Below, in pieces: positions 1 through 64,000 of a DNA stretch of 64,000 nt (the first letter of the stretch is position 1; every line of letters begins with the position of its first letter). The notes below the pieces were generated by a model. It was not told the DNA's origin, searched no databases, and saw only the letters and a list, made by a program, of their open reading frames with translations. Both the position numbers and the translations under genes were made by a program. The stretch comes from an uncultured virus (IMG/VR IMGVR_UViG_3300037418_000929). Its lineage: Duplodnaviria > Heunggongvirae > Uroviricota > Caudoviricetes. The stretch lies in the IMG/VR virus record IMGVR_UViG_3300037418_000929. One strand, 5' to 3'.

Positions 1-128
1 CGCCTCAACGTCTGCCCGAGTGTCGCCGCAGTAGATGCCTCCATTGAGCGCGATGCGGCCCGCTTCGAGCATTTCGCGCGTGACGGGCTCACGGGATTGC
101 TCTGAGGTTTGCTGGTCAGGCATGGTCA
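1..128 (+). repeat. Direct repeat, copy 1 (matches 43984..44111)
   Basis: Identical over 1-99, C/G mismatch at 100 versus 44083, identical over 101-128. Confidence 0.97.
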
Positions 129-308
129 GTCGTCCTCCACGCGGATAAGCGAGAGCCGCCAAGTGACATATTCGTTGTCGGGCACGTCAACGTAATCGGC
201 ATAAGCGGCTTCAATGCGCTGCCACGCTTCGGTAAGCGCCCCGAACGCACCGCGATTGAAGCGACATTCGGGCGTGATATTCTGAACGCTCGCGGGTATC
301 TCGCTCAT
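126..308 (-). CDS. Hypothetical phage protein
   Basis: MSEIPASV..., ATGA overlap with the upstream ORF. Confidence 0.6.
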   Translation of the reverse strand: MSEIPASVQNITPECRFNRGAFGALTEAWQRIEAAYADYVDVPDNEYVTWRLSLIRVEDD

Positions 309-475
309 GGCTTCGTTTTCTCCTGCTGTGCTCTGGCGCGGAGGTCCTCTAACCGTTGCGACAATGCGTCCGGTCCGTAGAAGCATGAGAGCGTGTCGCA
401 ACGCCAGTGCCTGTCATTCGGCGCCACGCCGACGAAGCACGGGCGCTTGTCGTATTTGCACAGCCGCTGTGTCAC
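305..475 (-). CDS. Small Cys-containing hypothetical protein (56 aa, not in ORF track)
   Basis: AGGAGAGG RBS, GTG start, MTQRLCKYDKRPC..., stop overlaps the next ATG. Confidence 0.55.
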   Translation of the reverse strand: MTQRLCKYDKRPCFVGVAPNDRHWRCDTLSCFYGPDALSQRLEDLRARAQQEKTKP

Positions 476-485
476 TATCCCTCTC

Positions 486-623
486 CTACCGGATGGCCGC
501 AGCTATTAGAGCCGCGCCGAGCAAGATCGCAGCAGCAGCGGCATGGCCTTGAGTCAGCTCGTAGATCGCGAAGGCTCCCCACACGATCACCATCTTGTGC
601 TTCGATGCGAGGCCAACCCACAC
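486..623 (-). CDS. Small membrane peptide (45 aa, not in ORF track)
   Basis: AGGAGAGG RBS, GTG start, hydrophobic MWVGLASKHKMVIVWGAFAIY...ILLGAALIAAAIR. Confidence 0.55.
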   Translation of the reverse strand: MWVGLASKHKMVIVWGAFAIYELTQGHAAAAAILLGAALIAAAIR

Positions 624-1180
624 TATCCCTCTCCTGAGCTACTGTTCTGAAGGTGGCTGGGGTTGGGCGATGCCTCTTGCGAGGCCCGCGCTGTCGCGGC
701 TTCGCCGTCCAGCCCCTGCGGGTCTGGCCCCTGCCGGGCTTCCATCGCTATCGCGGGGTGCTCTTCGAGCGCCTGCGCGGCCTTCCTAGCAATGAAATGC
801 GTGAGCCGAAGATATTCCGCCATTAAGTCGGCGAGAAAGGTGCGCTCTCGCTGAAATCGCTCCTCGGCGCGCGCCACATTGTTCGCATAGAGATCGATCA
901 GCGGGGCCATTGCCGAGATTACGCCCGAGATTTGGTCTATGCTCTTTGATTCCAGTTCTGCCCGACGGGTAACTTCCGCCTTGCGTTCGTCGGATAGCTC
1001 ATCCCAAGCTACCGGGCGCGTAATTTCCTCTCCGGCGGCATCAAGCTCACCAGTGAAGAAAGTGTCCGGATTGTTGTCATAGAACGCCTCGGCAAGATCG
1101 CGCGAAGGATCGAAGCCCGTAGGGGCAAGACGCGAAGCGGCTTGATCGCTTGCGACGAGAGCGCTTTTTTCGTCAGGCAT
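623..1180 (-). CDS. Hypothetical protein bracketed by structured elements B and A
   Basis: Start MPDEKS at 1180 with AAAGGA RBS, coupled to the HNH gene stop. Confidence 0.65.
   Translation of the reverse strand: MPDEKSALVASDQAASRLAPTGFDPSRDLAEAFYDNNPDTFFTGELDAAGEEITRPVAWDELSDERKAEVTRRAELESKSIDQISGVISAMAPLIDLYANNVARAEERFQRERTFLADLMAEYLRLTHFIARKAAQALEEHPAIAMEARQGPDPQGLDGEAATARASQEASPNPSHLQNSSSGEG
663..755 (-). repeat. Structured multi-hairpin element, copy A
   Basis: CGCGATAGCGATGGAAG CCC-GGCA-GGG G CCAG AC CC-GCA-GG GG CTGG A CGGC-GAA-GCCG CGACAGCGCGG GCCTC-GCAA-GAGGC ATCGCCCAA. Confidence 0.85.
1101..1164 (+). repeat. Structured multi-hairpin element, copy B
   Basis: CGCGAAGGATCGAAG CCC-GTA-GGG G CAAG AC GC-GAA-GC GG CTTG A TCGC-TT-GCGA CGAGAGCGC. 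Confidence 0.85.
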
Positions 1181-1643
1181 CAATCGTCCTTTCATTTCGC
1201 CTCTGTCTGTATTTTGCGTCCGACGCCTTTTGGCACTCGCGGCAGACGCGGTATTCGCCCCGCTGGCGTCGGCGTAGAATGAGGTTATCGCCCGAGAGCG
1301 GGTGGCCCCTCTTGCAGTGCGTCTGGTTAGCTCTAGGGTCGTTTCCAGAGGCCACAACGTCCATCCGGTTCTCTTTCGCGGTCCCCGGCCTGATGTGAAA
1401 TGCGTTAACGCAATCCCGCACGTTGCAGCTGTGCCGCGCCACTTTGCCGCGCGGCCAGTCTCGGGCATATGCGATTTCCCACGCGACTTGATGGGCGCGC
1501 CGCATCTTGCCGCCAGCCCAGAAGAGCCCGTATCCATCAGCATCTTTGCCGCCCATGAATCGGCGGCAGCCATTCGCATCCGGCGATGCGGTCAAAAGCC
1601 CCAAGCGTGTAGCTATTCCAGCGCGCCCAGAATCCTCTTCCAT
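1173..1643 (-). CDS. HNH endonuclease with C-terminal Zn-binding module
   Basis: GYG...RAHQVAW...VARHSCNVRDCVNAFHIRPGTAKEN, then THCKRGH...CREC. Confidence 0.85.
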   Translation of the reverse strand: MEEDSGRAGIATRLGLLTASPDANGCRRFMGGKDADGYGLFWAGGKMRRAHQVAWEIAYARDWPRGKVARHSCNVRDCVNAFHIRPGTAKENRMDVVASGNDPRANQTHCKRGHPLSGDNLILRRRQRGEYRVCRECQKASDAKYRQRRNERTIDA

Positions 1644-1644
1644 C

Positions 1645-2085
1645 TTACTCCCCTCCATCCTGCTGTGGGTTGAGGGCGGCGCGGTTCTCTCGCACGATAT
1701 CTTCGAGAGCGATGCGCCATACCGTGGCCCCAAGTTCTATGCCGTCCTGGATGCGCGTGTCGGCGAACGTGATTTGCTCGCGAATGTGAGCCTCCAGCTG
1801 TTCTATCCTTGACCTGGATACCCCATCGCCAAGCGCGGCTTTGGCAAAGTCCTGTATTCGCTTCACCGGATCATCGCCGTTTACCGATGACCAGCGAGCG
1901 TGAGCGATTTCGTCGAGGGTGGCCTTGAAGCGTTCTATCCTTGGTTTGAGGATGGAATAGGCGGCTTCGGCCTCGGGGATCAGCGCGACCCAACAGGGCG
2001 TTCCCGGCAACATGTGCTCGTCAGGGTCCGGCTCATTGACGGCGCAAATCGCCTTCGCGATTTCCTCGATCATCTGGTCACTCAT
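1645..2085 (-). CDS. Hypothetical phage protein
   Basis: Translationally coupled ORF in the leftward early gene run. Confidence 0.65.
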   Translation of the reverse strand: MSDQMIEEIAKAICAVNEPDPDEHMLPGTPCWVALIPEAEAAYSILKPRIERFKATLDEIAHARWSSVNGDDPVKRIQDFAKAALGDGVSRSRIEQLEAHIREQITFADTRIQDGIELGATVWRIALEDIVRENRAALNPQQDGGE

Positions 2086-2305
2086 TACCTGGACTCCGGG
2101 ATGTGCGATTGTCGGGATTGGGCGTCTCGTCAGCTTCGCTGCCGCCCGCGCTACCCTTGCTTTCGCACGGAGCCTGCTTCGCGTCTCCGCCCTTCGGGAG
2201 GGTATCGACTGACGCTGGAACGAACGCGAAGCTGCCGTCCGGAAAGCCCCAGCAGAAATGTTCGCGCTCGAACCTTCGGAACGCGCGGCGGCTGCGGCGG
2301 CTCAT
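2078..2305 (-). CDS. Hypothetical protein with element C at its 3' end
   Basis: MSRRSRRAF..., GAGGT RBS, ATGA overlap. Confidence 0.55.
   Translation of the reverse strand: MSRRSRRAFRRFEREHFCWGFPDGSFAFVPASVDTLPKGGDAKQAPCESKGSAGGSEADETPNPDNRTSRSPGNE
2118..2215 (-). repeat. Structured multi-hairpin element, copy C
   Basis: GCGTCAGTCGATACCCT CCC-GAA-GGG CGGAG AC GC-GAA-GC AGG CTCCG TGC-GAAA-GCA AGGGTAGCGCGG..CAGC-GAA-GCTG ACGAGACGCCCAA. Confidence 0.85.
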
Positions 2306-2790
2306 TGTGTGACCTCGCCGTTCTGAATTATGCCATGCCATTCGCAATGACCGTGAAGATTGACGGACGGCTCAAGGCTCACGGTTTCCCACTTCCCTAT
2401 CTGACCGGATATTTTCCACCGCTTGACACCGCTGCTATCGTTGCCGGCGTGGGGGCCGGTGCACGTTGCTATCGGAACACGGTGATGCGAACAGCGGGGA
2501 CACATGAGATCGAGCGTTCCGCAACATGGTCGCGAAGAGTGAGCGTAGTAACTCGGTGCAAGTTCAAAGATGTCGATCATGCTGCGATCCTTTTCCGGGT
2601 GTGTGCGAGAAGCTGTTGCCCAATGTGGCGCGTGTAGAGCGTCGAGCGCCTCTCGTTCCATCTCCGCAATCGGGATAGCCGGATCGTCGCGCGATTCCTC
2701 AAGGCCGATCATCAGGTGCGCATAGGCTGGCACCGCGAAAGGCCGGAAGCGAACCGTCGTTTTCACTTCGACGCACATGCTCAACTCCAT
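2302..2790 (-). CDS. Hypothetical protein; C-terminal part (internal start 2580) DUF6527-like Cys/His domain
   Basis: CPRC...W...SLEPSV...CEWHGIIQNGEV pattern. Confidence 0.5.
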   Translation of the reverse strand: MELSMCVEVKTTVRFRPFAVPAYAHLMIGLEESRDDPAIPIAEMEREALDALHAPHWATASRTHPEKDRSMIDIFELAPSYYAHSSRPCCGTLDLMCPRCSHHRVPIATCTGPHAGNDSSGVKRWKISGQIGKWETVSLEPSVNLHGHCEWHGIIQNGEVTQ

Positions 2791-2802
2791 CTCATCTGTT
2801 GG

Positions 2803-3261
2803 TCAGTCATGCCGATCCTTTCTGGGCGCATCTTCCGCATCAGACTCGGAGAGTTGCTCCCGAACCCACCGGCTAATCTTTAGCTGCTCCGCTTTGGCCG
2901 CCGCGAGATCGGCGGGTATGTCGCGAATTGGCATGTCAAATTGCTCGCGCAGGATGCGCTTTGCATTCTGGACGATTGCCTTGTCCGGGTTGTCTTCGAC
3001 CCACTTCTTAATGCGGGCCTTTTCCTTGTCGGCGTTCTCGGTTCTGTAGCGCCTCTTTTGCTCCCTAACCTTTTCGGGGTTCTTCTCGCGGTAGAGCTTG
3101 ACGCGTTCAATGTGCTCTTCGCGGTTGGAACGGTATTGGGCGCGCTTCTCCGCTCGTCGCTTCTCCAAGTTCTCCGCGTAGAGCTGCTTCTGATAATCGG
3201 GATTACGCGCCCGCCACTGACGCATATATTCCCTCTGCTCTTCGAGGCTCTTAAAGGTCAC
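2803..3261 (-). CDS. Hypothetical protein with repeated 'YR..NP' helical units
   Basis: WRARNPD, YRSNRE, YREKNPE, YRTENAD, WVEDNPD repeats, as in N-termini of phage endonucleases; no catalytic domain seen. Confidence 0.6.
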   Translation of the reverse strand: MTFKSLEEQREYMRQWRARNPDYQKQLYAENLEKRRAEKRAQYRSNREEHIERVKLYREKNPEKVREQKRRYRTENADKEKARIKKWVEDNPDKAIVQNAKRILREQFDMPIRDIPADLAAAKAEQLKISRWVREQLSESDAEDAPRKDRHD

Positions 3262-3602
3262 GCCGCCGCCTTAGCTTTGCAATAGGGAGACTTGCAGGAG
3301 GCGGCCTCGGCGGCAGTTACGGTTGCCTCGCATTGGTCGCACCAGCGGTGCTGGTCAGCGTCGGGAATGGACGCAACGTCGCCCGACGCGATCTGCATCG
3401 AGCCTGCAATGTGGGCGGTGTCGCCCGGCCATTTCTTCAGTTCACCCGCTGCTTTGACTTCGACGGCAAGGGAATTGTTGATTTGCGCGGCCACTTGGGC
3501 GACCGCCTTCGCCTCCTCGACATCAACGCTCCCATTACGGATGCTAACCAGGATGTCGGCGAGAAACCCCCGCAATTCTCCTGCCGTCTTAATTTTACTC
3601 AC
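3258..3602 (-). CDS. Hypothetical protein with C-terminal CxxC..C..C
   Basis: GGGAGG RBS, GTG start. Confidence 0.65.
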   Translation of the reverse strand: MSKIKTAGELRGFLADILVSIRNGSVDVEEAKAVAQVAAQINNSLAVEVKAAGELKKWPGDTAHIAGSMQIASGDVASIPDADQHRWCDQCEATVTAAEAASCKSPYCKAKAAA

Positions 3603-3741
3603 AACAGCCTCCCAAAATAGACAGGGGTTCCAAGTTCAAAATCAGGTTCACCGGGAATCTGTGCCATAACGTGCGCCTTCCGGTGCTATTCTGTTCCCAA
3701 GGGAAGCAACCCGGCGACACTCTACAGCGGCGAGGGGCAAC

Positions 3742-3789
3742 GCCTTCGGGAGGCAGGGGCCGGAGGTTCGAATCCTCTCTCCCCGACCA
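3742..3789 (+). other. attP: attP core: 3' half of tRNA-Pro(CGG)
   Basis: GCC-TTCGGGA-GGCAG anticodon arm, GGAGG-TTCGAAT-CCTCT T-arm, CTCCCCG-A-CCA end; no 5' half; ~250 bp downstream of the integrase. Confidence 0.9.
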
Positions 3790-3845
3790 GCTTTTTACTA
3801 GACAAATCCGCCTAGAAATGCAAGTGATTTGGACAGGGGCCGGAG

Positions 3846-4055
3846 TCACAAATCGAACCCCTGATGCTCCTCATGGAGCCGCCGAACCTTGTCGGGGAAC
3901 AGGTCGTGACCGGCTGACTGCCACAGCATTCCGGCCCATCCGGCCAGCGAAATGACCAACCAATTTTCAAAGTTGAAGCCCATCCAGCCAATCACAGCTA
4001 CGGTCAAAATGAAGCTGATGATCGCCTTCGTTAGGCCGCGAAGTTCAATGGGCAT
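3846..4055 (-). CDS. Small two-TM membrane protein between int and attP
   Basis: GGAGG RBS, two hydrophobic stretches. Confidence 0.55.
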   Translation of the reverse strand: MPIELRGLTKAIISFILTVAVIGWMGFNFENWLVISLAGWAGMLWQSAGHDLFPDKVRRLHEEHQGFDL

Positions 4056-5019
4056 GTTCCGGCCTCCTCTGAACCTTGGTCGCGACCCCGCGCAGATGCC
4101 CCGGCGAATAGCGGGCATAGTGGGTTGAAGTGGTTGCGGAATCGTCGTGGCCCATGAACTGCGCCAGCTCGTCCATCGATGCTCCGGCCTCGGCTGCCCA
4201 AACGGCTCCGGTGTGCCGGAGAGTATAGGGCGTCACCCGAACGCCGGAGCGCGCCGACGCTGCCTGAAAAGCCTTCTTGATGTTGCCGATGGGCTTGGCC
4301 CCGCGCTCGATCACATATTCGCTCTGGCGGCCCGCGTAGGCTTCGCGCAGCGCATCTAGCGCCTCGTCATTCAGGGCAACCACGGGACGGCGCTTCTTCG
4401 TCTGCCGCCGCCCCTTGGGGTTCAGGTCGATTTGCCCGCGCTCGAAGTCCACGCGGTCCCAGGTCAGCTCCAGGATCGCGGTTGGGCGGGCCATCGTGTA
4501 GAGCCCGAGCAATGCGTAGAGCCGTGCGTGGGGCGCTTTGACTTCGGCATACCAGCGCTCGAACTGCGCGTGCGTCAGGTGGCGGATTTGCCGCTCGGGG
4601 GCTGCGGGCCTCCAAACCTTCCTCGGCCTGTTCGCATGGCGCAGGGCTACTGAAAGCATGGACAGCTCGTAACGAACGGTGGCGGGTCCCACCTTGCGCG
4701 TCTCCGCGTATTTACGGCACATCGCGTCGTCGATCCGCTCGGGGTCCACGTTCTCCCAGAAGCTCTTCATCGCCTTCCACGCGTCCTTCTGGCGCGCCGT
4801 GGACGCAATCTCGGCAGCCTCGCGGGCGGCGATGTATTCAGTCACGATGCGGCCCACGGTCCACGGTTCATCCTTCAGCTCCGCGAAGACAGAGCGCGCT
4901 TCAGCCTCTGCGCTGGATCGGTCCTTCGCCGTGAGACGGATGCGAGTGCGCTTTCCTTCACCCTTGGGGATGACGATTGCGTATCCCTTTCCGAGGCGCT
5001 GGACGCTGTATTCTGGCAC
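4045..5019 (-). CDS. int: Tyrosine recombinase (integrase)
   Basis: TMARPTAILEL (R), TKK, YTLRH, MGH...HYARY catalytic motifs; adjacent tRNA-derived attP. Confidence 0.95.
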   Translation of the reverse strand: MPEYSVQRLGKGYAIVIPKGEGKRTRIRLTAKDRSSAEAEARSVFAELKDEPWTVGRIVTEYIAAREAAEIASTARQKDAWKAMKSFWENVDPERIDDAMCRKYAETRKVGPATVRYELSMLSVALRHANRPRKVWRPAAPERQIRHLTHAQFERWYAEVKAPHARLYALLGLYTMARPTAILELTWDRVDFERGQIDLNPKGRRQTKKRRPVVALNDEALDALREAYAGRQSEYVIERGAKPIGNIKKAFQAASARSGVRVTPYTLRHTGAVWAAEAGASMDELAQFMGHDDSATTSTHYARYSPGHLRGVATKVQRRPEHAH

Positions 5020-5165
5020 TCGAACCTCCGAACCTCTTCAGCCGGGATGCGTATTAGCGTGCCGAGCCGAAAGCAGCCAAGGTCGCCGTTGGCGATGGCC
5101 TTGCGGATCACGCCCTCGGAGCAGCCCCATTCGTCGGCCAGCGTAGAGACGGTGTAGGCTCTCAC
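4875..5165 (-). CDS. xis: Excisionase-like HTH protein overlapping int
   Basis: YTVSTLADEWGCSEGVIRKAIANGDLGCFRLGTLIRIP winged-HTH pattern directly upstream of int. Confidence 0.75.
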   Translation of the reverse strand: MRAYTVSTLADEWGCSEGVIRKAIANGDLGCFRLGTLIRIPAEEVRRFECQNTASSASERDTQSSSPRVKESALASVSRRRTDPAQRLKRALSSRS

Positions 5166-5276
5166 GCCGCCTTCGTCCGATCTTCGCGTCTGTCGTTTAT
5201 TCGAAGAGGCCATGCATCAGGATTGCGTCCTGTAGAGCTTTTTACCTGGGTGGGGTCGAGCATTTGGCGGTGGCCG

Positions 5277-5447
5277 TTACGCATTGGGCGTCTCCCCGTT
5301 GGGGACCGCGCTCTCGTGAACGGAGCCTGTCTGCGCAGTCTCCGCCCTTCGGGCTTCGATCGCTGACGCGATGCGACGCAATGCGTCGGCAATGGACATC
5401 AGAGCGAACATGATCGCGGTTCCGACTATTGCGAGGACAAGCGTCAT
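5277..5447 (-). CDS. Small membrane-anchored protein (56 aa) whose C-terminal half is element D (not in ORF track)
   Basis: MTLVLAIVGTAIMFALMSIADALRRIASAIEARRAETAQTGSVHESAVPNGETPNA; GGAG RBS, ATGA overlap. Confidence 0.65.
   Translation of the reverse strand: MTLVLAIVGTAIMFALMSIADALRRIASAIEARRAETAQTGSVHESAVPNGETPNA
5284..5370 (-). repeat. Structured multi-hairpin element, copy D
   Basis: CGCGTCAGCGATCGAAG CCC-GAA-GGG CGGAG AC TGCGCAG ACAGG CTCCG TTCA CGAGAGCGCGG TCCCC-AAC-GGGGA GACGCCCAA. Confidence 0.85.
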
Positions 5448-5728
5448 TGGCCGTCTCCACCCTTGAGTTGAACTTTATCTGCCGCAGCCAACATCTCATC
5501 AACGCCCGCAAAGCGCGTAACCTTTCCGCGCTCGCCTGCGCGAATTGCCTCGCGGGTGACAGCGTTCGGCGAACGGACGCAAAAGAGCAGATGCCCGTCA
5601 GCTAGCTTCAGGACGGTCTCAAGGTCCGCCGCGCGCACCGAAAGCTTGCTCTCACCCAATTCACATTCTCCAAGCTGCGTTTTTAGGGCGAGCAGCTCAT
5701 CCCACAGTCGGTCAATGGCCTCGGTCAT
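5444..5728 (-). CDS. Hypothetical protein
   Basis: Coupled ORF; C-terminal PNAVTREAIRAGERG..RF..VDEM resembles RelB/DinJ antitoxin C-termini (weak). Confidence 0.55.
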   Translation of the reverse strand: MTEAIDRLWDELLALKTQLGECELGESKLSVRAADLETVLKLADGHLLFCVRSPNAVTREAIRAGERGKVTRFAGVDEMLAAADKVQLKGGDGQ

Positions 5729-6108
5729 GCCGCCTCTCGAATATCTCTGAACTTCACGCCGTTACGCCCGCCCCATTCCATGATGAGGTCCACAAGGGCG
5801 GAGAACTGCGATACGCTCAACTCGCTCGTCTTTTGCCCGACAGGAAACACGCCGTTACCATCCAGCTCGGGCAGGAACCGCGTCTCGTTCCTGAGCGCGT
5901 GCATGAAGCGCAATTTCCATTCGTCGCGGGACCATTCGGAAGCGCCCTCGACCTGCGCGCGGATATCATCCACCAATGCGTGCAAAATGCGGTTCTGGTC
6001 GTCCGAGCGCTTCTTCTCGCGCACCTCGCATATGTAGCCGTGCGGGGCGCGATCGATCTCTTCCTTCGCCTTTGCGCGGCTGTAGGGTCCGCCGAGGTAG
6101 AACTTCAC
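5725..6108 (-). CDS. ninB: NinB/Orf-family recombination protein
   Basis: KRSDDQNRILHALVDDI...W..EWK..F...TSELSVSQFSALVDLI..WG..NGVKF. Confidence 0.85.
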   Translation of the reverse strand: MKFYLGGPYSRAKAKEEIDRAPHGYICEVREKKRSDDQNRILHALVDDIRAQVEGASEWSRDEWKLRFMHALRNETRFLPELDGNGVFPVGQKTSELSVSQFSALVDLIMEWGGRNGVKFRDIREAA

Positions 6109-6293
6109 GCCATATACTCCCAATGCCACATGGTTTCGGGCTGGCCGTCACCATTGGCGATCAGGACTTTCCAGCCCTTGCGCAGCACCGTTTCCAACCA
6201 GACGTAATCACCGTGGAGCGTGCGCACCGGACGCCAAGCAAACCACGAGTGCCACGCGGTCCTGTCGCGCTTCGAGGGCCGGCCGAATCTCAC
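6105..6293 (-). CDS. Hypothetical phage protein (WHxWFAWRPV type)
   Basis: WHSWFAWRPVRT...VWLETV. Confidence 0.6.
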   Translation of the reverse strand: MRFGRPSKRDRTAWHSWFAWRPVRTLHGDYVWLETVLRKGWKVLIANGDGQPETMWHWEYMA

Positions 6294-6619
6294 GCGGCCC
6301 TCCGCTTCCATGCGTCGGCGAAACCCATCGCCTCCGCGTAAAGGTCGATGCCCCATTCGTCGTAAAAGCCTTGGTGACCCAGCGCCTCCACGCTCATTTT
6401 CGGATCGCCCTGGATTTGGTGGTGCGCGAAGCACAGCGGCACGACCATCCAATGACTGCGGGTGAACCGCCCCGGCCTGTCCGCGTATCCGGTCACATGA
6501 TGCACCGTCGCCGCGCCCGCGCACACAAGGCAGCCATGCTCGGCGACCCACCCGTGGAAGCGTTCAAGCTCCACCGGCTTGTGCTTGCGTTTCGCGCGAA
6601 GGGCGGTGCGGCGGAGCAT
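6290..6619 (-). CDS. Ref/DUF968-like HNH nuclease
   Basis: GCLVC...HHV...VPLCFAHH within a recombination module. Confidence 0.7.
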   Translation of the reverse strand: MLRRTALRAKRKHKPVELERFHGWVAEHGCLVCAGAATVHHVTGYADRPGRFTRSHWMVVPLCFAHHQIQGDPKMSVEALGHQGFYDEWGIDLYAEAMGFADAWKRRAA

Positions 6620-6621
6620 GG

Positions 6622-6861
6622 CTAGAACGGCGCAGAGTCGTCCAGATCGACCGTCGCGGGCGCGCGCTGTGGGGCGCTGTCGGTCAGCCTCTCGCGCGGC
6701 TCAAACAGATTGGCGACACACCGCCCCTCCGCGTCGGGAAGCGGCAAAGCATCGAAGATGAGCTGGATGCCCTTCTCGCCCTCGAACGCCGTTCCAATGC
6801 GCGTCCAGAATGTCTTGTCCCGCCCCTTGCGCGGGGCCATGATGTCATATCGCTTAGCCAT
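6622..6861 (-). CDS. Small SSB-like protein with acidic tail
   Basis: TFWTRIGTAF core and C-terminal DLDDSAPF; follows erf. Confidence 0.6.
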   Translation of the reverse strand: MAKRYDIMAPRKGRDKTFWTRIGTAFEGEKGIQLIFDALPLPDAEGRCVANLFEPRERLTDSAPQRAPATVDLDDSAPF

Positions 6862-7567
6862 TGATTCCCTCCATTTCTTCTAGCTCACGGCGCTTGTTCG
6901 CCACGCGGATCGACAGTGGGACGAACTCCGCTGGCATGGCATCGCTGCCGAACCAGTATTGCGGGGCGTCCCTGCTGACCTGCTCGACGAACTCGGCGTA
7001 ATCCTTGGTCTCTTCCCATGCGATCAGCTCGCCCATGTCGCCCATTTTTTCGAGCGTCTTTGCGAACTCGTGGCAGGCGGTTTTGAGCGCCGTGGGTGAC
7101 TTGTAGGGACCGTCGAGCTGGACGCGCTTGGCGGGCGGCGTCTCGCCCGTGCTAGGGCGCGGGGCATGATCCGAACGCGGAAGAGACGCAGTTGCCGCGT
7201 TCCCATCGTCATCCTCTGTCGGCACTCCGAACGCGGTTTGCAGGGCATACCTGCGCGCGTAGGTCAGCGCCGATCCGAAGCCCTGCGCATCGCGCTTGTT
7301 CGCGGGTAGGTAGAGCAGGCCGAGGCTTTCCTTCTCGCCCGAGCAATGGTGAAGCACCGTCTCCACGCTCACCCCGTCCTCCGAGGGCTGGCAGCGCTGT
7401 GTGAAGAACAGGCCGTGGCGGATCAGCGGCGGCTTGATCGCCTCGATGATGCTGGTAAGGTCCGCATACTTGCTCTTGAAATGCGGGTTGGTCGCAGCCT
7501 TGGTCGCGCCCTCGATTTCAGCGAACGCCGCAGTCATCGCGGATGCGAGATTCTGGTGAACGATCAT
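6854..7567 (-). CDS. erf: ERF-family single-strand annealing protein
   Basis: NPHFKSKYADL...AQGFGSALTYARRYAL...EDDDGN. Confidence 0.93.
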   Translation of the reverse strand: MIVHQNLASAMTAAFAEIEGATKAATNPHFKSKYADLTSIIEAIKPPLIRHGLFFTQRCQPSEDGVSVETVLHHCSGEKESLGLLYLPANKRDAQGFGSALTYARRYALQTAFGVPTEDDDGNAATASLPRSDHAPRPSTGETPPAKRVQLDGPYKSPTALKTACHEFAKTLEKMGDMGELIAWEETKDYAEFVEQVSRDAPQYWFGSDAMPAEFVPLSIRVANKRRELEEMEGING

Positions 7568-7604
7568 CGGCGGATCATCCAACTGCTCGCCGAGAGTTTT
7601 GAGT

Positions 7605-7805
7605 TTAGTCGCCACGAATGTCGCCCGCCGCTTTTTCAGCCGCACGGGCCTCCCTTGAGGATGAGTTGATCTGTCGTGAAATCTCCATCACGCGGTCGGC
7701 GCGAGGCGTGGTTCGTGTTGCGGTTCCAGCCTCAAGCCAGTCGGCGCACAGCGCGGCGATGAAGAGATCGTGCTGGCGCATGGGATCGGTTGGAAAATCT
7801 CTCAC
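7605..7805 (-). CDS. Hypothetical protein
   Basis: GTGA overlap, GGAGG RBS. Confidence 0.5.
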   Translation of the reverse strand: MRDFPTDPMRQHDLFIAALCADWLEAGTATRTTPRADRVMEISRQINSSSREARAAEKAAGDIRGD

Positions 7806-8062
7806 GCCGCCCTCCGCTTGTTCAGCAGCGGGTCGCCGTTGACCTCGACCAGCGGAACCCACACGGTCGCCTCGCGACACGATGCGCACCATCCCTGATC
7901 GTCCACGGGATTGTCGCAGCACGGGCAGAGAACATCGGTCTCACCCTCGCCGTCGCAGTAGGGGCACAGCTCTTCCTCGAAATAGCCGGTGCCGATTACG
8001 CCCGTATCGTGCGCGACAGTGATCGAGCCGAAGCCCGAACATTCGGAGCAACGGTCTTTCAT
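7802..8062 (-). CDS. Zn-finger protein (DnaJ-like CxxCxGxG repeats)
   Basis: CSECSGFG, CPYCDGEG, CPCC, CASC. Confidence 0.65.
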   Translation of the reverse strand: MKDRCSECSGFGSITVAHDTGVIGTGYFEEELCPYCDGEGETDVLCPCCDNPVDDQGWCASCREATVWVPLVEVNGDPLLNKRRAA

Positions 8063-8304
8063 TGGTCGCCTCGGGCCTTGGCGAGGGCGTTGTCGATCAT
8101 GCCGTCGCGGAATTTCTCGCCGTGCCGCGCCGCCTCCGCTTCGAGAACGAGGCGTGCGTGAATTAGCGCCTCATAAAGCTCGGTCATTTCTGCGGCGGCT
8201 TCGCGCAGCTCGCCAACAACCATGCTATGCACAGCGTGGTCCGGCGCGCATTCGTGGACATGATTGGCAACCAGGCGGGCGAAGCGGGGGACGGGCGCGC
8301 TCAC
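8059..8304 (-). CDS. Hypothetical protein
   Basis: AAAEMTELYEAL...ALAKARG motif common in phage early proteins. Confidence 0.55.
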   Translation of the reverse strand: MSAPVPRFARLVANHVHECAPDHAVHSMVVGELREAAAEMTELYEALIHARLVLEAEAARHGEKFRDGMIDNALAKARGDQ

Positions 8305-8513
8305 AGCGCCCTCACGAGCTGCGCGGCGAAATAGACCAGTGCGAACAGCGCGACCGCGACACACGCGAAAGTCGATGGTCGCCGAATGGCCGAGACGCGA
8401 AGCAGGCTCGGGGCGCAAGCCCGACAAGCGCGGTGCTGCGAAGCAGCATTCGCCCTATCGAATATCCCCTCAAAATGCTCTCTAGGGATGGACTTGCTGA
8501 AGGGCGCGGTCAT
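8301..8513 (-). CDS. Small protein with C-terminal TM, containing element E
   Basis: GGAGGT RBS, MTAPFSKSIP...VAVALFALVYFAAQL. Confidence 0.55.
   Translation of the reverse strand: MTAPFSKSIPREHFEGIFDRANAASQHRACRACAPSLLRVSAIRRPSTFACVAVALFALVYFAAQLVRAL
8364..8456 (+). repeat. Structured multi-hairpin element, copy E
   Basis: CGCGAAAGTCGATGGTC GCC-GAAT-GGC CGAG AC GC-GAA-GC AGG CTCG GGGC-GCAA-GCCC GACAAGCGCGG TGCTGC-GAA-GCAGCA TTCGCCCT. Confidence 0.8.
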
Positions 8514-8655
8514 GCGGACACCTCCGCGATGCGCTTGCATCGTCTGCAGGTTACGAGGTCCAGCGCGAGAACGGCTTCGGCGTATGCGCCAATGCGCCCA
8601 CATGCGCTCGTGTCTGCACCCCAAGTGCGCTTCCAATGAAGAATCGTCGGGCGTG

Positions 8656-8856
8656 TCATGCGACCGACCGTTCGGCAGCATCGTTGACGAGCTGACAGAT
8701 GTGGCGGGCATTGGCTTCGCGCTGCTCAAGCGGGCCGAACTGCGACACAGACAGGATATGTTTGTCGTCGTCACCGTTGCGCGTGGCCCATATGGTGACG
8801 TTGCCCTGCTCCGTGACTTCGTAGTGCCACGGGGCTGGAGTGGGAGGCGTCCGCAT
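8656..8856 (-). CDS. Hypothetical protein (TPAPW...EANARHI type)
   Basis: PTPAPW and EANARHI motifs typical of phage early ORFs. Confidence 0.6.
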   Translation of the reverse strand: MRTPPTPAPWHYEVTEQGNVTIWATRNGDDDKHILSVSQFGPLEQREANARHICQLVNDAAERSVA

Positions 8857-9023
8857 TAACGCCCCCGAACCGGAACCGTGATTTCGCGAACGCGGAACGG
8901 CTCCATCCGATAGTGATTGCGGGAAGCTAGGAGCTCCTCGGCGCTCACGCGGCCTTCGCGGAGGTCTTCGAGTGTCGGATACTTAGTCATTTCGCTCCAT
9001 CTCCCCTCCTGGGTGTGGAGACA

Positions 9024-9068
9024 GTTGTGCCACCATTTCGGTGGGGCGTCAAGCCACCATTTTAGCGG
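9024..9068 (-). promoter_or_regulatory. PL with two 15-bp operators
   Basis: TTGACG (9052-9047)-17 bp-CACAAC; operators CCACCATTTCGGTGG (9030-9044) and CCACCATTTTAGCGG (9054-9068). Confidence 0.75.
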
Positions 9069-9121
9069 TCACGCAAAAATTTAATCCGGCGCTTTCCTAC
9101 AGGCGGGCGATTCGGGTATGA

Positions 9122-9194
9122 GAACAGAATGGCAACATTCCATTGCGTGCTGACATTAGCGCAAGTTAAGGAACGGGAAAGCTTCATTCCCGTT
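9122..9194 (+). promoter_or_regulatory. Imperfect alphaproteobacterial LexA box and sigma-EcfG-type promoter
   Basis: GAAC-N7-CAAC at 9122-9136; GGAAC-N16-CGTT at 9170-9194. Confidence 0.45.
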
Positions 9195-9248
9195 AAGCTG
9201 TTCGGTTGCTCGGTTACATGGGGTGGGGATGTCGAGGTGCACCAGCAA

Positions 9249-9527
9249 ATGGCGGCGCTGCGCAGTTATGCGGCGGAATACGGGAAGGCGGCGTGGCTAG
9301 AGCGCGCGGCGGCTAAGATTGCCGAGCGAGTCTGTGCGCTAGAAGATCAATTACGGGACGCACCACTTCAGGATCGCGCCGCGCTACAGGATGCCGTGCG
9401 AACGTCTCGGACAACGCTTGCATTACTAGAGAGAGGTCTGCGACAATCGCCGGTGACGGCTCGCCGCCTCGCAGCACAATCCGAGCAAGCTCCAGAGCAA
9501 TCTCGTCTCCGACTTCTGGAGTCATGA
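9249..9527 (+). CDS. Helical hypothetical protein antisense to the 3' half of cI (candidate antirepressor; alternative start 9129)
   Basis: GAGGTG RBS 9 nt upstream; open frame 9129-9527. Confidence 0.4.
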   Translation: MAALRSYAAEYGKAAWLERAAAKIAERVCALEDQLRDAPLQDRAALQDAVRTSRTTLALLERGLRQSPVTARRLAAQSEQAPEQSRLRLLES

Positions 9528-9750
9528 CGAACTGCTCGGTTTCGCCGGTAATCAGCTCGGACGGATCAACGCCAAGACCCTTGGCGATGCGCTCGACCCA
9601 TTCGATCGTGAGTCGCCGCTGACCCTTTTCCAGGCGTTCGATTTGCTGGCTTGATGTTGGCGGGGACATGCGCTGCCCGAGCTGCGTTCGGGACATTCCC
9701 TTGCCCTCGCGCACCCGCTGGATGTTCGCGCTGATTTGGTCCGCCAGCAT
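9313..9750 (-). CDS. cI: XRE-family HTH phage repressor, no S24 peptidase domain (start uncertain, 9750-9807)
   Basis: IQRVREGKGMSRTQLGQRM..TSSQQIERLEKGQRRLTIEWVERIAKGLGVDPSEL; divergent from cro. Confidence 0.85.
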   Translation of the reverse strand: MLADQISANIQRVREGKGMSRTQLGQRMSPPTSSQQIERLEKGQRRLTIEWVERIAKGLGVDPSELITGETEQFVMTPEVGDEIALELARIVLRGGEPSPAIVADLSLVMQALSETFARHPVARRDPEVVRPVIDLLAHRLARQS

Positions 9751-9800
9751 GACCGCCGAATGAAGGCAGTCGCGGTTTAGCGCCATACGCTTAATTGGTG

Positions 9801-9834
9801 TTGACATTAGCCTCTCACACCGCCAAAATGGTGG
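9801..9834 (+). promoter_or_regulatory. PR and operator OR
   Basis: TTGACA-17 bp-CAAAAT; CCGCCAAAATGGTGG (9820-9834) is the reverse complement of the OL consensus. Confidence 0.75.
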
Positions 9835-9838
9835 TGCG

Positions 9839-10033
9839 ATGAAGCTTTCCGAATACCTCGAACGCACGTCCACCTCACGCCACGAGTTCGCCAAAACCAT
9901 CGGCGTGAGTGGAGAGACGGTGCGCCGCTACATCGCTGGCACGCGCATCCCCGAGAAGGAGAAGATGGAGAAGATCGCGGAGGTCACCGGACTACAGGTC
10001 ACCGCCAACGACTTCTTTGGGATTGCAGCGTGA
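9839..10033 (+). CDS. cro: Cro-like HTH regulator
   Basis: MKLSEYL...FAKTIGVSGETVRRYIAGTRIP...VTANDF. Confidence 0.85.
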   Translation: MKLSEYLERTSTSRHEFAKTIGVSGETVRRYIAGTRIPEKEKMEKIAEVTGLQVTANDFFGIAA

Positions 10034-10390
10034 ACGAGATTCTAAGCGCGGTTGCCCCTATTTCCGCGCATGGGCGGGCTGCCCTCCTACGTGCCCCTGT
10101 GAGGACAACCCGCCCGCTCCCCACCACGCCGCCGGAACTAGAGTGACCGTGGCGGGGGAGCACATCATTGACCTGATCGCGATTGGGCTCGGCGGACTGC
10201 CGTTCCTCTATCTCATCTCGCGCGTCATCACGAAAACCATCTGGCCCGAGATGCGCCCGCAGCTTCCGCCGATTTCGATTTATGGGGAAATCGTGGAACT
10301 CCCGGCTGCCGCAAAGGCGGGGGGGGCGGCGCGAGGCAGCAGCCGGGGTCGCACTGACGATATCGCACATCGTGGAAAGGCCTCTACACG

Positions 10391-10711
10391 ATGACCGCGC
10401 CAACAATCCTTGGCAAACCGAAACGAACTGTAATCGGCGGGATTGGCCTCTCGCTGTCGCAGATCAAGATCGCGGAGCGGCTGACCATTGCCGAGATGGC
10501 AGAGGAGATTGGCCGCAGCGATGAGATGATGGCGCAATACCTTGCCGGTGAAGCCGAGATGGGCGTCACCGCCTGGCTCCGCGCCGTGGAAAAATGGCCG
10601 GACCTGCCCGCGCGTGTCGAGTTCAATCTGGACGAAGCGGAGAAGGCGTTCCGCGCTCGCCAGCGCTCGCTCAGCCTCCCGATGCCCGAACCGGAAACGA
10701 GGGCGGCATGA
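10391..10711 (+). CDS. HTH protein (CII position)
   Basis: LTIAEMAEEIGRSDEMMAQYLAGEAEM; located after cro. Confidence 0.6.
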   Translation: MTAPTILGKPKRTVIGGIGLSLSQIKIAERLTIAEMAEEIGRSDEMMAQYLAGEAEMGVTAWLRAVEKWPDLPARVEFNLDEAEKAFRARQRSLSLPMPEPETRAA

Positions 10712-10941
10712 AGCTCTGCAAGAACTGCGCGCACTACCGCCCTGGCTTTTACGTATATCCGGCGCATTGCGCCCGCCCGCTTACGGAAGAGATAGAGCCG
10801 GTCAACGGCGCGATTGCCAAGCGCCTGTGGAGCGAATGTAGCAAAGAACGCCGCCGTCATTGGCGTGGTTTTTTCCGCGTCGAAGCCGCCTGTGGACCGT
10901 TCGCGATCTTCTTTGAGCCCGCGAAAGGCAAGGGCAAATGA
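10708..10941 (+). CDS. Cys-rich hypothetical protein
   Basis: MKLCKNCAHY...C...C...CGP. Confidence 0.6.
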   Translation: MKLCKNCAHYRPGFYVYPAHCARPLTEEIEPVNGAIAKRLWSECSKERRRHWRGFFRVEAACGPFAIFFEPAKGKGK

Positions 10942-10972
10942 TCCGCGAACTTCAATCCCTCGAAGCAGACGA

Positions 10973-11743
10973 GTGAGCGCTGTGGGGGAGCAATCAGATA
11001 GGAAGTTCAAGGTGCTCTCGCTTTTCGCGGGCATCGGCGGGTTCGACCTCGGCTTGGAACGCACGGGCGGGTTCGAGACCGTCGCGTTCTGCGAGATCGA
11101 GCCTTTCGCGCAACGCGTCCTCCGCAAGCACTGGCCTGAGGTTCCGATATATGACGATGTTCGAGCGCTTACCGCCGACCGGCTCGGAGCGGACGGAATC
11201 GCAGTCGATTGCATCGTCGGCGGATTCCCCTGCCAGGACATTAGTGTCGCCGGCGCGGGGGCAGGATTGTCTGGAGAACGAAGCGGCCTGTGGTCTGAAT
11301 ATGCACGCCTCATTCGCGAGCTACGACCCCGCTTCGTTATCGTGGAAAACGTCTCAGCGCTGCTTTGTCGAGGGCTGGGCGACGTTCTCGGAGACTTGGC
11401 CGAGAGCGGGTATGACGCAGAGTGGGATTGCATTCCTGCTGCCGCCGTTGGTGCCCCTCACGTCCGTGATCGGGTTTGGATTGTTGCCTACCCTCGGAAA
11501 GAACGAACCGAAGGGCTCCAGCCACAAGCGCTATCGCGGCTCTCCGCATTTCCGTGGCGCGAAAATGTCCGAAGGGCTGCGGAGTGGGCCAGACGACCCA
11601 ATCTATCTGCGTCCGGACTTTGCCGAGGAAGTGATGGGATTCCCGATCGGGTGGACCGAACTGGAGCCCTTGGAAACGCCGTCCACACCGTAATCCCTGA
11701 ACTCATCGGTCATGCAATCCTCGAATCCGAGAGGGCGGCATGA
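10973..11743 (+). CDS. C5 cytosine DNA methyltransferase, large subunit
   Basis: SLFAGIGG (I), GFPCQD (IV), ENV (VI), HVRDRVWIVA (VIII), LGNAV (X); motif IX absent. Confidence 0.92.
   Translation: MSAVGEQSDRKFKVLSLFAGIGGFDLGLERTGGFETVAFCEIEPFAQRVLRKHWPEVPIYDDVRALTADRLGADGIAVDCIVGGFPCQDISVAGAGAGLSGERSGLWSEYARLIRELRPRFVIVENVSALLCRGLGDVLGDLAESGYDAEWDCIPAAAVGAPHVRDRVWIVAYPRKERTEGLQPQALSRLSAFPWRENVRRAAEWARRPNLSASGLCRGSDGIPDRVDRTGALGNAVHTVIPELIGHAILESERAA
11151..11693 (+). CDS. Nested out-of-frame ORF, putative small subunit of the C5 MTase carrying motif IX
   Basis: Ends LRPDFAEEVMGFPIGWT; arrangement as in M.EcoHK31I. Confidence 0.7.
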   Translation: MTMFERLPPTGSERTESQSIASSADSPARTLVSPARGQDCLENEAACGLNMHASFASYDPASLSWKTSQRCFVEGWATFSETWPRAGMTQSGIAFLLPPLVPLTSVIGFGLLPTLGKNEPKGSSHKRYRGSPHFRGAKMSEGLRSGPDDPIYLRPDFAEEVMGFPIGWTELEPLETPSTP

Positions 11744-12060
11744 GCGGCAAACCGCGCGTGAGCCGCAAGGGTCTTTACGTCAAAGGCCGCGCTTACGAAT
11801 ACGAGCTGCGGGACCAGTTCATCAAATACGGGCTGTCCTGTCGGCGTGTAGCGCAATCGGGCGGCGGCATCGAAAAGGACGATCTCGTGCTCATCACCGG
11901 ATGGGGCGAGGAATACCGTATTGAGGCTAAGCGCCGGGCGAAGCTCCCCGCGTATCTCGTGAACGACGGATGCCATGCGACTGTGTTCCGCCCGGATCGC
12001 GGGCAATCGATGGTCCTGATCCCGTTAGAGCGCTTCATCGAGCTGGTGCAGTGCAGATGA
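11740..12060 (+). CDS. Hjc-like PD-(D/E)XK Holliday junction resolvase
   Basis: KGRAYEYEL...RRVAQSG...DDLV...IEAKRR. Confidence 0.75.
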   Translation: MSGKPRVSRKGLYVKGRAYEYELRDQFIKYGLSCRRVAQSGGGIEKDDLVLITGWGEEYRIEAKRRAKLPAYLVNDGCHATVFRPDRGQSMVLIPLERFIELVQCR

Positions 12061-12797
12061 CCCGCGTCGAGCATATCGGGCGGGCTACGCTGTATCTCGG
12101 CGATTGCCTTGAGATCATGCCCTCACTTGGGCGCGTTTCGCATGTCATCTGCGACCCGCCCTATGAAGCGATCACTCACCGCGCGCTCGACGGAAGCAAC
12201 ACGGCTCGACGTAATGATGGGCGGCCCGCCTCTCCCGCTGTCGAGTTCGCGCCAGTCGACGGCATCCGTGGAGCAATAGTCAGCGCCGCCGAGGTCGCGT
12301 GCGAAGGTTGGTTCATCGCCTTCTGCACTCCCGAAGGCGTAGCAAAATGGGCCGACGAAATCAATGAATCTCGGCTGAAATACAAGCGCGCTTGCCACTG
12401 GATAAAGCCGGACTCCATGCCGCAATTGAACGGGCAAGGTCCGGCGCAGGGCGCGGAAAACTTCGTGTGTGCTTGGGCTGGTTCTGGACATTCAAGTTGG
12501 AACGCAGGCGGGAAGCGCGGTGTCTATACACACTGCGTAAATGGCCCAGAACGGCAGGGCGAGCATCCGACTGAGAAGCCACGTCGCCTGATGGCCGAAA
12601 TCATCGCCGACTTCACGCAGCGGGAACAGACAATCCTCGACCCGTTCATGGGATCGGGCACGACTGGAATTGCCGCCGTGCAGCTAGGGCGCAAGTTCAT
12701 CGGGATCGAGAAGGAGCCGCGCTGGTTCGATCTGGCCTGCAAACGCATTGAGGACGCTCAACGGCAGGGCGATTTCTTCGTGGATGCCGCAGCATGA
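12057..12797 (+). CDS. N6A/N4C DNA methyltransferase (beta class)
   Basis: GDCL, DPPY, HPTEKP, LDPFMGSGTT. Confidence 0.92.
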   Translation: MTRVEHIGRATLYLGDCLEIMPSLGRVSHVICDPPYEAITHRALDGSNTARRNDGRPASPAVEFAPVDGIRGAIVSAAEVACEGWFIAFCTPEGVAKWADEINESRLKYKRACHWIKPDSMPQLNGQGPAQGAENFVCAWAGSGHSSWNAGGKRGVYTHCVNGPERQGEHPTEKPRRLMAEIIADFTQREQTILDPFMGSGTTGIAAVQLGRKFIGIEKEPRWFDLACKRIEDAQRQGDFFVDAAA

Positions 12798-12985
12798 CCG
12801 CCCCAGACCAAGCATGGCCCCTTGAGAGACGCAAGACAGACATGCGCTCGGTGATTGCGAAAGCAGCAGCGGGAGGATGGCTGTCGTTCGTCCGGCCAGC
12901 GCTGGTCGCATCCACTTACGGAGTCCTGCTGGCCGAGGTCGAGGCGGAGATGATGAAGTTTCTTAGCGAAGGGTGCGACAAATGA
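12794..12985 (+). CDS. Hypothetical protein
   Basis: Coupled ORF. Confidence 0.5.
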   Translation: MTAPDQAWPLERRKTDMRSVIAKAAAGGWLSFVRPALVASTYGVLLAEVEAEMMKFLSEGCDK

Positions 12986-13335
12986 GCCTGACAGCCAAAG
13001 ACATCACGCCCGCGATCATGCTGGCATTTGGCCGGCGGGCGAGCGTCAAGCATATCCAGGAGGAGGTTGCGGCCTTCTACGGCATCCCCTCAGAATACAT
13101 GCGCATTCCGGATCGTGTCGGCTCGCGCGAGATGCGTATTGCGCGCCCGCGACAGGTGGCGATGTTCTTCGCGCAGAAGCTCACCGGACTGCCGCTGACC
13201 GAAATCGGACGGCGTTTCGGAGGGCGCGATCATAGCACAGTCATCCACGCAAAGAAAGCTGTTGAGCAGCGCGCCGCCGCCGATCCGTATGTCGAAATGG
13301 AGCTGGAAGTGCTGCGCGAGAGGCTGGCGGCATGA
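12982..13335 (+). CDS. Stand-alone DnaA C-terminal (domain IV) HTH protein
   Basis: IQEEVAAFYGI...IARPRQVAMF...LTEIGRRFGGRDHSTVIHA. Confidence 0.88.
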   Translation: MSLTAKDITPAIMLAFGRRASVKHIQEEVAAFYGIPSEYMRIPDRVGSREMRIARPRQVAMFFAQKLTGLPLTEIGRRFGGRDHSTVIHAKKAVEQRAAADPYVEMELEVLRERLAA

Positions 13336-13790
13336 GGTTTTCCGAAACCGAACCCAGCGGACAGCGCTGGAACGTCGAGGCGGTCAATCCGATATTCCCT
13401 GCCCCAGAGGATGCTACGGGCGTCGTCTATTTCATCGCGTGCAAAGAAACTGAGCGATGCAAGATCGGCTTCACGAAGGGCGACCCGCTGAAGCGCTTGC
13501 GCAACCTGCAAACCGGGGCTGCCGGCGAGCTTAGACTGTTGGCCGCGCAGCCAGGCAACCCAGCAATCGAGAAAGCTCTGCACGAACGCTTCGCCGCGCA
13601 TAGCGTGCACGGAGAATGGTTCGAAATGAGCGAAGAGCTGTTCGCCTACATGTGCGCGATAGTCTGGGTCATGTCGTGTCTTTACGCGAGCGCCAACCAA
13701 GAGCTTGAGCAGTGGATGAAGGTCGGCCTTCGGATGCTCAACGATGGTATGGCAGAAGTCCCTTCAGAGCTAATGGCGCTTACCGAGTGA
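13332..13790 (+). CDS. GIY-YIG family protein (T5orf172/MUG113-like)
   Basis: VYFI...KIGFT...RLRNLQTG...EKALHERF...GEWF. Confidence 0.85.
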   Translation: MRFSETEPSGQRWNVEAVNPIFPAPEDATGVVYFIACKETERCKIGFTKGDPLKRLRNLQTGAAGELRLLAAQPGNPAIEKALHERFAAHSVHGEWFEMSEELFAYMCAIVWVMSCLYASANQELEQWMKVGLRMLNDGMAEVPSELMALTE

Positions 13791-14416
13791 ACGCCGCGCT
13801 GCTCCAAAAGCTACTTGAGGCGGGAACGCCTGTTGCGCTGGTGGCGGAGGTCGCGGCAGAGCTTGCCCGCGCACAGGCGGCGCAAGAGATGATTGAACAC
13901 CGCCGCGCCAAGGATCGGGAGCGCAAGCGTTCTCCACGGAATTCCGAGGAATCCGCGGAAGGCGCGGAATTCCAGGAAAAAGGTTCCCTTGAGGTTTCTC
14001 CCCCTGCACCCCCTCTTCCTAAACCTTCCAAATCAGCCCCCCTTAATCCCCCCATTTTCGGGGAGTTCCCCGATTGGTGGCCGACAGAGACCTACGCCGA
14101 GTTCAGGGCGATGCGGAAGCGGATGCGCAACGTGCCGTTCGAGCCCGGTGCCGAGCGCCGCCTGGTCGCCAAGGTTACGAAGCTGAAGGCGGAAGGCCAC
14201 GACCCTGAAAAGCTGCTTTCGAAGGCAATCGAGAACGGGCACCGCACCGTGTTTCCCGACGAAACCACGAAGGCATCGGGTCCGAGCGGCAAGGTCCAGC
14301 TCACGGCGCAAGAGCTTCGAGAGCGCGCCGAATGGTTTGTTCGCCACGGGCAACAGGATCGCGCCGACGAATGCCGACAGAAGGCCATCAAGCTCGAACA
14401 GCGAACAGCGGCATAG
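13787..14416 (+). CDS. Putative replication initiator
   Basis: RRAKDRERKR, Pro-rich linker, FPDWWP..Y.EF..MRK C-terminal domain; internal GGAATTCC/CGGAA repeats at ~13935-13977 (candidate iterons). Confidence 0.6.
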   Translation: MNAALLQKLLEAGTPVALVAEVAAELARAQAAQEMIEHRRAKDRERKRSPRNSEESAEGAEFQEKGSLEVSPPAPPLPKPSKSAPLNPPIFGEFPDWWPTETYAEFRAMRKRMRNVPFEPGAERRLVAKVTKLKAEGHDPEKLLSKAIENGHRTVFPDETTKASGPSGKVQLTAQELRERAEWFVRHGQQDRADECRQKAIKLEQRTAA

Positions 14417-14429
14417 GGCGGGGGAATAG

Positions 14430-14939
14430 ATGTCAAAGCGCAAAGGCCGATTGCAGGAGATGATCGACCGGGAGCGGATCGAGGAAGATACCGCGCCCCT
14501 GGTCAACGAGTTCGCCTCACAGCACGGCGACTATGAGCGCAACCTGAGGTTCGTGCGCAATCGCGGGGGGACGACCATCGATCGCTGGATCGCCGCCAAG
14601 CAGCTCACGGAAAGCCAGTGCGCGGGAATCCTTCACTGCCAGCGGTTGTGGCACAAGATCGGCTCGCGCTCCGTGGTGGTGGATTTCAACCGTGTGAGGG
14701 GGTTGCCTCATGGGGACGGGTATTCGCAGCATGAGGCGTTGACCGAACTCGGGCGCATCGCATCGACATTCCCGCGCGAATACTGGTCAGTTTTCGAGGA
14801 CGTTTGCCGCTTCGATGAGCCAGCCGGAGTGGCGGGTTCGAGGATGGCGCGCAACAAGCGGTCCAGTCTCGACGCGGCTCGAACCATTGTGGCGTTCATT
14901 GCGGATATGATCGCTTGGCGTGAGCGGTTGTCGTATTGA
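14430..14939 (+). CDS. Putative late-gene regulator (Q position)
   Basis: Last delayed-early gene, ahead of a promoter and terminator preceding the late operon. Confidence 0.45.
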   Translation: MSKRKGRLQEMIDRERIEEDTAPLVNEFASQHGDYERNLRFVRNRGGTTIDRWIAAKQLTESQCAGILHCQRLWHKIGSRSVVVDFNRVRGLPHGDGYSQHEALTELGRIASTFPREYWSVFEDVCRFDEPAGVAGSRMARNKRSSLDAARTIVAFIADMIAWRERLSY

Positions 14940-15270
14940 GGAGGATGGTATGAAATGGCTTACGCACACTTCGGGCGGCGAGCTTGACGTTGCCAGAACG
15001 GCAACGATTGTCGTGTTCGTTATTTGGCTTGGCCTCGTCATCTGGAATGGCGGCGTCATCTAGCGGGCCAATAGGAGATGAGAGATGGATGATGAGGATG
15101 ATCTACGCGCGAAAATCACGAGGATTCTGAAGTCCTGGAGCTTCAACGACACGTTGGAAAGCGCAGAATGTGTCGCCGACGAAATTATGGGCTTGGTCAG
15201 CCAAGAGCGGGAGGACGACCGTCGCTCATGGGTGATAGACTACGAAACTCGCCAACAATGAGAGAGACAT

Positions 15271-15363
15271 GGAACGGAACGAGCGTTGAAAGCGTTTGTT
15301 CCAGCGTCAAGACGCGGACGCGGAAAAAACGTGCTTGACGTGCGCAGCGCAATGTGGCATGGG
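15271..15363 (+). promoter_or_regulatory. Late control region: EcfG-type promoter(s) and a sigma70-like -35
   Basis: GGAAC-N17-CGTT at 15271-15296; TTGACG at 15335-15340. Confidence 0.45.
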
Positions 15364-15418
15364 CTTAGTTAGTTGAATTGCGCCCAGCGCGGACCTACGA
15401 AACCTCTGCTCGTCACGC

Positions 15419-15454
15419 AGCCCTCGGCCTAACCCGCCGGGGGCTTCTTCGTTT
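15419..15454 (+). terminator. tR'-like intrinsic terminator
   Basis: AGCCCTCGGC/GCCGGGGGCT stem followed by TCTTCGTTT. Confidence 0.55.
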
Positions 15455-16196
15455 CCCCGCTCGGGAACTTCTACGCATTTCAGGTGCGCGAAAGTCGCCA
15501 ATGTCCCCGAACGGGAAAACAAGTTGGAGCCCGCCCGATGTTCCACGAGATGCTATTCGAAGCACTCACTAGAGCAGGGACATTGCAGAGGGCATTGGAG
15601 GATGCTGCGAGATTCGCCGAGCGCGAGAATCGCCTGGATGATCGCAACCTCTACCGCAACGTCCGCAACCAGATCACCGACGCTCTGGCGAACCGATGAT
15701 CTGGTGGAGGCCGACTTATCCAGCGGCCACATACAGACGATGGCACGAAGCGATTGAGTTCAGGATGCGCGGCAATCTGGGGAACGCGCTGGTTGACCGG
15801 CATTTCATTGTCGAGCGCTTTCCGGAGCCAACCAACGACAGGGATTCACTGAGATGGTGAGACCCGCATTCGATGGCCGCATATTCGACGGTCTCACGTT
15901 CGACATCGGCTCGACCAATATCCGCCCGACGATTGCGGGTTGGACGAAGCGTGTGAAGTCTCAATCAACCTGGGCACCGTATCTCACAAGGACGGCGAAA
16001 TAGCCTGACACCGCCCACCCTCACGGGAGCGGCAAACGGAGAGGCAAATGAGCAACGAAGAGCGCGCCTATCGCATTGTCCGCGCCGTGCGCGAGCTTAT
16101 GCGGAATGAGGGCGTTGATCCTAACTTGAACGATGTTGCCGCGTTTTATCATGCGCGCCCGGACATTCAGCGGCGGGTCGCGGCAGGATTAAAATA

Positions 16197-16451
16197 GTGG
16201 CGGATAAACCACCCGCCGCCGGACGCGGCAGGCCCAAGGGCGCTCAGAATAAGATCACCCGCGAACTCAAGACGATGATCCTTGAGGCGTTGGAGAACAA
16301 GGGCGGCGTCGAATATCTTGAGCGCCAAGCGGATGAGAACGCCACCGCATTCCTCACGCTGATCGGCAAGGTCCTCCCGCTTCAGGTGGCCGGCGAGCTG
16401 GATCACAAGGTCAAGGTTTCTGGATCGCTGGCGTGGAAGCCGCCGCAGTAA
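16197..16451 (+). CDS. terS: Terminase small subunit
   Basis: GRPKGAQNKIT motif; directly upstream of terL. Confidence 0.8.
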   Translation: MADKPPAAGRGRPKGAQNKITRELKTMILEALENKGGVEYLERQADENATAFLTLIGKVLPLQVAGELDHKVKVSGSLAWKPPQ

Positions 16452-17695
16452 TCGAGAGCCCTTATGCTCCACGCCATCAGTTCATGGGATTGCACACGCG
16501 AGAGACGCGCTGGGCGATTGCTGTGTGTCATCGGCGTGCGGGAAAGACCGTCGCCTGTGTCAACGACCTGATTAAGGCCGCAGCGACATGCGAGCGCAAC
16601 AACCCGCGCTTCGCCTACATCGCGCCACAGCTCAACCAGGCCAAGGACATCGCCTGGAGCTACCTTTTAGAGTATACCGATTGCTTCGGCCCTGAAAGGA
16701 AAGTGAATGCCTCGGAGCTATGGGTTGAGCTTCCTAATAACGGCGCTCGCATACGGATTTACGGGGCTGATAACCCAGACCGGCTTCGTGGCATTTATCT
16801 GGATGGTGCCGTCCTTGATGAGTTTGGCGATATGGACCCGACTGTATGGTCGCAGGTCATTCGTCCTGCGCTCTCCGACCGTAAGGGTTGGGCCGTGTTT
16901 ATCGGCACTCCGAAGGGCAAGAACACCTTCCACACGCTCTGGACGCAGGCCCACGAAAGCAGCGACTGGTTCACGCTGAACCTGAAAGCCTCGGAGACGG
17001 GGCTGCTCGACGCGGATGAACTGACCGACGCGCGCCGAATGATGAGCGAGGACGAATACGCTCAGGAATACGAGTGCTCGTTCGAGGCTGCGGTCAAGGG
17101 TGCCTACTACGGCAAGGAGATGAACGATGCGGAGGATCGCATTGCTCCTGTGCCTTACGACCCACGGCTACCGGTCCACACCGCATGGGACTTGGGCGTC
17201 GCGGATTCGACGGTCATTTGGTTCGTCCAGACGGCTGGCCGCGAAACTCGGCTTATCGACTGCCTCAAGGGTGAGGGCGTCGGGCTCGACTGGTATGTTA
17301 AGCGCCTATCTGAGCGAGACTATGTGTGGGGCAATCACTATCTCCCGCATGATGTCGAGGTCAGGGAACTCGGCACGGGCAAGAGCCGCAAAGAGGTTCT
17401 AGCCGGGCTGGGGATTAAGGCCACCGTCTGCCCCAACATTCCATTGGCGGACGGCGTCCAGGCGGTTCGGATGCTGCTGCCGACATGCTGGTTCGACAAG
17501 GCGAAGTGCAAGGCGGGGATCGAAGCCCTGCGCATGTATCGCCGCGAATATGACGAGAAGCGGCAGGAGTTCCGCCAGCACCCGTTGCACGACTGGACCT
17601 CGCACTACGCCGACGCGCTGAGATATTTTGCGGTCGGACACAAGAACAGGGTTGAGGCCAAGCCCATCCGCTACAGCTCGAAGGGAATAGTTTGA
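16433..17695 (+). CDS. terL: Terminase large subunit
   Basis: HRRAGKT Walker A, VLDE Walker B, GTPKG, WDLG, HDWTSHYADA. Confidence 0.95.
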   Translation: MEAAAVIESPYAPRHQFMGLHTRETRWAIAVCHRRAGKTVACVNDLIKAAATCERNNPRFAYIAPQLNQAKDIAWSYLLEYTDCFGPERKVNASELWVELPNNGARIRIYGADNPDRLRGIYLDGAVLDEFGDMDPTVWSQVIRPALSDRKGWAVFIGTPKGKNTFHTLWTQAHESSDWFTLNLKASETGLLDADELTDARRMMSEDEYAQEYECSFEAAVKGAYYGKEMNDAEDRIAPVPYDPRLPVHTAWDLGVADSTVIWFVQTAGRETRLIDCLKGEGVGLDWYVKRLSERDYVWGNHYLPHDVEVRELGTGKSRKEVLAGLGIKATVCPNIPLADGVQAVRMLLPTCWFDKAKCKAGIEALRMYRREYDEKRQEFRQHPLHDWTSHYADALRYFAVGHKNRVEAKPIRYSSKGIV

Positions 17696-17825
17696 TGCGT
17701 CTCTTCTGCCGCCGCCCCCATGTGCGTCAGGGCGCATCAGCCGCTAAGATCAACAACTATTTTCGCACCGTGATGGTCGAGCTTCGAGCGCGTCAGTATT
17801 ACTTCTGGCTGGGGGCGGACGGCTA

Positions 17826-19826
17826 ATGGACGCCGATCCCGACTTCCTCGCGTTTCTCCGGTCCGAGGAGGCAAGGGCTTACGACGGCACCCTGCTGGAT
17901 GAGGTCGAAGCGGCGATCAAGTCCTACAACGGCGCTGAATATGGCGACGAGGAAGAGGGCCGCTCACAGGTCGTTGCCCGCGATGTCGCCGAGACTGCCG
18001 ACTACATGCTCACCTCGGTTGTCGATGCGTTCGTTGCATCGGGGCGTGTGGTCGAGTTCGAGCCGACCGACCAAGCCGATGAGGGCGCTGCGGACGACGC
18101 CACCGAGGCGCTGCACTATCTCTATCGCAGGAAGTCGGGCTTCCGCTTCATCCACGATTGGGCGAAGGCTGGGCTGCTAGAGAAGATCGGCATTGCCAAG
18201 ACGTGCGTCGAGCGGCGCAAGAAGCGTGTCGAGGGGCTGTATCACCCGGCGATGATGCCGGACAATGCCATCGAGGCGCAGGAAACCGACCAGCTTCACC
18301 CGGTTGACGGCTCGCCGATGATCCATGCGGTGACGCTGGAAGAGACGGCGGCGACGTTCATCGATCGCTTCGTTCCGCTTGAGGAGTTCCGCTGCGCGCC
18401 CGACACGGGGACCAATCTCGACGATTCCGTGTATCTCGCGCACCTTGTTGACAAGCGCATTTCCGAACTGACCGAGATGGGCTTCGATGTGGCGGGCCTG
18501 GACCTGTCGCAAGGGTCGAGCCCGCTCATCAGTTCGTTGACCAACGCCCGCGACGATGGGCGCACGACATGGTACGGCACGCTCGACCGACAAGGGGCAA
18601 ACCGCAAGGTCACGCTCAACGAGGAATATGTCCTCTACGACCTGAACGGCGACGGCATTGCCGAGCGGCTGTGCGTTCATCGCGTGGGGAACACGATCCT
18701 CGCGATTGAGGAGACCGATTACCAGCCCTTCGAATACTGGTGCCCATACCCGATGCAGGGGCGTCTCATCGGTCAGTCGCTCGCCGACAAGACGATGGAC
18801 ATCCAGCGCGTCAACACCGTGCTCGAACGCAACATGCTGGACAGTCTCTATTTCCAGACGGCTCCCGGCACGTTCATCCACGAGGATAGCTGCGGCGACC
18901 ACACGATTGACGACTTGCTGACGATCAGGCCGGGGCGCTTGGTTCGGTATACGGGCGCAAACCCGCCGATCCCGGAAGTTCGCACGGATGTGTCCGGCTT
19001 CGCGATGCAGGCCATCGAGTTCAAGATTCGCCAGCGTGAATCCAGAACCGGCATCACCCGCCTCAACAAGGGCGTCGATGACGACGTTCTGAACGACACC
19101 GCGCGCGGCCAGGCTCAGTTGATGAGCCGGGGCCAGCAGATGGAGCGCTATATCATCCGCAACTTCGCGGAAGGCGTGGCCCGCCTGTTCATGCGCAAGG
19201 TGTCGCTGCTCAGGAAATACAGCCCGCCGTTCCAGATCAGGGTCGATGGCGAATATCGCATGGTCGATCCCTCACAATGGCCCGAGGAGATGGAGGTCAA
19301 TGTCCGCGTCGGGCTCGGTTCGGGGTCGAAGGACGAGCGGATCATGTACCGCCAGATGATCGGGCAAGCGCAGGCAATGCTGAAGCAGGCGGGCTCGCCG
19401 ATTGTGACCGACGACAATCTCTACAACATGGCGGTTGGCCTGACCCGCGATTGCGGGCTTGAGCCGAACGATCTCTTCACCGAGCCGCCCAAGGACGAAA
19501 ACGGCAATCCAATCCCGCAGCAGACGCCGCCCGATCCCAAGGTGATGGCGCTGATGGCGCAGGTGCAGGTGAAGCAGCAGGCGATCGAGGCGCAGAAGGA
19601 AGCCGACGCCGCGAAGATTCAGCAGATGATCGCGCAGCATGTGAGCGAGGCGCAGATCGAAAGCGCCCGCCAGCAGATGGAAGCTGCACTGGAGATTCGC
19701 CAGCAGAACATCCAGGCGTTCATCGACCAGCAGCAGATGATCCTCGATGCGCACAAGCACGCCACGCAGATGGATAATCAGCAGAAGATCGCGAAGATGC
19801 GTCCGGGTGGGAAGTTGAACAAATGA
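17826..19826 (+). CDS. Portal protein (podovirus type, long C-terminal barrel)
   Basis: Follows terL; EEEGRSQVV, TARG..QLM, Q-rich coiled C-terminus. Confidence 0.9.
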   Translation: MDADPDFLAFLRSEEARAYDGTLLDEVEAAIKSYNGAEYGDEEEGRSQVVARDVAETADYMLTSVVDAFVASGRVVEFEPTDQADEGAADDATEALHYLYRRKSGFRFIHDWAKAGLLEKIGIAKTCVERRKKRVEGLYHPAMMPDNAIEAQETDQLHPVDGSPMIHAVTLEETAATFIDRFVPLEEFRCAPDTGTNLDDSVYLAHLVDKRISELTEMGFDVAGLDLSQGSSPLISSLTNARDDGRTTWYGTLDRQGANRKVTLNEEYVLYDLNGDGIAERLCVHRVGNTILAIEETDYQPFEYWCPYPMQGRLIGQSLADKTMDIQRVNTVLERNMLDSLYFQTAPGTFIHEDSCGDHTIDDLLTIRPGRLVRYTGANPPIPEVRTDVSGFAMQAIEFKIRQRESRTGITRLNKGVDDDVLNDTARGQAQLMSRGQQMERYIIRNFAEGVARLFMRKVSLLRKYSPPFQIRVDGEYRMVDPSQWPEEMEVNVRVGLGSGSKDERIMYRQMIGQAQAMLKQAGSPIVTDDNLYNMAVGLTRDCGLEPNDLFTEPPKDENGNPIPQQTPPDPKVMALMAQVQVKQQAIEAQKEADAAKIQQMIAQHVSEAQIESARQQMEAALEIRQQNIQAFIDQQQMILDAHKHATQMDNQQKIAKMRPGGKLNK

Positions 19827-20011
19827 TGGCCGCAGTCCGCAGGGCGATCACATCGTGGGTTCGTGATTGGGAATATCGCCTGCTTTACCGCAGCCACGTT
19901 GTTCGCGGGCTTGCCGAGCAAATCGAATGGCGGCTCTCGCTGAATCACTCCGCGCCCGACACGAAGGCGGCATACGAGCTTAGCAAGAAGCTGCGAGCGT
20001 TGATTAAATGA
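19823..20011 (+). CDS. Hypothetical protein
   Basis: ATGA overlaps on both sides. Confidence 0.45.
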   Translation: MMAAVRRAITSWVRDWEYRLLYRSHVVRGLAEQIEWRLSLNHSAPDTKAAYELSKKLRALIK

Positions 20012-20331
20012 CCGAGCCCGAACGCATCGCCCGCGCGCATCGTGCCCAAGCCACGCTCGACGAGTTCCTGTCGCCGATGTTCGCCGAGCTGCGCGATGAA
20101 TACACCGCGCGCCTCGCCGAGGTTGCGCGAACCGAGCTGAACATTCAGCGCCGCGCCGAGGCCGTGGGAATGTTGAGTGTCGCACTCAAGGTCGTGGACA
20201 CGCTTGAATTGGGAATGGCCGAGATCGTACGCGACGGTGAATTGGCGCGGCAATCGAAGGCGCGAGCCGACAAGGTTTTGCAGATGTCCGACGCGCAGCA
20301 ACGGCTGCTGAAGATCGGCGCGAACTACTAG
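20008..20331 (+). CDS. Hypothetical head-module protein
   Basis: Located between portal and scaffold. Confidence 0.65.
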   Translation: MTEPERIARAHRAQATLDEFLSPMFAELRDEYTARLAEVARTELNIQRRAEAVGMLSVALKVVDTLELGMAEIVRDGELARQSKARADKVLQMSDAQQRLLKIGANY

Positions 20332-20553
20332 GGGGAGTTGGCAGACACCCGCCCTCGGTCTGCCAGCGAGGCTTTGGCCAGATCGGCGGTTACACGTAGC
20401 CACCTAATCCTGCGCGGTAGCCGCGCCCCGGAACTGCGCGACTAGGCATCGCGCTACCACATTTCAGAGATTCCCTCAAGGGAAGCGACAGCCGGAAAGA
20501 CGGCCAACGACACGAGCGGGGAACCAACTCCGCCAATTCAAGGACACGACCCG

Positions 20554-21546
20554 ATGACCCAGCCCATTGAGGCAGTCGGAGGCGAGGCCACGCCCGTCGA
20601 ACCGACCACGGACTATTTCACCGAACTTGCCGAGCAAGAGTTCGGGGTGACGGACGAACAGGAAGAAGAACCGGCAGAAGCCCCAGAGGGTGAAGAAGCC
20701 GCAGACGAGACCGACATCGAAGAGGAAGCCGACGATCTTCCTCCCATCGATCCGCCGGTATCGTGGGACGCCGAAGCGAAAGAGGTGTTCAAGAACCTGC
20801 CCCGCGAAGCACAGGAGATCGTGCAGAAGCGGGAAGCGGATCGCGAGCGCTTCGTTCAATCGAAGTCCCAGGAGGCCGCGCAGGCCAAGCAGACCGCGAT
20901 CCAGCAGGCAACCGCCGAGCTGGCGCAGGTCGAGCAAGGCTATGCGCAGCACTTCCAACAGCTTGCCGAGCAGCTTCAGCCGCAGCGGCCAAACCCGCAG
21001 TTGCTGCAAGTCGATCCGGCGGCATTCTACGCCCAGCAAGCGAATTACGAGAACGCGATTGCCCAGCAGCGCGAGTTGCAGCAGCGGTCTCAGGAGTTCG
21101 CCCAGCAGGCGCAGGCACGAGCGGCTCAGATCGCTCAGGCCGAACAGGCGGAACAGCGCCGCGTCATCGTCGAACAATTCCCGGAATATGCCGACCCTAC
21201 GACCGGTCCAGCGCTTCGGCAGAAGCTCTCGGCGGTCGCCAAGCGTCTCGGCTACTCCGATGAGCTGATCGGACAAGCTCGCGCGACCGACATCCTCGCT
21301 ATGCGTGAAGTCGCGTCCGCCCTCGACAAGGCGGACAAATACGACGCGCTGATGGCGAAGAAGATGGAGAAGGTCCGCGCCGCCAAAGGACTGCCCAAGG
21401 TAGCCACCCCCGGCGTTGCGCAGAATCCCGATCAGGTCCGCGCCAAGAGCGCAGCAGCCGCCTTCGAACTCGCGAAAACCTCCAAGAACAGAGATGTCGC
21501 TGGGGCAGCGTTTTACGAGGGCCTCCAAAAATCAGGGCTCATCTAA
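20554..21546 (+). CDS. Scaffolding protein
   Basis: Acidic N-terminus, coiled coil, precedes the capsid gene. Confidence 0.8.
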   Translation: MTQPIEAVGGEATPVEPTTDYFTELAEQEFGVTDEQEEEPAEAPEGEEAADETDIEEEADDLPPIDPPVSWDAEAKEVFKNLPREAQEIVQKREADRERFVQSKSQEAAQAKQTAIQQATAELAQVEQGYAQHFQQLAEQLQPQRPNPQLLQVDPAAFYAQQANYENAIAQQRELQQRSQEFAQQAQARAAQIAQAEQAEQRRVIVEQFPEYADPTTGPALRQKLSAVAKRLGYSDELIGQARATDILAMREVASALDKADKYDALMAKKMEKVRAAKGLPKVATPGVAQNPDQVRAKSAAAAFELAKTSKNRDVAGAAFYEGLQKSGLI

Positions 21547-21570
21547 GCCCCAAACGAAAAGAGTCAGAAA

Positions 21571-22536
21571 ATGACCGTTCCCACGAACACCATCCAGGCG
21601 GTCAACCGCGTGGGTGTCCGGGAGGACTTGTCCGACCGTATCGGCGAGCTTTTTCCCGACGAGTGCCCGTTCCAGAAGGCGATCGGCAAGGAATCCGCTA
21701 CTCAGGTTTACCACGAGTGGCAGACCGACGCCCTCGCCGCTGCATCGGCCACCAACGCCGCCATCCAGGGCGACGATCTGGCGAACGCCTCGCGTGCCAA
21801 CACGGTGCGTCAGGGCAACTACACGCAGATCATGACCAAGGTCGTCGGCTCCTCGACCACGATGGAGGCCACCCGCACTGCGGGCCGCGCTTCCGAGCTG
21901 GGCCGAGAGCTGATGAAGGCGGGCCGCGAACTCAAGACCGACGCCGAGCTGCGTTTCACCGGCAACTATGCCGCGACCGCTCCGGCTTCGGGCACCGCGG
22001 GCCTTACCGCCGGTGCGCTTGGCTTCATCGTCACCAACAGCGTCGGTGGCACCGGCTACGTCGCTCCGACCTATTCGGGCGGCGGCACCAGCGGCTATGT
22101 CAACGCGGCGGCGACGAGCGGCACCAACCGCGCCGTTACCGAAGCGATGCTCAAGACCGCACTTTCTACGGCGTGGGTCAAGGGCGGCAATCCGCGCATG
22201 GTCATCGTGTCGGCCACGCAGAAGCAGAACCTTGCGGCGTTCTCGGGCCTCGCCCAGGCGCGTCGTGAGACCGGCGACAAGCGTGCGACCATCGTTGCCG
22301 GGGCCGACGTGTATGTGTCGGACTTCGGCGAAGTGCAGTTCGTGCCGTCGCGCTTCTGCTCGGCGAATGACGCGCTGGTGATCGACCCCGATTATTGGGC
22401 GGTTGCCGAACTCGACAGCCTGAAGGTCATCGACCTTGCCAAGACGGGCCTCGCGACCCGCAAGGCGATGTATCAGGAAGTCGCGCTGGTATCGCGCAAC
22501 GAGGCTGCCTCGGCGGCCATCCGCGCGCTGAGCTAG
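21571..22536 (+). CDS. Major capsid protein (SU10/DUF5309-like)
   Basis: REDLSD..PF...HEWQTD.L...GNYTQI...DVYVSDFG...LAKTG. Confidence 0.9.
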   Translation: MTVPTNTIQAVNRVGVREDLSDRIGELFPDECPFQKAIGKESATQVYHEWQTDALAAASATNAAIQGDDLANASRANTVRQGNYTQIMTKVVGSSTTMEATRTAGRASELGRELMKAGRELKTDAELRFTGNYAATAPASGTAGLTAGALGFIVTNSVGGTGYVAPTYSGGGTSGYVNAAATSGTNRAVTEAMLKTALSTAWVKGGNPRMVIVSATQKQNLAAFSGLAQARRETGDKRATIVAGADVYVSDFGEVQFVPSRFCSANDALVIDPDYWAVAELDSLKVIDLAKTGLATRKAMYQEVALVSRNEAASAAIRALS

Positions 22537-22542
22537 TAACTG

Positions 22543-22574
22543 AATGGGGCGGGGCTTCGGTCTCGCCCCATTTA
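22543..22574 (+). terminator. Terminator after the capsid gene
   Basis: AATGGGGCGGGGC-TTCG-GTCTCGCCCCATT. Confidence 0.7.
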
Positions 22575-22588
22575 TGTGAGGGTCGCCC

Positions 22589-22918
22589 ATGACGGAATGG
22601 GAGCTGATCGACGACGGCACGTTCAACGGCGTCCGCAAGTGGATCAGGTCGAGCGACGATGAGCACGGCACGGTCCAAGTTCGGTACGAGGGCTTCGACG
22701 TTCCAGTCATCCTGAAGCGCAATCACGAAGCGCGGATGGAGAACGACGGCAAGCGCATGGGCGACGGCATGGAAAAGGCCGCCGAAATCCCCGCGACAGT
22801 GCTCTACCAATGGTTGGTCGAGGACGGGGTGTGGGCACCGAACGACCCCGAATACACCAAGCGCAAGCTCAACGATCCCGACTGGCGCTATCTCAAGTGC
22901 CGCAGCATCATCATCTGA
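22589..22918 (+). CDS. Hypothetical virion-module protein
   Basis: AEIP...W...LNDPDWRYLK. Confidence 0.7.
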   Translation: MTEWELIDDGTFNGVRKWIRSSDDEHGTVQVRYEGFDVPVILKRNHEARMENDGKRMGDGMEKAAEIPATVLYQWLVEDGVWAPNDPEYTKRKLNDPDWRYLKCRSIII

Positions 22919-22927
22919 GGACATCCA

Positions 22928-23593
22928 ATGGCGATCTCGGTCAATGTGTCCTCTGCCGCTGCAATCGGCAGCAAGGACGATCTCAAGACATGGATCGCCG
23001 AAGAGGTTGACCGCGACCTTTCCGAGATTACCGACAATCTCGACAAGTGGATTCTCATGGCGGAAGCGCGGTTCAACCGCGACCTTCGCTGTTCCGAGAT
23101 GGAACGCAGCATCTTCGGTTACGCCACCGCCGAGGACATGCCGCTTCCCGACGATTATCTCGCCATGCGGGCCATCTATATCGAGGGCAGCCCCGACCGG
23201 CCCTTGAGGGGATTGGCCCCGTCCGCAATCCGACAGGAGTTCGACGGCACGGCGGGAACGCCGGTTGCCTATACGCTGATCGCCAACAGCCTGAGATTGG
23301 TCCCGCCGCCCTCGGGGAACGTCCTCTTGTCGATGGACTATTGGGCGAAGATCGAAGCGCTCACCACGAACAATCCGTCGAACTGGCTGCTGGAATCGCA
23401 TCCCGACGCCTATGTGACGGCGGTCCTCTATCATTACTACCGCTGGTCGAAGGATCGCGAGGCGGCAATCGACGCGAACCAGCTATGCGAATTGCTGGTC
23501 GCGAAGATCAACCGCTCCTCTCGAAATGACAGGTTCGGCGCGGGGCCGCTGGTCCCTAACGCGGTTGCGCAGGTTCGCATCGCGAAGTGCTGA
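22928..23593 (+). CDS. Head-tail adaptor protein
   Basis: AEARFNRDLR...LPDDYL...NWLLESHPDAY. Confidence 0.8.
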   Translation: MAISVNVSSAAAIGSKDDLKTWIAEEVDRDLSEITDNLDKWILMAEARFNRDLRCSEMERSIFGYATAEDMPLPDDYLAMRAIYIEGSPDRPLRGLAPSAIRQEFDGTAGTPVAYTLIANSLRLVPPPSGNVLLSMDYWAKIEALTTNNPSNWLLESHPDAYVTAVLYHYYRWSKDREAAIDANQLCELLVAKINRSSRNDRFGAGPLVPNAVAQVRIAKC

Positions 23594-24984
23594 AAACATA
23601 CGCTCTTCCCGAGCTTACTCCAGACCTCGCGGGAAACGTTCTCACCAAGGCCGTCAACGTCCGCGCCATCGGCAACGGTTACGCTCCGATTGGCGCTCCG
23701 CAGGGGGTTACCACGGCGCTCCCCGCAGCGTTCAACGGTGGCGGCGCGTTCATCGATTCCGATGGCAACTCGACGCTTCTGGCGGCCACGGCCACCGACG
23801 TTTACAAATACGGTTCGGGCTGGACCAGCGTCCTCGCCGCAGCGGCCAATCAGGTCGTCCGGTTCGCGCAATATGGCGATAACGTCCTCATCGCCAATGG
23901 CGGGACGGCCAAGAGCTACGACCTGACCGCAGGCACGGTTTCGACGCCTACCGATGCGCCGTCGCTGATCGACGTGGCGCAGGCCCGCGATTTCGTCATG
24001 GGCATCACCACCGACAACGCCTTGCAATGGTGCCAGTTCAACAATTCCTCCGTGTGGACCACGGGCGCGAACCAGGCGGACAGGCAGCCGAGCCTGTGGG
24101 GGCAATTGAAGCGGGTTGTCGGCGGCGAATATATCATCGCCATCACCGACCGCGCCGTGGTTCGTGGAACCTATGTCGGGGTCGAGGGCGGCCTTAGCAT
24201 CATCTGGCAGTTCGACGAGATTTCCGCCGAGACGGGCTGCATGGCCTCGGGCTCGGTTTGCAATGTCGGGCGGCTGATCTTCTTCCTGTCCGAGCGCGGC
24301 TTCATGCTGTGCGACGGAAACGAGGTCGTTCCGATTGGCGACGAGAAGTTCAACCGCTGGTTCTTCAAGACCTATTCGCGGGCGCAGATCGCCGACATCT
24401 GGGGCGCGATCGATCCTCGACACAGCCTTGTCATGTGGGCGATGCCAGGAACGCCGGGCCGGATCATTGCTTATAATTGGGTCCTGAAGCGCGGCACGGT
24501 CGTCGAGATCGATGTCGCGGGGATGTTCACCGGCTACACGTCGGGCATTCCACTGGATGCTCTGGACGCGATTTACGGCGATCTGGATTCGATCCCGATC
24601 AGCCTCGACGATCCTTCGCTGGCCGGCGGAAATCCGCTCCTGCTGATCGCCGACAGTTCGAACGTGCTGAACGCGCTGACCGGGGCCAATCTGGAAGCGA
24701 AGTTCCGCTATGAAAACATCGAGCCGGTTCCGGGCCGCAGGGCGCGGATCAGCCAGGTTCGGCTGATCTCGGACGCGAACCACGCGAGTGCGACGATTGA
24801 CGCCCGGATGAAGCCTGGGGACGCGGAGAACGTCAAAACCGCTTCCTCGATGCGAAGCAACGGCAAGATGCCGATCCGTTCGAACGGGCGTTACAACACG
24901 CTTGAGATTACCATTCCCGCCGGGGAAGATTGGTCGTTCATCCAAGGCTGCGAGTTGGAATTCGAGCCGGGGGATGGCCGCTAA
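23587..24984 (+). CDS. Tail nozzle / packaged DNA stabilization protein (P22 gp10-like)
   Basis: Beta-rich, GCMASGSV...FFLSERGF; position. Confidence 0.75.
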   Translation: MLKTYALPELTPDLAGNVLTKAVNVRAIGNGYAPIGAPQGVTTALPAAFNGGGAFIDSDGNSTLLAATATDVYKYGSGWTSVLAAAANQVVRFAQYGDNVLIANGGTAKSYDLTAGTVSTPTDAPSLIDVAQARDFVMGITTDNALQWCQFNNSSVWTTGANQADRQPSLWGQLKRVVGGEYIIAITDRAVVRGTYVGVEGGLSIIWQFDEISAETGCMASGSVCNVGRLIFFLSERGFMLCDGNEVVPIGDEKFNRWFFKTYSRAQIADIWGAIDPRHSLVMWAMPGTPGRIIAYNWVLKRGTVVEIDVAGMFTGYTSGIPLDALDAIYGDLDSIPISLDDPSLAGGNPLLLIADSSNVLNALTGANLEAKFRYENIEPVPGRRARISQVRLISDANHASATIDARMKPGDAENVKTASSMRSNGKMPIRSNGRYNTLEITIPAGEDWSFIQGCELEFEPGDGR

Positions 24985-25358
24985 TGCAGACCACCTATCG
25001 CACCAACCACCTGACCGATCCCAGGCATGTGGCGATCTCGCTCAACATCGCTCGGCGAAAGACGGACCCGCTGGACCTGAGCGCGGACCAATCGACGCTG
25101 ATTGTGGATCGCCCGCTCACCGTGACGGGGGCATACCAGATCGGTGGGGTTCAGGTCGTCGGTCCCCGGATTACCGGATGGACGGCGGCAACGGGAACGC
25201 CGTCACGGGGCGCGTTTGCCGCTGCGGCTGCCGGGACTGCATCGGCAAGCTATGTCCAGAGCGAATTGCAGGGCGCGCTGAACCGGATCGCTGCGCTTGA
25301 GGCTCGACTGGTTGCCTACGACGCCGACCTGAGAACGACGGGGCTTATCGGGACGTGA
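24984..25358 (+). CDS. Tail needle-like protein
   Basis: GVQVVGPRITGW..ATGT motif; position. Confidence 0.5.
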   Translation: MQTTYRTNHLTDPRHVAISLNIARRKTDPLDLSADQSTLIVDRPLTVTGAYQIGGVQVVGPRITGWTAATGTPSRGAFAAAAAGTASASYVQSELQGALNRIAALEARLVAYDADLRTTGLIGT

Positions 25359-25756
25359 TCTGCGGCGCGGTGGCTGATCCTCGCAAATGGGATCGGTGGC
25401 CGGAAGCCGAAGCGTTGCTCGAACCGGCGCGTGCGAGGGGCGACTTCCCTTCGGTTCTGAGCGGACATGAAGTGCTGTTCGTGGTGCTCGACGGAGACGA
25501 CCTTCTCGCCGCCGCGACGGCATGGCTGAGCACTGAGAAATACGTTGAGGTCAAGCTGATCGGCGGTCGCGATCATCGCCGCTGGATCAAGCAACTGGAC
25601 GACGCGATTGGGGCCGAAGCAACGCGAGCGGGGGCTACGCGGCTTCTGGCGATAGGGCGGCTTGGATGGTGGAAAACCATCAAGCCATTGGGGTGGGCGC
25701 AATGTCAGCCGGTTGAAGATCACTGGCTGTTCGAGAAGCAACTAGAGCGCGGCTAA
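25355..25756 (+). CDS. GNAT-like protein (P22 gp14 position)
   Basis: IGG...W...GATRLLAIGRLGW. Confidence 0.55.
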   Translation: MICGAVADPRKWDRWPEAEALLEPARARGDFPSVLSGHEVLFVVLDGDDLLAAATAWLSTEKYVEVKLIGGRDHRRWIKQLDDAIGAEATRAGATRLLAIGRLGWWKTIKPLGWAQCQPVEDHWLFEKQLERG

Positions 25757-25768
25757 CGCGCCGGGGGT

Positions 25769-26665
25769 TTGGAATTGGGCAAGAAAACAACGGACACCAA
25801 GAGCACTTCGACGCCTTGGGCTCCAGCACAGCCGATCCTGACCGGTGCGGGCAACGACATCCTCAACACCGTTCAGGGCAACGCTGGCAATCTTCAGGGC
25901 GTCGAAAGCGGAATTACGGGAAGCACGATTCCCGGTCTGCAAGCGCAGATCAAGCAGCAGGGAAAAGAGCTTCAGCCGGGCTTCAAATACATCAATTCGA
26001 CGCTCTCGCCGGGCTTCCTGAACACCGGACAGTCGCAGGCCCAGGCATTGGGCGACTTCGCCGGTCAGCAGGCGGGGAACGCGGTCAATTCCGCCTTCTC
26101 GTCGGCGGGGCGCACGGGAAGCGGCAACAACGTCACCGACCTCGCGCGCGGAGTGACCCAGGCCGAACTCGCGCCGATGCTCCAGAACCTCCAGTATAAC
26201 GAGGGCATCCAGAACCAGGCTGCGGGGATGCTGCCGGGCTATACGACCTCGCAGTTCGCTGGATACACGCCGCTTTTGGGCGCTCAGCAGCTCGCTGGAC
26301 AGCTTCCGTATTATGGCACGCAGGCGCTGAGCGGCGTTGGCAATCTATTCGGAGGCTATGGGACGCAAACCAGCCAACAGCCGAACGGAATGCTGAACGG
26401 GCTTTTGGGCGCTGGTGCATCGCTCGGCTCGGCACTGATTATGGCCTCGGATCGCAGGCTGAAAACCAACATCAAGCTGGAGTTCCGCGCGCCAGACGGA
26501 CTCGGTTGGTATTCGTGGAACTGGCGCAGCAATCCGGACGGCGCGCGGGAGGAAGGCGTAATCGCCGATGAGGTCGAGAAGCTGCGCCCGCAAGCGTTTG
26601 TCAAGGGCTTCGTTGGCGGCGTTTATGATGGCGTGAACTACGCCGCTTTGGGGAGCGTGAGATAG
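25769..26665 (+). CDS. Ejection/pilot protein with C-terminal Peptidase_S74-like domain
   Basis: Gly/Gln-rich; SDRRLKTNI...GVIADEV...VNY. Confidence 0.75.
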   Translation: MELGKKTTDTKSTSTPWAPAQPILTGAGNDILNTVQGNAGNLQGVESGITGSTIPGLQAQIKQQGKELQPGFKYINSTLSPGFLNTGQSQAQALGDFAGQQAGNAVNSAFSSAGRTGSGNNVTDLARGVTQAELAPMLQNLQYNEGIQNQAAGMLPGYTTSQFAGYTPLLGAQQLAGQLPYYGTQALSGVGNLFGGYGTQTSQQPNGMLNGLLGAGASLGSALIMASDRRLKTNIKLEFRAPDGLGWYSWNWRSNPDGAREEGVIADEVEKLRPQAFVKGFVGGVYDGVNYAALGSVR

Positions 26666-27348
26666 TGGACCCGATGCAGCTTTTGATGATGCGGCAGCGT
26701 CCCGGAGGCATGTTCGGAAGCGGAATGCCCATGCAGCAGCCCGCGATGCAGCCAGCCCCAACGCAGGGCCAGCTTCCTCCGACCGATCCCGCGCAGCAGC
26801 CTGACCAACGGCAGCATCTGGACCCGGTATTCACACAACAGTTCACCATGCCGCCGCCGCAGCCCCAAGGGGGCATGTTCGGCAACGGCAAGTTCGGCAT
26901 CGGACAGGCGCTCGTCGCCGCGCTGAACGGCTACCTCGCTGGCACCGGCAATCCTGTCGGCATGGCGAACATCCAGATGATGCAGCAGATGGCGCTGCGC
27001 AAGCAGCAGCGGCAGCAGGAGCTTGACGACTACAATCGCAAGCGCGCCGATGACCGCAGCGATTTCACGTTTGAGCAGGACTACAAGGCCGCGCATCCCG
27101 CGCACGTGAACAACGACACGGTGGCGGATTACAACTTCTGGAAGAGTGTTCTCCCGCCAGACCAGTTCCAACAGTATGTCGCCAACAAGGTAAACCCGCC
27201 ACAGCTGATGGAAGTGCCCGGCGTCGGGATTGTTTCAGTCCCCCGCATGGCCCCGCAGCAGGGCGTCCCGAGTGCGCCCGTTGGTAAGCTCACCCCACTA
27301 GGAGCGGGAGGTCCGACGCCGAGTGCGTCGGGTGGCTTTCCTTACTAA
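26665..27348 (+). CDS. Putative ejection protein
   Basis: Gln/Pro-rich; position. Confidence 0.6.
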   Translation: MDPMQLLMMRQRPGGMFGSGMPMQQPAMQPAPTQGQLPPTDPAQQPDQRQHLDPVFTQQFTMPPPQPQGGMFGNGKFGIGQALVAALNGYLAGTGNPVGMANIQMMQQMALRKQQRQQELDDYNRKRADDRSDFTFEQDYKAAHPAHVNNDTVADYNFWKSVLPPDQFQQYVANKVNPPQLMEVPGVGIVSVPRMAPQQGVPSAPVGKLTPLGAGGPTPSASGGFPY

Positions 27349-27664
27349 CAACCCCGGCGCTCTCCGCGTTCCGGGATCGATGCAGTTCCAGCGCTTCTCG
27401 TCACCGCAGCAGGGCATCGACGCGCAAGAGGCATTGCTGGGGCGCTACATGGGTCGGGGACTCAATAACGTCGCCAGCATCGTCGAGCGCTACGCGCCTC
27501 GCCAGAGCCGGGGCGGCGACAACACCGACGAGCAAGTGAACAATTACATCGGCTACGTCGCCAAGCGGCTGAACGTGAGCCCGACCGACGCGCTTTCGCC
27601 CGCCATGCTCCCTCGCCTCGGACAGGCGATGCGCGAGTTCGAGACGGGCAAGAGGGGATATTGA
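27323..27664 (+). CDS. Lysozyme-like virion protein
   Basis: NNPG..R...F.S...G...Y...G...V..IV.RYAP...NT..Y..YVA. Confidence 0.65.
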   Translation: MRRVAFLTNNPGALRVPGSMQFQRFSSPQQGIDAQEALLGRYMGRGLNNVASIVERYAPRQSRGGDNTDEQVNNYIGYVAKRLNVSPTDALSPAMLPRLGQAMREFETGKRGY

Positions 27665-30312
27665 TGGCAGGACCGCAACTGGCCCAAGACGAGGCCGGAA
27701 ACATCTGGGATGTGAGCGGCGCACAGCCTCGCCTTGTGAAGCCTGCGCAGGCGTCTGGCCCGAACGTCGTTGTTCCCGCCGCGCCCGCAAAGCCCGAGTT
27801 CGTCCCCGGCAACCCGAACCTCGTTTACACGCCCGGCCAGGGTGTGAGTTCGCTGCCCGGCGTTCCCGCGCCAGCGGCCCCCGCTCCGAACTTCGTCCCC
27901 GGAAAGCCCGGCTTCGTCGTTGGCGGCTCGCCGAACGCGCCGCAGGCTGTGCCGATTGCCGGACTGCCCGCTGACGGGCCGCAGCTCGACGCGTCCGTTC
28001 GTCAGAAGGCCATCCAGCAATACGGCTACGCACAGCAGCTCGACGCCGTTGCCGATCACCTGAACGAGCTTTTCATCAAGGGACCGGGATCAACGGGCGG
28101 GATTGAGGGTCTGAAGGACTTCCTCCCGTCGGCGACCAACAAGAACTTCGACGCGGAGGCGAATAAGTCGCGCGGCATCATCGGCCAGTCCCTCGGATTT
28201 ACGGGCGGCCAGCTCAACACCGAGCGCGAGGCCGAAAAGGCGGTTGGTCCGTATATTCCGGAATCGAGCAACTTCGACTCCACGATCGAACAGAAGATAC
28301 AATCGATGCGCGATCTCGCGCAGAACGCCCGCGAGACGGCCATCCAGACGCTCGGCGGCGTCCCTATGCCGAACGGCACGGTGCGCCCTGCAACCCCTCA
28401 AGACTTCATCACCCCGTCAGCGGCGCTTCCGCCTGTCACCATGCCGTCCAGCGGCGACCAAGTGGACTTTGCGACCGGAAAGACGCGCGACGTTATCGAC
28501 CCGGTTCTGAAAGCGACGGGCGGCAAAGTCGGTAAGATGATTGCGGACGGGACGCCCGACGCACAGATCATGAGTTTTCTGAAGCAGAGTGGAGTCGATC
28601 CGGCAAACACGAACGTCGGCGAGTTGCTTCAGTATCGGGCCGGCAAGAAGTCGTTTCCGAGCGTGCCGAGCTTCAAGGAGTGGCAGCGCGCCAATCCTGG
28701 GCAGGCTTATCCGATCGGTCCCGCGTTCTATACCAAGTCCGTTCCGATGACGCCCGACCGCCAAATCCTAAACAAGGCGGCAGCCAGCAATCTCGGCGGC
28801 GCGGCTATTGGGGCTGGCGTTGCCGCGACGAACGCGGTGACGGGCGGGTATCTCAACGACCTCACGCAAGACCCCGCAGCCGCACAGACCGGCATGGACC
28901 TGCTGCGCGGCAGACATCCCGTTGCATCGCTCGTGGGGGACGTTGCTGGACAGGCTGCGCTGGAAGGCATGGCAGGCGGCGTTCCCGGCGTCGGAAAGCT
29001 GTTGGCGATGCGTTATGGCCGCCCCACTGCGGACGCGCTTTACGGCGCATTTTCGGGCTCTGGCGAAAGCGATGACAACCGTGGGGTTGGCGCTGCGCTC
29101 GGTGGTGTGTCGGGCCTCGGCTTCGGAGCATTGGGGCGCGGCGTTCAAAGGGCTGTCGGCGGTCTGGCGACTGGCGTTACCAATCCAGCGCTCCAGCGTC
29201 TCGACAACCTCGGCGTTCCGCTGACGGTCGGGCGCATCGGGCGTGGCTCGAACAGCACTATCGGGCACATCGTCGGCGGGATCGAGGATCGCGCGGCGGG
29301 GCTTCCCGGCTTCGATGCGGTTATCAATACCGCCCGCAAGCGTGGTGACGTTGGATTCAACCAAGCCGCGTTCAAAGAGGCTGGCGGCTCGGGAGCGACC
29401 GGAGCTGCGGGACTGGACGAACTCGCCAACCTCCGCACCAAGGCCTACGACTTCCTCAATCCGCTTCAACTCCCGATCGATGCGCAGTTCGCGGGTTCTC
29501 AGGCGGGGGTTCGTGCGGCGATCCCCGATATGCCCGCGTTCGGGTCCGAAGTCGGCAAGGGCCTCGACCAGATCGACCGTGTTTCGGCGAACGGATTGCT
29601 GAATGGGCGGGATTTCCAGTCTGCGCTGAGCGACACGAAAGCGAACCGTTCATCCATTGCTGGAGCGCCGTTTTCGCGCAACGCGGTGAACGCCCTGAAG
29701 GACGTTGAGGACAATCTTCAGCAACTCGCCGCCCGTCAGGGGCCGCAGGGCACGCTGGACGCGCTCAACGCCGCCAACAGGCTCCACGCGCAGACGGAAA
29801 CACTCGCCTCGGCGCTCGACAACGGCCCGACGCAGAAGGGCGATCAAATCTTCAGCGCTGGCAGGCTGGACGACGCTTCACGCGTGAACACGCGCAAGTT
29901 CGGTGGTCGGTTGGCGTCACTTACGGGGGTCAATCGTCCGTTCTACGACCTGACCCAAGCCGGGAATGAGGTCATGCCCAACCTTACGCCGGATTCAGGG
30001 ACGGCGGGGCGGATGCTTCTTGTCCCGCTCGCGTCCAGCGCAATCGGCGGGACAGCGGGCGCGGCCTTGGGTGATGATCGCCTAAAAGACGGGCAGTTCG
30101 GCGCGGGATACGGCGCGCTGCTCGGGCTTGCGGCTATGGGACCATACAGCAAGACTGGACAGAAGATCATCCAGAAGGCGCTTCTAGCGGACAGGCCGGA
30201 CAGGCTGGTGCGGATCGGCAACTACATCATCAACGCCAACCCGAAGCTCGCGGGCATGTTCGGTTCGTCGCTCGGAAGGGACTTCATCTTCCAGCCCGAA
30301 CTAGCGCAGTAA
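27661..30312 (+). CDS. Large ejection (DNA transfer) protein
   Basis: 883 aa, Ala/Gly-rich, helical, PDSGTAGR motif; position. Confidence 0.7.
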   Translation: MMAGPQLAQDEAGNIWDVSGAQPRLVKPAQASGPNVVVPAAPAKPEFVPGNPNLVYTPGQGVSSLPGVPAPAAPAPNFVPGKPGFVVGGSPNAPQAVPIAGLPADGPQLDASVRQKAIQQYGYAQQLDAVADHLNELFIKGPGSTGGIEGLKDFLPSATNKNFDAEANKSRGIIGQSLGFTGGQLNTEREAEKAVGPYIPESSNFDSTIEQKIQSMRDLAQNARETAIQTLGGVPMPNGTVRPATPQDFITPSAALPPVTMPSSGDQVDFATGKTRDVIDPVLKATGGKVGKMIADGTPDAQIMSFLKQSGVDPANTNVGELLQYRAGKKSFPSVPSFKEWQRANPGQAYPIGPAFYTKSVPMTPDRQILNKAAASNLGGAAIGAGVAATNAVTGGYLNDLTQDPAAAQTGMDLLRGRHPVASLVGDVAGQAALEGMAGGVPGVGKLLAMRYGRPTADALYGAFSGSGESDDNRGVGAALGGVSGLGFGALGRGVQRAVGGLATGVTNPALQRLDNLGVPLTVGRIGRGSNSTIGHIVGGIEDRAAGLPGFDAVINTARKRGDVGFNQAAFKEAGGSGATGAAGLDELANLRTKAYDFLNPLQLPIDAQFAGSQAGVRAAIPDMPAFGSEVGKGLDQIDRVSANGLLNGRDFQSALSDTKANRSSIAGAPFSRNAVNALKDVEDNLQQLAARQGPQGTLDALNAANRLHAQTETLASALDNGPTQKGDQIFSAGRLDDASRVNTRKFGGRLASLTGVNRPFYDLTQAGNEVMPNLTPDSGTAGRMLLVPLASSAIGGTAGAALGDDRLKDGQFGAGYGALLGLAAMGPYSKTGQKIIQKALLADRPDRLVRIGNYIINANPKLAGMFGSSLGRDFIFQPELAQ

Positions 30313-30666
30313 CCACCCGATAAACAGCAACAGAGCGGCACCGAAGATCACGAGCCGGAATGCGGTCCAGGAGCCGCTCACAATCGCTTTTCCAACGACA
30401 ACCGGCGGGATTTGGGGCTCGAACAATATCGCCTCGGCTCCGCACAAACCGTCCTGCGCCCTCGCCTTGCTGACTGGCGTATCGAAATGCTCGATCAGCC
30501 GCCCGCTGGCGGGCTCGAAGGTCATCTCAACATAGGCGGGGTTCCCGCAGGTGCCGAGTAGGGTCTTGTAACGACATTCCGAACACGGGGGGCCGGCCTC
30601 TCCCGCCTGTCTGGCGAGGGTCCGAACGGCTTCTAGACGCTCACGGGCGGCGGCGATCCGATCCAC
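30301..30666 (-). CDS. Antisense Cys-containing protein with C-terminal TM (moron-like)
   Basis: CSECRY...CGNP...CG; hydrophobic C-terminus. Confidence 0.55.
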   Translation of the reverse strand: MDRIAAARERLEAVRTLARQAGEAGPPCSECRYKTLLGTCGNPAYVEMTFEPASGRLIEHFDTPVSKARAQDGLCGAEAILFEPQIPPVVVGKAIVSGSWTAFRLVIFGAALLLFIGWLLR

Positions 30667-30712
30667 CGCCTGATTTTACCGAAAAACCTAATTCAAAACA
30701 ACGGAGAACGCC

Positions 30713-31045
30713 ATGGCGGTATCTGATTGGTCCACTGTGGCGGCCAACAATACGACCATCGAGGGCATCTCGGTCGCCGAGAACTGCCCTGCTGCGAACA
30801 TCAACGATGTCGCTCGGGCGATGGCGGCGGCGATCAAGTCGTTCTCACTTACTGTCGCTTCCCCGGCGGGCACTTATCTGCCGCTTGCTGGCGGGACGCT
30901 CACGGGGCAGATCGCCCGCTCCGGCTCCGGCGGATACCTCTACAATGCCGCATCGGCTCAGTCTGGCGGTGCGGTTTATGTCCTTCCCCAAGGCTCGGCG
31001 CTCCCCTCGTCTCCGCAAGAGGGCACGTTCGTGTTCTTCTATTGA
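30713..31045 (+). CDS. Tail fibre anchor-like protein
   Basis: WSTVAANN...ENCPAANINDVARAMAA, YLPLAGGTLTG. Confidence 0.65.
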   Translation: MAVSDWSTVAANNTTIEGISVAENCPAANINDVARAMAAAIKSFSLTVASPAGTYLPLAGGTLTGQIARSGSGGYLYNAASAQSGGAVYVLPQGSALPSSPQEGTFVFFY

Positions 31046-31593
31046 TGCAGATGCGCAAGGGCGGCGCGTGGCGCGAAACCACGTCGGCACAGGCCTATGT
31101 CAATCATGCGTGGCGGAAAATCCTCAGCGGCAAATGCTACGCGGACGGCGCTTGGCGCGATGTCTGCAATTTCACGGTCAGGCGCACACCGACCCCAACT
31201 CCAACACCCACTCCGACGCCGACTCCTACGTCAAGCCCGTCTCCGACGCTCAGCCTCAAGATCAGCCCGTCCAGCTTCGAGGTCAATTCCCTCCTTTCTC
31301 ATGCAACCTCGCCGAGCCTGACCGCCACGCCGAGCGGCGGCGCGGCTCCCTATTCCTACGCATGGTCATTCGCCCAGACGGATGGGACAGTAGCCATCAA
31401 CTCGCCCGCGTCGGCGAGCACCACGACGACCGCCAGCAACATTCCGCCGAACGGGACCGTGACCGTCAAGCTCAAGTGCGTCTGCCACGATAGCACGGGG
31501 CTTTCCGGGACCGCGACGAGCGGGCTCTGCACCTTCGATTACACGCCGGTCAATTCCGCGCCGTCCGGTGGCGAAAGCACCGGCACACCCTAG
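31045..31593 (+). CDS. Virion protein with (TP)n linker and Ig/PKD-like domain
   Basis: GGAWR repeats, TPTPTPTPTPTPTP, GGAAPYSYAW. Confidence 0.65.
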   Translation: MQMRKGGAWRETTSAQAYVNHAWRKILSGKCYADGAWRDVCNFTVRRTPTPTPTPTPTPTPTSSPSPTLSLKISPSSFEVNSLLSHATSPSLTATPSGGAAPYSYAWSFAQTDGTVAINSPASASTTTTASNIPPNGTVTVKLKCVCHDSTGLSGTATSGLCTFDYTPVNSAPSGGESTGTP

Positions 31594-31601
31594 AGGTCTG
31601 G

Positions 31602-32981
31602 ATGTTCCACTATTTCCAATCGATCACGGACAACAAGGGCAATGCGCTCGCCGGTTATTACGTCGGCCTCGTGCAGCCCGATCCGAACGACGATGACGGC
31701 GGCACTTCGCAGCCCATCTATGCCGATGATGCGGGCACCGCCATTGTCGCGGATTCGGGCGTCGATGGGCTCGCCAAGATCGACGATGCGGGCAACGTGT
31801 CTCTCTATGTTCCGATTGGAACCTATCACGTCGATATTTACGCACAGGATGCCGTAACGCGCCTGAAGAGAGTCCCCAACATTCCCATGCAATCGGGAGA
31901 ACCGGGGGATTCTGCGACGGTCGCCATCGGCACGGTGACAACGCTTCCGCCAGGCTCTCCGGCGACGGTTGCTAACGTCGGAACCGCAAGTGCCGTAATT
32001 CTCGATTTCGGCATTCCGATGGGCATTGCTGGATCGGGAACGACCTTCGTTTGGGGCGCAGCGACGGGCAACCTGTCGGACCAGTCGGACCTTCAGGCGG
32101 AGCTGGACCTCAAGGCTCCCCTGTCCTCACCGTCATTTTCGGGAACCGTCACCGCCCCCACGGCGGCCTTCGGAGACAATTCGACCAAGGTTGCGACGAC
32201 CGCGTTTGTCATGGCTAATGCGGCAGGCTTGAGTTCGCCCGCGTTCACCGGCACGCCCACGGCCCCAACTTCCGCCGACGACACGAACACCACCCAGATC
32301 GCAACGACCGCGTTTGTCGTCGGGCAGGCGTCCACGACCAATCCATTGATGAATGGGTCGGCGGCCGTTGGAACGTCGCTCAAATACGCCCGCGCGGATC
32401 ACGTCCATCCCACGGACACGTCGCGCGCCCCGCTCGCCTCTCCTGGCTTCACCGGCACTCCAACCGCCCCAACGGCTTCAGCGGGAACGAATACCACCCA
32501 ACTGGCGACATGCGCCTTCGTCCAGACCGCGCTTTCCAGCGTCTCTGACCCGTGGACAGTGGTCAAGCTGACCTCTGATGCAACGACCGCATCCTCCACG
32601 CTCGTAAGCACTGGATTGACCGTCTCGGGCACAAATTTCCTCGGCAACCATTATTACGAGTTCGTCGCGCAGATCAGCGCGAAGGTTTCGGCCAACAATC
32701 TCAGGATTGCGCTGGTTTGGCCGTCCGGCGTCACCGGAAGCGCCTCCATATCGTGCGCTCTTTCGGGCGCGGTCGTTGCTGCTGGCGGCGACAATACGGC
32801 AACGATTACGACCGCCAACATCGCTGCCATCGGCGCATTCGCGCCAGTGACCATTCGCGGTCAATTCTACACCGGTTCGCTCGCCGCCACAGGCAGCCTC
32901 GACATCAAATACGAGAACAGCGGCGGCCCCGCCACAGTCACGATCAGCAAGGGCAGCGTCCTTCGCTACCGCGCCCTCTAA
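31602..32981 (+). CDS. Tail fibre protein
   Basis: Three F.GT.TAPT....N.T..AT.AFV fibre repeats. Confidence 0.85.
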   Translation: MFHYFQSITDNKGNALAGYYVGLVQPDPNDDDGGTSQPIYADDAGTAIVADSGVDGLAKIDDAGNVSLYVPIGTYHVDIYAQDAVTRLKRVPNIPMQSGEPGDSATVAIGTVTTLPPGSPATVANVGTASAVILDFGIPMGIAGSGTTFVWGAATGNLSDQSDLQAELDLKAPLSSPSFSGTVTAPTAAFGDNSTKVATTAFVMANAAGLSSPAFTGTPTAPTSADDTNTTQIATTAFVVGQASTTNPLMNGSAAVGTSLKYARADHVHPTDTSRAPLASPGFTGTPTAPTASAGTNTTQLATCAFVQTALSSVSDPWTVVKLTSDATTASSTLVSTGLTVSGTNFLGNHYYEFVAQISAKVSANNLRIALVWPSGVTGSASISCALSGAVVAAGGDNTATITTANIAAIGAFAPVTIRGQFYTGSLAATGSLDIKYENSGGPATVTISKGSVLRYRAL

Positions 32982-32998
32982 TTCACTGAGGAACATCC

Positions 32999-35338
32999 AT
33001 GACCCTTCGCGTGAGGCACGCCAAGGTCGCTGTCAGCTCCGACAGCGGCGACGGCAAGGTTTCGTCCAACGCCTGGAACGACGATCACGTTCTTTCGGGA
33101 ACGGCGAACATGGTCCTCGGCTTCGACAGTAATGGCGAAGCGACCGAGATTGATCCGTCCACCTTTGCGTCTGCTGCGAGTTCTGTTGCTGACCGGACAG
33201 CCCTCGCCGCCCTCTCCGACACAAGTCGCCCCATCTACCTCCGCGAGGCTGGCCGTGAGGGCATGTTCGTTTTCAACAGCTCAGACCTGTCAGCCGAAGT
33301 CACCGCCGACCACGACCATCAGGGCATCTACGTCCCGGCGACAACCGACACTACGGGCGCATCCGGCGCATGGGTGCGGCATCCGGGGATCGACACTTGG
33401 GTCCATGCCAAGTGGTTCGGCGTTTCTGCTACTTCCTCAGATAACTATGCCGCGCTGAACGGGGCGCGGGCCGTCGCCTCCCTACTCAAAAGGACGCTTC
33501 TACTTCCCGACGGCACGCTGACGGTGAATCAGGCCGCGCCGAACTTCCCGCTGGATGACGGTGAACAAATCGTTGGTCCGGGTGAAAGCCGCACCACTCT
33601 CTACTTCACGGGCTTGGGCGCAGCTGGTGAAGTGTTCACGGCGACCGGGAAGTCCGGCATTCGCCTTTCTGGCTTCAAGATGGCCGCGAGCGAGCTTCAG
33701 GTGAGCGGCCAAGTCGCCATGAGTCTGCGTGACTGCATCGACTGCGATGTTGAAGATATCGTGTTCGACAAGTGGACGAACAACGCGGTCTTTTGGCAGT
33801 CTGCCAACCTCGTCCCCCCGCAGGCAATCAATCTTCGGAACAGCGCGAGGCGCTGCGTCTCTCTTTCGTCACGCAGCTACGCCTTTTTCATGGATTTCGC
33901 GACGGCCTGCGAGTTCGTGGATTGCTACGCTTATAACGTCTCCAACCAAGACGGCTTTAAGGCCGGGGGCGGCTCATACAACTGCAAGATCGACAGGTGC
34001 CATGCCGTTGACTGCAATGGCGACGGCTTCGATACCTACGATGGCTTCATTGCCTCCACGCTGTCAAACTGCACGTCGTTCAGCAACACATCGAACGGGT
34101 TTCAGCTCAAGGGCACGCTTGGCGGCACCTACACGGCTGGCGATTACGTCACCCGCGAAAGCACCTATTCCAACCTCATCGCGGCCAACAACGGGCTCGC
34201 CGGCTTTCTGATGCAGGAAATGAGGCTGGGGACGGCCTCTAACCTGATCGCCACAGGCAACGGGACCAGCGGCTTCATTCTCAACAACGTGCAGGGCATG
34301 AGCTTATCTTCGTGCCTTGCCGACCGGAATACGCAGCACGGCTGGAGTCTGATCGGGAATACGTCGCGCTGCACCTTCTCGTCCTGTAGTGCAATCGACA
34401 ATAGCTATGTTGACGGTACTACGCAGAACGGCACTTACGACGGCTGGAACTTCGGCGCTGCGCCGAATAACTATTTCTCGAATTGCTATAGCGGGCAGGG
34501 AACCCAGGCCGGCAAGCTCGGCGGGCAGGGCTACGGCTTCAACCTGCTCACTTCTAGCGGCAACCATTTTGTTGGCGGGGGCGCGGGCGTCAATGTCACT
34601 GGGGCCGTCGGCGGGACCAATCCCTTCACCAACAACACTTTTGTGGCGTTCGACGCCTCGGGCACGTTCATCAGCGTTCCCGATGCCTCGATAACGCTCG
34701 CGAAAATCCAGAACGCTTCCGCCAATTCAAAGCTCCTCGGCTCGGGCGCAACTGGATCGGGCGCACCTTATAGCGAAATCACGCTCGGCACCGGTCTGTC
34801 GATGTCGGGGACGACGCTCAGCGCGACGGGCGGCGGCGGGCTTTCGGACGGCGACAAGGGCGATATTGTCGTTTCCGGCACCGGTGCGACGTGGACCATC
34901 GATTCCAGTGTCCTGACCACTGCTGGTCGGGCGCTCATCGACGATGTGGACACGGCGGCCCAGAGGACGACGCTCGGGCTCGGGACTGCGGCAACGCAGG
35001 CGTCCACCGCCTTTGCGCCCGCCGCGCCGCAAATTCAGGCCGTCACATCCTCGGCCACAGTCACCCCCACGTTCTCGAACGATCAGGTCAACATCACCGC
35101 GCAGGCTGTCGGGCTCACCCTCGCCAACCCATCGGGGACAGCCGTTGACGGGTGGGGCATCGTCATTCGGATCAAGGACAACGGATCCTCTCAGAGCATT
35201 GCCTACGGAACGCAATATCGCGCCGTTGGGGTGACGCTCCCCACGGCAACAGCGGCGGGCAAGGTCCACTATCTCGGCTGCGTCTGGAACGCGGCGGCGA
35301 CGAAGCTCGACGTTCTCGCGGTCGCGCAGGAAGCGTAG
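32999..35338 (+). CDS. Tailspike with pectate-lyase-like beta-helix
   Basis: AKWFGV...DNYAAL...LPDGT and N/G/C-rich parallel beta-helix repeats. Confidence 0.85.
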   Translation: MTLRVRHAKVAVSSDSGDGKVSSNAWNDDHVLSGTANMVLGFDSNGEATEIDPSTFASAASSVADRTALAALSDTSRPIYLREAGREGMFVFNSSDLSAEVTADHDHQGIYVPATTDTTGASGAWVRHPGIDTWVHAKWFGVSATSSDNYAALNGARAVASLLKRTLLLPDGTLTVNQAAPNFPLDDGEQIVGPGESRTTLYFTGLGAAGEVFTATGKSGIRLSGFKMAASELQVSGQVAMSLRDCIDCDVEDIVFDKWTNNAVFWQSANLVPPQAINLRNSARRCVSLSSRSYAFFMDFATACEFVDCYAYNVSNQDGFKAGGGSYNCKIDRCHAVDCNGDGFDTYDGFIASTLSNCTSFSNTSNGFQLKGTLGGTYTAGDYVTRESTYSNLIAANNGLAGFLMQEMRLGTASNLIATGNGTSGFILNNVQGMSLSSCLADRNTQHGWSLIGNTSRCTFSSCSAIDNSYVDGTTQNGTYDGWNFGAAPNNYFSNCYSGQGTQAGKLGGQGYGFNLLTSSGNHFVGGGAGVNVTGAVGGTNPFTNNTFVAFDASGTFISVPDASITLAKIQNASANSKLLGSGATGSGAPYSEITLGTGLSMSGTTLSATGGGGLSDGDKGDIVVSGTGATWTIDSSVLTTAGRALIDDVDTAAQRTTLGLGTAATQASTAFAPAAPQIQAVTSSATVTPTFSNDQVNITAQAVGLTLANPSGTAVDGWGIVIRIKDNGSSQSIAYGTQYRAVGVTLPTATAAGKVHYLGCVWNAAATKLDVLAVAQEA

Positions 35339-35339
35339 C

Positions 35340-38300
35340 GTGAAGCCAATCCATATCCTGCGGACGCGGACGGCTCTTAGCACGGGCGTCGTTCCTACGA
35401 CCATCCTCTACGGGCGCACGGCAGGACATAGTTCTGGAACCACCTTCGATTACATCGTTGACAGCATCAACGGTGACGACACGACGGGCACCGGCTCTCT
35501 GGCAGCGCCGTTCAAAACCACGACCAAGGCGCACACGGTTGCCGTCGCGGCGGGCGGAAACAAGAAGATCGCGCTCAGGGGGCATCAGGGGCAAATCTAC
35601 ACCGCCGCGATCACCTGCACCACCAACGGGATCGAGTTCCACGGCTACGATACCGAACAGCCCAAGTGGCGCGGCTCCTATACCGTCACCGGGTTTGCAC
35701 AATGCACCGCCGGGGATGCTTCGGTCGTCGGCTCCAACTACGCGTCGATCTACAAAGCGACATTCGCGACCAGCAATCTTGCTTCTGGCGTTTCGTTCAA
35801 CAGCTTGCTTCCGCTTGAGAACGGCACTCCGCTCAACCTCGTCCAACTCCGGCACGACACGAGCGATCTGTATTTCCAGGACGCTATCGACGCCTTCTAT
35901 TCGTCAACGATCTATGGCGACAGCGTTACCATCGGGCTTGACGGATCGTCGCATCCCTCAACCGTCACCCATGCTGCCGTCCTCGGCAACGGAACGACGC
36001 CCTACACCGACGCGCAGCTCTCCAATTGCTCAATCATGCTCCACGCCTCTGCGAACAAGGCGCAGTTGGTCAAGGTCGCAACCAGTTCCAGCGGCGTTCT
36101 CACGCTCGCGGCGAACACGCTTACCAAGGAAACCGTTCGCGGCGATTGCTACGCGCTGCTGAACCTCCTTCCGGCGCTGTCTGTCGGCGAATACGGCGTG
36201 AAGGACAACGGCGACGGGACGTGGACGCTCTACATCTGGCCGAACAATCCAGCGAACCTCTCTGCGGGCGTACCGGTCGCATCTAAAAACACGATTCTCA
36301 AGTTCTCGCAGTCATCCAGCAACGCGGTTTCGAACATCGAGTTCGGGCACTGTGCGCACTCGGATACCACCGCCACGGTCGCCACTGTCGTTTTCGACCG
36401 CACCACAAATGGTTCTTTCAAGCAGAACACCGTCCAGTATTACAGCTACAAGGACTTCATCGGCAACGGCGGTGTGATCGTCGTCGGCGGGACCAGCAAT
36501 GTCATCCAATACAATGACATCAAGCAGGGCCAGAACGATTTCGGCGTGTTCTTCAACAACAGCAGCTATAGCCCGAGCGGCAATCGTTGCCTCAACAACT
36601 ACGCCTACCGGACCTCGCTGACCGCATGGCGGTTCTATGGTCAAGTCCTCATCGCGGCAGTCGATAATAAGGCTGAGAACTGCGGAACTGGCGGACACGC
36701 GAACAAGATCAATTTCTATCTCGGCTGTGACCAGGTTCTCTGCTGGCGCAACCTGTTTATCAATTGTGGCGGCTACATGACATGCCAGCAGTCCTCGCGG
36801 ATGCTGTTCGGCATGAACCTCGCCCCCGCCGATTCTGGAACAACCGATGCCCGCGCATTCGTTGACCAGACTGCGGATATTTCGCCCCCCGTCCCGACCA
36901 CCACCTCGAACAACGGGCTCATCAACAACGCTTTCCCGAAGCCTTCGGCCAATACTGGCGCGACGGGGCCGGACGCCCTCGTGGCGACCAATTCCAGCAC
37001 GCTCTACACAGTGAATTGGGAAATAGCGAACAACGCCGCGCACGGCATCCAATACAGTCATGTCGTCTCGACGCCGGACTACAATGTGCTGATGAGGGGC
37101 ACGGCCATCGGCGCGAACGATACCGTCGATACGAACTATGACGATCTGTTTTACGACTATACGAACGGCAACTGGAATACCGTTCCCGGCTCGATCCTGA
37201 CCACAAAGACGGGCAAGGACGAAAGCGCGTTTATTGCGACTTGGGAGACGTGGTTCCCCGACATCAATCTGCGCATGACGCTTAACGGCTACGCTTGGGA
37301 CCCGGCTGATCCCGGCGACGGGCCCTACGGCAAGCATTGGCCGGTCCAGGTCGACACCACCGCGCCGACGCTTTCGAGCCTCTCGGCGACGATCTCTGGG
37401 ACTTCCGCATCGGTCACGGTCACAACGAACGAGCGCGGCGGCACACTCTATTGGGTGCGTTATAACGGCGGCTCCGTTCCTTCTGGCGCGCAGGTTGTCG
37501 CCGGTCTGAACGGCGCTGGCGGCGCGGCGCTCTCGTCTGGTAATTTCGCGGTCTCCAATCCCGGCTCATTGGGGCCGTGGAGCGTCTCCGGAACAGCCGG
37601 CCAGACGGACACTCTCGCGGTCGTCCACAAGGATCGCAGCGGCAATATCTCCGCAGTCGTCACGACCCCGCTTGCCTTCGCGGCGTTCAGCGAAGTGTGG
37701 ACGAGCATGAACGGGACGAACTTCCCGCGTAAGTCGTCTGCGCTCACCGGATTCCAGACCACCACGCGCAAGATGATCGCGGCGATCACGCTCAGCCGGT
37801 CAGCGGCGCAGCTGGCGGTGGCGAGCAGCGGCGGCCTGATGTTTGCCAATGGCTCCTCGGACAGCGTTCCAACCTGGACATTGGGCGGGACGAGCAAGCT
37901 CCAGATTCTTCAAGAGAAGTCGGACAATACCGCGTTCGCCAATGTCATCGTGCCGCCCTCGACCAACATGGTCGCGGATACGCACTATCTCTTGCTGATC
38001 TGCTTTCAGTCGAACGGCACAAGCGCGACCCTCAACGGCACCATGTGGAACATTGCGACAGGCGTGCAGCTCGGAGGCACCGGCACGACGGGCGCGGTCT
38101 CTGGCGACATCAGCCTCGTGTTCAAGAACAATTACGACATCTTCAAGGGCGCTGCGACCTATGAGCGGTTCATGCTTTGGGATAATCCAAGCATCGCTTC
38201 GCCCGATGCGACAGATGCAACCCTGCGCGGCTATTTCATGTCCGGCGGCGCATTGCTCGATCCCGCCACGGCTGCGGCGAACATCGGCACTCCGTTGATT

Positions 38301-38384
38301 GATCTGCACGGCAGCGCTCTTGCCGTTGCTTCCGGGGCCACCGTTACGAACAACGGCTCCGGCGGCAACTTCACGATGGTTTAG
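35340..38384 (+). CDS. Second beta-helix receptor-binding/depolymerase-like protein
   Basis: VDSINGDDTTGTGSLAAPFKT, beta-helix repeats, C-terminal beta-sandwich. Confidence 0.8.
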   Translation: MKPIHILRTRTALSTGVVPTTILYGRTAGHSSGTTFDYIVDSINGDDTTGTGSLAAPFKTTTKAHTVAVAAGGNKKIALRGHQGQIYTAAITCTTNGIEFHGYDTEQPKWRGSYTVTGFAQCTAGDASVVGSNYASIYKATFATSNLASGVSFNSLLPLENGTPLNLVQLRHDTSDLYFQDAIDAFYSSTIYGDSVTIGLDGSSHPSTVTHAAVLGNGTTPYTDAQLSNCSIMLHASANKAQLVKVATSSSGVLTLAANTLTKETVRGDCYALLNLLPALSVGEYGVKDNGDGTWTLYIWPNNPANLSAGVPVASKNTILKFSQSSSNAVSNIEFGHCAHSDTTATVATVVFDRTTNGSFKQNTVQYYSYKDFIGNGGVIVVGGTSNVIQYNDIKQGQNDFGVFFNNSSYSPSGNRCLNNYAYRTSLTAWRFYGQVLIAAVDNKAENCGTGGHANKINFYLGCDQVLCWRNLFINCGGYMTCQQSSRMLFGMNLAPADSGTTDARAFVDQTADISPPVPTTTSNNGLINNAFPKPSANTGATGPDALVATNSSTLYTVNWEIANNAAHGIQYSHVVSTPDYNVLMRGTAIGANDTVDTNYDDLFYDYTNGNWNTVPGSILTTKTGKDESAFIATWETWFPDINLRMTLNGYAWDPADPGDGPYGKHWPVQVDTTAPTLSSLSATISGTSASVTVTTNERGGTLYWVRYNGGSVPSGAQVVAGLNGAGGAALSSGNFAVSNPGSLGPWSVSGTAGQTDTLAVVHKDRSGNISAVVTTPLAFAAFSEVWTSMNGTNFPRKSSALTGFQTTTRKMIAAITLSRSAAQLAVASSGGLMFANGSSDSVPTWTLGGTSKLQILQEKSDNTAFANVIVPPSTNMVADTHYLLLICFQSNGTSATLNGTMWNIATGVQLGGTGTTGAVSGDISLVFKNNYDIFKGAATYERFMLWDNPSIASPDATDATLRGYFMSGGALLDPATAAANIGTPLIDLHGSALAVASGATVTNNGSGGNFTMV

Positions 38385-38509
38385 TCACCACACGGGCCAG
38401 AACTCGACGCATTCCTCGCAGGCGTCTCGCCAGTGGGGAACATCGCAACCACAGTAATGACAGATGCCCTTCTTCGGCGGGCTCCGAAGCCACTTAATGA
38501 AGCGCTGGA

Positions 38510-38824
38510 TCATTTGATCGCCACACCCCGGCCACCGGGCAGACCGAGCATATCGAGATGGAGTTCGGGAACGCAGCTCGCGACCGAGCTATCGTCAAGG
38601 AACAGCACCGCCCCCTTCTCAGCGAAGGGCCAAACGGACGCAATCGTGTCGGGATCACTGGCGTGGACGAACGCCACTTTATCGAGCCGCCCATGCTCGC
38701 CGAAGATATGGATTGGCCGCTTGAGCCCATTGTCCCGGAGAGCCTGGGCAACGCGAGCGGAAGCGACAACAAAATCGCCCTCGACGCCCAGAGCGCGCCG
38801 GGCAAACCACAGCAATGAATACAT
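38510..38824 (-). CDS. Truncated class I SAM methyltransferase-like (TylF-like) protein
   Basis: VEGDFV, KVAFVH, KGAVLFLDD resemble TylF motifs; too short for a full fold. Confidence 0.4.
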   Translation of the reverse strand: MYSLLWFARRALGVEGDFVVASARVAQALRDNGLKRPIHIFGEHGRLDKVAFVHASDPDTIASVWPFAEKGAVLFLDDSSVASCVPELHLDMLGLPGGRGVAIK

Positions 38825-38959
38825 TTAGATCACCAGAGCGGCGATCAAGATTACGACAGCCCCGCCGATCGCAACGACCGCGATCTGAACGATGGAGAGA
38901 TACACGCCGACAGTCGGCTCATCCTCCCCCGTGAAGATCTGCGAGATGTAACGCAACAT
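38825..38959 (-). CDS. Small single-TM peptide (44 aa)
   Basis: MLRYISQIF...VQIAVVAIGGAVVILIAALVI. Confidence 0.45.
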   Translation of the reverse strand: MLRYISQIFTGEDEPTVGVYLSIVQIAVVAIGGAVVILIAALVI

Positions 38960-39216
38960 CGTCGCCCACCAATAAAACGATCCGGCGGGGATTCACTAGC
39001 TCGTTACGGACTCGCAGTCAACGAAAGTTAGTCGGACAGCTTCTTGCTCGCCATCGCGGTTCCCTGGAACAACGCAGATCGAACAGACTGCCCGGGGTCC
39101 GGTCTAACCTCAACCGTTCGCCCGTCCTCTGCGGCGAACGTCATCGTGTAGCGGCGCTTCCAGAAAAAGAGTCTCACGGGTTCTGTTTAGCCAATTCGAT
39201 AGCGAAAGTTAAGCGT

Positions 39217-39387
39217 ATGCACGATCACCGGATGCTCGACATCGGGACATGGTTCTTCGCCGGTATCGCGACATTGAGCTTCTGGCAGGGCGCGGCTCTC
39301 GCCGTCACTATTCTCGCGGGCCTTGCGTCGTTCGCGCTCGGCGTGATCCGCATCCATGATCGCTTTCGCTACGGGCCGCCGCGATGA
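39217..39387 (+). CDS. Holin-like membrane protein (56 aa, not in ORF track)
   Basis: MHDHRMLDIGTWFFAGIATLSFWQGAALAVTILAGLASFALGVIRIHDRFRYGPPR, upstream of the endolysin. Confidence 0.6.
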   Translation: MHDHRMLDIGTWFFAGIATLSFWQGAALAVTILAGLASFALGVIRIHDRFRYGPPR

Positions 39388-39488
39388 CCAAGGAGAAGAT
39401 CGCCCGCGCGCTGCGTCAAGTGTATCTTGACACTACTACAGAGCCCGTGCCCGCGAAGCTCAAGGCATTGCTCGCCAAGCTGCGTTAG
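39384..39488 (+). CDS. NepR-like anti-sigma factor peptide (34 aa, not in ORF track)
   Basis: MTKEKIARALRQVYLDTTTEPVPAKLKALLAKLR matches the NepR core ALRxxYxxxxxExVPxxhxxLLxKL; ATGA overlap. Confidence 0.7.
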   Translation: MTKEKIARALRQVYLDTTTEPVPAKLKALLAKLR

Positions 39489-39697
39489 GCGGGCGGCTTA
39501 GGCCAGTTCGCCATCTGCTCGCGAACGGACTCCACCAGCGATTTGCCGATCAGCTTCTCAGGGCCAACCCAATAGGTCCGCCCGTCAACATAGCGCGTCT
39601 CGCGGGCGAATTTGGGGTGCGCGCAGGCGGGCAATGGCCCTTCGCATTCGCCATAAATCAGCAGCTCCTCGAACCGCTTTTCATCAGTCGCCGACAT
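39485..39697 (-). CDS. Hypothetical protein (antisense, moron-like)
   Basis: 70-aa ORF with AT-rich upstream sequence. Confidence 0.5.
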   Translation of the reverse strand: MSATDEKRFEELLIYGECEGPLPACAHPKFARETRYVDGRTYWVGPEKLIGKSLVESVREQMANWPKPPA

Positions 39698-39912
39698 AAG
39701 CCGAGCATTAGCAGAAAACGGCCAAAAAGGAAATAGCTCCGGCTTTTCTGAGGATTGCGGGAGCGGGGGAAACCTGTCCGCAGGCCACGTACTTCGCCGG
39801 AGCCGATACCGAGCTAACCGGCCTCAGTCGCCATCAGCCGATCACCATGTCACGCGGGGAATACCCCTCCCGGTGACATCCTCTCAACGCGTTGATTCCT
39901 AAAGGGTTCCCG

Positions 39913-40353
39913 ATGGTGCCTAGCGCAACTTGCTTCGCCCTCATTCGCAAATCCGAGGGGCTGAGGCTCAAGGCATATCAGGACATGGGCGGGGTGTGGA
40001 CCGTGGGCTACGGCCATACCGGACCCGACGTAACGCCCAACAAGAAGATTACCGTCGATGAAGCGGAAACCCTGCTTCACAACGACGCCACGCACGCTTG
40101 CGACAGCGTTCTCCAGCTTACCGATGGGATCGTATCTCAAGGCCAACTCGATGCCCTGACCGATTTCGTTTTCAACCTTGGTGCATCGAAGCTCAAGAAC
40201 TCGACGCTGCTGCGGAAGCATCGGGCGGGCAACTATCCTGGAGCGGCGGCTGAGTTCGCCAAGTGGATTTACGCGGACGGGCGCATTGCCGAAGGGCTCA
40301 TCAAGCGCCGCGCCGCTGAGACGCATCTTTACCTATCGGATACTCTGCCGTGA
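39913..40353 (+). CDS. Endolysin, GH24 phage lysozyme
   Basis: SEGLRLKAYQDMGGVWTVGYGHT (E-8-D-5-T), FNLG, GLIKRRAAE. Confidence 0.95.
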   Translation: MVPSATCFALIRKSEGLRLKAYQDMGGVWTVGYGHTGPDVTPNKKITVDEAETLLHNDATHACDSVLQLTDGIVSQGQLDALTDFVFNLGASKLKNSTLLRKHRAGNYPGAAAEFAKWIYADGRIAEGLIKRRAAETHLYLSDTLP

Positions 40354-40526
40354 AGATCATCAACTACCTACGCCAGAGGCTTAACGAGCGCTCGACCTAT
40401 ATGTTTATCGTCGGCGCGATGGGATCGGTTTCCGTGCTTCCCGTGCCGTTCAACTGGATCGGGTTTTTGCTGCTGATGATTGCGGCGTTTGTGCCGGATG
40501 GACCAGCGGTTACGCCGGGGGCGTGA
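40350..40526 (+). CDS. Holin-like small membrane protein (58 aa, not in ORF track)
   Basis: YLRQRLNERSTY followed by two hydrophobic segments; GTGA overlap with the endolysin. Confidence 0.6.
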   Translation: MKIINYLRQRLNERSTYMFIVGAMGSVSVLPVPFNWIGFLLLMIAAFVPDGPAVTPGA

Positions 40527-40716
40527 GCGTCAGTTCGCCACTTGGCCGCCCCTTGCCCATCGCGAGCAGGTTTAGGGGCTCCCAACGCCAGCTCTCGCTA
40601 CGTCCCCAAGGCTGCCACGTCGCGCCATCATTCTCAGCATACGTGCCGAATGGCGGGACGCCCAGATAGGCCGCCCGCATTGCCATTAAGACATCGCTCT
40701 CAGTCACTGCTGACAT
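40510..40716 (-). CDS. Hypothetical protein (antisense)
   Basis: 68-aa ORF. Confidence 0.45.
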   Translation of the reverse strand: MSAVTESDVLMAMRAAYLGVPPFGTYAENDGATWQPWGRSESWRWEPLNLLAMGKGRPSGELTLTPPA

Positions 40717-40753
40717 AGCCCAGCACCTACCATAATCCGGGGGGATTCACAAC

Positions 40754-41311
40754 ATGCTGCGCAGCTTTCTTGCGCTGTCGCTGGTCGTGCCAGCGCCGGC
40801 TGCGACATGGCTTGTCCCGCCCAAGGCGGTGGTTCAGGTCATCTGCCCCATGCCGGGCGGATGGAGCGCGGGAACGGCCTTTCGCGTCGGCAAGTATCTC
40901 CTCACCGTCAACCACGTCACCAAGCCGGGAACCTGCGAGATCGGCGGCGTTCCGGTGAAGGTTCTCTATGCCTCGCCGACAAAGGACTTCGCCATCCTCG
41001 CCGGGGACGAGGGGCCGTTCATTCCAGTGGACTGCGGCGGGTTCGTTCAGGGCAAGAAGTATCTGGCGATCGGTTACGCGCGCGGGCTTCCGTTTCAAAC
41101 CAAGGTCGAGCTGGTCGCGACCGGACAGAAGAGCGGGCAATTCTCGATCCTCAGAGGCGTCATCACGGTGATCCCCGGTCAGTCCGGCGGCCCCATCGTG
41201 GACGCTGATACTGGGCGCGTTGTCGGCACGGTCAACGTCTACAATTTCGAACAGGGGTGGAGCGGGTCCGTGGCGCTCGCCGACACGCCCATTTGCGCAG
41301 CGAAGGCATGA
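40754..41311 (+). CDS. Exported trypsin-like serine protease
   Basis: Signal-peptide-like N-terminus; GTAF, LTVNHV (His), DFAIL (Asp), PGQSGGP (Ser). Confidence 0.85.
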   Translation: MLRSFLALSLVVPAPAATWLVPPKAVVQVICPMPGGWSAGTAFRVGKYLLTVNHVTKPGTCEIGGVPVKVLYASPTKDFAILAGDEGPFIPVDCGGFVQGKKYLAIGYARGLPFQTKVELVATGQKSGQFSILRGVITVIPGQSGGPIVDADTGRVVGTVNVYNFEQGWSGSVALADTPICAAKA

Positions 41312-41527
41312 GCAAGCTCGACATCGCTATCTTCATCTGCCTCGCGCTTGCGGGATACGCGATTGCCGTGTTGGTCGAGCGCTATCGGGCGGGGACCGAG
41401 TGAACATCCGCTGTCTGCTGCTCGGACATAAGCGGCTGATGATCCCCGTGGTTCGAATCCCGGACCTCAAGGTTCTCTGCACGCAAATATGGTGCGTTCG
41501 CTGCTGCCGTAAGATGGGGGATGCCTG

Positions 41528-41902
41528 ATGACCTGGCTCGCGATTGGCGGATTCCTCAAGTCTCTCGCGTCGGGCATTGGCGCGTGGCTGTCGCGGCGCT
41601 CGCTTGCCGAGCTTGGCGTAATCGCGCTGGCGATCCTGTTCGTGATTCAGCACTTTGCCCTTGTGGATGCCCGACACGACGCGGCGAAATGGCAGAAGCA
41701 GTTCAACGCCGAACACGCGAAGCTCGAAGCGATCTCCTCAAAGCGCGATACGCAAAAGCAAACCACGGCAGAGAATGTGAAGGTGGTTACGCGCGTAATC
41801 CATGATGCGGACGGGCGGGCGAAAGTGGTGGAACAAGCGCCGATTCCGCCGACCGATTGCCACGGGGTTACACCGAGCGGGGTGCTTCAGGCGGACGTTT
41901 GA
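41528..41902 (+). CDS. Rz-like inner spanin
   Basis: N-terminal TM followed by coiled coil; lysis cassette position. Confidence 0.6.
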   Translation: MTWLAIGGFLKSLASGIGAWLSRRSLAELGVIALAILFVIQHFALVDARHDAAKWQKQFNAEHAKLEAISSKRDTQKQTTAENVKVVTRVIHDADGRAKVVEQAPIPPTDCHGVTPSGVLQADV

Positions 41903-42003
41903 AATCCGCTGGCCGCCCTCCCACCAGAGGGGACGGTGGTGGCCGCCATATCTGCGATTTGGACAATACAAACCGCCTCGGCCAGCGAAAGGATTGCGCT
42001 AGC

Positions 42004-42294
42004 ATGAAAAATGCGCTAGGTCAAATCCTGCGCGGTGGCTCTGCGAATGCAGCAAGCGCCGCGCTCTTTCTCGTCCTCACCGGCTGCGCGACAACCAGAT
42101 ACGCGCCCGTCTATTGCATCACCCGCGCCCAGCTCGAAGAACTGAAGCGCCAACAGCCACCCAAAGTCCACGACCAGCTCACAGGTAACGCAGACCGCGA
42201 CACGCAAATCCTCGCGGGAAACCTGATTAGAGTCCGCGCCTATTCGGACGGGTTGCTCACCGTGCTCGGGGGATGCGTGGACCCCGGCAAATGA
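42004..42294 (+). CDS. Rz1-like outer spanin lipoprotein
   Basis: LFLVLTGC lipobox. Confidence 0.65.
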   Translation: MKNALGQILRGGSANAASAALFLVLTGCATTRYAPVYCITRAQLEELKRQQPPKVHDQLTGNADRDTQILAGNLIRVRAYSDGLLTVLGGCVDPGK

Positions 42295-42621
42295 TCCGCC
42301 TCCTCTTCTGGATCGGCGATGTGTTCGAGCGTGGTGTTCCAGACGATTACCCGCTGAACCGATTCCAGATGCTCTGCTTTCGGGTTAGTCAGGCGATCTA
42401 TCGTTGCGTCGATCCGGGGAAGTGATGGTTGCGGGACGCTGCTCTGCCTGTTGAGCTATACCGGAGGCTTCCACTCCCCGGAGCGGGACTCGAACCCGGA
42501 ACAAGCTAGCTGGAACCACTAGCACCACGGCACCGCAACCGGCCCTGCGCCTAGCACAAAATCCAATCACAATCAAGTTACGGTAGCCGCCGCCTAGCAG
42601 GCGCGCGGGCGAGGGAGTTCT

Positions 42622-43344
42622 ATGCCCGATGAACCGCGCATCCTCGTGCTCGACATCGAGTGGAAGCCTGCAATCGCCTATGTGTGGCAGCTCTACGATG
42701 TGAATATAGCCCTCAATCAGCTTATCGACGACGGCGGCCTCCTGTGCTTCGCCGCGAAGTGGCTGGGCGAGCGCAAGATGCACTTCTGCGCTGAGTGGGA
42801 GAGCGGAGGGCGCACGGGCATGGCGGAAGCGGCCCACGCGCTGTTCTCCGAAGCCGACGCGATCGTCACGTTCAACGGCGACAAATACGACAATCCAAAG
42901 CTGCTCGGCGAGTTCCTTCTGGCCGGCCTTCCCCCGCCTCCCCCGCATACATCGATCGACGTTTACAAGGCCGTCAAGAAGCTCGGCTTCCTGTCGAACA
43001 AGCTGGCATACATCGGCCCCAAGCTCGTCGGCGACAGCAAGGTCAAGCACGAGGGCATGGAGCTGTGGGTCAAGGCCATGAACGGCTGTCCCAAGGCTCG
43101 GCGCATGATGAAGCGCTACAACTGCCAGGATGTGACGTTGCTTGAGGACGTTTACCTCAAGGTCCGCCCCTACATCAGGAACCATCCGCATTTGGGAATG
43201 CGCGGCCCCCGCCAGTGTGGGGCGTGCGGGAGCGGCCATGTGCATGTCAGCAAGTATCGCCGGACAAAGGCGTCGCGGATTCAGCAGCTACACTGCCAAA
43301 CGTGCGGCTCTTACTTCGACGGGCAAAGGGTGGCTGTGAAATGA
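42622..43344 (+). CDS. RNase H-like (DEDDy) 3'-5' exonuclease with C-terminal Zn ribbon
   Basis: LVLDIE, TFNGDKYD, SNKL, YNCQDV, CGACG...CQTCG. Confidence 0.88.
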   Translation: MPDEPRILVLDIEWKPAIAYVWQLYDVNIALNQLIDDGGLLCFAAKWLGERKMHFCAEWESGGRTGMAEAAHALFSEADAIVTFNGDKYDNPKLLGEFLLAGLPPPPPHTSIDVYKAVKKLGFLSNKLAYIGPKLVGDSKVKHEGMELWVKAMNGCPKARRMMKRYNCQDVTLLEDVYLKVRPYIRNHPHLGMRGPRQCGACGSGHVHVSKYRRTKASRIQQLHCQTCGSYFDGQRVAVK

Positions 43345-43691
43345 CCATTGACGCTAGCCCCGGCAAACAAGTCACCATCACATCCGAACTCTGGCTACAG
43401 ATATTCGCCAATCAGGGATCACTCGGTATTCAATTATCAGACAAGCAAGCAATGGAGCTGGCTTCAGGAATTATCGCGTCGGTTCGGAAGAGGAGGAAGG
43501 CCAGCTGAGGATCGTCCACTTCCGGCCCCACTTGAGGAACTCCCACGCGCGCCAGCCAAGCGGCACGTTCCTGTTCTCCCGCGCTGTGTTCGCGCGATCC
43601 GGCAAGATGCTCAGCCACGCCCACCTATCGCCCAAATCGAGCGACAGGTGGAATAGCCGACCTCCGTTTAGCACGATCATCTGATTACCCC

Positions 43692-43754
43692 CGATTGAAG
43701 CCCGAAGGGGCGAGACAACGAAGATTGGCTCGACGGCGAAGCCGCGAAAGCGGG
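43692..43754 (+). repeat. Structured multi-hairpin element, copy F
   Basis: CGATTGAAG CCC-GAA-GGG G CGAG AC AAC-GAA-GATT GG CTCG A CGGC-GAA-GCCG CGAAAGCGGG. Confidence 0.85.
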
Positions 43755-43764
43755 ATAAGGTCCA

Positions 43765-44106
43765 TCATCTTGAGCGATCGAGTAGGACGGTGATCGTGTC
43801 GAGCAGGGCGCGAATAACTTGTGACGACTCCTCGCATTCGAAGCGATTGCCTATCGCGGAGTCCAGCCAATAATGCATTCGATCGGCTGACTTATTCGCC
43901 CTCTCCACCAGCTCCTCGACATTGCTGAGGTCGGGGGTGGGGCGGGCGGCTTGCATGGCGGTGTAAATCGCGGCCACATGCTGCGCCTCAACGTCTGCCC
44001 GAGTGTCGCCGCAGTAGATGCCTCCATTGAGCGCGATGCGGCCCGCTTCGAGCATTTCGCGCGTGACGGGCTCACGGGATTGGTCTGAGGTTTGCTGGTC
44101 AGGCAT
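43765..44106 (-). CDS. Hypothetical protein spanning the repeat (5' part also at 1..123)
   Basis: MPDQQTS..EPVTREMLEAG...IYTAMQAARP. Confidence 0.65.
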   Translation of the reverse strand: MPDQQTSDQSREPVTREMLEAGRIALNGGIYCGDTRADVEAQHVAAIYTAMQAARPTPDLSNVEELVERANKSADRMHYWLDSAIGNRFECEESSQVIRALLDTITVLLDRSR

Positions 44107-44111
44107 GGTCA
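43984..44111 (+). repeat. Direct repeat, copy 2; phage 1/phage 2 junction
   Basis: Matches 1..128; base composition shifts immediately after it. Confidence 0.97.
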
Positions 44112-44216
44112 ATGTTCCCCGTTCTTCCCGTTTCTCGTTAGATACACAATCGCAAATACAGAGAAGATCAGCCACGCTATCGCAGCGATAACTGTTATCA
44201 CGTCTCTGTATTTCAT
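44109..44216 (-). CDS. Small TM peptide (35 aa)
   Basis: MKYRDVITVIAAIAWLIFSVFAIVYLTRNGKNGEH; its stop lies at the junction. Confidence 0.5.
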   Translation of the reverse strand: MKYRDVITVIAAIAWLIFSVFAIVYLTRNGKNGEH

Positions 44217-44425
44217 GTCTCTTCCTTCACCCAGTCCAAAACGTCCCGACGCATTTGATGAATACGACGAGAAACAAATATGTACTGATTCAACGCGTCT
44301 GTGTTGCAGCCGAACTTTTCAGTCAACTCGTAGAGCTTGTCCACCTGTAATCCGAGTGTTTCTAACTCGTAAGCTATGGATTGTAAGTCCATAGTGAGCA
44401 TGGAAATGCGTTCGTCTTTGTCCAT
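44213..44425 (-). CDS. Hypothetical early protein
   Basis: MDKDERISML..., GGGG RBS. Confidence 0.6.
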   Translation of the reverse strand: MDKDERISMLTMDLQSIAYELETLGLQVDKLYELTEKFGCNTDALNQYIFVSRRIHQMRRDVLDWVKEET

Positions 44426-44467
44426 CGTTACCCCCACACATGAGGCGCTTGCGCCGATTGGAGCGAA

Positions 44468-44690
44468 GCGACACAACTTAAACAGGCTGTCATGCGGAAT
44501 CGAACCGCCCAAAATCCTAAGCGCGCATCAACTAGGAAAGAACTAACAGCACGACCTGTACAATTCAGCCTAGTGTTTAGCCGCATAGCGAGAGCCGCCA
44601 ACCCAGTTACCGACGAAGCATTTCAGCCGCGTCAGCGCGGTGACAGCCTGTTGAAATTGTGTTGAGCCTTTTAGCCACTTGCTCAGGTGG
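44468..44690 (-). ncRNA. Candidate tRNA-like structured RNA
   Basis: ~24-bp closing stem (44641-44664 with 44469-44492), T-arm GCGG-TTCGATT-CCGC, small pseudoknot at the 5' end; no ORF. Confidence 0.45.
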
Positions 44691-44743
44691 TCAGCCGATA
44701 GCGGGGGAACGTGCTATCGACTTAGGGGCCTCGTTCGAACGCG

Positions 44744-45469
44744 TTAGCCAGCAACCGCCTCGGCAGTCGGGACTTCCGTTTCGGCTTCACTCTCGTTCTT
44801 CGCGATCGCCTTGAGAATGTCCGTGCTGTCGGCGATGAGTGCCTCAAGCCGAGCTTGATCGCGCTTCACTTCGTCGAGGTTCTCGGTGGCGGTCATCAGT
44901 GCGCCGAGCCGACGCAATCCGATAACGACTTCATCCGCGACCTTGCGCTGCTCGTCGTTTAGATCGAAGTACGGAACTTGCATCCCGTCGCCGCGATCCT
45001 TCGTACCTTTGAGCATCTTCGAGAGGCGGTCGCCGAACCGGAGCACGTTGTCTCCGACGTCGCCGATTGTGCCGGGCACGTAGTAGTCCCGAGGCGGACC
45101 TTGGAACCAATCGCCGTCTTCCGGACGGAACCACATGTTCGCCTTCGCACCGTCAACGTCACGCGGCCGGTAGTTCTTGCTGCGCTCGTCAACGTGCTTG
45201 GCATTGACAGCCGTGCCCTTCTGCATGTCGACACCGATTGCGCCGAAGTACCGAAGAAACTGCGTGGACCAACGCTTTTGCTCGGCGTTTGGGAGCGAGT
45301 TCACGAGATCGACTGCGAGAGTGCAATCGCCGTGCTCTGCGTCGTGTACGATGACAGCGACGAGAAGCACCTGAACGCGCTCGTGGACGTTGGCGACGAT
45401 ACCGCGAAGGTCCTTGATGCCCTTCTGGATTTCCGCCTTCGTCGGAGTGTTGAGATACTTTTCCTTCAT
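44744..45469 (-). CDS. Hypothetical early phage protein (HGD motif)
   Basis: GGAGAAG RBS; 241 aa; HDAEHGDCTLAVDLVNSL. Confidence 0.75.
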   Translation of the reverse strand: MKEKYLNTPTKAEIQKGIKDLRGIVANVHERVQVLLVAVIVHDAEHGDCTLAVDLVNSLPNAEQKRWSTQFLRYFGAIGVDMQKGTAVNAKHVDERSKNYRPRDVDGAKANMWFRPEDGDWFQGPPRDYYVPGTIGDVGDNVLRFGDRLSKMLKGTKDRGDGMQVPYFDLNDEQRKVADEVVIGLRRLGALMTATENLDEVKRDQARLEALIADSTDILKAIAKNESEAETEVPTAEAVAG

Positions 45470-45588
45470 ACTCACTTCTCCTGTATCCAATCGTTTAGCA
45501 CCTAGAGCTTGATTGCCCTAAGCTTGCGCGATTGGAAGGGCTAGGCGTGCCCCGAAAGTTCACCCGCACCTAGCCGTTTCAACCGTGC

Positions 45589-45705
45589 TTAGTGTCGAAC
45601 CCACCAGTCGTGGAACGCTTCGACGTCCTCCTTTACCATGTCGAACAGCACGCAGCCGAACAGCCACGCGCCGGACAAAATCATGATAGATTGAAACATG
45701 CACAT
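45589..45705 (-). CDS. Small membrane peptide
   Basis: GGAGG RBS; MCMFQSIMILSGAWLFGCVLF... Confidence 0.45.
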   Translation of the reverse strand: MCMFQSIMILSGAWLFGCVLFDMVKEDVEAFHDWWVRH

Positions 45706-45731
45706 AATGTCGCCTCCGGCTTAATCGCCGC

Positions 45732-45935
45732 TCATGCTACCATTTCCTCTTCTTCAGCCCACACGGCCTCGTCGTTGGCGAGAAACTTACCGTACATGAA
45801 ACGGGCCTTCGTGTCTGCTTGGACTTTGTTTACAGCCGAGATAATCCCGAGCCGGAACTTCTCGCCTCCGCTGCGCTTGTACACAGTGAAGCGCCTGTAG
45901 TTGCCCGACGTAGCGGGCGGAATGAAGAAAGACAT
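45732..45935 (-). CDS. Hypothetical early protein
   Basis: AAAGGAG RBS; MSFFIPPATSGNYRRF. Confidence 0.65.
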   Translation of the reverse strand: MSFFIPPATSGNYRRFTVYKRSGGEKFRLGIISAVNKVQADTKARFMYGKFLANDEAVWAEEEEMVA

Positions 45936-45959
45936 TGTATTCCCGCTCCTTTCGTTAGT

Positions 45960-46510
45960 AGCGTTGAGTAAGAGAGTGTTTCCTGCGGCTTGCAAGTGGT
46001 AACGTATCCCCGCTTTCGGTGAGCCTACGGTAGTTAATCCCCGTAGAACGAACACTCTCTAACACAAAGCTAATGCTTTGCTGCGGGGAATTGACTGGTT
46101 CCCTATTATCCCCTCTAGCTCGCCTAATCACTTAGGTTCGCCCGCTTGCTATTTCATTCACAAGCGCGAGACGCGTTCAGCCGAATTACTGCCCACTTAA
46201 GGGCATGGCGCGGGGTTTCTACATTGCTACCCTATCTGCTAGTGACGGCAGTTTATACAAACTCGCCGTTGCCTACTCACCGTTGCCAGCTTTCAGCATC
46301 GCAGCATTGGACAATGCTCCGAGCGCAATTCTTTCCATCCGCACTCCCAACGGGAGCCGATGCTTTCCCAACGGTTGTCAGCCGTGGTGCAAGGCTTTGG
46401 CCTCACTAACCGGATTAACGTACCGGCCTAAGACGTGGTGAGAGTTACAGCGCCGGGGCGTTTCGCCCTCACCTTGTCGTTTCTGCTATCTAGGCGTTTC
46501 AACGCGCCTT
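45960..46510 (-). ncRNA. Candidate large structured RNA
   Basis: ~550 nt with no credible ORF and a dense run of hairpins. Confidence 0.4.
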
Positions 46511-46511
46511 T

Positions 46512-46982
46512 TCAAGCCTTCTTTTTGAACGGCCCTTTGAAGGCCGCTCGCTGGCAGTTAGGCAACGCTGTGGCGTAGCGCTCTTTGGCATAGCTTGCGC
46601 TCACCTTTTCCCCTTGCAAAGCGTAGGGATCGTGATTGAACGCTGAGTGAGCACGCTTGCCCGGTTTCCCGTGCTTGCCTACTTCCTCTTTCGCTACGTC
46701 AAACAACGCCTTGCCGTTGGCTCCACGGCTGGAAAAGCCTTCAAGCCAACCCTTCGCGTTACTACGCAAACCCATTTGCTTGGGTTCACGCTTGCGGAAA
46801 GAAAGCAACGCCCGCTCTTGAGCCGATAGGTTGTCGCCTTTCAGCAACTCGGCCCGCAACCTTGCGTCCTTCAAGGCTTCCTTCACTATCTGTTGCTTGC
46901 GAATAATCGCCCGCGACAGCAGCAAGTCGGCCTTGGCCTCTTTCCGCTCCAAGGCGCGCTTGCGCCGTTGATAGCGGTTCAT
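46512..46982 (-). CDS. Basic hypothetical early protein
   Basis: AAAGGTGA RBS; K/R-rich. Confidence 0.65.
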   Translation of the reverse strand: MNRYQRRKRALERKEAKADLLLSRAIIRKQQIVKEALKDARLRAELLKGDNLSAQERALLSFRKREPKQMGLRSNAKGWLEGFSSRGANGKALFDVAKEEVGKHGKPGKRAHSAFNHDPYALQGEKVSASYAKERYATALPNCQRAAFKGPFKKKA

Positions 46983-47141
46983 TGTATCACCTTTCCATTT
47001 TACAGTAATACCAATTAACGCAATCCTGCCATGCGTCTAGGACGCGCCCAAACAGCACTTCAATGATTGCCTCAATCATATCACTGTCCCTAATGGGCGG
47101 TAAGCCAGCCGAAACCGGCTCACCTAGTGAATTGTCGTTTC

Positions 47142-47170
47142 CCTCTAGAGAAAGCCCTAGAGGCTGTCAA
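47142..47170 (-). promoter_or_regulatory. Early sigma70-like promoter
   Basis: TTGACA-17 bp-TAGAGG, overlapping palindrome CCTCTAG..CTAGAGG. Confidence 0.5.
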
Positions 47171-47630
47171 GTGGTCTAGCTTCGCACTGGAACGTAGCAC
47201 GCTCCGTAGCTTGGCCTTCCGAAATGACAACGCCCTTAGACCACAGATCGTTGCGAGGGGCAATGGCACTGAATACGTATTCATTAGGATACAATGTTAC
47301 ATCAACTGGCACGGTATTTGCTACGCGAGCGCGGGTTCCTTCTCTCCTAGAGGCATGGGCTGATAACGAGTTGCAGTAGCCGCCCACCCGTTCCCTCGCC
47401 TAGACTAGCCTGCTAATGCGAAGCACAAGCATTAGAGGATGTAACCTATAGGTGACACTGTTGTTTATCTGCAACACTGTGACCTTCCCGCAACACAGGA
47501 CGCGTAGCGGTGTGTTAGTACAGCAGGACAGGGGGTCCCCGGGGGAGGGGTACCGGGGGGAGGGGTGAAGTCGAGATGCAGTTCGGGCGGCACCAGCTGT
47601 ACTCTCAGACTAGATAAAAAATCAAAATAA

Positions 47631-47664
47631 TAAAAAAGGCCCCTTGACGAATGCCAAGGCGGCC
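47631..47664 (-). terminator. Intrinsic terminator
   Basis: GGCCGCCTTGG/TCAAGGGGCC stem followed by TTTTTTA. Confidence 0.65.
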
Positions 47665-47879
47665 CCACACTAACCAAGAATGAATTAACTAATTAACAGA
47701 TTGTACGTAAGCAAAGACACGGCCGAGGGATTCACCCTTCGGGTCTGGACACCGGCCCCTAGTCTCTCCGAGCAAACTCTGCCCTCGGGACTCTATATCG
47801 GTCCTATCCCTTCGGATCGGGCCCTATATAAGGGTGTATCTATTAGAGTATATAGTTTACCGCCTGCAACCAATAAGGT

Positions 47880-47985
47880 ATTATAACATATTCAGCACAC
47901 TTTGTCAAGCAAAATCGTACAAAATGAAAATAAAGTTACCAAAATGCATTTTTTACTTGACATTCACCCTGAAATATGTTATAAT
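47880..47985. promoter_or_regulatory. Back-to-back consensus sigma70 promoters
   Basis: Minus: TTGACA (47908-47903)-17-TATAAT (47885-47880); plus: TTGACA (47957-62)-17-TATAAT (47980-85); both have an extended -10 TG. Confidence 0.9.
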
Positions 47986-48007
47986 ATGTGTATAAGGTGC
48001 AAAGAAA

Positions 48008-48259
48008 GTGGATTTAAAGAACGAAAGAGAGAGCAAGAACTTCGTAGACCACACGACGTACCTGAACCAAATGCTCAACAAACTGGACACGCGGGACAAG
48101 ATGATGTTCTGGCGAATGATGCACCAGTCAGACGACGACAACTACATCTCCCACATCACCAATCCAAACGTTGAGCCGGGTGCTCCCCAACTTGAACAGC
48201 CTCAGAGTACCACAGACTTTCTCAACAGTATCCTTCTTCACCTAATGACTGGTAAATAG
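48008..48259 (+). CDS. Hypothetical protein
   Basis: First ORF after the rightward promoter. Confidence 0.55.
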   Translation: MDLKNERESKNFVDHTTYLNQMLNKLDTRDKMMFWRMMHQSDDDNYISHITNPNVEPGAPQLEQPQSTTDFLNSILLHLMTGK

Positions 48260-48537
48260 TGGCTAAGAACTCAGGACAGACTAAAGCAGCTAGGGCCGCT
48301 TCTCAGGCCAAGTACAACTCCAAGCCAGAACAAGTCAAGCGCAGAGAGCAGCGCAATCGAGCCAGAGCCAAGCTAATCAAAGAAGGCAAGGCGAGAAAAG
48401 GTGACGGCAAAGACGTCGATCACATTTCCGGCCTAGCGGGGGGAAACCAAGACAGCAACCTCCGAGTTCTGAGTAAGTCAGTTAACAGACACTACAACCG
48501 AAGGTCCAAGAAGACCAAAGCCCCTAAGAAACTTTAA
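48259..48537 (+). CDS. HNH endonuclease-like protein
   Basis: GDGKDVDH...GGN..SNLRV....NR; near the terminase genes. Confidence 0.8.
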   Translation: MAKNSGQTKAARAASQAKYNSKPEQVKRREQRNRARAKLIKEGKARKGDGKDVDHISGLAGGNQDSNLRVLSKSVNRHYNRRSKKTKAPKKL

Positions 48538-48538
48538 C

Positions 48539-48826
48539 GTGCCAGCCATTCTCGAACGCCTAGTTAGCCAGCTCAAGGCTAAAGGATACAATGACCGATC
48601 TGCCCACGCTATTGCGGTTGCTGCCCTCCAGCGTAGTGGAAACCTTAAGCCCGGAACAGAGGAGGCAACTCCTAAAGGCGTTGAGCGTGGGAGGATGTCT
48701 CCCGGTGATCGAGCCAAAGACAGAGCCGCTAAGCGGTCCGGTCGATCTACAAGAGATTTTAAGTACGATCCTAGGACAAATAGAGCCACACTTAAACGAC
48801 GAAAGACCCGACGAAAACGAAAATGA
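48539..48826 (+). CDS. Hypothetical basic protein
   Basis: MPAILERLVSQLKAKG... Confidence 0.65.
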   Translation: MPAILERLVSQLKAKGYNDRSAHAIAVAALQRSGNLKPGTEEATPKGVERGRMSPGDRAKDRAAKRSGRSTRDFKYDPRTNRATLKRRKTRRKRK

Positions 48827-49329
48827 AGCCGAGTGAACAGGAAAAAGAAGCTTTCGAAAAGCTAACCGAAAAGCAAAAGGCTTTTGTAGAAGAGTACCTA
48901 ATCGACTACAACGGTTCGGCTGCCGTTCTTCGTGCCGGGTTCGACACCGCCCACCCTAAGAAAATCGCATACCAGCTCCTCCGCCACCAGAACGTAAAGG
49001 CTTATCTCGACTTCAGGGCGGACGAACGAGCTAAAAAGAGTAACCTCAAGCCGGACTACGTAATCAAGAAGGTAGTCAAGGCAATCGAAGAAGCAGACCG
49101 AGACGGTAAGCCAGCTATTGTACTGAAGGGGTGTGAACTCCTCGCTAGGCACCTCGGAATGTTCATAGACAGACAGGAAATCAGCGGTCCCAACGGCGAC
49201 CCAATCAAGTATGAGCAAGTCAAAGAAGCGGCAGACGCTTTCACCAGCGCAATTTCTAGCCTCATTGAGCGAGGCGGAGAGGGACCAACACCTTTCGAAA
49301 TTGAGCCTTCAGGAGAGGGCACACCTTAA
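48823..49329 (+). CDS. terS: Terminase small subunit
   Basis: LTEKQKAFVEEYLIDYNGSAAVLRAGF...ELLARHLGMF. Confidence 0.92.
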   Translation: MKPSEQEKEAFEKLTEKQKAFVEEYLIDYNGSAAVLRAGFDTAHPKKIAYQLLRHQNVKAYLDFRADERAKKSNLKPDYVIKKVVKAIEEADRDGKPAIVLKGCELLARHLGMFIDRQEISGPNGDPIKYEQVKEAADAFTSAISSLIERGGEGPTPFEIEPSGEGTP

Positions 49330-50638
49330 ACACCACTGGCCCTTTTGGGCTAGGCCAGATCAGCTGGAGCCAGAAGGAGACTGGAACACGTGGTTGATTC
49401 TGGCAGGACGCGGTTGGGGTAAAACCCGAGTAGGCTCCGAGTGGGTCAGGGACATAGCCAAGCGTTATCCCGGCTGTAGAATTGCTCTAGTAGGTGAAAC
49501 CGCAGCCGACGCCCGAAAGGTTATGATCACGGGTGACAGCGGTATCCTGAGTATTTCCCCGCCCGACTTCATGCCGGAGTACTTCCCGACCAACAGGCAG
49601 CTCCGCTGGCCCAACGGTTCAATTGCAGAAACGTACAACGCAACTCAGCCCGACCAGCTCCGTGGTCCTCAGCATCACTTCGCGTGGTGCGACGAGATCG
49701 CCAAGTGGGAGCACATGAAAGACAGTTGGGACCAGCTTCAGTTCGGTCTCCGCTTGGGTGACAAGCCACGCTGCCTAGTGACTACGACGCCTCGTCCGCT
49801 GCCTTTGATTCGGCAAATGCTCAACGACCCCGACACGTTCGTAACTCGCGGGGCCACGCTGGACAACAAAGACAACCTAGCCGAAAGCACGGTTAAGTTC
49901 TTGTACGAGCGATACGCAGGTACGCGACTCGGTAGACAGGAACTCGACGGAGAAGTCCTCGACGACATCCCCGGAGCGCTTTGGTCCCGCACCAAGCTAG
50001 ACGAAACCAGAGTACGGAAAGCACCGGAACAGCTTGATCGAATTATCGTGGCAGTTGATCCTGCCGCTTCCTCTGAAGAACACAGCGACGAAACAGGTAT
50101 TGTTTGTGTCGGACTTGCAAAGGATGCAGACGGCTTTAACCGTGGCTACGTACTTGCGGACCGATCCATTCGAGGAACTCCTGAGGAGTGGGCTAAAGCA
50201 GCCGTTGCACTGTACAGAGAGTTTGAAGCGGATCGCATCATCGCAGAAAAGAATCAAGGAGGAGAAATGGTGGAAGCCGTCCTCCGAGCCGTGGATCGCA
50301 ACGTACCAGTCACCCTCGTTACAGCAACACGAGGAAAGCTTGTTCGAGCTGAACCAGTTTCCGCTCTTTACGAGCAAGGAAGAGTACACCACGTAGGTAG
50401 TTTCAATGAACTTGAAGACCAAATGTGTACGTTTAGTCAGGATTACGACCGAGCCAACGGCTCTCCTGATCGGATGGACGCTCTTGTTTGGGGCCTTAGT
50501 TATCTTTTTGAAAGGATGACGGCCCGCCGACGCCCTCACGAAAAGGACGTCGAACCCAGTTACAATCTCCGGGAGTACAACCCAAACGACCACGACGTCT
50601 ATCGTGGAAAAACTGACACGAGTTGGATGGTTGGCTAA
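49211..50638 (+). CDS. terL: Terminase large subunit
   Basis: AGRGWGKT, LRGPQ..WCDE, TTTP, VAVDPA, SPDRMDA. Confidence 0.95.
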   Translation: MSKSKKRQTLSPAQFLASLSEAERDQHLSKLSLQERAHLKHHWPFWARPDQLEPEGDWNTWLILAGRGWGKTRVGSEWVRDIAKRYPGCRIALVGETAADARKVMITGDSGILSISPPDFMPEYFPTNRQLRWPNGSIAETYNATQPDQLRGPQHHFAWCDEIAKWEHMKDSWDQLQFGLRLGDKPRCLVTTTPRPLPLIRQMLNDPDTFVTRGATLDNKDNLAESTVKFLYERYAGTRLGRQELDGEVLDDIPGALWSRTKLDETRVRKAPEQLDRIIVAVDPAASSEEHSDETGIVCVGLAKDADGFNRGYVLADRSIRGTPEEWAKAAVALYREFEADRIIAEKNQGGEMVEAVLRAVDRNVPVTLVTATRGKLVRAEPVSALYEQGRVHHVGSFNELEDQMCTFSQDYDRANGSPDRMDALVWGLSYLFERMTARRRPHEKDVEPSYNLREYNPNDHDVYRGKTDTSWMVG

Positions 50639-50821
50639 GTACGTTGCACGAAGAATCCGATCAGACGAAGACGATCCAGGTGATTTCTGGTGGGAAGACA
50701 TGCCAATGTCCCACGTACCCTACGTTGATGATTCGGCACTTGAGCCCACAGGTCTCGTCGACGCTGAAGGTATTCCTTTGTGGAGGCTGCCTAATCCGAT
50801 TGGTTTCGGTCGAAAGCTTGA

Positions 50822-53062
50822 ATGGTAAAGAAGACTAACAAAGAATCCGACGTTAACATCGACGTTTCGTCCTTGAAGCTGCCCGACCCTGACGTCGCGG
50901 CAGTTCCTTCGTCGTATGCGCCTGAGGGTTTCAAAGACGCTCAGGAGTATCTGGACGATCTCCGCGAGACGTACGAACTCGATCTTCAGTACGACGACGA
51001 CAACCGCAAGGCTGCGCTGGAGGACATGAAGTTCGTAGCAGGAGAGCAGTGGGAACCCCACGTTCTTCAACAGCGTCAAGGGCTGCCTTGCCTAGTAATT
51101 AACTCCATTCCCCAGTTTACGGCTCAGCTGACAGGCGACTGGCGAGAGAACCGAACAGGCATTAAGGTTCTTCCGGCTGAAGGTGGTGACAAGAACGTCG
51201 CAGACGTACGCTCCGATCTCATCCGTTCCATCGAAACTAAATCTCGCGCTGACAGAGTTTACACGTCAGCCTTCGAGTCGATGGTTCAGTGTGGAGACGG
51301 GGCGTTTCGTGTAGCAGTTCAGTACGCAAACGACGACACGTGGGATCAAGACATCCTGCTCGGACAGATTGACGACCCTCTTTCGGTTGTTTGGGACAGA
51401 CTCAGCATCGACCCGACCGGCAGGGACGCGTCTCACTGCTTCGTAGACGACATCATTCCGCAGAAGGAATTCAAAAAGCGTTGGCCTGACACGAAGATTG
51501 CTTCGCTAGGCAACACCGAAAAGCGTTCTCTATACGCTACCGGTTGGATGGATGACAAAACCGTCCGAGTCACCGAACACTGGCGAATGGTTGAGCGCAA
51601 GCGTCTCCTCGTCATGTTTGAAGACGGGACGATTTACCCGTTCGACGAAGGCGCAGAGTCCGAGTACGAAGGCTACATCCAAAAGCACGGCAAGCCGGTT
51701 AAGTCCCGGTTGTCCCCGTGTAGGTACGCTCAGATGCACCTCGTCACTGGGTTCGACATTCTTGCAGGCCCGTTCGAATGGAAGCTGGACAGGCTTCCGA
51801 TTGTTCGAATGTCGGGCAGAACCGTAACCGTTGGTGATCGCCGCGTCCGGTACGGCCTCGTCCGTTACATGAAAGACGCCGCAAGACTCCGTAATTTCTG
51901 GCGATCAGTCGCAGCGGAGCAACTGGGTTACGCACCCAAGGCTCAGTGGATTGGCCCTGAGAGTGCGTTCGAAGGACGTGAAGACGCGTGGAGAAAAGCC
52001 CACAAGATTCGCGATCCTCTTCTGATTTACAACGATGACGCACAGGCTCCGCCGGAACGCGTTGATCCTCCTGTGATGCAGACTGCCCTCCTCAACGAGG
52101 CGCAGATCAACACGCAGGACATGAAGGACATCACAGGAATCCACGATGCTTCACTCGGTATTAAGAGCAATGAAACGTCTGGCAAAGCTATTATGGCCCG
52201 ACAGCGAGAGGGTGACGTTGCTTCTCTGGCTTATTACGATAATGGTAATGCTGCTATCCTTGAGGCCGGAGATGTCATCAATCAGCTCATTGGTCAGATT
52301 TATGACGGCACCCGCATTGTTCGCATTATCGGTGAAGATGAGTCTGCTAAGCTCGTAACCATCAACGACGACAACAACCCTGATTCGCCCAATCTCGCAA
52401 TCGGAAAGTACGACGTGGCAATCACCACGGGTGCTTCGTACACGACCCGAAGGGTTGAGGCCGCTCAGGCCATGATGGACGCCATTCAGGTGTTCCCGGA
52501 ACTGATGCAGGTTGCTGGAGACATCATAGTCAAGGCGCAGGATTGGCCGGGTGCTGACGAACTAGCCGAACGACTTCAAAAGACTGTTCCCCCGCAGCTG
52601 CTCTCCGATAAGGAGAAAGCTGAAATGGGAGAGCAAGGCCCTGACGTCAACGCAATCATGCAGCAACAGGCTCAAGTCCAAGAGCAAATGCAGCAGGCCA
52701 TGCAGGAGCTACAGCAGCTTCAGCAGGAAAACCAGACCTTGAAGGTTAAGGCTGCTGCCAAGGACAAGGAGCTTGAAATTAAGGAGTACGAGGCTGAAAC
52801 AGCCCGACTCGCTGCTTACGCTCAGATTCTCGCCAAGGGCGACGAACTAGAAATCAAACGACTGGAGCAGGAAGCTCACCTTCAGATGGAGGCAGAGCAA
52901 GGCGAACACGACCGCACAATGGACGTGGCTAACGCAATCCAGACTGACAACCATTTCCAGCAAGGTCAGCAAAATCAGCAGGCAATGCAGGACAACCAGC
53001 TACAAGCTCAGAAAGAGCAAGCAGCTTCGACCGCGAAGGCTTCAACCCCACCTTCCGAATAA
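50822..53062 (+). CDS. Portal protein (P22 gp1-like)
   Basis: GEQW...PCLVIN...SNETSGKAI.ARQ...GKYDV.I.TGASY.TRR; Q-rich barrel. Confidence 0.93.
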   Translation: MVKKTNKESDVNIDVSSLKLPDPDVAAVPSSYAPEGFKDAQEYLDDLRETYELDLQYDDDNRKAALEDMKFVAGEQWEPHVLQQRQGLPCLVINSIPQFTAQLTGDWRENRTGIKVLPAEGGDKNVADVRSDLIRSIETKSRADRVYTSAFESMVQCGDGAFRVAVQYANDDTWDQDILLGQIDDPLSVVWDRLSIDPTGRDASHCFVDDIIPQKEFKKRWPDTKIASLGNTEKRSLYATGWMDDKTVRVTEHWRMVERKRLLVMFEDGTIYPFDEGAESEYEGYIQKHGKPVKSRLSPCRYAQMHLVTGFDILAGPFEWKLDRLPIVRMSGRTVTVGDRRVRYGLVRYMKDAARLRNFWRSVAAEQLGYAPKAQWIGPESAFEGREDAWRKAHKIRDPLLIYNDDAQAPPERVDPPVMQTALLNEAQINTQDMKDITGIHDASLGIKSNETSGKAIMARQREGDVASLAYYDNGNAAILEAGDVINQLIGQIYDGTRIVRIIGEDESAKLVTINDDNNPDSPNLAIGKYDVAITTGASYTTRRVEAAQAMMDAIQVFPELMQVAGDIIVKAQDWPGADELAERLQKTVPPQLLSDKEKAEMGEQGPDVNAIMQQQAQVQEQMQQAMQELQQLQQENQTLKVKAAAKDKELEIKEYEAETARLAAYAQILAKGDELEIKRLEQEAHLQMEAEQGEHDRTMDVANAIQTDNHFQQGQQNQQAMQDNQLQAQKEQAASTAKASTPPSE

Positions 53063-53097
53063 GTCGCAACCGGGGACGTACCGAAAGGACGCCTTAA

Positions 53098-54126
53098 TTG
53101 ACTACTGACGACAACAGTAATTCAGAAAATCTTGTCGATATGGACGACCTCAACGCTTTTGAGGACGAGTTCTTCCAGCGGGAAAAGCCCGTTGACAAGG
53201 AGGACACGTCTGAAGAAGTTGACGAGGAAGTCTCTGAGGACGAGGATGATCCCCTCGCAGCAGAAGAGGACACAGATGCCCCGGCAGAGACCGGGGATGA
53301 GGACGAAGTAGAGGAAGAGGACGACTCCGAAGAGGAGGAAGAGCCTCAGCCGAAACCGAAGCCAAAGTCAAAGGCTCAGCAAAGGATTGAAAAGCTCCTA
53401 GAGCGTGAGAGGCTAGCTAACGAACGGGCTAACACCCTTGAACAGCGGCTGGCTGCACTAGAGGCTCGAAACACAAAAGAGGAACCACGTGAAGAGCAGG
53501 CTCCTGCCCTCCGTGATCAGCTTCCCGCTGACGCTCCTAATCCAGACGCCAAGGACAAAGACGGTAATCCGCTCTATCCCCTAGGCGAGTTTGATCCTCA
53601 GTTCATTCGTGACTTCACACAGTTCACGATTGACGAACAAATGAAGATCAAACAGGAAAAGGAACAGCGAGAAGCCCAAGAACGAATGGTAGCCGAACAG
53701 CGTAGTGCGATCCAGAACAACTGGCACACGAAACTGGAGGCGGCTGAAGAGGAAATCCCCGACATTCGAGAGAGTATCTCGGACCTAGTGGACACTTTTC
53801 AGAACGTCGAACCGGCTTACGGTGAATACTTGGCATCTGTGATCATGGCGAGCGATCTCGGCCCGCAACTCATGTACTACCTCTCTCAAAATATCGGCGA
53901 GGCCCAGAAAATCGTTGCCTCTGGACCTGCTGCTGCCACTCTTGCCCTCGGACGGTTGGAAGCCCGACTGACTCCGCAGAGTAAATCAGAGAAGCGCAAC
54001 ACCAAGAGAGAGTCCGAAGCTCCTCGTCCGCCCGAAGCCCGCACTCGCGGTGCCGGAGGTCGGTTCTCGATCAGCCCGGACACTGATGATCTAGATGCCT
54101 TCGAACGAGAATTCTTCAAGAAGTAA
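53098..54126 (+). CDS. Scaffolding protein
   Basis: Acidic N-terminus, AQQRIEKL, GPQLMYYL; precedes the capsid gene. Confidence 0.8.
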   Translation: MTTDDNSNSENLVDMDDLNAFEDEFFQREKPVDKEDTSEEVDEEVSEDEDDPLAAEEDTDAPAETGDEDEVEEEDDSEEEEEPQPKPKPKSKAQQRIEKLLERERLANERANTLEQRLAALEARNTKEEPREEQAPALRDQLPADAPNPDAKDKDGNPLYPLGEFDPQFIRDFTQFTIDEQMKIKQEKEQREAQERMVAEQRSAIQNNWHTKLEAAEEEIPDIRESISDLVDTFQNVEPAYGEYLASVIMASDLGPQLMYYLSQNIGEAQKIVASGPAAATLALGRLEARLTPQSKSEKRNTKRESEAPRPPEARTRGAGGRFSISPDTDDLDAFEREFFKK

Positions 54127-54178
54127 CTCATCGTCGCGAAGGTCACTTTTCAAACGATAGAAAGGACTACTGTAGCTA

Positions 54179-55471
54179 ATGGCTACTATTACTGTTGACC
54201 AACAGAAGTTGGTTATGAATGCCTTCGCGGCTACTTTCCAGAATAACCTGCTTGCCAAGGACGTTGTGACTTGGAAGCAGTACAACACTGAGATGGACGA
54301 CCGCAACGGCCTTAAGGTTGCCGAGCAGGTTGGCCCCCGTTACGTTGTCACTCAGACGACCAACGGTGTTGCTGATCTTTCCTCGGGTGTTCAGGACAGC
54401 GTGTTCGGTTCCGAGCAGTTCGTCGTGAACAAGACGTTTGGTTCGTCAATGGGTTGGGCTGACTTCGTTAAGATTCGCGACATCGGCGAAGCTCGCGAGT
54501 CGGTTGCCCTCAAGAACGCTGCGACTCAGCTTGCCGAGCAGATCGACAAGTACATCCTCGGCGTTGCTCAGCTGGCCTCCAACATGGAAGTCGGTACGGC
54601 CGGTAACTCGGTTGCCGCTTGGTCGGACGTCGCTACTGCGTACACCCGCCTAAAGAAGGAAGGTGTCGAGGACAGCGGCCTTCGTCTGGTGCTCAACTAC
54701 GACGACCAGCAGGCCCTCGGCAGCTCGATCCTGAGCTACGCGGCTCCTGACGCTCTCGTCACCGGTGCGTATCGCGGCGGCTTCAAGGGTGAGGTCGCGG
54801 GTATCCCGACGATGTTCACTCAGCAGCTCGGTAACATCACCCCCGGTACTCGTACCAACGGTGCTGTGAATGGTGCGACGCAGAACGTCAACTACAAGGA
54901 CGTCGCTGTTTCGGGTGCTCCGGGTCAGTACAAGACTCAGACGCTCGCCTGCGACGGCTTTGGTGCCAACGCGACCATCAAGGACGGTGAAATCTTCACC
55001 ATCGCCGGTGTGTACGCGTACGACCAGCGCGCTCAGCAGAGCCTTGCTCCCCTCCTTCAGCAGTTCCGCGTCGTGGGTGACGCCACTGCCGACGGTACGG
55101 GTGCGGTTGCCGCTCTCCGCATTTATCCGGCGATCATCGTTCCGGACGGCGGTATCACGGGCAATCAGGCTCACGCGACCGTTGCCTCGGCCCCGGCTGA
55201 CAATGCGGTTATCACGTGGCGTGGTACGGCCAGCACGGCTTACAAGCCGCGTCTGATGATCGACAAGCAGGCGATTATCGTCAACACTGCCGATCTGATC
55301 ATGCCCGCGACGGGTACTGCGATGCGCAAGGCGCTTACGCAGGTTCCGCTCAGCGTCCGCATGTGGCAGGACAGCACCTTTGCGACGGGCTCGCATCAGG
55401 TTCGTTTCGACGTTGCCCTTACGGCTAACGTCCACGACCGACTGCGCTCCATCCGCCTCAACGGCGCTTAA
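54179..55471 (+). CDS. Major capsid protein (P22 gp5-like)
   Basis: 430 aa; GEIFTIAGV...LQQFRV...IYPAII...RFDV. Confidence 0.9.
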   Translation: MATITVDQQKLVMNAFAATFQNNLLAKDVVTWKQYNTEMDDRNGLKVAEQVGPRYVVTQTTNGVADLSSGVQDSVFGSEQFVVNKTFGSSMGWADFVKIRDIGEARESVALKNAATQLAEQIDKYILGVAQLASNMEVGTAGNSVAAWSDVATAYTRLKKEGVEDSGLRLVLNYDDQQALGSSILSYAAPDALVTGAYRGGFKGEVAGIPTMFTQQLGNITPGTRTNGAVNGATQNVNYKDVAVSGAPGQYKTQTLACDGFGANATIKDGEIFTIAGVYAYDQRAQQSLAPLLQQFRVVGDATADGTGAVAALRIYPAIIVPDGGITGNQAHATVASAPADNAVITWRGTASTAYKPRLMIDKQAIIVNTADLIMPATGTAMRKALTQVPLSVRMWQDSTFATGSHQVRFDVALTANVHDRLRSIRLNGA

Positions 55472-55478
55472 GTTTGAC

Positions 55479-55512
55479 TGGGAGGGGTTCTGTTCCGGGG
55501 CCCCTCCCTTTC
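55479..55512 (+). terminator. Terminator after the capsid gene
   Basis: GGGAGGGGTTC/GGGCCCCTCCC followed by TTTT. Confidence 0.7.
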
Positions 55513-55545
55513 ATTCACTAATAGTATTTTCTTGGAGACGTTATT

Positions 55546-55803
55546 TTGAAAGTTCGTGAACTTTATCGTCCGAAGCGAATGGCCGCCTCAGGAACGCTGG
55601 TTGCAATCGGCGGTGCAGTGGGCGGCTTTCTCTGTACCACAGGCGGCACAATTCAAATCACCGCTGGTGAAGCCTCCGGCGGTTCTGACATTGTTTCGTC
55701 CATCACGGTGACTGCTGGTCAGTTCTACCCGATGGGCTTTTTCTGTGAAACCGGTGCCTACGCAGTTCTAGGCGGGGGCGCAGTTGGGACGTTCTTGGTC
55801 TAA
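55546..55803 (+). CDS. Small beta-rich virion protein
   Basis: GGAG RBS, TTG start, Gly-rich. Confidence 0.6.
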   Translation: MKVRELYRPKRMAASGTLVAIGGAVGGFLCTTGGTIQITAGEASGGSDIVSSITVTAGQFYPMGFFCETGAYAVLGGGAVGTFLV

Positions 55804-55807
55804 AAGA

Positions 55808-58800
55808 ATGAGAAAGCGCAAGGTCCAAATTCCGGTAATTGGTACAGGTGGTGGAGGAGTAACTCCTTCAACCATTCTGTACGGCCGTCAAGACGGTTAC
55901 TCGTCTGGCGTACTGTTTGACTACCACGTTAATACGTCGGGCAGTGACACCACCGGTGACGGGTCCTTGCTTAATCCTTACAGAACTCCGACTAAGGCTC
56001 ACGCCGTTGCTGCCGCAGCCGGAGGAAACAAGAAAATCGCCCTGCACGGAACAGGTCCGTACACTGATTCTGTGGTTTGCACGACTAACGGAATCGAATT
56101 CCACGGGTACGACACCGATCAACCTAAGTGGTACGGCTCTTACACCGTAACAGGTTTTACGCAGTGTGTTGCCGGGGACGCAACCGTTGTAGGTTCTAAC
56201 TACGCCAGTATTTACAAAGCGACTTTTGCAACCTCTAACCTAGATTCCACGGTTTCCTTTAACAGTCTCATTCCACTTGAAAATGGAACGCCACTTAATT
56301 TAGTCCAGCTTCGTCACGACACGAGTGACCTGTACTTTCAAGACGCAATCTCAGATTTTTACTCTTCGAAGCTGTACGGCGACAGCGTAACGATTGCGGA
56401 GACGGCAACCGATCTCACCACCATTACTCACGCAGCCGTACTTGGTAACGGAACCGCTCCTTACACTGACGCTCAGTTGTCAAACTGTTCGGTAATGGTT
56501 CACGTCCAAGCTAACAAAGCACAGTTAGTCAAGGTAACGTCTTCAGGCGGTGTTCTGACTTGTGCGGCGGGCAACGGGCTGCAAAAAGAAGCCACCGACG
56601 ACAACCGATACTCGCTGTTGAATCTTTTGCCCGCGCTGTCCGTGGGGCAGTACGGCGTTAAGGACAACGGCGATGGAACGTGGACGATCTACGTTTGGCC
56701 GAACAATCCGGCAAACCTTTCTTCGGGTCTTCCGATTGCGTCCAAGTCCAACATCCTGATGTTTTCGCAGTGTTCAAACAACAAAGTATCGAACATTGAG
56801 TTTGGACACTGTGCTTACTCCGGAACGACTGTTACTCTTGGGGCTTTGGTCTTAGACAGGACCACCAGCGCAGACATTCGCCAGAACACCGTTCAGTACT
56901 GCGGTTACAAAGACTTCATCGGAAACGCCGCTATTGTGGTGGTTGGTGGAACTAGTAACAACATTCAGTACAACACTACTAAAAACATTCAGAACGACTT
57001 TGGCTTCTATTTCACCAAGTCGTCTTACACGGCTACGGGCAACCGTTGCCTAAACAACTACGCCTACAGGACGTCTCTAACCGCTTTCCGCTTCTACGGT
57101 CAAACGCTCGTTGCAGTTGTAGACAACAAGGCAGAGAACTGTGGTGAAGGCGGACACGCCAACAAGATGAACTTCTATCTAGGTTCTGATCAGGTTCTCG
57201 CGTGGCGCAACGTATTCATTAACTGTGGTGGTTACATGACACCGCAGCAGTCGTCTCGAATGCTGTTCGGCATGAACTTGTGTCCGGCAGATATGACCAG
57301 TGACGACGACAGAGCCTTTGTGGATCAGACGGGTGACATCGCCCCCGCTGTTCCTACCAACCCTTCGAACAACGGCATCATCAACAACGCCTTCCCCAAA
57401 CCCCAAGGAAACACGGGAACAACTAACAGCCTAGACGCAAGCAACGCCAGTACGAGTTACACCGTTAACTGGGAAATTGCCAACAACGTAGCCAACGGCA
57501 TTGATTATTCCGACGTGGTTTCTACACCAGACTACAACGTTCTGACTACCGGTGTGGCCATTGGCACACACGACACCGTTGAAACCAATTCTGACAATCT
57601 TTTCTACGACTACTCCACTGGTAACTGGAACACCGTTCCGGGGTCAATCCTAACCACCAAGACGGGCAAAGACGAAAGCACGTTTATTTCTACGTGGGAG
57701 ACGTGGTTCCCTGACATCAACCTTCGTCAGACACTAAACGGATACACTTGGGACCCTGCCGATCCGGGCGTCGGTCCTTACGGAAAACACTGGCCGGTCC
57801 AGATTGATGTTACAGCCCCCGTTCTTTCTAGTCTGTCGGCTCCGGTCACCGGGACTTCGGCTTCCGTCACGGTTACTACTAACGAACGGGCCGGAACTAT
57901 TTACTGGGTGCGGTACAACGGCGGCACGGTTCCAACAGGTGTTCAAATCGTTGCTGGACTAGACAGCGCAGGCAATGCCGCCTTGTCTTCTGGAACCGTA
58001 TCTGTAACCAATCCGGGGACTTACGGTCCTTGGTCTGTGTCTGGAACCAGCGGTCAAACAGACACACTGGCTGTTGTTCACAAAGACAGAAGTGGAAACA
58101 TCTCAACTCCGGTAACGGCAAGCCTTGCCTTTGCTTCTTTCAGTGAAGTCTGGACTAGCATGAACGGGACGAACTTCCCACGGAAGGCTTCGGCCTTGAC
58201 TGGGTTCCAGACTACTACTAGAAAAGTAATCGCTGCAATTACACTCAGCCGATCTGCTTCTCAGCTAACTACGTTGAGTTCTGGAGGTTTGATCGCCGCA
58301 AACGGTTCTTCAGACAGTGTTCCCACTTGGACGTTAGGCAACACCAGTAAACTCCAAATTCTTCAAGAGAAGTCGGACAACACTGCCTTTGCAAACGTGA
58401 TCGTTCCTCCTTCGACGAACATGGTTGCAGATACGCATTACCTGCTTCTAATCTGTTTCCAGTCGAACGGAACTAACGCGACTCTCAACGCTACACTGTG
58501 GAACGTAGCAACTGGAGCACAACTAGGCGGTACGGGAACCACTGGATCGGTTGCCGGAGACATTAGCCTAGTGTTCAAAAACAACTATGACATTTTCAAA
58601 GGACCAGCAACCTACGAACGGTTCATGCTGTGGGATAATCCGAGTATTGCTTCTCCAGACGCTACAGACGCGACGCTGCGCGGTTACTTCATGTCGGGCG
58701 GAGCCCTGCGTGATCCCGCCATTGCAGCCACTAATCTAGGAACGCCTCTAGTAAGCCTGAGTGGTAGCGCGCTTGCCGTTGCTTCAGGAGCTACTGTAAC

Positions 58801-58837
58801 AAATGCCGGTTCTGGCGGCAACTTCGTGATGACCTAA
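55808..58837 (+). CDS. Beta-helix receptor-binding protein, homologue of 35340..38384
   Basis: Colinear with long identical peptide blocks. Confidence 0.85.
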   Translation: MRKRKVQIPVIGTGGGGVTPSTILYGRQDGYSSGVLFDYHVNTSGSDTTGDGSLLNPYRTPTKAHAVAAAAGGNKKIALHGTGPYTDSVVCTTNGIEFHGYDTDQPKWYGSYTVTGFTQCVAGDATVVGSNYASIYKATFATSNLDSTVSFNSLIPLENGTPLNLVQLRHDTSDLYFQDAISDFYSSKLYGDSVTIAETATDLTTITHAAVLGNGTAPYTDAQLSNCSVMVHVQANKAQLVKVTSSGGVLTCAAGNGLQKEATDDNRYSLLNLLPALSVGQYGVKDNGDGTWTIYVWPNNPANLSSGLPIASKSNILMFSQCSNNKVSNIEFGHCAYSGTTVTLGALVLDRTTSADIRQNTVQYCGYKDFIGNAAIVVVGGTSNNIQYNTTKNIQNDFGFYFTKSSYTATGNRCLNNYAYRTSLTAFRFYGQTLVAVVDNKAENCGEGGHANKMNFYLGSDQVLAWRNVFINCGGYMTPQQSSRMLFGMNLCPADMTSDDDRAFVDQTGDIAPAVPTNPSNNGIINNAFPKPQGNTGTTNSLDASNASTSYTVNWEIANNVANGIDYSDVVSTPDYNVLTTGVAIGTHDTVETNSDNLFYDYSTGNWNTVPGSILTTKTGKDESTFISTWETWFPDINLRQTLNGYTWDPADPGVGPYGKHWPVQIDVTAPVLSSLSAPVTGTSASVTVTTNERAGTIYWVRYNGGTVPTGVQIVAGLDSAGNAALSSGTVSVTNPGTYGPWSVSGTSGQTDTLAVVHKDRSGNISTPVTASLAFASFSEVWTSMNGTNFPRKASALTGFQTTTRKVIAAITLSRSASQLTTLSSGGLIAANGSSDSVPTWTLGNTSKLQILQEKSDNTAFANVIVPPSTNMVADTHYLLLICFQSNGTNATLNATLWNVATGAQLGGTGTTGSVAGDISLVFKNNYDIFKGPATYERFMLWDNPSIASPDATDATLRGYFMSGGALRDPAIAATNLGTPLVSLSGSALAVASGATVTNAGSGGNFVMT

Positions 58838-58849
58838 GGAGTTTTACGT

Positions 58850-60730
58850 TTGAAGATTATCTACATCCCCAATCGAATTATTGACTCCGACGGCATTGCT
58901 GACGGAGCCACTGTTCACGTGTATCAAAGCGGAACGACCACGCACGTCAACATTTACTCTGATCCTACGTACGCAACTCCAATGGCGAATCCGTTTACGG
59001 TAGGGGCGGGGGCTGAATTTCCTACCGTTTACACCAGTTATTCCGGAGACGTCCGCCTTTACATTGAGAACGTTTACTCTGGAGAAATTCAGGACACCGA
59101 TCCTTATAACCTAAGCGTCTTGTCTGAGACTGGTTTTGTTTTCGCTAAGGACTACGGGGTTTCTTCGTCTTCTTCTGACAACTACGCAGCCCTGACTACG
59201 GCCATTGCCGGAGCCCGCGCAGCCAAGAAGCCCTTGATGCTTCCGGCCGGAACCCTGACGATCAATCAGGCGTCTCCAAACTTCGCCCTTGAAAGTTACG
59301 ACCAGATTTACGGCATCAGGGGTTTGACTCAAATCCTCTGCACCGGGCTTGGCCCAACGGGCGAGCTTTTCTCTGCAACTGGTAAAACCGGAATTCGACT
59401 AAGTGGTTTTAAAATCGCAGCTAGCGTTCTTCAAACTAACGGTCAGGTCGCAGTTTCATTAAAAGACTGCACTGACTGTGTTGTTGAGGACTGTATCTTT
59501 GACAAGTGGACTGACAGTGTAATCTTTTGGACTGCATTGGTTACGGGACCCGTTCCCCCTCAGTCAACCAACTGTCGTAACAAAGCGATTCGCTGTGTTT
59601 CTCTTTCCAGTCGGCAGTATGGGTTCTACATGAACTTCGCAACCGCCTGCGAATTCTTGAATTGTGAAGCTTATAATTCATCTGCCTACGACGGATTTAA
59701 AACCGGCGGCGGAACGATGTTCGCTAAAATCAGCGGATGCCACTCAGAAGGAAATGCAGGAGACGGTTTCGACACTTACGACGGCTTTATTGCTTCTACG
59801 ATTTCTGACTGCACTTCTTACAACAACACTTCAAACGGTTTTCAATTCAAGGGAACGTTTGATGGGACTTACACAGCTGGCGACTATGTGACTCGTGAGA
59901 GCACTTACAGCGGCCTCGTGGCAAAAGGAAATGGGCTTGCTGGATTCCTGTTTCAGGAAATGCGGTTGGGGGCGGCCTCTGGCCTGTCTGCTTCTCGAAA
60001 TGGCACCAGCGGAATCGTAGTTAACAACGTTCAGGGAATGGCTTTCTCTGGCTGTTCCGCAACCCGAAACACTCAACACGGTTGGAGCATTATCGGAGGC
60101 ACATCTCGTTGTGTGTTTTCTGGTTGTGTTGCACTGGACAACAGTTGGGTTGACGGGACCACTCAGAACGGAACTTACGACGGTTGGAATATCAGTTCTG
60201 CCTCGACTTGCTGGTTTAACGGTTGTATCAGTAACAACGGCACGGCAGCGGGACTGCTTGGTGGACAGGGCTACGGATTTAACCTACTGACGTCAACTGG
60301 TAACACCTTTAGTGGTGGTGGCTGTTCGACCAATGTAACTGGCGCAGTTGGTGGAACTAGCCCACTTACCGGTAACAATTTCTTCGGTTTCGATTTAGCC
60401 AGCCAACCCCTAACTACCCCGAGCGTTCAGGCTGTCGCTTCTGCTGCCACAGTTACTCCGACCTTCGGAAACGATTTGGTTAAGGTGACTGCGCAGGCGG
60501 TGGCACTCACGTTGGCCAATCCAACAGGTACGGCAGTTAGTGGAAAACGGTTGACCATTCGTCTGAAGGACAACGGAACGGGTCAGACAATTGCGTATGG
60601 GACGCAGTACCGGGCCGTTGGTGTTACTCTGCCCACTACTACGGTGGCCAACAAAACACACTACTTGGAGATGGTTTACAACTCTGACGCTACTAAGTGG
60701 GACGTAATTCGGGTTAATCAGGAAGCCTAA
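58850..60730 (+). CDS. Tailspike, homologue of 32999..35338 with a different N-terminus
   Basis: Shared beta-helix (DGFDTYDGFIAST, YTAGDYVTRESTYS) and C-terminal IAYGTQYRAVGVTLPT domain. Confidence 0.85.
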   Translation: MKIIYIPNRIIDSDGIADGATVHVYQSGTTTHVNIYSDPTYATPMANPFTVGAGAEFPTVYTSYSGDVRLYIENVYSGEIQDTDPYNLSVLSETGFVFAKDYGVSSSSSDNYAALTTAIAGARAAKKPLMLPAGTLTINQASPNFALESYDQIYGIRGLTQILCTGLGPTGELFSATGKTGIRLSGFKIAASVLQTNGQVAVSLKDCTDCVVEDCIFDKWTDSVIFWTALVTGPVPPQSTNCRNKAIRCVSLSSRQYGFYMNFATACEFLNCEAYNSSAYDGFKTGGGTMFAKISGCHSEGNAGDGFDTYDGFIASTISDCTSYNNTSNGFQFKGTFDGTYTAGDYVTRESTYSGLVAKGNGLAGFLFQEMRLGAASGLSASRNGTSGIVVNNVQGMAFSGCSATRNTQHGWSIIGGTSRCVFSGCVALDNSWVDGTTQNGTYDGWNISSASTCWFNGCISNNGTAAGLLGGQGYGFNLLTSTGNTFSGGGCSTNVTGAVGGTSPLTGNNFFGFDLASQPLTTPSVQAVASAATVTPTFGNDLVKVTAQAVALTLANPTGTAVSGKRLTIRLKDNGTGQTIAYGTQYRAVGVTLPTTTVANKTHYLEMVYNSDATKWDVIRVNQEA

Positions 60731-60733
60731 CAA

Positions 60734-61486
60734 TTGAGCACAATTCGTAAACTTGTAACCAAAGGCTTTCGTGAGGCCGGTATCATTGAAGTCGGAGGAG
60801 AGCCTGACGCCGATGAACTCGACGAGGGCCTTGACCTTCTTCAGGGGCTTTACTCCAGCTTCTTCGGTAACGAACTCGGTGAACCTCTCGTCAGTGTTAA
60901 CTACGGCTCGGGAGGGCTAACCAACACGTATGCGATAGCCGAAGATCAGTCTCCGGTAATTAACTCTGTGTACGTACCGGAGAACGTCCGGCTGGTTCTA
61001 AATCTAGAGGCAGCCGTTACTCTGTACCTTCACCCTAATCCAAAGGACGGGGCAAGACTAGGAATCCTCGACAGCCGAGGAAACCTCAACACGTACAACG
61101 TCACTGTTAATCCCAACGGCAGACTGTTTGGTGGTGCTGCATCTTCTGTGCTAAACACGGCTTCACTTAACAAAGAGTATTTCTACCGAGCTGATCTCGG
61201 CGACTGGAAACCTGTAGTTGATCTCGCCCTCGGAGACGACAGCCCACTTCCCCGTGAGTTTGACGACTTCCTGACCACGGCTCTGGCCATTCGCCTTAAC
61301 CCGAGATACGGGGCGCAGACGTCGCAAGAAGTGTCAGACGTTCTAACTCGCATGAAGCGACAGTTCCGGGCTCGGTACAGACAAGAACAAGAGGTTTCGT
61401 CCGAAGACGGAATCACCAGACTGCCGAGTAATCCCTACTGGGCTTTCAACTCCAACGATCTAAGTAACTTCGCAAAAGGTCGATAA
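60734..61486 (+). CDS. Head-tail adaptor (P22 gp4-like)
   Basis: LVTKGFREAGI...PDADELDEGLDLL...LAIRLNPRYG. Confidence 0.8.
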   Translation: MSTIRKLVTKGFREAGIIEVGGEPDADELDEGLDLLQGLYSSFFGNELGEPLVSVNYGSGGLTNTYAIAEDQSPVINSVYVPENVRLVLNLEAAVTLYLHPNPKDGARLGILDSRGNLNTYNVTVNPNGRLFGGAASSVLNTASLNKEYFYRADLGDWKPVVDLALGDDSPLPREFDDFLTTALAIRLNPRYGAQTSQEVSDVLTRMKRQFRARYRQEQEVSSEDGITRLPSNPYWAFNSNDLSNFAKGR

Positions 61487-61492
61487 CTAACC

Positions 61493-62845
61493 TTGCCTGA
61501 TCTTCAATACGGACTTTCGAACTACGACAGGGATAGGGGCAATTTCCCTAAAATCCCTCTCGTTAACATGTTCGCTGAACAAGTCCCTGTTGAACCAAAC
61601 CCCGCCCTTCAGTCCCGCCCCGGACTAGAGGAGACAGGAACCGTACTAGGAAACGGCCCTGTTCGAGGGCTGTTCCAGATTGACGGTGTTCTGTCTGGGC
61701 AAATGTTTGCTGTTTCAGATGGACAGGTTTACTCCAGTTCTACCAGCCTAGGCAGCATCACCGGAACCGGTCCTGTTGCCATTGCAGGGTTTGAGAACAG
61801 AGTTTTCTTCACTGCCGGTTTAACTGCTGTGCAGTACGACGGAACCACTCTTACAGACGTGACTACGCCAGATGGCTTTGACGTTCTCAGTTTGTGCGTG
61901 GGCACCAGCAGATTAATTGTAATCGACAGCGGGACCGGACACTTCTACTGGAGCAACGTCCTCGATCCCACGGTTGGTGCGTTGAGCTTCGCCACGGCCG
62001 AGAACTCTCCGGATAAACTCAAGGAGTGTCTGTTTCTCGGTGACACCTTGATGCTGTTCGGTACGGAAACTGTTGAGTTCTGGCCCGCGTCTTCCAGTAA
62101 TCCCGATCTTCCGTACACACCTCTCGTAGGTCGTACGTTTCAGGTTGGCATCCGCGACACAGGCTGTGCGTCGCTGTTCAAAGGCACGTTCGCTTGGATT
62201 ACCAACCACAATCAGATTTGTGTAGGTGACGCCAACAACGTCATCTCTAATCCCTCGCTAGAGGAGAAGATTACTGACAGTGTAACTGCTAAGCTGTGGT
62301 CTTTTCATCTAGAAGGAACAGAGTTCTTGGCTGTCACTCTTGACGACAGCACTTGGGTGTTCGCTTCTACGGCGAGCCAGTGGAGTGTGTTCGAGAGTTA
62401 CGGGGAGGGTAATTGGATTCCTCGATGCTACGCCAACGGGGTATTCGGTTCGGGAGTTGACGGACGGTTGATCCAGTGGAGTAACGATCACGCAGACTTC
62501 GGGGAAATCTTAGAGCGTCGATTCCGAGCTGGAATGCCGCTGACGGCTGAAAGCACTCCGCTCAGCAGCGTACTACTTCGTACCAATCCCGGCCACACAA
62601 GTTATCTAACTGGCGACTACTCCAATCCGACGGTAGAACTCCGTACGTCTAAAGACGGTGGGTACACGTGGAGTGATTGGAAGCAAAGGTCTCTCGGAGC
62701 TGTAGGAAAGTACAGGACGTCCGTGATGTGGCGTTCTTTGGGCTTCTTTTCGTTTCCTGCGATGATGGTTGAAATTCGCGTTACCGATCCGGTTCCGTTC
62801 AGAGTTTCCGGAGTTGTGGCTAACGAAGGCTACGGCAGAGTATGA
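61493..62845 (+). CDS. Packaged DNA stabilization / tail hub protein (P22 gp10-like)
   Basis: FATAENSPD, FGTETVEFW, SKDGGYTWS, WRSLG, TDPV. Confidence 0.88.
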   Translation: MPDLQYGLSNYDRDRGNFPKIPLVNMFAEQVPVEPNPALQSRPGLEETGTVLGNGPVRGLFQIDGVLSGQMFAVSDGQVYSSSTSLGSITGTGPVAIAGFENRVFFTAGLTAVQYDGTTLTDVTTPDGFDVLSLCVGTSRLIVIDSGTGHFYWSNVLDPTVGALSFATAENSPDKLKECLFLGDTLMLFGTETVEFWPASSSNPDLPYTPLVGRTFQVGIRDTGCASLFKGTFAWITNHNQICVGDANNVISNPSLEEKITDSVTAKLWSFHLEGTEFLAVTLDDSTWVFASTASQWSVFESYGEGNWIPRCYANGVFGSGVDGRLIQWSNDHADFGEILERRFRAGMPLTAESTPLSSVLLRTNPGHTSYLTGDYSNPTVELRTSKDGGYTWSDWKQRSLGAVGKYRTSVMWRSLGFFSFPAMMVEIRVTDPVPFRVSGVVANEGYGRV

Positions 62846-63510
62846 GTTTAACTCTTCCGCGCTTTCAGGAAATGGCTGAACTAGTAGATCAGTACGGTCG
62901 CCCGACTATGGCTTTCCACATCTGGTGGGACAACTTCGCTTCTGCTATTGAAAGCAGTTTCAACAATCTCGCTGACATCGTTACTGACATTCAGACTTTG
63001 CAGACTCAGCAAACTGCAATCCTAAGTGACTTGGCCGATCAGCTGGCTCAAATCGAAGCGGCTCAGGCAGCTGCCGACGCAGCTCAAACTACGGCAGATA
63101 CAGCTCAGAGTACCGCGAATACGGTTAACCGCAACGACTCCATCTCGACCTCGTGGACCTCGCCGGGAACGATTCTTTCGGCCTCTGACACGGGTTCGGC
63201 CGCTAGGATTACAGTCTCCGGTCACACACGGAAGTACACCGACGTTTCGTCCAAGTCCGTCACAGGCGGTAACATCAACGGCCTGAACTACTCGACAACC
63301 TATTACGTTTACTACGACGACACGAACCGTTCAGGTGGTTCTCAGGTTTATCACGCCACGACCAACCCGAACACGGCTCTTCCGGGGGCTGCTGCGGGAC
63401 GACACTACTGTGGTGTGATCACCACTCCGGCTGCCGGTGGCGGCTCGACCAGCGGTGGTGTTGACGCCCCGTCTGGCGGTGGAGGCGTTCAGGGAGGACA
63501 AATCCCATAA
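62842..63510 (+). CDS. Tail needle-like protein (gp26 position)
   Basis: LVDQYGRPT N-terminus, coiled coil, C-terminal knob. Confidence 0.65.
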   Translation: MSLTLPRFQEMAELVDQYGRPTMAFHIWWDNFASAIESSFNNLADIVTDIQTLQTQQTAILSDLADQLAQIEAAQAAADAAQTTADTAQSTANTVNRNDSISTSWTSPGTILSASDTGSAARITVSGHTRKYTDVSSKSVTGGNINGLNYSTTYYVYYDDTNRSGGSQVYHATTNPNTALPGAAAGRHYCGVITTPAAGGGSTSGGVDAPSGGGGVQGGQIP

Positions 63511-63536
63511 AGGTTGAAACCAGAAAAGACTGGGAC

Positions 63537-63953
63537 TTGTTGATTGAAGCCACCGAATGCAACAGGGACTTCGTTCCAGTCAGTGATTTAGAGATTTGGT
63601 GGAATCTCCCGCACAACATAATGTTCATCTCGGGAGACAACGTAGGACTGGCTACGCACGAGTATCCCGGAATGTACAGCGTACACTGGTACTACCAGTC
63701 AGCGAGGAGCCGAAAGGCTATCGACCTCGGTAAGGAAATGTGCCGCCTGCTGTTCGAGGAACACGGGGCACAGTGTTTGAGAGGGTTGATTAAAGATCAC
63801 CTCAAAGCCTCTCGGTGGGCGTGTAGACAACTTGGTTTCAAATCACAAGGGTTAGTAGAGTTTCCCAACAACGACGTGAACGAGCTTTTCATAGCTACAA
63901 AGAAAGAATTCTTAGAAGGACTGAAGAAGAACAAAAATGGGTACTGTAGGTAA
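63537..63953 (+). CDS. GNAT-like protein (P22 gp14 position; start uncertain)
   Basis: YSVHWYY...R.RKA...SRWACRQLGFK. Confidence 0.65.
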   Translation: MLIEATECNRDFVPVSDLEIWWNLPHNIMFISGDNVGLATHEYPGMYSVHWYYQSARSRKAIDLGKEMCRLLFEEHGAQCLRGLIKDHLKASRWACRQLGFKSQGLVEFPNNDVNELFIATKKEFLEGLKKNKNGYCR

Positions 63954-64000
63954 TTTCCTTTTCGGAGGAAGTCAGCAAAAGCAGAAGAGTACGAACACCA

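Follow-up and report, generated by a model that had tools for sequence, protein, structure and literature searches.

To our knowledge, only a handful of folded single-strand DNA signals are known (Frpo/ssi, sso, phage minus-strand origins), and these are unrelated and narrowly distributed. Frpo, ssiD and ssi1-3 of F and ColIb-P9 were reportedly described as class 1 single-strand DNA promoters by Masai and Arai in 1997. G4 oric, the phiX174 primosome site and ssoA/ssoU of rolling-circle plasmids are complementary-strand origins of single-stranded replicons. The C-GNA-G triloops of d(GCGAAGC)-type mini-hairpins are exceptionally stable as DNA and can extrude from supercoiled DNA. The STAXI motif of Rfam is structured, lies near ssb and antirestriction genes and is suspected to act at the DNA level. 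The CUP (conserved upstream) elements of the IncN plasmid pKM101/R46 are said to have been described by Delver and Belogurov in 1997.

The element described here is about 80-100 nt long, has a multi-hairpin fold closed by a terminal stem, and occurs in six copies (A to F) in the window (the whole 64-kb stretch of uncultured-virus DNA that was analysed). Judged from the portions available of three papers (PMC9849209, PMC11541004, PMC12672017), Frpo resembles it in being folded DNA of the transferred strand upstream of early leading-region genes, and in plasmid F the element immediately adjoins both Frpo copies within a repeated block of ~500 bp. However, as described in the same portions, Frpo is a hairpin of ~330 nt that rebuilds -35/-10 boxes, whereas the element is branched, ~85 nt long, with stems of 3-6 bp and without TTGACA/TATAAT-like boxes. 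Moreover, Frpo is absent from the phages and microviruses that carry the element. CUPs are similar in being repeated blocks upstream of leading-region genes, as are three element copies of R46, but in the part of PMC6289460 available they are described as ArdK-binding promoter regions in double-stranded DNA.

The complementary-strand origins are, like the element, orientation-specific folded DNA in an intergenic gap on the strand copied first, and the major capsid gene precedes both G4 oric and, in Gokushovirus WZ-2015a, the element. G4 oric and the element are similar neither in sequence nor by the model, and the element is only a candidate priming site. (The covariance model R1, trained on 60 IMG/VR copies, none of them from the window, scored at best 5.8 bits on G4; over oric it reached 5.7 bits, and that on the wrong strand, so that homology to oric was rejected.) C-GNA-G triloops are common to the element, the d(GCGAAGC)-type hairpins and the N4 virion RNA polymerase promoters, but the N4 promoters are single 5-7 bp hairpins read by a phage enzyme, whereas the element has 4-6 helices and long-range closing stems. 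PeSL of T4-type phages, Rickettsia palindromic elements and integron attC sites recall the element as cassette borders, by in-frame translation at ORF ends and as portable homology. Their folds are nevertheless unlike that of the element: PeSL consists of a promoter and a simple stem-loop in direct orientation, the Rickettsia elements are chromosomal and numerous, and attC is defined by R/L core sites and its integrase. An attC assignment was rejected because the ends of the element (GCG... and ...CGCCC) are not R''/R' core sites; the integrase of the window, identified like xis by its PHROGs match (phrog_1), is probably an ordinary phage integrase. STAXI differs in structure, and the Rfam searches gave no STAXI match on the element.

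When the whole window was searched with R1 with the filters switched off, all six copies listed in the initial annotation were recovered at their sites and on their strands, with E-values between 2.6e-16 and 6.9e-5. Nothing else was significant: the seventh-best match had 17.3 bits (E 0.16), and there was no match between 44 and 64 kb. Among the 368 inverted-repeat pairs of the window, I6 and the three longest (I1-I3) each consist of two element copies. Copy D (5285..5371, minus strand; 85.3 bits, E 2.6e-16) is a canonical copy without hairpin 3. It is intergenic, located between a stop codon at 5444 and the xis start at 5213 in the ORF map, and the excisionase start is 72 nt downstream of it. 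Copy A (664..756, minus strand; 55.3 bits) has both hairpins 3 and 4, and encodes, in the sense direction, the C-terminal end of ORF 623-1180(-), with the translation AIAMEARQGPDPQGLDGEAATARA. Copy B (1100..1176, plus strand; 42.3 bits), whose closing stems are degenerate, lies antisense inside codons 2-27 of the same ORF. Its 3' end is abutted by the start of ORF 623-1180 and by the stop of the adjoining HNH endonuclease gene (1173..1643, minus strand; phrog_826, E 2.5e-29).

The remaining copies are diverged or shortened. Copy C (2119..2217, minus strand; 33.2 bits) has Watson-Crick pairs in place of the G.A internal loop and makes up the C-terminal half of ORF 2078-2305(-), with the next start 34 nt on. 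Copy E (8363..8456, plus strand; 32.7 bits) lies antisense close to the head of the leftward early operon, to which the gene of an Erf-type single-strand annealing protein (6854..7645, minus strand; phrog_2324, E 3.9e-41) belongs, and overlaps only a doubtful N-terminal extension of ORF 8059-8427. Copy F (43685..43764, plus strand; 43.2 bits), without hairpin 4 and most of P1, is antisense and exactly fills the gap from the stop of gene 43765-44106(-) to a start at 43680(-). The initial annotation had placed all copies inside early genes. This holds for three of the six, A and B in ORF 623-1180 and C in ORF 2078-2305, but not for the intergenic copies D and F, nor for E. Its description of the copies themselves was borne out: the closing part is missing from B and F and hairpin 3 from D, most loops are C-GNA-G or C-GNRA-G, and the central stem covaries, with double changes at 4 of 10 predicted pairs among the six copies.

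In the fold, P1 (~5 bp) pairs both ends of the element and is followed by P2 (3 bp), a T:A pair, a covarying N:N' pair and a tandem G.A. On the 3' side of the tandem G.A there is an invariant CCC-GNA-GGG hairpin, then a long hairpin with conserved AGAC/GGCU and an A.G mismatch. The element may also have hairpins 3 and 4, and its tail is CGCCC. Covariation was strong in a larger alignment of 60 sequences: 97.1% of the cells were paired, compared with 30-47% in slid controls, and 231 cells showed double changes against a mean of 63 after shuffling, a value reached in none of 500 shuffles. When 31 copies from the window, plasmids, microviruses and ICE-like loci were aligned by fitting them to the model, 98.1% of the cells were paired and double changes occurred at 19 of 22 pairs. 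R1 matched 98 of 100 pattern loci. Unpaired bases are also kept, from Alphaproteobacteria through Selenomonas and Microscillaceae.

As the initial annotation had supposed, the element could not be assigned to a named family. Rfam gave no match at gathering score on the window, nothing overlapping the element in 10 loci at E up to 10, and nothing over the plasmid F copies at E up to 1. A literature search with the exact 13-nt core string found no paper, and keyword searches (phage repeats; single-stranded DNA, covariation, conjugative plasmids) found no description of the element. The six sites are members of one real, widespread family of folded elements without a name.

The element was present in at least 122 IMG/VR stretches and in 4021 of the 72,556 plasmids of PLSDB. 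In E.coli it was found at 4552 places on plasmids versus 59 on chromosomes. It is not a chromosomal repeat: two genomes of ~7 Mb contained 1 and 2 copies, with only 150 candidates scored in each. These copy numbers, together with the mostly plasmid-borne places in E.coli, led us to reject a relationship to the RAYT-moved REP/REPIN sequences.

In plasmids the element follows a strict strand rule. In plasmid F (99 kb), ssb, psiB and ygeA are encoded on one strand and both element copies lie on the other, immediately past Frpo2 and Frpo1 and ~470 nt upstream of ygeA and ssb; the rest of the plasmid has none. The three copies of the ET776 plasmid are likewise all opposite its genes, and in both plasmids every copy (2/2 and 3/3) precedes leading-region genes and is carried by the transferred strand, a criterion without application to the window, a tailed phage. 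In R46, three divergent copies, all on one strand, are found upstream of CUP-controlled genes including ccgAI and ccgD. Every conjugative-plasmid copy examined is on the strand opposite the genes; ParB_N genes were opposite the element strand in 8 of 8 cases, PsiA/PsiB, ArdC and DUF932 genes likewise, and multi-copy genome loci were co-oriented in 10 of 11. The gene-opposite strand of the F leading region is, as we take it from what is known of F transfer, the transferred strand. Since the plasmid copies are on the transferred strand, the folded sequence is never present in those mRNAs. In microviruses the rule rests on five genomes: in all five the element is in an intergenic gap on the coding (packaged) strand.

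Among MOBF plasmids, F has strong copies, R46 divergent copies and R388 weak matches. R64 (IncI1) and pCTX-M3, both MOBP/MPF_I, had no copy, and R751 had a single marginal match. A tie to plasmids without their own primase can be taken as a lead only, since it comes from these six plasmids, is confounded with relaxase type and depends on which of them presumably encode a primase.

The initial annotation had interpreted the copies as a folded single-stranded DNA signal rather than an mRNA structure or a peptide, and several observations agree with this, among them the strand rules of plasmids and microviruses. Pairing is Watson-Crick only (19 G:T plus T:G versus 18 A:C plus C:A among ~2000 paired cells). 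The loops of 93 elements are strongly asymmetric between strands, with 240 C-GNA-G and 126 C-GNRA-G as opposed to 27 (C-TNC-G) and 16 of their complements. Watson-Crick-only pairing and this asymmetry support the folded single-strand reading, and with DNA parameters the sense strand was the more stable one in 86 of the 93 elements. The predicted stability is only modest (z from -1.2 to -2.8 relative to mononucleotide shuffles), and nearest-neighbour energies gave no support to simple hyperstability or to a pure "hyperstable roadblock". On balance, the working form is probably one folded strand of the mobile DNA.

The tailed phages count against a single-strand working form. Tailed phages inject double-stranded DNA, and their copies occur in both orientations (three sense and three antisense in the window, one sense and three antisense in the annotated phage VSN-002, the two genomes on which statements about phage orientation rest, as a second gene calling kept too few ORFs). 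By crude ORF/GC3 gene calling the orientation at viral loci was roughly random: 37 copies were opposite to both flanking genes, 33 in the same direction as both and 48 mixed, with a flank missing in 5.

The phage copies sit at gene boundaries, mostly as inverted pairs flanking one small variable ORF. Among 34 adjacent pairs not more than 700 nt apart, the 5' ends faced each other in 25; in 21 of these 25 units an ORF ran uninterrupted from end to end, and the units had unrelated cores. Copies A(-) and B(+) form such a unit (664..1176) with a 343-nt core and one ORF throughout. When ORF 623-1180 was compared with five proteins, only the element-coded N- and C-termini were found in common. Inverted pairs around one variable ORF fit gene-cassette exchange, and the occurrence of the same flanks around unrelated cores lends weight to the gene-shuffling site that was among the options named originally. 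Close relatives of the window phage were sought for a presence/absence comparison: viral contigs returned only the phage itself, metagenome contigs none, metagenome stretches searched with a strict B-type pattern also none, and tblastn to other element-bearing loci only mosaic relatives with 24-77% identity, too distant for junction alignment. The CGCCC-A tail does not generally donate start codons to antisense ORFs, because a CCCAT end was found in only 9 of 118 distinct copies.

These arrangements could also be produced by a selfish, non-coding mobile repeat (MITE-like) that inserts at gene boundaries, is useless to its carrier, and is folded as the target of its mobilising enzyme, travelling perhaps as single-stranded DNA or via phage single-strand annealing proteins. 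Such a repeat would explain why phage copies occur in both orientations and lengthen ORF ends, with as many as 8 copies within 8 kb, and several carriers indeed have Erf genes. Two copies on one 44.5-kb contig are identical over ~80 nt, from the first base of P1 to CGCCC, in unrelated flanks (L026/L027; L150/L151). Yet L026/L027, the sole pair examined for MITE hallmarks, showed no terminal inverted repeat and no target-site duplication, and the bases outside were unrelated. The strict strand rule of plasmids and microviruses (5/5) is unexpected for a free inserter. Bacterial genomes have just 1-2 copies each, unpaired bases are conserved from Alphaproteobacteria to Selenomonas and Microscillaceae, and the other carriers have no mobilising gene in common with the 4-6-kb microviruses. 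We regard this explanation as rather unlikely.

Somewhat less probable still is that the element is an auxiliary module of single-strand promoters, which positions RNA polymerase/SSB or insulates the promoter hairpin from read-through, and which phages borrowed along with leading-region-type genes. Both F copies share the strand with Frpo1 and Frpo2, ~95 nt beyond the ssiD fragment, and the divergent R46 copies are upstream of ccgAI and ccgD. Three "Frpo*" candidates extend into the element according to the part available of Samuel 2024 (Supplementary Table 2, PMC11541004), and a 2026 preprint, as far as its available part goes, presents another F single-strand promoter as a barrier to complementary-strand synthesis. 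On the other side, 94 nt separate the element from the end of the cloned ssiD fragment of F, which marks the element as a separate block, and ssiD is active without it, going by the fragment as listed. R64 lacks the element, and Frpo-type ssi sites are reported for R64 in the papers. Single-strand promoter activity can therefore do without the element. The consensus contains no -35/-10-like boxes, phage copies have no adjoining Frpo-like hairpin, and the packaged, non-template strand of microviruses cannot serve as promoter strand.

A structured RNA acting in transcripts, whether as a small ribozyme or in the processing or stabilisation of mRNA, is very unlikely. The conserved unpaired bases, the GNRA loops and the tandem G.A beside the junction would suit it, the sense strand is the more stable one by RNA parameters as well (74/93), and the microvirus copies and one half of those in phages run in the sense direction. 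But all plasmid and ICE copies examined are antisense to the adjacent genes, G:U is not commoner than A:C, high-scoring antisense copies exist in phages (77.6 bits in VSN-002), and Rfam has no match. A conserved peptide module (N-terminal ..GFDPSR.., C-terminal ..IEARRAE..), for which the constant reading frame in cassettes and the common ends of P0003-P0006 and P0012 could be cited, can practically be dismissed, because compensatory changes hold the pairing and alter codons, the plasmid and microvirus copies are non-coding, as are D and F in the window, and the N-terminal copy is used in two different frames.

Returning to the folded DNA strand, we tentatively propose, at less than even confidence, that its specific role is in the start or timing of complementary-strand synthesis. 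The element would be a cis signal on exposed single-stranded DNA, recognised in its folded state by a conserved host factor, and might start or time the synthesis of the complementary strand, by serving as a priming site or by blocking the polymerase and so shielding a neighbouring single-strand promoter. In the early operon of the window phage, the copies may have multiplied and could now be conserved joints for swapping one-gene cassettes. The most general reading is still more doubtful: one tRNA-sized folded-DNA module would mark the strand that is single on entry or replication, namely the transferred strand of conjugative plasmids and the virion strand of microviruses, and likewise in temperate-phage early regions; a conserved host enzyme would start or delay its copying, and in temperate phages it would also have become the inverted terminal repeat of exchangeable one-gene cassettes. 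If so, it would be a naturally occurring structured DNA with conserved tertiary motifs, the DNA counterpart of a structured RNA family.

In strength of covariation the element matches a good RNA family. Its carriers range from F and thousands of clinical plasmids of the IncF type through microviruses to temperate phages of Alpha-, Beta- and Gammaproteobacteria. Should it govern how the incoming single strand is converted, it would bear on the current question of how plasmids time the early expression of anti-defence genes, and it could serve as an inexpensive sequence marker showing which strand and which region of a mobile element are exposed first. The phage pairs around variable small ORFs offer a concrete, testable mechanism for mosaic early-gene turnover.

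The six copies of the element in the window (A, C and D on the minus strand, B, E and F on the plus strand) aligned over approximately 90 nt, with 16 invariant columns and a mean column identity of 61%. Copies paired with one another accounted for I1-I3, the three longest of the 368 inverted-repeat pairs of the window, and for I6: C/E (52 nt), D/F (40 nt), B/D (35 nt) and A/F (26 nt). A covariance model of the element (R1; 81 positions, 22 pairs), seeded with 60 IMG/VR copies taken exclusively from other viral contigs, was run over both strands of all 64 kb with filters off. The matches were exactly the six dispersed sites of the initial annotation (85.3 to 32.7 bits, E 2.6e-16 to 6.9e-5), and the best score elsewhere in the window was 17.3 bits (E 0.16), indicating that an independent model recovers the same six copies and none besides.

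Positions 1-10000 of the window were 100% identical to G001, an IMG/VR virus record of 44,091 bp that has direct terminal repeats, and 43984-44118 repeated 1-135 with 97% identity. The terminal repeat and the identity with G001 place all six copies in one leftward early operon spanning the genome end. This operon encodes (PHROGs) an HNH endonuclease (1173-1643), integrase (4045-5019), excisionase (4875-5213), NinB (5725-6129) and the Erf annealing protein (6854-7645). The rightward arm carries genes for methyltransferases, RusA and an O-like initiator (PHROGs), and no primase or helicase was detected among the 32 window ORFs scanned with PHROGs. The copies had been described as lying inside early genes; all are indeed in the early operon, but D and F are intergenic. 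ORF 623-1180 has its C-terminal end formed by copy A (sense relative to the leftward genes) and its N-terminal end by copy B (antisense), and C (sense) makes up the C-terminal half of ORF 2078-2305. Copy D (sense) is located 72 nt ahead of the xis start, E (antisense) near the operon head, and F (antisense) occupies the space that separates a stop at 43765 from a start at 43680. The reported occurrence in both orientations was thus found again, with three sense and three antisense copies. The stop codon of the HNH endonuclease gene and the start of ORF 623-1180 overlap in ATGCCTGA (1173-1180), precisely where copy B has its 3' end. Copy C has complementary bases (ACCCU / AGGGU) in place of the conserved G.A internal loop (GAAG / CGA), so that it retains the helix but not the conserved unpaired motif, and it may be a variant or a copy in decay.

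More than the 44-kb phage is present in the window, which is composite: beyond the terminal repeat, where this phage stops, lie approximately 20 kb more (43984-64000), containing diverged copies of the phage tail-region genes (35616-37276 versus 56078-57729, 71-77% identical). A recorded contig of 92,805 nt encodes a protein identical to that of ORF 623-1180. Together these suggest either related prophages in tandem or a host contig of larger size. A stretch of 48 nt just 3' of the integrase gene (3742-3789) was 100% identical to the unrelated human-gut phage contig MT836224 and may be an attachment-site core. No tRNA gene was detected in the window by ARAGORN.

In the fold, the 5' and 3' ends of the element are joined by the 5-bp helix P1. 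The 3-bp helix P2 is extended by a T:A pair, a covarying N:N' pair and a tandem G.A, and is followed by the invariant CCC-GNA-GGG hairpin and, 3' of it, by a long hairpin with conserved AGAC/GGCU. Hairpins 3 and 4 are optional, and the tail is CGCCC. In a MAFFT alignment of the 60 sequences, which was not fitted to structure, 97.1% of the cells were paired, compared with 30-47% with slid partners. Cells with double changes numbered 231 against a shuffled mean of 63, and none of 500 shuffles reached the observed score. Covariation was also tested in 31 further copies from the window, plasmid F, the ET776 plasmid, microviruses, phage VSN-002 and ICE-like loci. In this alignment, which was fitted to R1 and includes three microvirus copies from contigs already in the seed, 98.1% of the cells were paired and 19 of the 22 pairs had double changes. 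The covariation first proposed for the six copies was therefore upheld in both larger alignments. Assignment to a named family, which had been left open, was checked against Rfam 15: there was no match in the window at the gathering score, nothing over the element in 10 loci at E up to 10, and, over the F copies, just sok plus a single weak match that is unrelated.

Conservation of an mRNA structure would be an alternative to a folded single-stranded DNA signal. In structured RNA, G:U is normally tolerated far better than A:C. Among the paired cells of 101 distinct copies, however, G:T/T:G (19) was no commoner than A:C/C:A (18); G.A plus A.G amounted to 45, and the Watson-Crick cells were C:G 860, G:C 663, T:A 246 and A:T 198. 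The loops were strand-asymmetric: on the strand of the element here termed sense, in 93 elements there were 240 C-GNA-G and 126 C-GNRA-G loops, compared with 27 and 16 of their complements. The sense strand was the more stable in 86 of 93 elements by DNA parameters and in 74 of 93 by RNA parameters. These asymmetries and the G:T count argue for selection on one strand with DNA-like pairing rules, in favour of the single-stranded DNA signal postulated initially.

The family was searched for with a 24-letter degenerate motif derived from copies B, D and F. The motif was present in at least 122 IMG/VR stretches and in at least 122 stretches of a bacterial genome collection, and R1 matched 98 of the first 100 IMG/VR loci (the two others, L019 and L102, represent one coding sequence) and 76 of the 80 bacterial-genome loci fetched. 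The record titles of the latter name Alpha-, Beta- and Gammaproteobacteria (many Pseudomonas), Selenomonas, Microscillaceae and a Saccharibacteria MAG. Two whole bacterial genomes contained just 1 and 2 copies. In four lower-GC IMG/VR phages (L040, L035, L097, L126) a conserved TTGACA-N5-TATAAT-like motif lies approximately 20 nt beyond the element on the same strand; its spacing is below that of an ordinary sigma-70 promoter.

Many copies reside on plasmids. With a Raoultella copy as query, 2132 of 5426 complete E. coli genomes matched, at 4552 plasmid versus 59 chromosomal places, often adjoining psiB. An E. coli plasmid copy matched 4021 of 72,556 PLSDB plasmids, 3112 of them typed conjugative. 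Plasmid F (NC_002483) has exactly two copies in 99,159 bp, both on the minus strand (58090-58174 and 63478-63562), approximately 470 nt ahead of ssb and of ygeA; the plus strand, opposite both copies, carries ssb, psiB and the ygeA/ygeB homologues. The strand nicked in F transfer enters with its 5' end and the leading region in front. Since the leading-region genes are described as oriented for transcription from the transferred strand (Samuel et al. 2024, PMC11541004), the F minus strand is taken to be the one transferred. Both copies are found just beyond the single-strand promoters Frpo2 and Frpo1 as mapped by Couturier et al. 2023 (PMC9849209). Placed on the F sequence, the fragment of ssiD given in Supplementary Table 2 of Samuel et al. 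(PMC11541004) stops 94 nt short of the element, and three low-certainty 'Frpo*' candidates of that table reach into it at the far end.

On the ET776 plasmid all three copies are opposite its genes, upstream of several operons, among them the antirestriction and DUF905/ParB/psiB operons. Three divergent copies, scoring 37.7, 23.7 and 20.8 bits, were found in R46 (IncN), all of them on a single strand and located upstream of CUP-controlled genes. R388 (NC_028464, IncW) gave two weak matches of 136 nt (approximately 25 bits; 20077-20212 and 24083-24218, one strand), suggesting a longer, divergent subfamily. R751 gave one marginal match, and no copy was detected in R64 (IncI1) or pCTX-M3. Copies were co-oriented in 10 of 11 multi-copy genome loci. 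Pfam-supported neighbours on the opposite strand are genes of leading-region type, namely PsiA/PsiB, ArdC, DUF932, DUF4326 and toxin-antitoxin genes, and ParB_N genes were opposite the element in 8 of 8 cases; same-strand genes, e.g. transposases and chromosomal flanks, are also present at some loci. Five ICE- or plasmid-like loci (L249, L252, L263, L264, L251) have defence-type genes nearby (SAVED, Cap4 nuclease, Shedu SduA, Druantia DruA, SIR2). Three short 'viral' contigs (L148, L159, L197) with DUF932 or ArdC genes adjoining the element may be plasmid leading-region fragments, not phages.

One copy each was found in five single-stranded DNA phages, always on the gene strand and in non-coding DNA. 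These are Gokushovirus WZ-2015a (1601-1678, between VP1 and VP2), Microviridae sp. MH572438 (2703-2780, in the sole large gap of the genome), and three IMG/VR contigs (L185, L194, L142) that encode a Phage_F capsid protein and Rep. In Microviridae the gene strand is the packaged strand. Whereas the element is antisense to the genes in plasmids and sense in microviruses, it is common to both that it lies on the strand entering the cell single-stranded.

In tailed phages the copies are not arranged randomly. Among 34 adjacent pairs at most 700 nt apart, 25 had facing 5' ends, 5 had facing 3' ends and 4 were in tandem, compared with 25%, 25% and 50% expected for random orientation. Sphingopyxis phage VSN-002 has one sense and three antisense copies. 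For 21 of these 25 pairs with facing 5' ends, a single ORF extends across copy, core and copy, with a constant reading frame in the downstream copy (..IEARRAE..). The cores differ and are unrelated to one another; that of locus L150 is an HNH endonuclease. A protein search with ORF 623-1180 returned one true orthologue (63% identity), whose C-terminal peptide, judged from the peptide alone, looks like an opposite-orientation reading of the element, and five more proteins with different cores that share just the element-coded N- and C-termini. In one 44.5-kb contig two copies are identical exactly from P1 to the tail, with unrelated flanks. This pattern fits exchange of cassettes (inverted copy pairs around one small ORF) or copying of the element. 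No close relative of the window phage, in which an empty site could be sought, was found in viral or metagenome contigs.

The surrounding plasmid blocks are already known in the literature, as Frpo repeats or, in IncN, as CUP regions. No description of the discrete fold, or of its occurrence in phages or microviruses, was found in the literature searched, a scope outside which Delver and Belogurov 1997, Masai and Arai 1997 and the bioRxiv supplements lay. The element would act as folded single-stranded DNA, presumably read by something common to very different hosts. As complementary-strand synthesis is the one process common to incoming plasmid and microvirus strands, we favour a signal that starts or times this synthesis. 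Caution as to such a conversion signal is required because ssiD works without the element, R64 lacks it, the G4 oric is unrelated to it, its predicted stability is modest, and it must be asked at what stage the DNA of tailed phages would become single-stranded. Lagging-strand templates, rolling-circle tails, Erf-type recombination intermediates or hairpin extrusion from supercoiled DNA could provide such states in tailed phages; extrusion of this kind is known for the N4 promoters. We class the element among folded single-stranded DNA cis-signals. A different single-strand promoter of F is described as stalling complementary-strand synthesis, thereby prolonging early expression (bioRxiv 10.64898/2026.01.09.698686). 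By analogy, the element, which immediately precedes each Frpo on the template, could likewise stall synthesis and prolong early expression.

Follow-up and report, generated by a model that had tools for sequence, protein, structure and literature searches.

A core-only NepR-family peptide encoded by a tailed phage at the junction of its late structural and lysis genes

The general stress response of Alphaproteobacteria is controlled by a switch composed of PhyR, NepR and sigma-EcfG, where NepR is the anti-sigma factor. In cellular NepR (PF18557; structures 3t0y, 4qic and 5uxx) two helices, alpha1 and alpha2, are joined by a linker to form a core. Phages also encode small proteins that act on host sigma factors: the phage anti-sigma factors, T4 AsiA among them, bind the housekeeping sigma factor of the host and are not known to be homologous to host anti-sigma factors. 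Other small, soluble phage proteins are antiholins, such as RIII of phage T4 and LydB of phage P1, each encoded beside a holin gene. A protein directed against a general stress sigma factor is found in phage T7, where, according to the portion of the preprint used here, the small protein Gp5.7 inhibits the E. coli sigma-S holoenzyme via region 4 of the sigma factor (bioRxiv 10.1101/262279).

The role of the segments that surround the NepR core was addressed by Herrou, Willett and Crosson 2015 (PMC4551977), and the sections of that study used here describe disordered flanks as invariable in cellular orthologues. These flanks are required for interaction with full-length PhyR~P, i.e., the core alone showed no binding by SPR and a reduced two-hybrid signal, while the 4-residue linker between the helices is essential for partner binding (PMC4551977). 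An engineered Caulobacter core of 32 residues (NepR-SV, Q31-E62) binds sigma-T with 1:1 stoichiometry and also binds the isolated sigma-like domain of PhyR, but not PhyR~P; the complex of NepR-SV is less stable and the same sections report that it failed to repress sigma-T transcription in vivo (PMC4551977). In Sphingopyxis, an additional NepR paralogue was proposed to counteract the response, both through the sigma factors and by titration of PhyR (PMC9303464).

Here, we describe a natural counterpart of such a core, a 34-residue peptide referred to below as mini-NepR. The analysed stretch of DNA, called the window, comprises 64,000 nucleotides of an uncultured virus (IMGVR_UViG_3300037418_000929). 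Positions 1-44118 are a complete phage genome bounded by a 135-nt direct terminal repeat, and positions 44119-64000 hold about 20 kb of an unrelated, P22-like phage (terminase, P22 portal and P22 coat); the G+C content is about 61% in the former and about 52% in the latter. A viral record of 44,091 bases with direct terminal repeats, rated 100% complete, is identical to the window in the aligned stretch, which spans the mini-NepR ORF. Pfam searches identified a tyrosine integrase, NinB, an ERF recombinase and two DNA methylases, and 1-44118 also encodes an SU10-type terminase, portal, capsid and adaptor as well as long tail-fibre proteins. The features that define the ends and the putative integration site are as follows:

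1-135, second copy at 43984-44118: direct terminal repeat, copies 97% identical
3756-3789, plus strand: putative attP core; the 3' end of an alphaproteobacterial tRNA-Pro(CGG) has the same 34 nt
4045-5019, minus strand: tyrosine integrase (Pfam Phage_integrase, E 8.6e-19)

The 34 nt of the attP core are the last of a tRNA-like fragment (3728-3789) that adjoins the integrase gene, and a 29-nt part of this core was found, with at most one mismatch, in 61 of 401 sampled alphaproteobacterial genomes (0 with a reversed-pattern control). The segment is likely a typical attP, and the phage is, as judged from this site and the integrase, temperate. An exact 50-mer beside attP gave 0 matches in metagenome contigs. 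DNA of the region was found in nine soil or rhizosphere metagenome runs. That the host harbors PhyR-NepR-EcfG we infer from the restriction of NepR to Alphaproteobacteria together with the tRNA-Pro attP. The exact mini-NepR and the portal are found also on a contig of 92,805 bases, about twice the phage length, which might represent an integrated phage or a concatemer. Beside the two DNA methylase genes, a protein of 120 residues (12973-13335) consists of the C-terminal DNA-binding domain of DnaA alone (Bac_DnaA_C, E 4.6e-22).

The mini-NepR gene is found in the late region of the genome, between a tail-fibre gene and the endolysin gene, in agreement with the location in a lysis region given in the preliminary description of this DNA. 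The genes of this region are:

35340-38384, plus strand: tail-fibre-like protein of 1014 residues, the last large late gene ahead of the module
39217-39387, plus strand: TM56, a holin-like membrane protein of 56 residues with two hydrophobic segments and a basic tail
39384-39488, plus strand: mini-NepR, a member of the NepR family consisting of alpha1, a 4-residue linker and alpha2, and nothing else
39485-39697, minus strand: ORF of 70 residues, convergent with mini-NepR with overlapping stop codons, no Pfam or PHROG match
39892-40353, plus strand: endolysin, a GH24-type phage lysozyme (Phage_lysozyme, E 1.2e-40; PHROG 7 endolysin, E 1.2e-51)
40350-40526, plus strand: membrane protein of 58 residues, second holin candidate, coupled to the endolysin stop
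40754-41311, plus strand: trypsin-like peptidase (Pfam Trypsin_2, E 2e-9; PHROG protease), conserved in relatives
41528-42294, plus strand: overlapping pair of candidate spanins, i.e., a protein of 124 residues with an N-terminal membrane anchor and a frame of 145 residues with an LTGC lipobox-like site

The 34 codons of mini-NepR begin with an ATG that shares the tetranucleotide ATGA with the stop codon of the 56-residue ORF, which gives an overlap of 4 nt; this arrangement and the exact peptide had been noted previously and were both recovered. The earlier assignment of the peptide to the NepR family, for which a search with a family HMM had been suggested, is borne out by the Pfam NepR model PF18557, which matches with 35.6 bits (E 6.9e-9; gathering score 25.7) and aligns residues 4-34 with model positions 2-32 of 35. 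As a control for chance, an HMM was made from 16 cellular Sphingomonadales NepRs, including zero phage sequences, and was searched against every stop-to-stop frame in the whole window that encodes 20 or more residues (1,704 frames). The mini-NepR frame was the sole match (E 1.7e-8, 31.4 bits; runner-up, E 1.4), which excludes a post hoc choice among many small ORFs.

Comparison with experimentally determined structures led to the same family. In a phmmer search of the PDB (E<=10), the three matches were all NepR chains, 5uxx_B (E 0.0065), 4qic_B (E 0.01) and 3t0y_B (E 0.82), which align without gaps with residues 4-33 of mini-NepR (identity 15/30 for 5uxx_B). A profile of 16 phage-type peptides aligned by hhalign with that of the 16 cellular NepRs over 30 gapless columns (probability 97.7%, E 2.4e-12), and a more diverged phage subtype of 51 residues reached a probability of 92.1%. 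The core of mini-NepR is 39-50% identical to the homologous cores of cellular NepRs, and the positions conserved in the phage peptides are those conserved in cellular NepR. No NCBIfam model matched mini-NepR at E<=10, including NF051865 (anti-sigma T factor NepR, equivalog); because cellular Sphingomonadales NepRs also reach only 23.6 bits with this model, whose cut-off is 100, or fail to match it, the negative result carries little weight. PHROGs and NCBIfam alike yielded no match for mini-NepR or its small neighbours. On sequence grounds, mini-NepR is thereby confirmed as a genuine ORF and a member of the NepR family.

What distinguishes mini-NepR from its cellular homologues is the lack of disordered flanks. 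The Pfam core occupies residues 4-34 of 34, whereas each of the 16 cellular NepRs extends beyond its core, by roughly 10-50 residues on the N-terminal side, by a tail on the C-terminal side, or on both sides (their start codons being uncertain). The lack of a long disordered N-terminus had been recognized earlier; the C-terminal flank is missing as well. An AF2 model obtained with 16 family members (mean pLDDT 88.7) predicts a helix at residues 3-19, the linker E-P-V-P at 20-23 and a second helix at 24-33, i.e., the two helices and 4-residue linker that define NepR, and the linker aligns with the E-P-V-P of 3t0y_B. Foldseek found 0 matches to the 34-residue model in the PDB, as expected at such a short length. 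The boundaries of mini-NepR are nearly identical to those of NepR-SV as described in the sections of PMC4551977 used here; both comprise the core helices only. However, NepR-SV is a laboratory truncation that, in the same account, lost its anti-sigma activity in vivo, whereas phages maintain their version as a natural, conserved gene family.

A survey of phages for nepR-like ORFs, suggested in the preliminary description, showed that the ORF is conserved. The module, in which a membrane ORF overlaps a NepR-like ORF, was found in 15 further contigs, 13 viral and two from metagenomes. With the endolysin as a query, 80 viral loci were fetched, of which six besides the phage itself harbor a NepR-like ORF just 5' of the endolysin gene; with TM56 as a query, all four non-self loci have a NepR-like ORF just 3' of the TM56 homologue, and a query with the family alignment added three viral and two metagenome contigs (the latter being the real ones among five metagenome loci, the other three being partial matches in unrelated large ORFs). 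Most of these carrier contigs bear record names with similar prefixes, so that they may be non-independent samples. A protein search identified 12 unnamed proteins of 34-46 residues. The PF18557 cut-off was passed also by L009, L116 and L117 and by 7/11 other short proteins scanned; below it are the module members L004 (20.2 bits), L118 (20.5), L003 (14.1) and L005 (13.7), and the model did not match the NepR-like ORFs of L115 and L007.

The coupling itself is invariable: stop and start codons overlap in 16/16 loci (the phage itself included), by 4 nt in 14 and by 8 nt in two. The ORF that overlaps the NepR-like start has membrane segments in 15 of these loci; in L117 there is an extra ORF between. 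The membrane partners belong to at least three sequence families, and one NepR subtype pairs with all three. The module usually follows a tail-fibre gene and precedes the lysis genes, and it is found directly 5' of the endolysin gene in L003, L005, L007, L008 and L009. An SU10-type capsid gene is found in only 2/5 carrier records of at least 90% completeness, which indicates that the module moves between phage backbones; the capsid genes of some carriers are unrelated. The dN/dS ratios of the four closest pairs are 0.09, 0.28, 0.24 and 0.30, values that indicate purifying selection on the NepR-like ORF in close pairs; more distant pairs are saturated. In two relatives (L011, 2771-3013; L025, around 2684-2998) the ORF coupled to the TM56 homologue is longer, about 80-100 residues, and only its N-terminus is weakly NepR-like (12 bits in L011, none in L025); these ORFs may represent the family in a decayed or an extended state.

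A phmmer search with mini-NepR among 1.84 billion representatives returned only the query itself, with no close relative of the window variant; neither tblastn with mini-NepR, P0012 or S. deserti NepR nor megablast with the lysis region found a match among 50,697 deposited phage genomes. Among 32 endolysin-related loci in bacterial genomes, neither a NepR-like ORF nor a TM56 homologue was present. A search of viral contigs with a strict motif pattern of the cellular NepR type found 0 matches; a phage-type pattern gave 30, real only in two contigs already known.

The short length of the ORF and the lack of a close relative of its own subtype could be taken to mean that mini-NepR is a piece of a host nepR that was captured and has no function, or that the ORF arose by chance. 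We give this reading almost no credence, in view of the unique significant HMM match in the window, the occurrence of the coupled module in 15 other contigs with different phage backbones and the purifying selection in close pairs. A chance ORF, specifically, was rejected on the HMM uniqueness, dN/dS and conserved coupling. A phage-borne, core-only NepR is real and conserved; the family is known, while the flankless phage form appears to be new. That it is natural and conserved implies a function, perhaps exerted by a higher dosage, an altered affinity or a membrane partner.

Also in terms of gene context, mini-NepR differs from cellular NepR. It is encoded beside membrane-protein and lysis genes, its neighbours being the membrane ORF, the 70-residue ORF (85% identical to a homologue in L118) and the endolysin gene, rather than ecfG or phyR, to which cellular nepR is linked (L119 and L120 serve as contrast cases). 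A Pfam scan of 53 ORFs of the window revealed no sigma factor or PhyR. The large tail-fibre-like protein ahead of the module shares 71% identity with the product of an L118 gene. Homologues of TM56 are located directly 5' of the NepR-like ORFs in L007, L008, L009, L011 and L115-L118, and a sample of 401 genomes from the order to which G002 belongs contained none. Class II holins are typically small, with two membrane segments and a charged C-terminal tail, and are encoded in the lysis cassette. Pfam and PHROG searches gave no family matches for TM56, hence no holin family, while the nearest Atlas cluster with a family points to Phage_holin_2_2 (26% of members, score 0.88), which is a lead only. 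From its shape, its position and this single weak lead, TM56 is a candidate holin. The 58-residue membrane protein has homologues 3' of the endolysin gene in L011, L022, L025, L135, L138 and L118. The candidate spanins are proposed from their architecture, with the LTGC site called by what we take to be the lipobox consensus. A trypsin-like serine peptidase is kept in the lysis cassette of many relatives and is an unusual cargo for the interval between endolysin and spanin.

The genetic setting suggests an alternative in which mini-NepR is a lysis-timing regulator, the NepR-like helices acting as a cytoplasmic antiholin or accessory on the coupled holin-like protein. In a variant, the sigma factor or PhyR might compete as a ligand, such that host stress would shift the time of lysis. 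Such a role would fit with the invariable overlap with a small membrane ORF, with the five loci in which the module directly precedes the endolysin gene, and with the existence of small cytoplasmic antiholins (T4 RIII and P1 LydB), to which, however, mini-NepR has no sequence relation. We nevertheless consider it unlikely: at least three partner families are combined with one NepR subtype, which argues against a specific, co-evolved interface, and the conserved positions match those of cellular NepR. Furthermore, a second holin candidate is encoded 3' of the endolysin gene, and the holin role of TM56 is only putative. Shuffling of one NepR subtype among three membrane families fits better with a conserved host target than with a specific membrane partner.

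Regulatory sequences were searched for around the module. The EcfG-type motif GGAAC..CGTT, behind which cellular nepR is often found, was absent upstream of the phage module in 13/13 loci, and for this reason we rejected autoregulation of the kind seen in cellular nepR operons, which would be driven by an EcfG promoter. A search for sigma-70-type promoters found none, and the sole terminator-like site is distant from the module. One occurrence of GGAAC-N16-CGTT, which we take to be the EcfG-type promoter consensus, is located near mini-NepR:

39886-39910, minus strand: GGAAC-N16-CGTT motif in the intergenic gap, directed toward the 70-residue ORF and antisense to mini-NepR, a lead only

Nine such motifs were observed in the window, against 2.6 expected. 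In three of 13 loci (39886-39910 of the window, L118 around 3516 and L138 around 4192, all on the minus strand) a motif is found downstream of mini-NepR and points back toward it; these sites might mark stress-dependent antisense transcription. A palindrome, GGAAC...GTTCC, at 15271-15302 fits the EcfG-type motif on both strands. It is located ahead of the packaging genes, in a gap with few ORFs, and may have a regulatory role.

From the data discussed above, we propose a model in which the natural core-only NepR binds sigma-EcfG in a way that PhyR~P does not undo and damps the general stress response, and we give this model as a whole about an even chance of being correct. The carrier would be a temperate tailed phage of a soil or rhizosphere alphaproteobacterium. 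Mini-NepR would be translated by coupling to the holin-like membrane protein, at the point where the late structural genes give way to the lysis cassette. Both helices and the E-P-V-P linker would then bind the sigma-EcfG of the host in the manner of cellular NepR, and the added anti-sigma capacity would damp the general stress response as the phage cycle ends. Because cellular NepR needs its flanks for PhyR~P, mini-NepR, which is devoid of them, is predicted to be resistant to the host switch, i.e., PhyR~P should not pull it off the sigma factor. We infer the sigma target, the direction of the effect, the insensitivity to PhyR and the late timing. As for the timing, the preliminary description had left the choice between infection and lysogeny. 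Judged from the gene order, mini-NepR looks like a late lytic product made together with the lysis genes; the first of the two settings is retained, as late lytic infection, while a role as a lysogeny gene is not. Since it is always made with the holin-like protein, the phage probably disturbs the host stress response late in infection.

T7 Gp5.7 is, by analogy, a functional precedent for the silencing of a general stress sigma factor by a phage (bioRxiv 10.1101/262279), even if the two proteins are unrelated in fold and origin, the host is of another class and Gp5.7 is no copy of a host anti-sigma factor. The main evidence against the model comes from NepR-SV, which binds sigma-T without repressing it, i.e., binding need not inhibit. 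Sequestration of EcfG, as suggested in the preliminary description, is for these reasons plausible rather than assured.

The same observation made with the core-only Caulobacter NepR could be read in the opposite direction, in that mini-NepR would occupy sigma-EcfG without blocking it, or displace the host NepR, and thereby raise the stress response, for example to the benefit of a lysogen. The phage is equipped with an integrase and an attP, in line with such a benefit. This competitor role appears improbable to us, because the truncated NepR is less stably bound than the full-length protein and should lose to the host NepR; in addition, the position of the gene points to late lytic expression and the promoter searches gave no support for expression in lysogens. 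A further reading, also put forward in the preliminary description, is titration of PhyR, where mini-NepR would soak up the phosphorylated form of this anti-anti-sigma factor. NepR paralogues vary in their partner preference, and Sphingopyxis NepR2 was proposed to be a PhyR titrator in the part of the source considered (PMC9303464). However, the flanks that are missing from mini-NepR are, in the sections of PMC4551977 used here, those required for binding of full-length PhyR~P, and the core-only Caulobacter NepR, also without flanks, did not bind PhyR~P; we therefore disfavour titration and regard it as quite improbable.

The model of direct action on sigma-EcfG leaves the invariable coupling to a membrane protein unexplained. 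This coupling would be accounted for by a two-piece, membrane-tethered anti-sigma device, in which mini-NepR docks on sigma-EcfG as well as on the tail that the holin-like protein has in the cytoplasm, an arrangement that we consider distinctly unlikely. One of two outcomes would follow: sigma-EcfG may be sequestered at the membrane, with the tether replacing the missing flanks, or free sigma-EcfG may strip the antiholin from the holin, in which case host stress would set the lysis time. If true, either outcome would constitute a phage device that links the general stress state of the host to lysis.

A full-text literature search for NepR or PhyR in combination with phage or prophage found no relevant paper on phage NepR. 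If mini-NepR acts on sigma-EcfG, it is the first phage-borne piece of the PhyR-NepR-EcfG switch found in the searches made here. The family also offers a natural experiment on a published puzzle, i.e., the engineered core binds without inhibiting, yet phages select such a core, and it provides a handle on the role of the general stress response during phage infection. If active, the peptide would be a small tool to switch this response in plant-associated and soil alphaproteobacteria.

An observation on the cellular side concerns a NepR at L146 (1492-1650), which has a near-zero N-terminal extension and a C-terminal tail of 16 residues; the ORF beside it occupies the usual position of phyR. 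Among the cellular proteins, this NepR has the top or joint-top similarity to 7/16 phage-type peptides, with a core identity of 42-50%, and it may be near the source of the phage gene.
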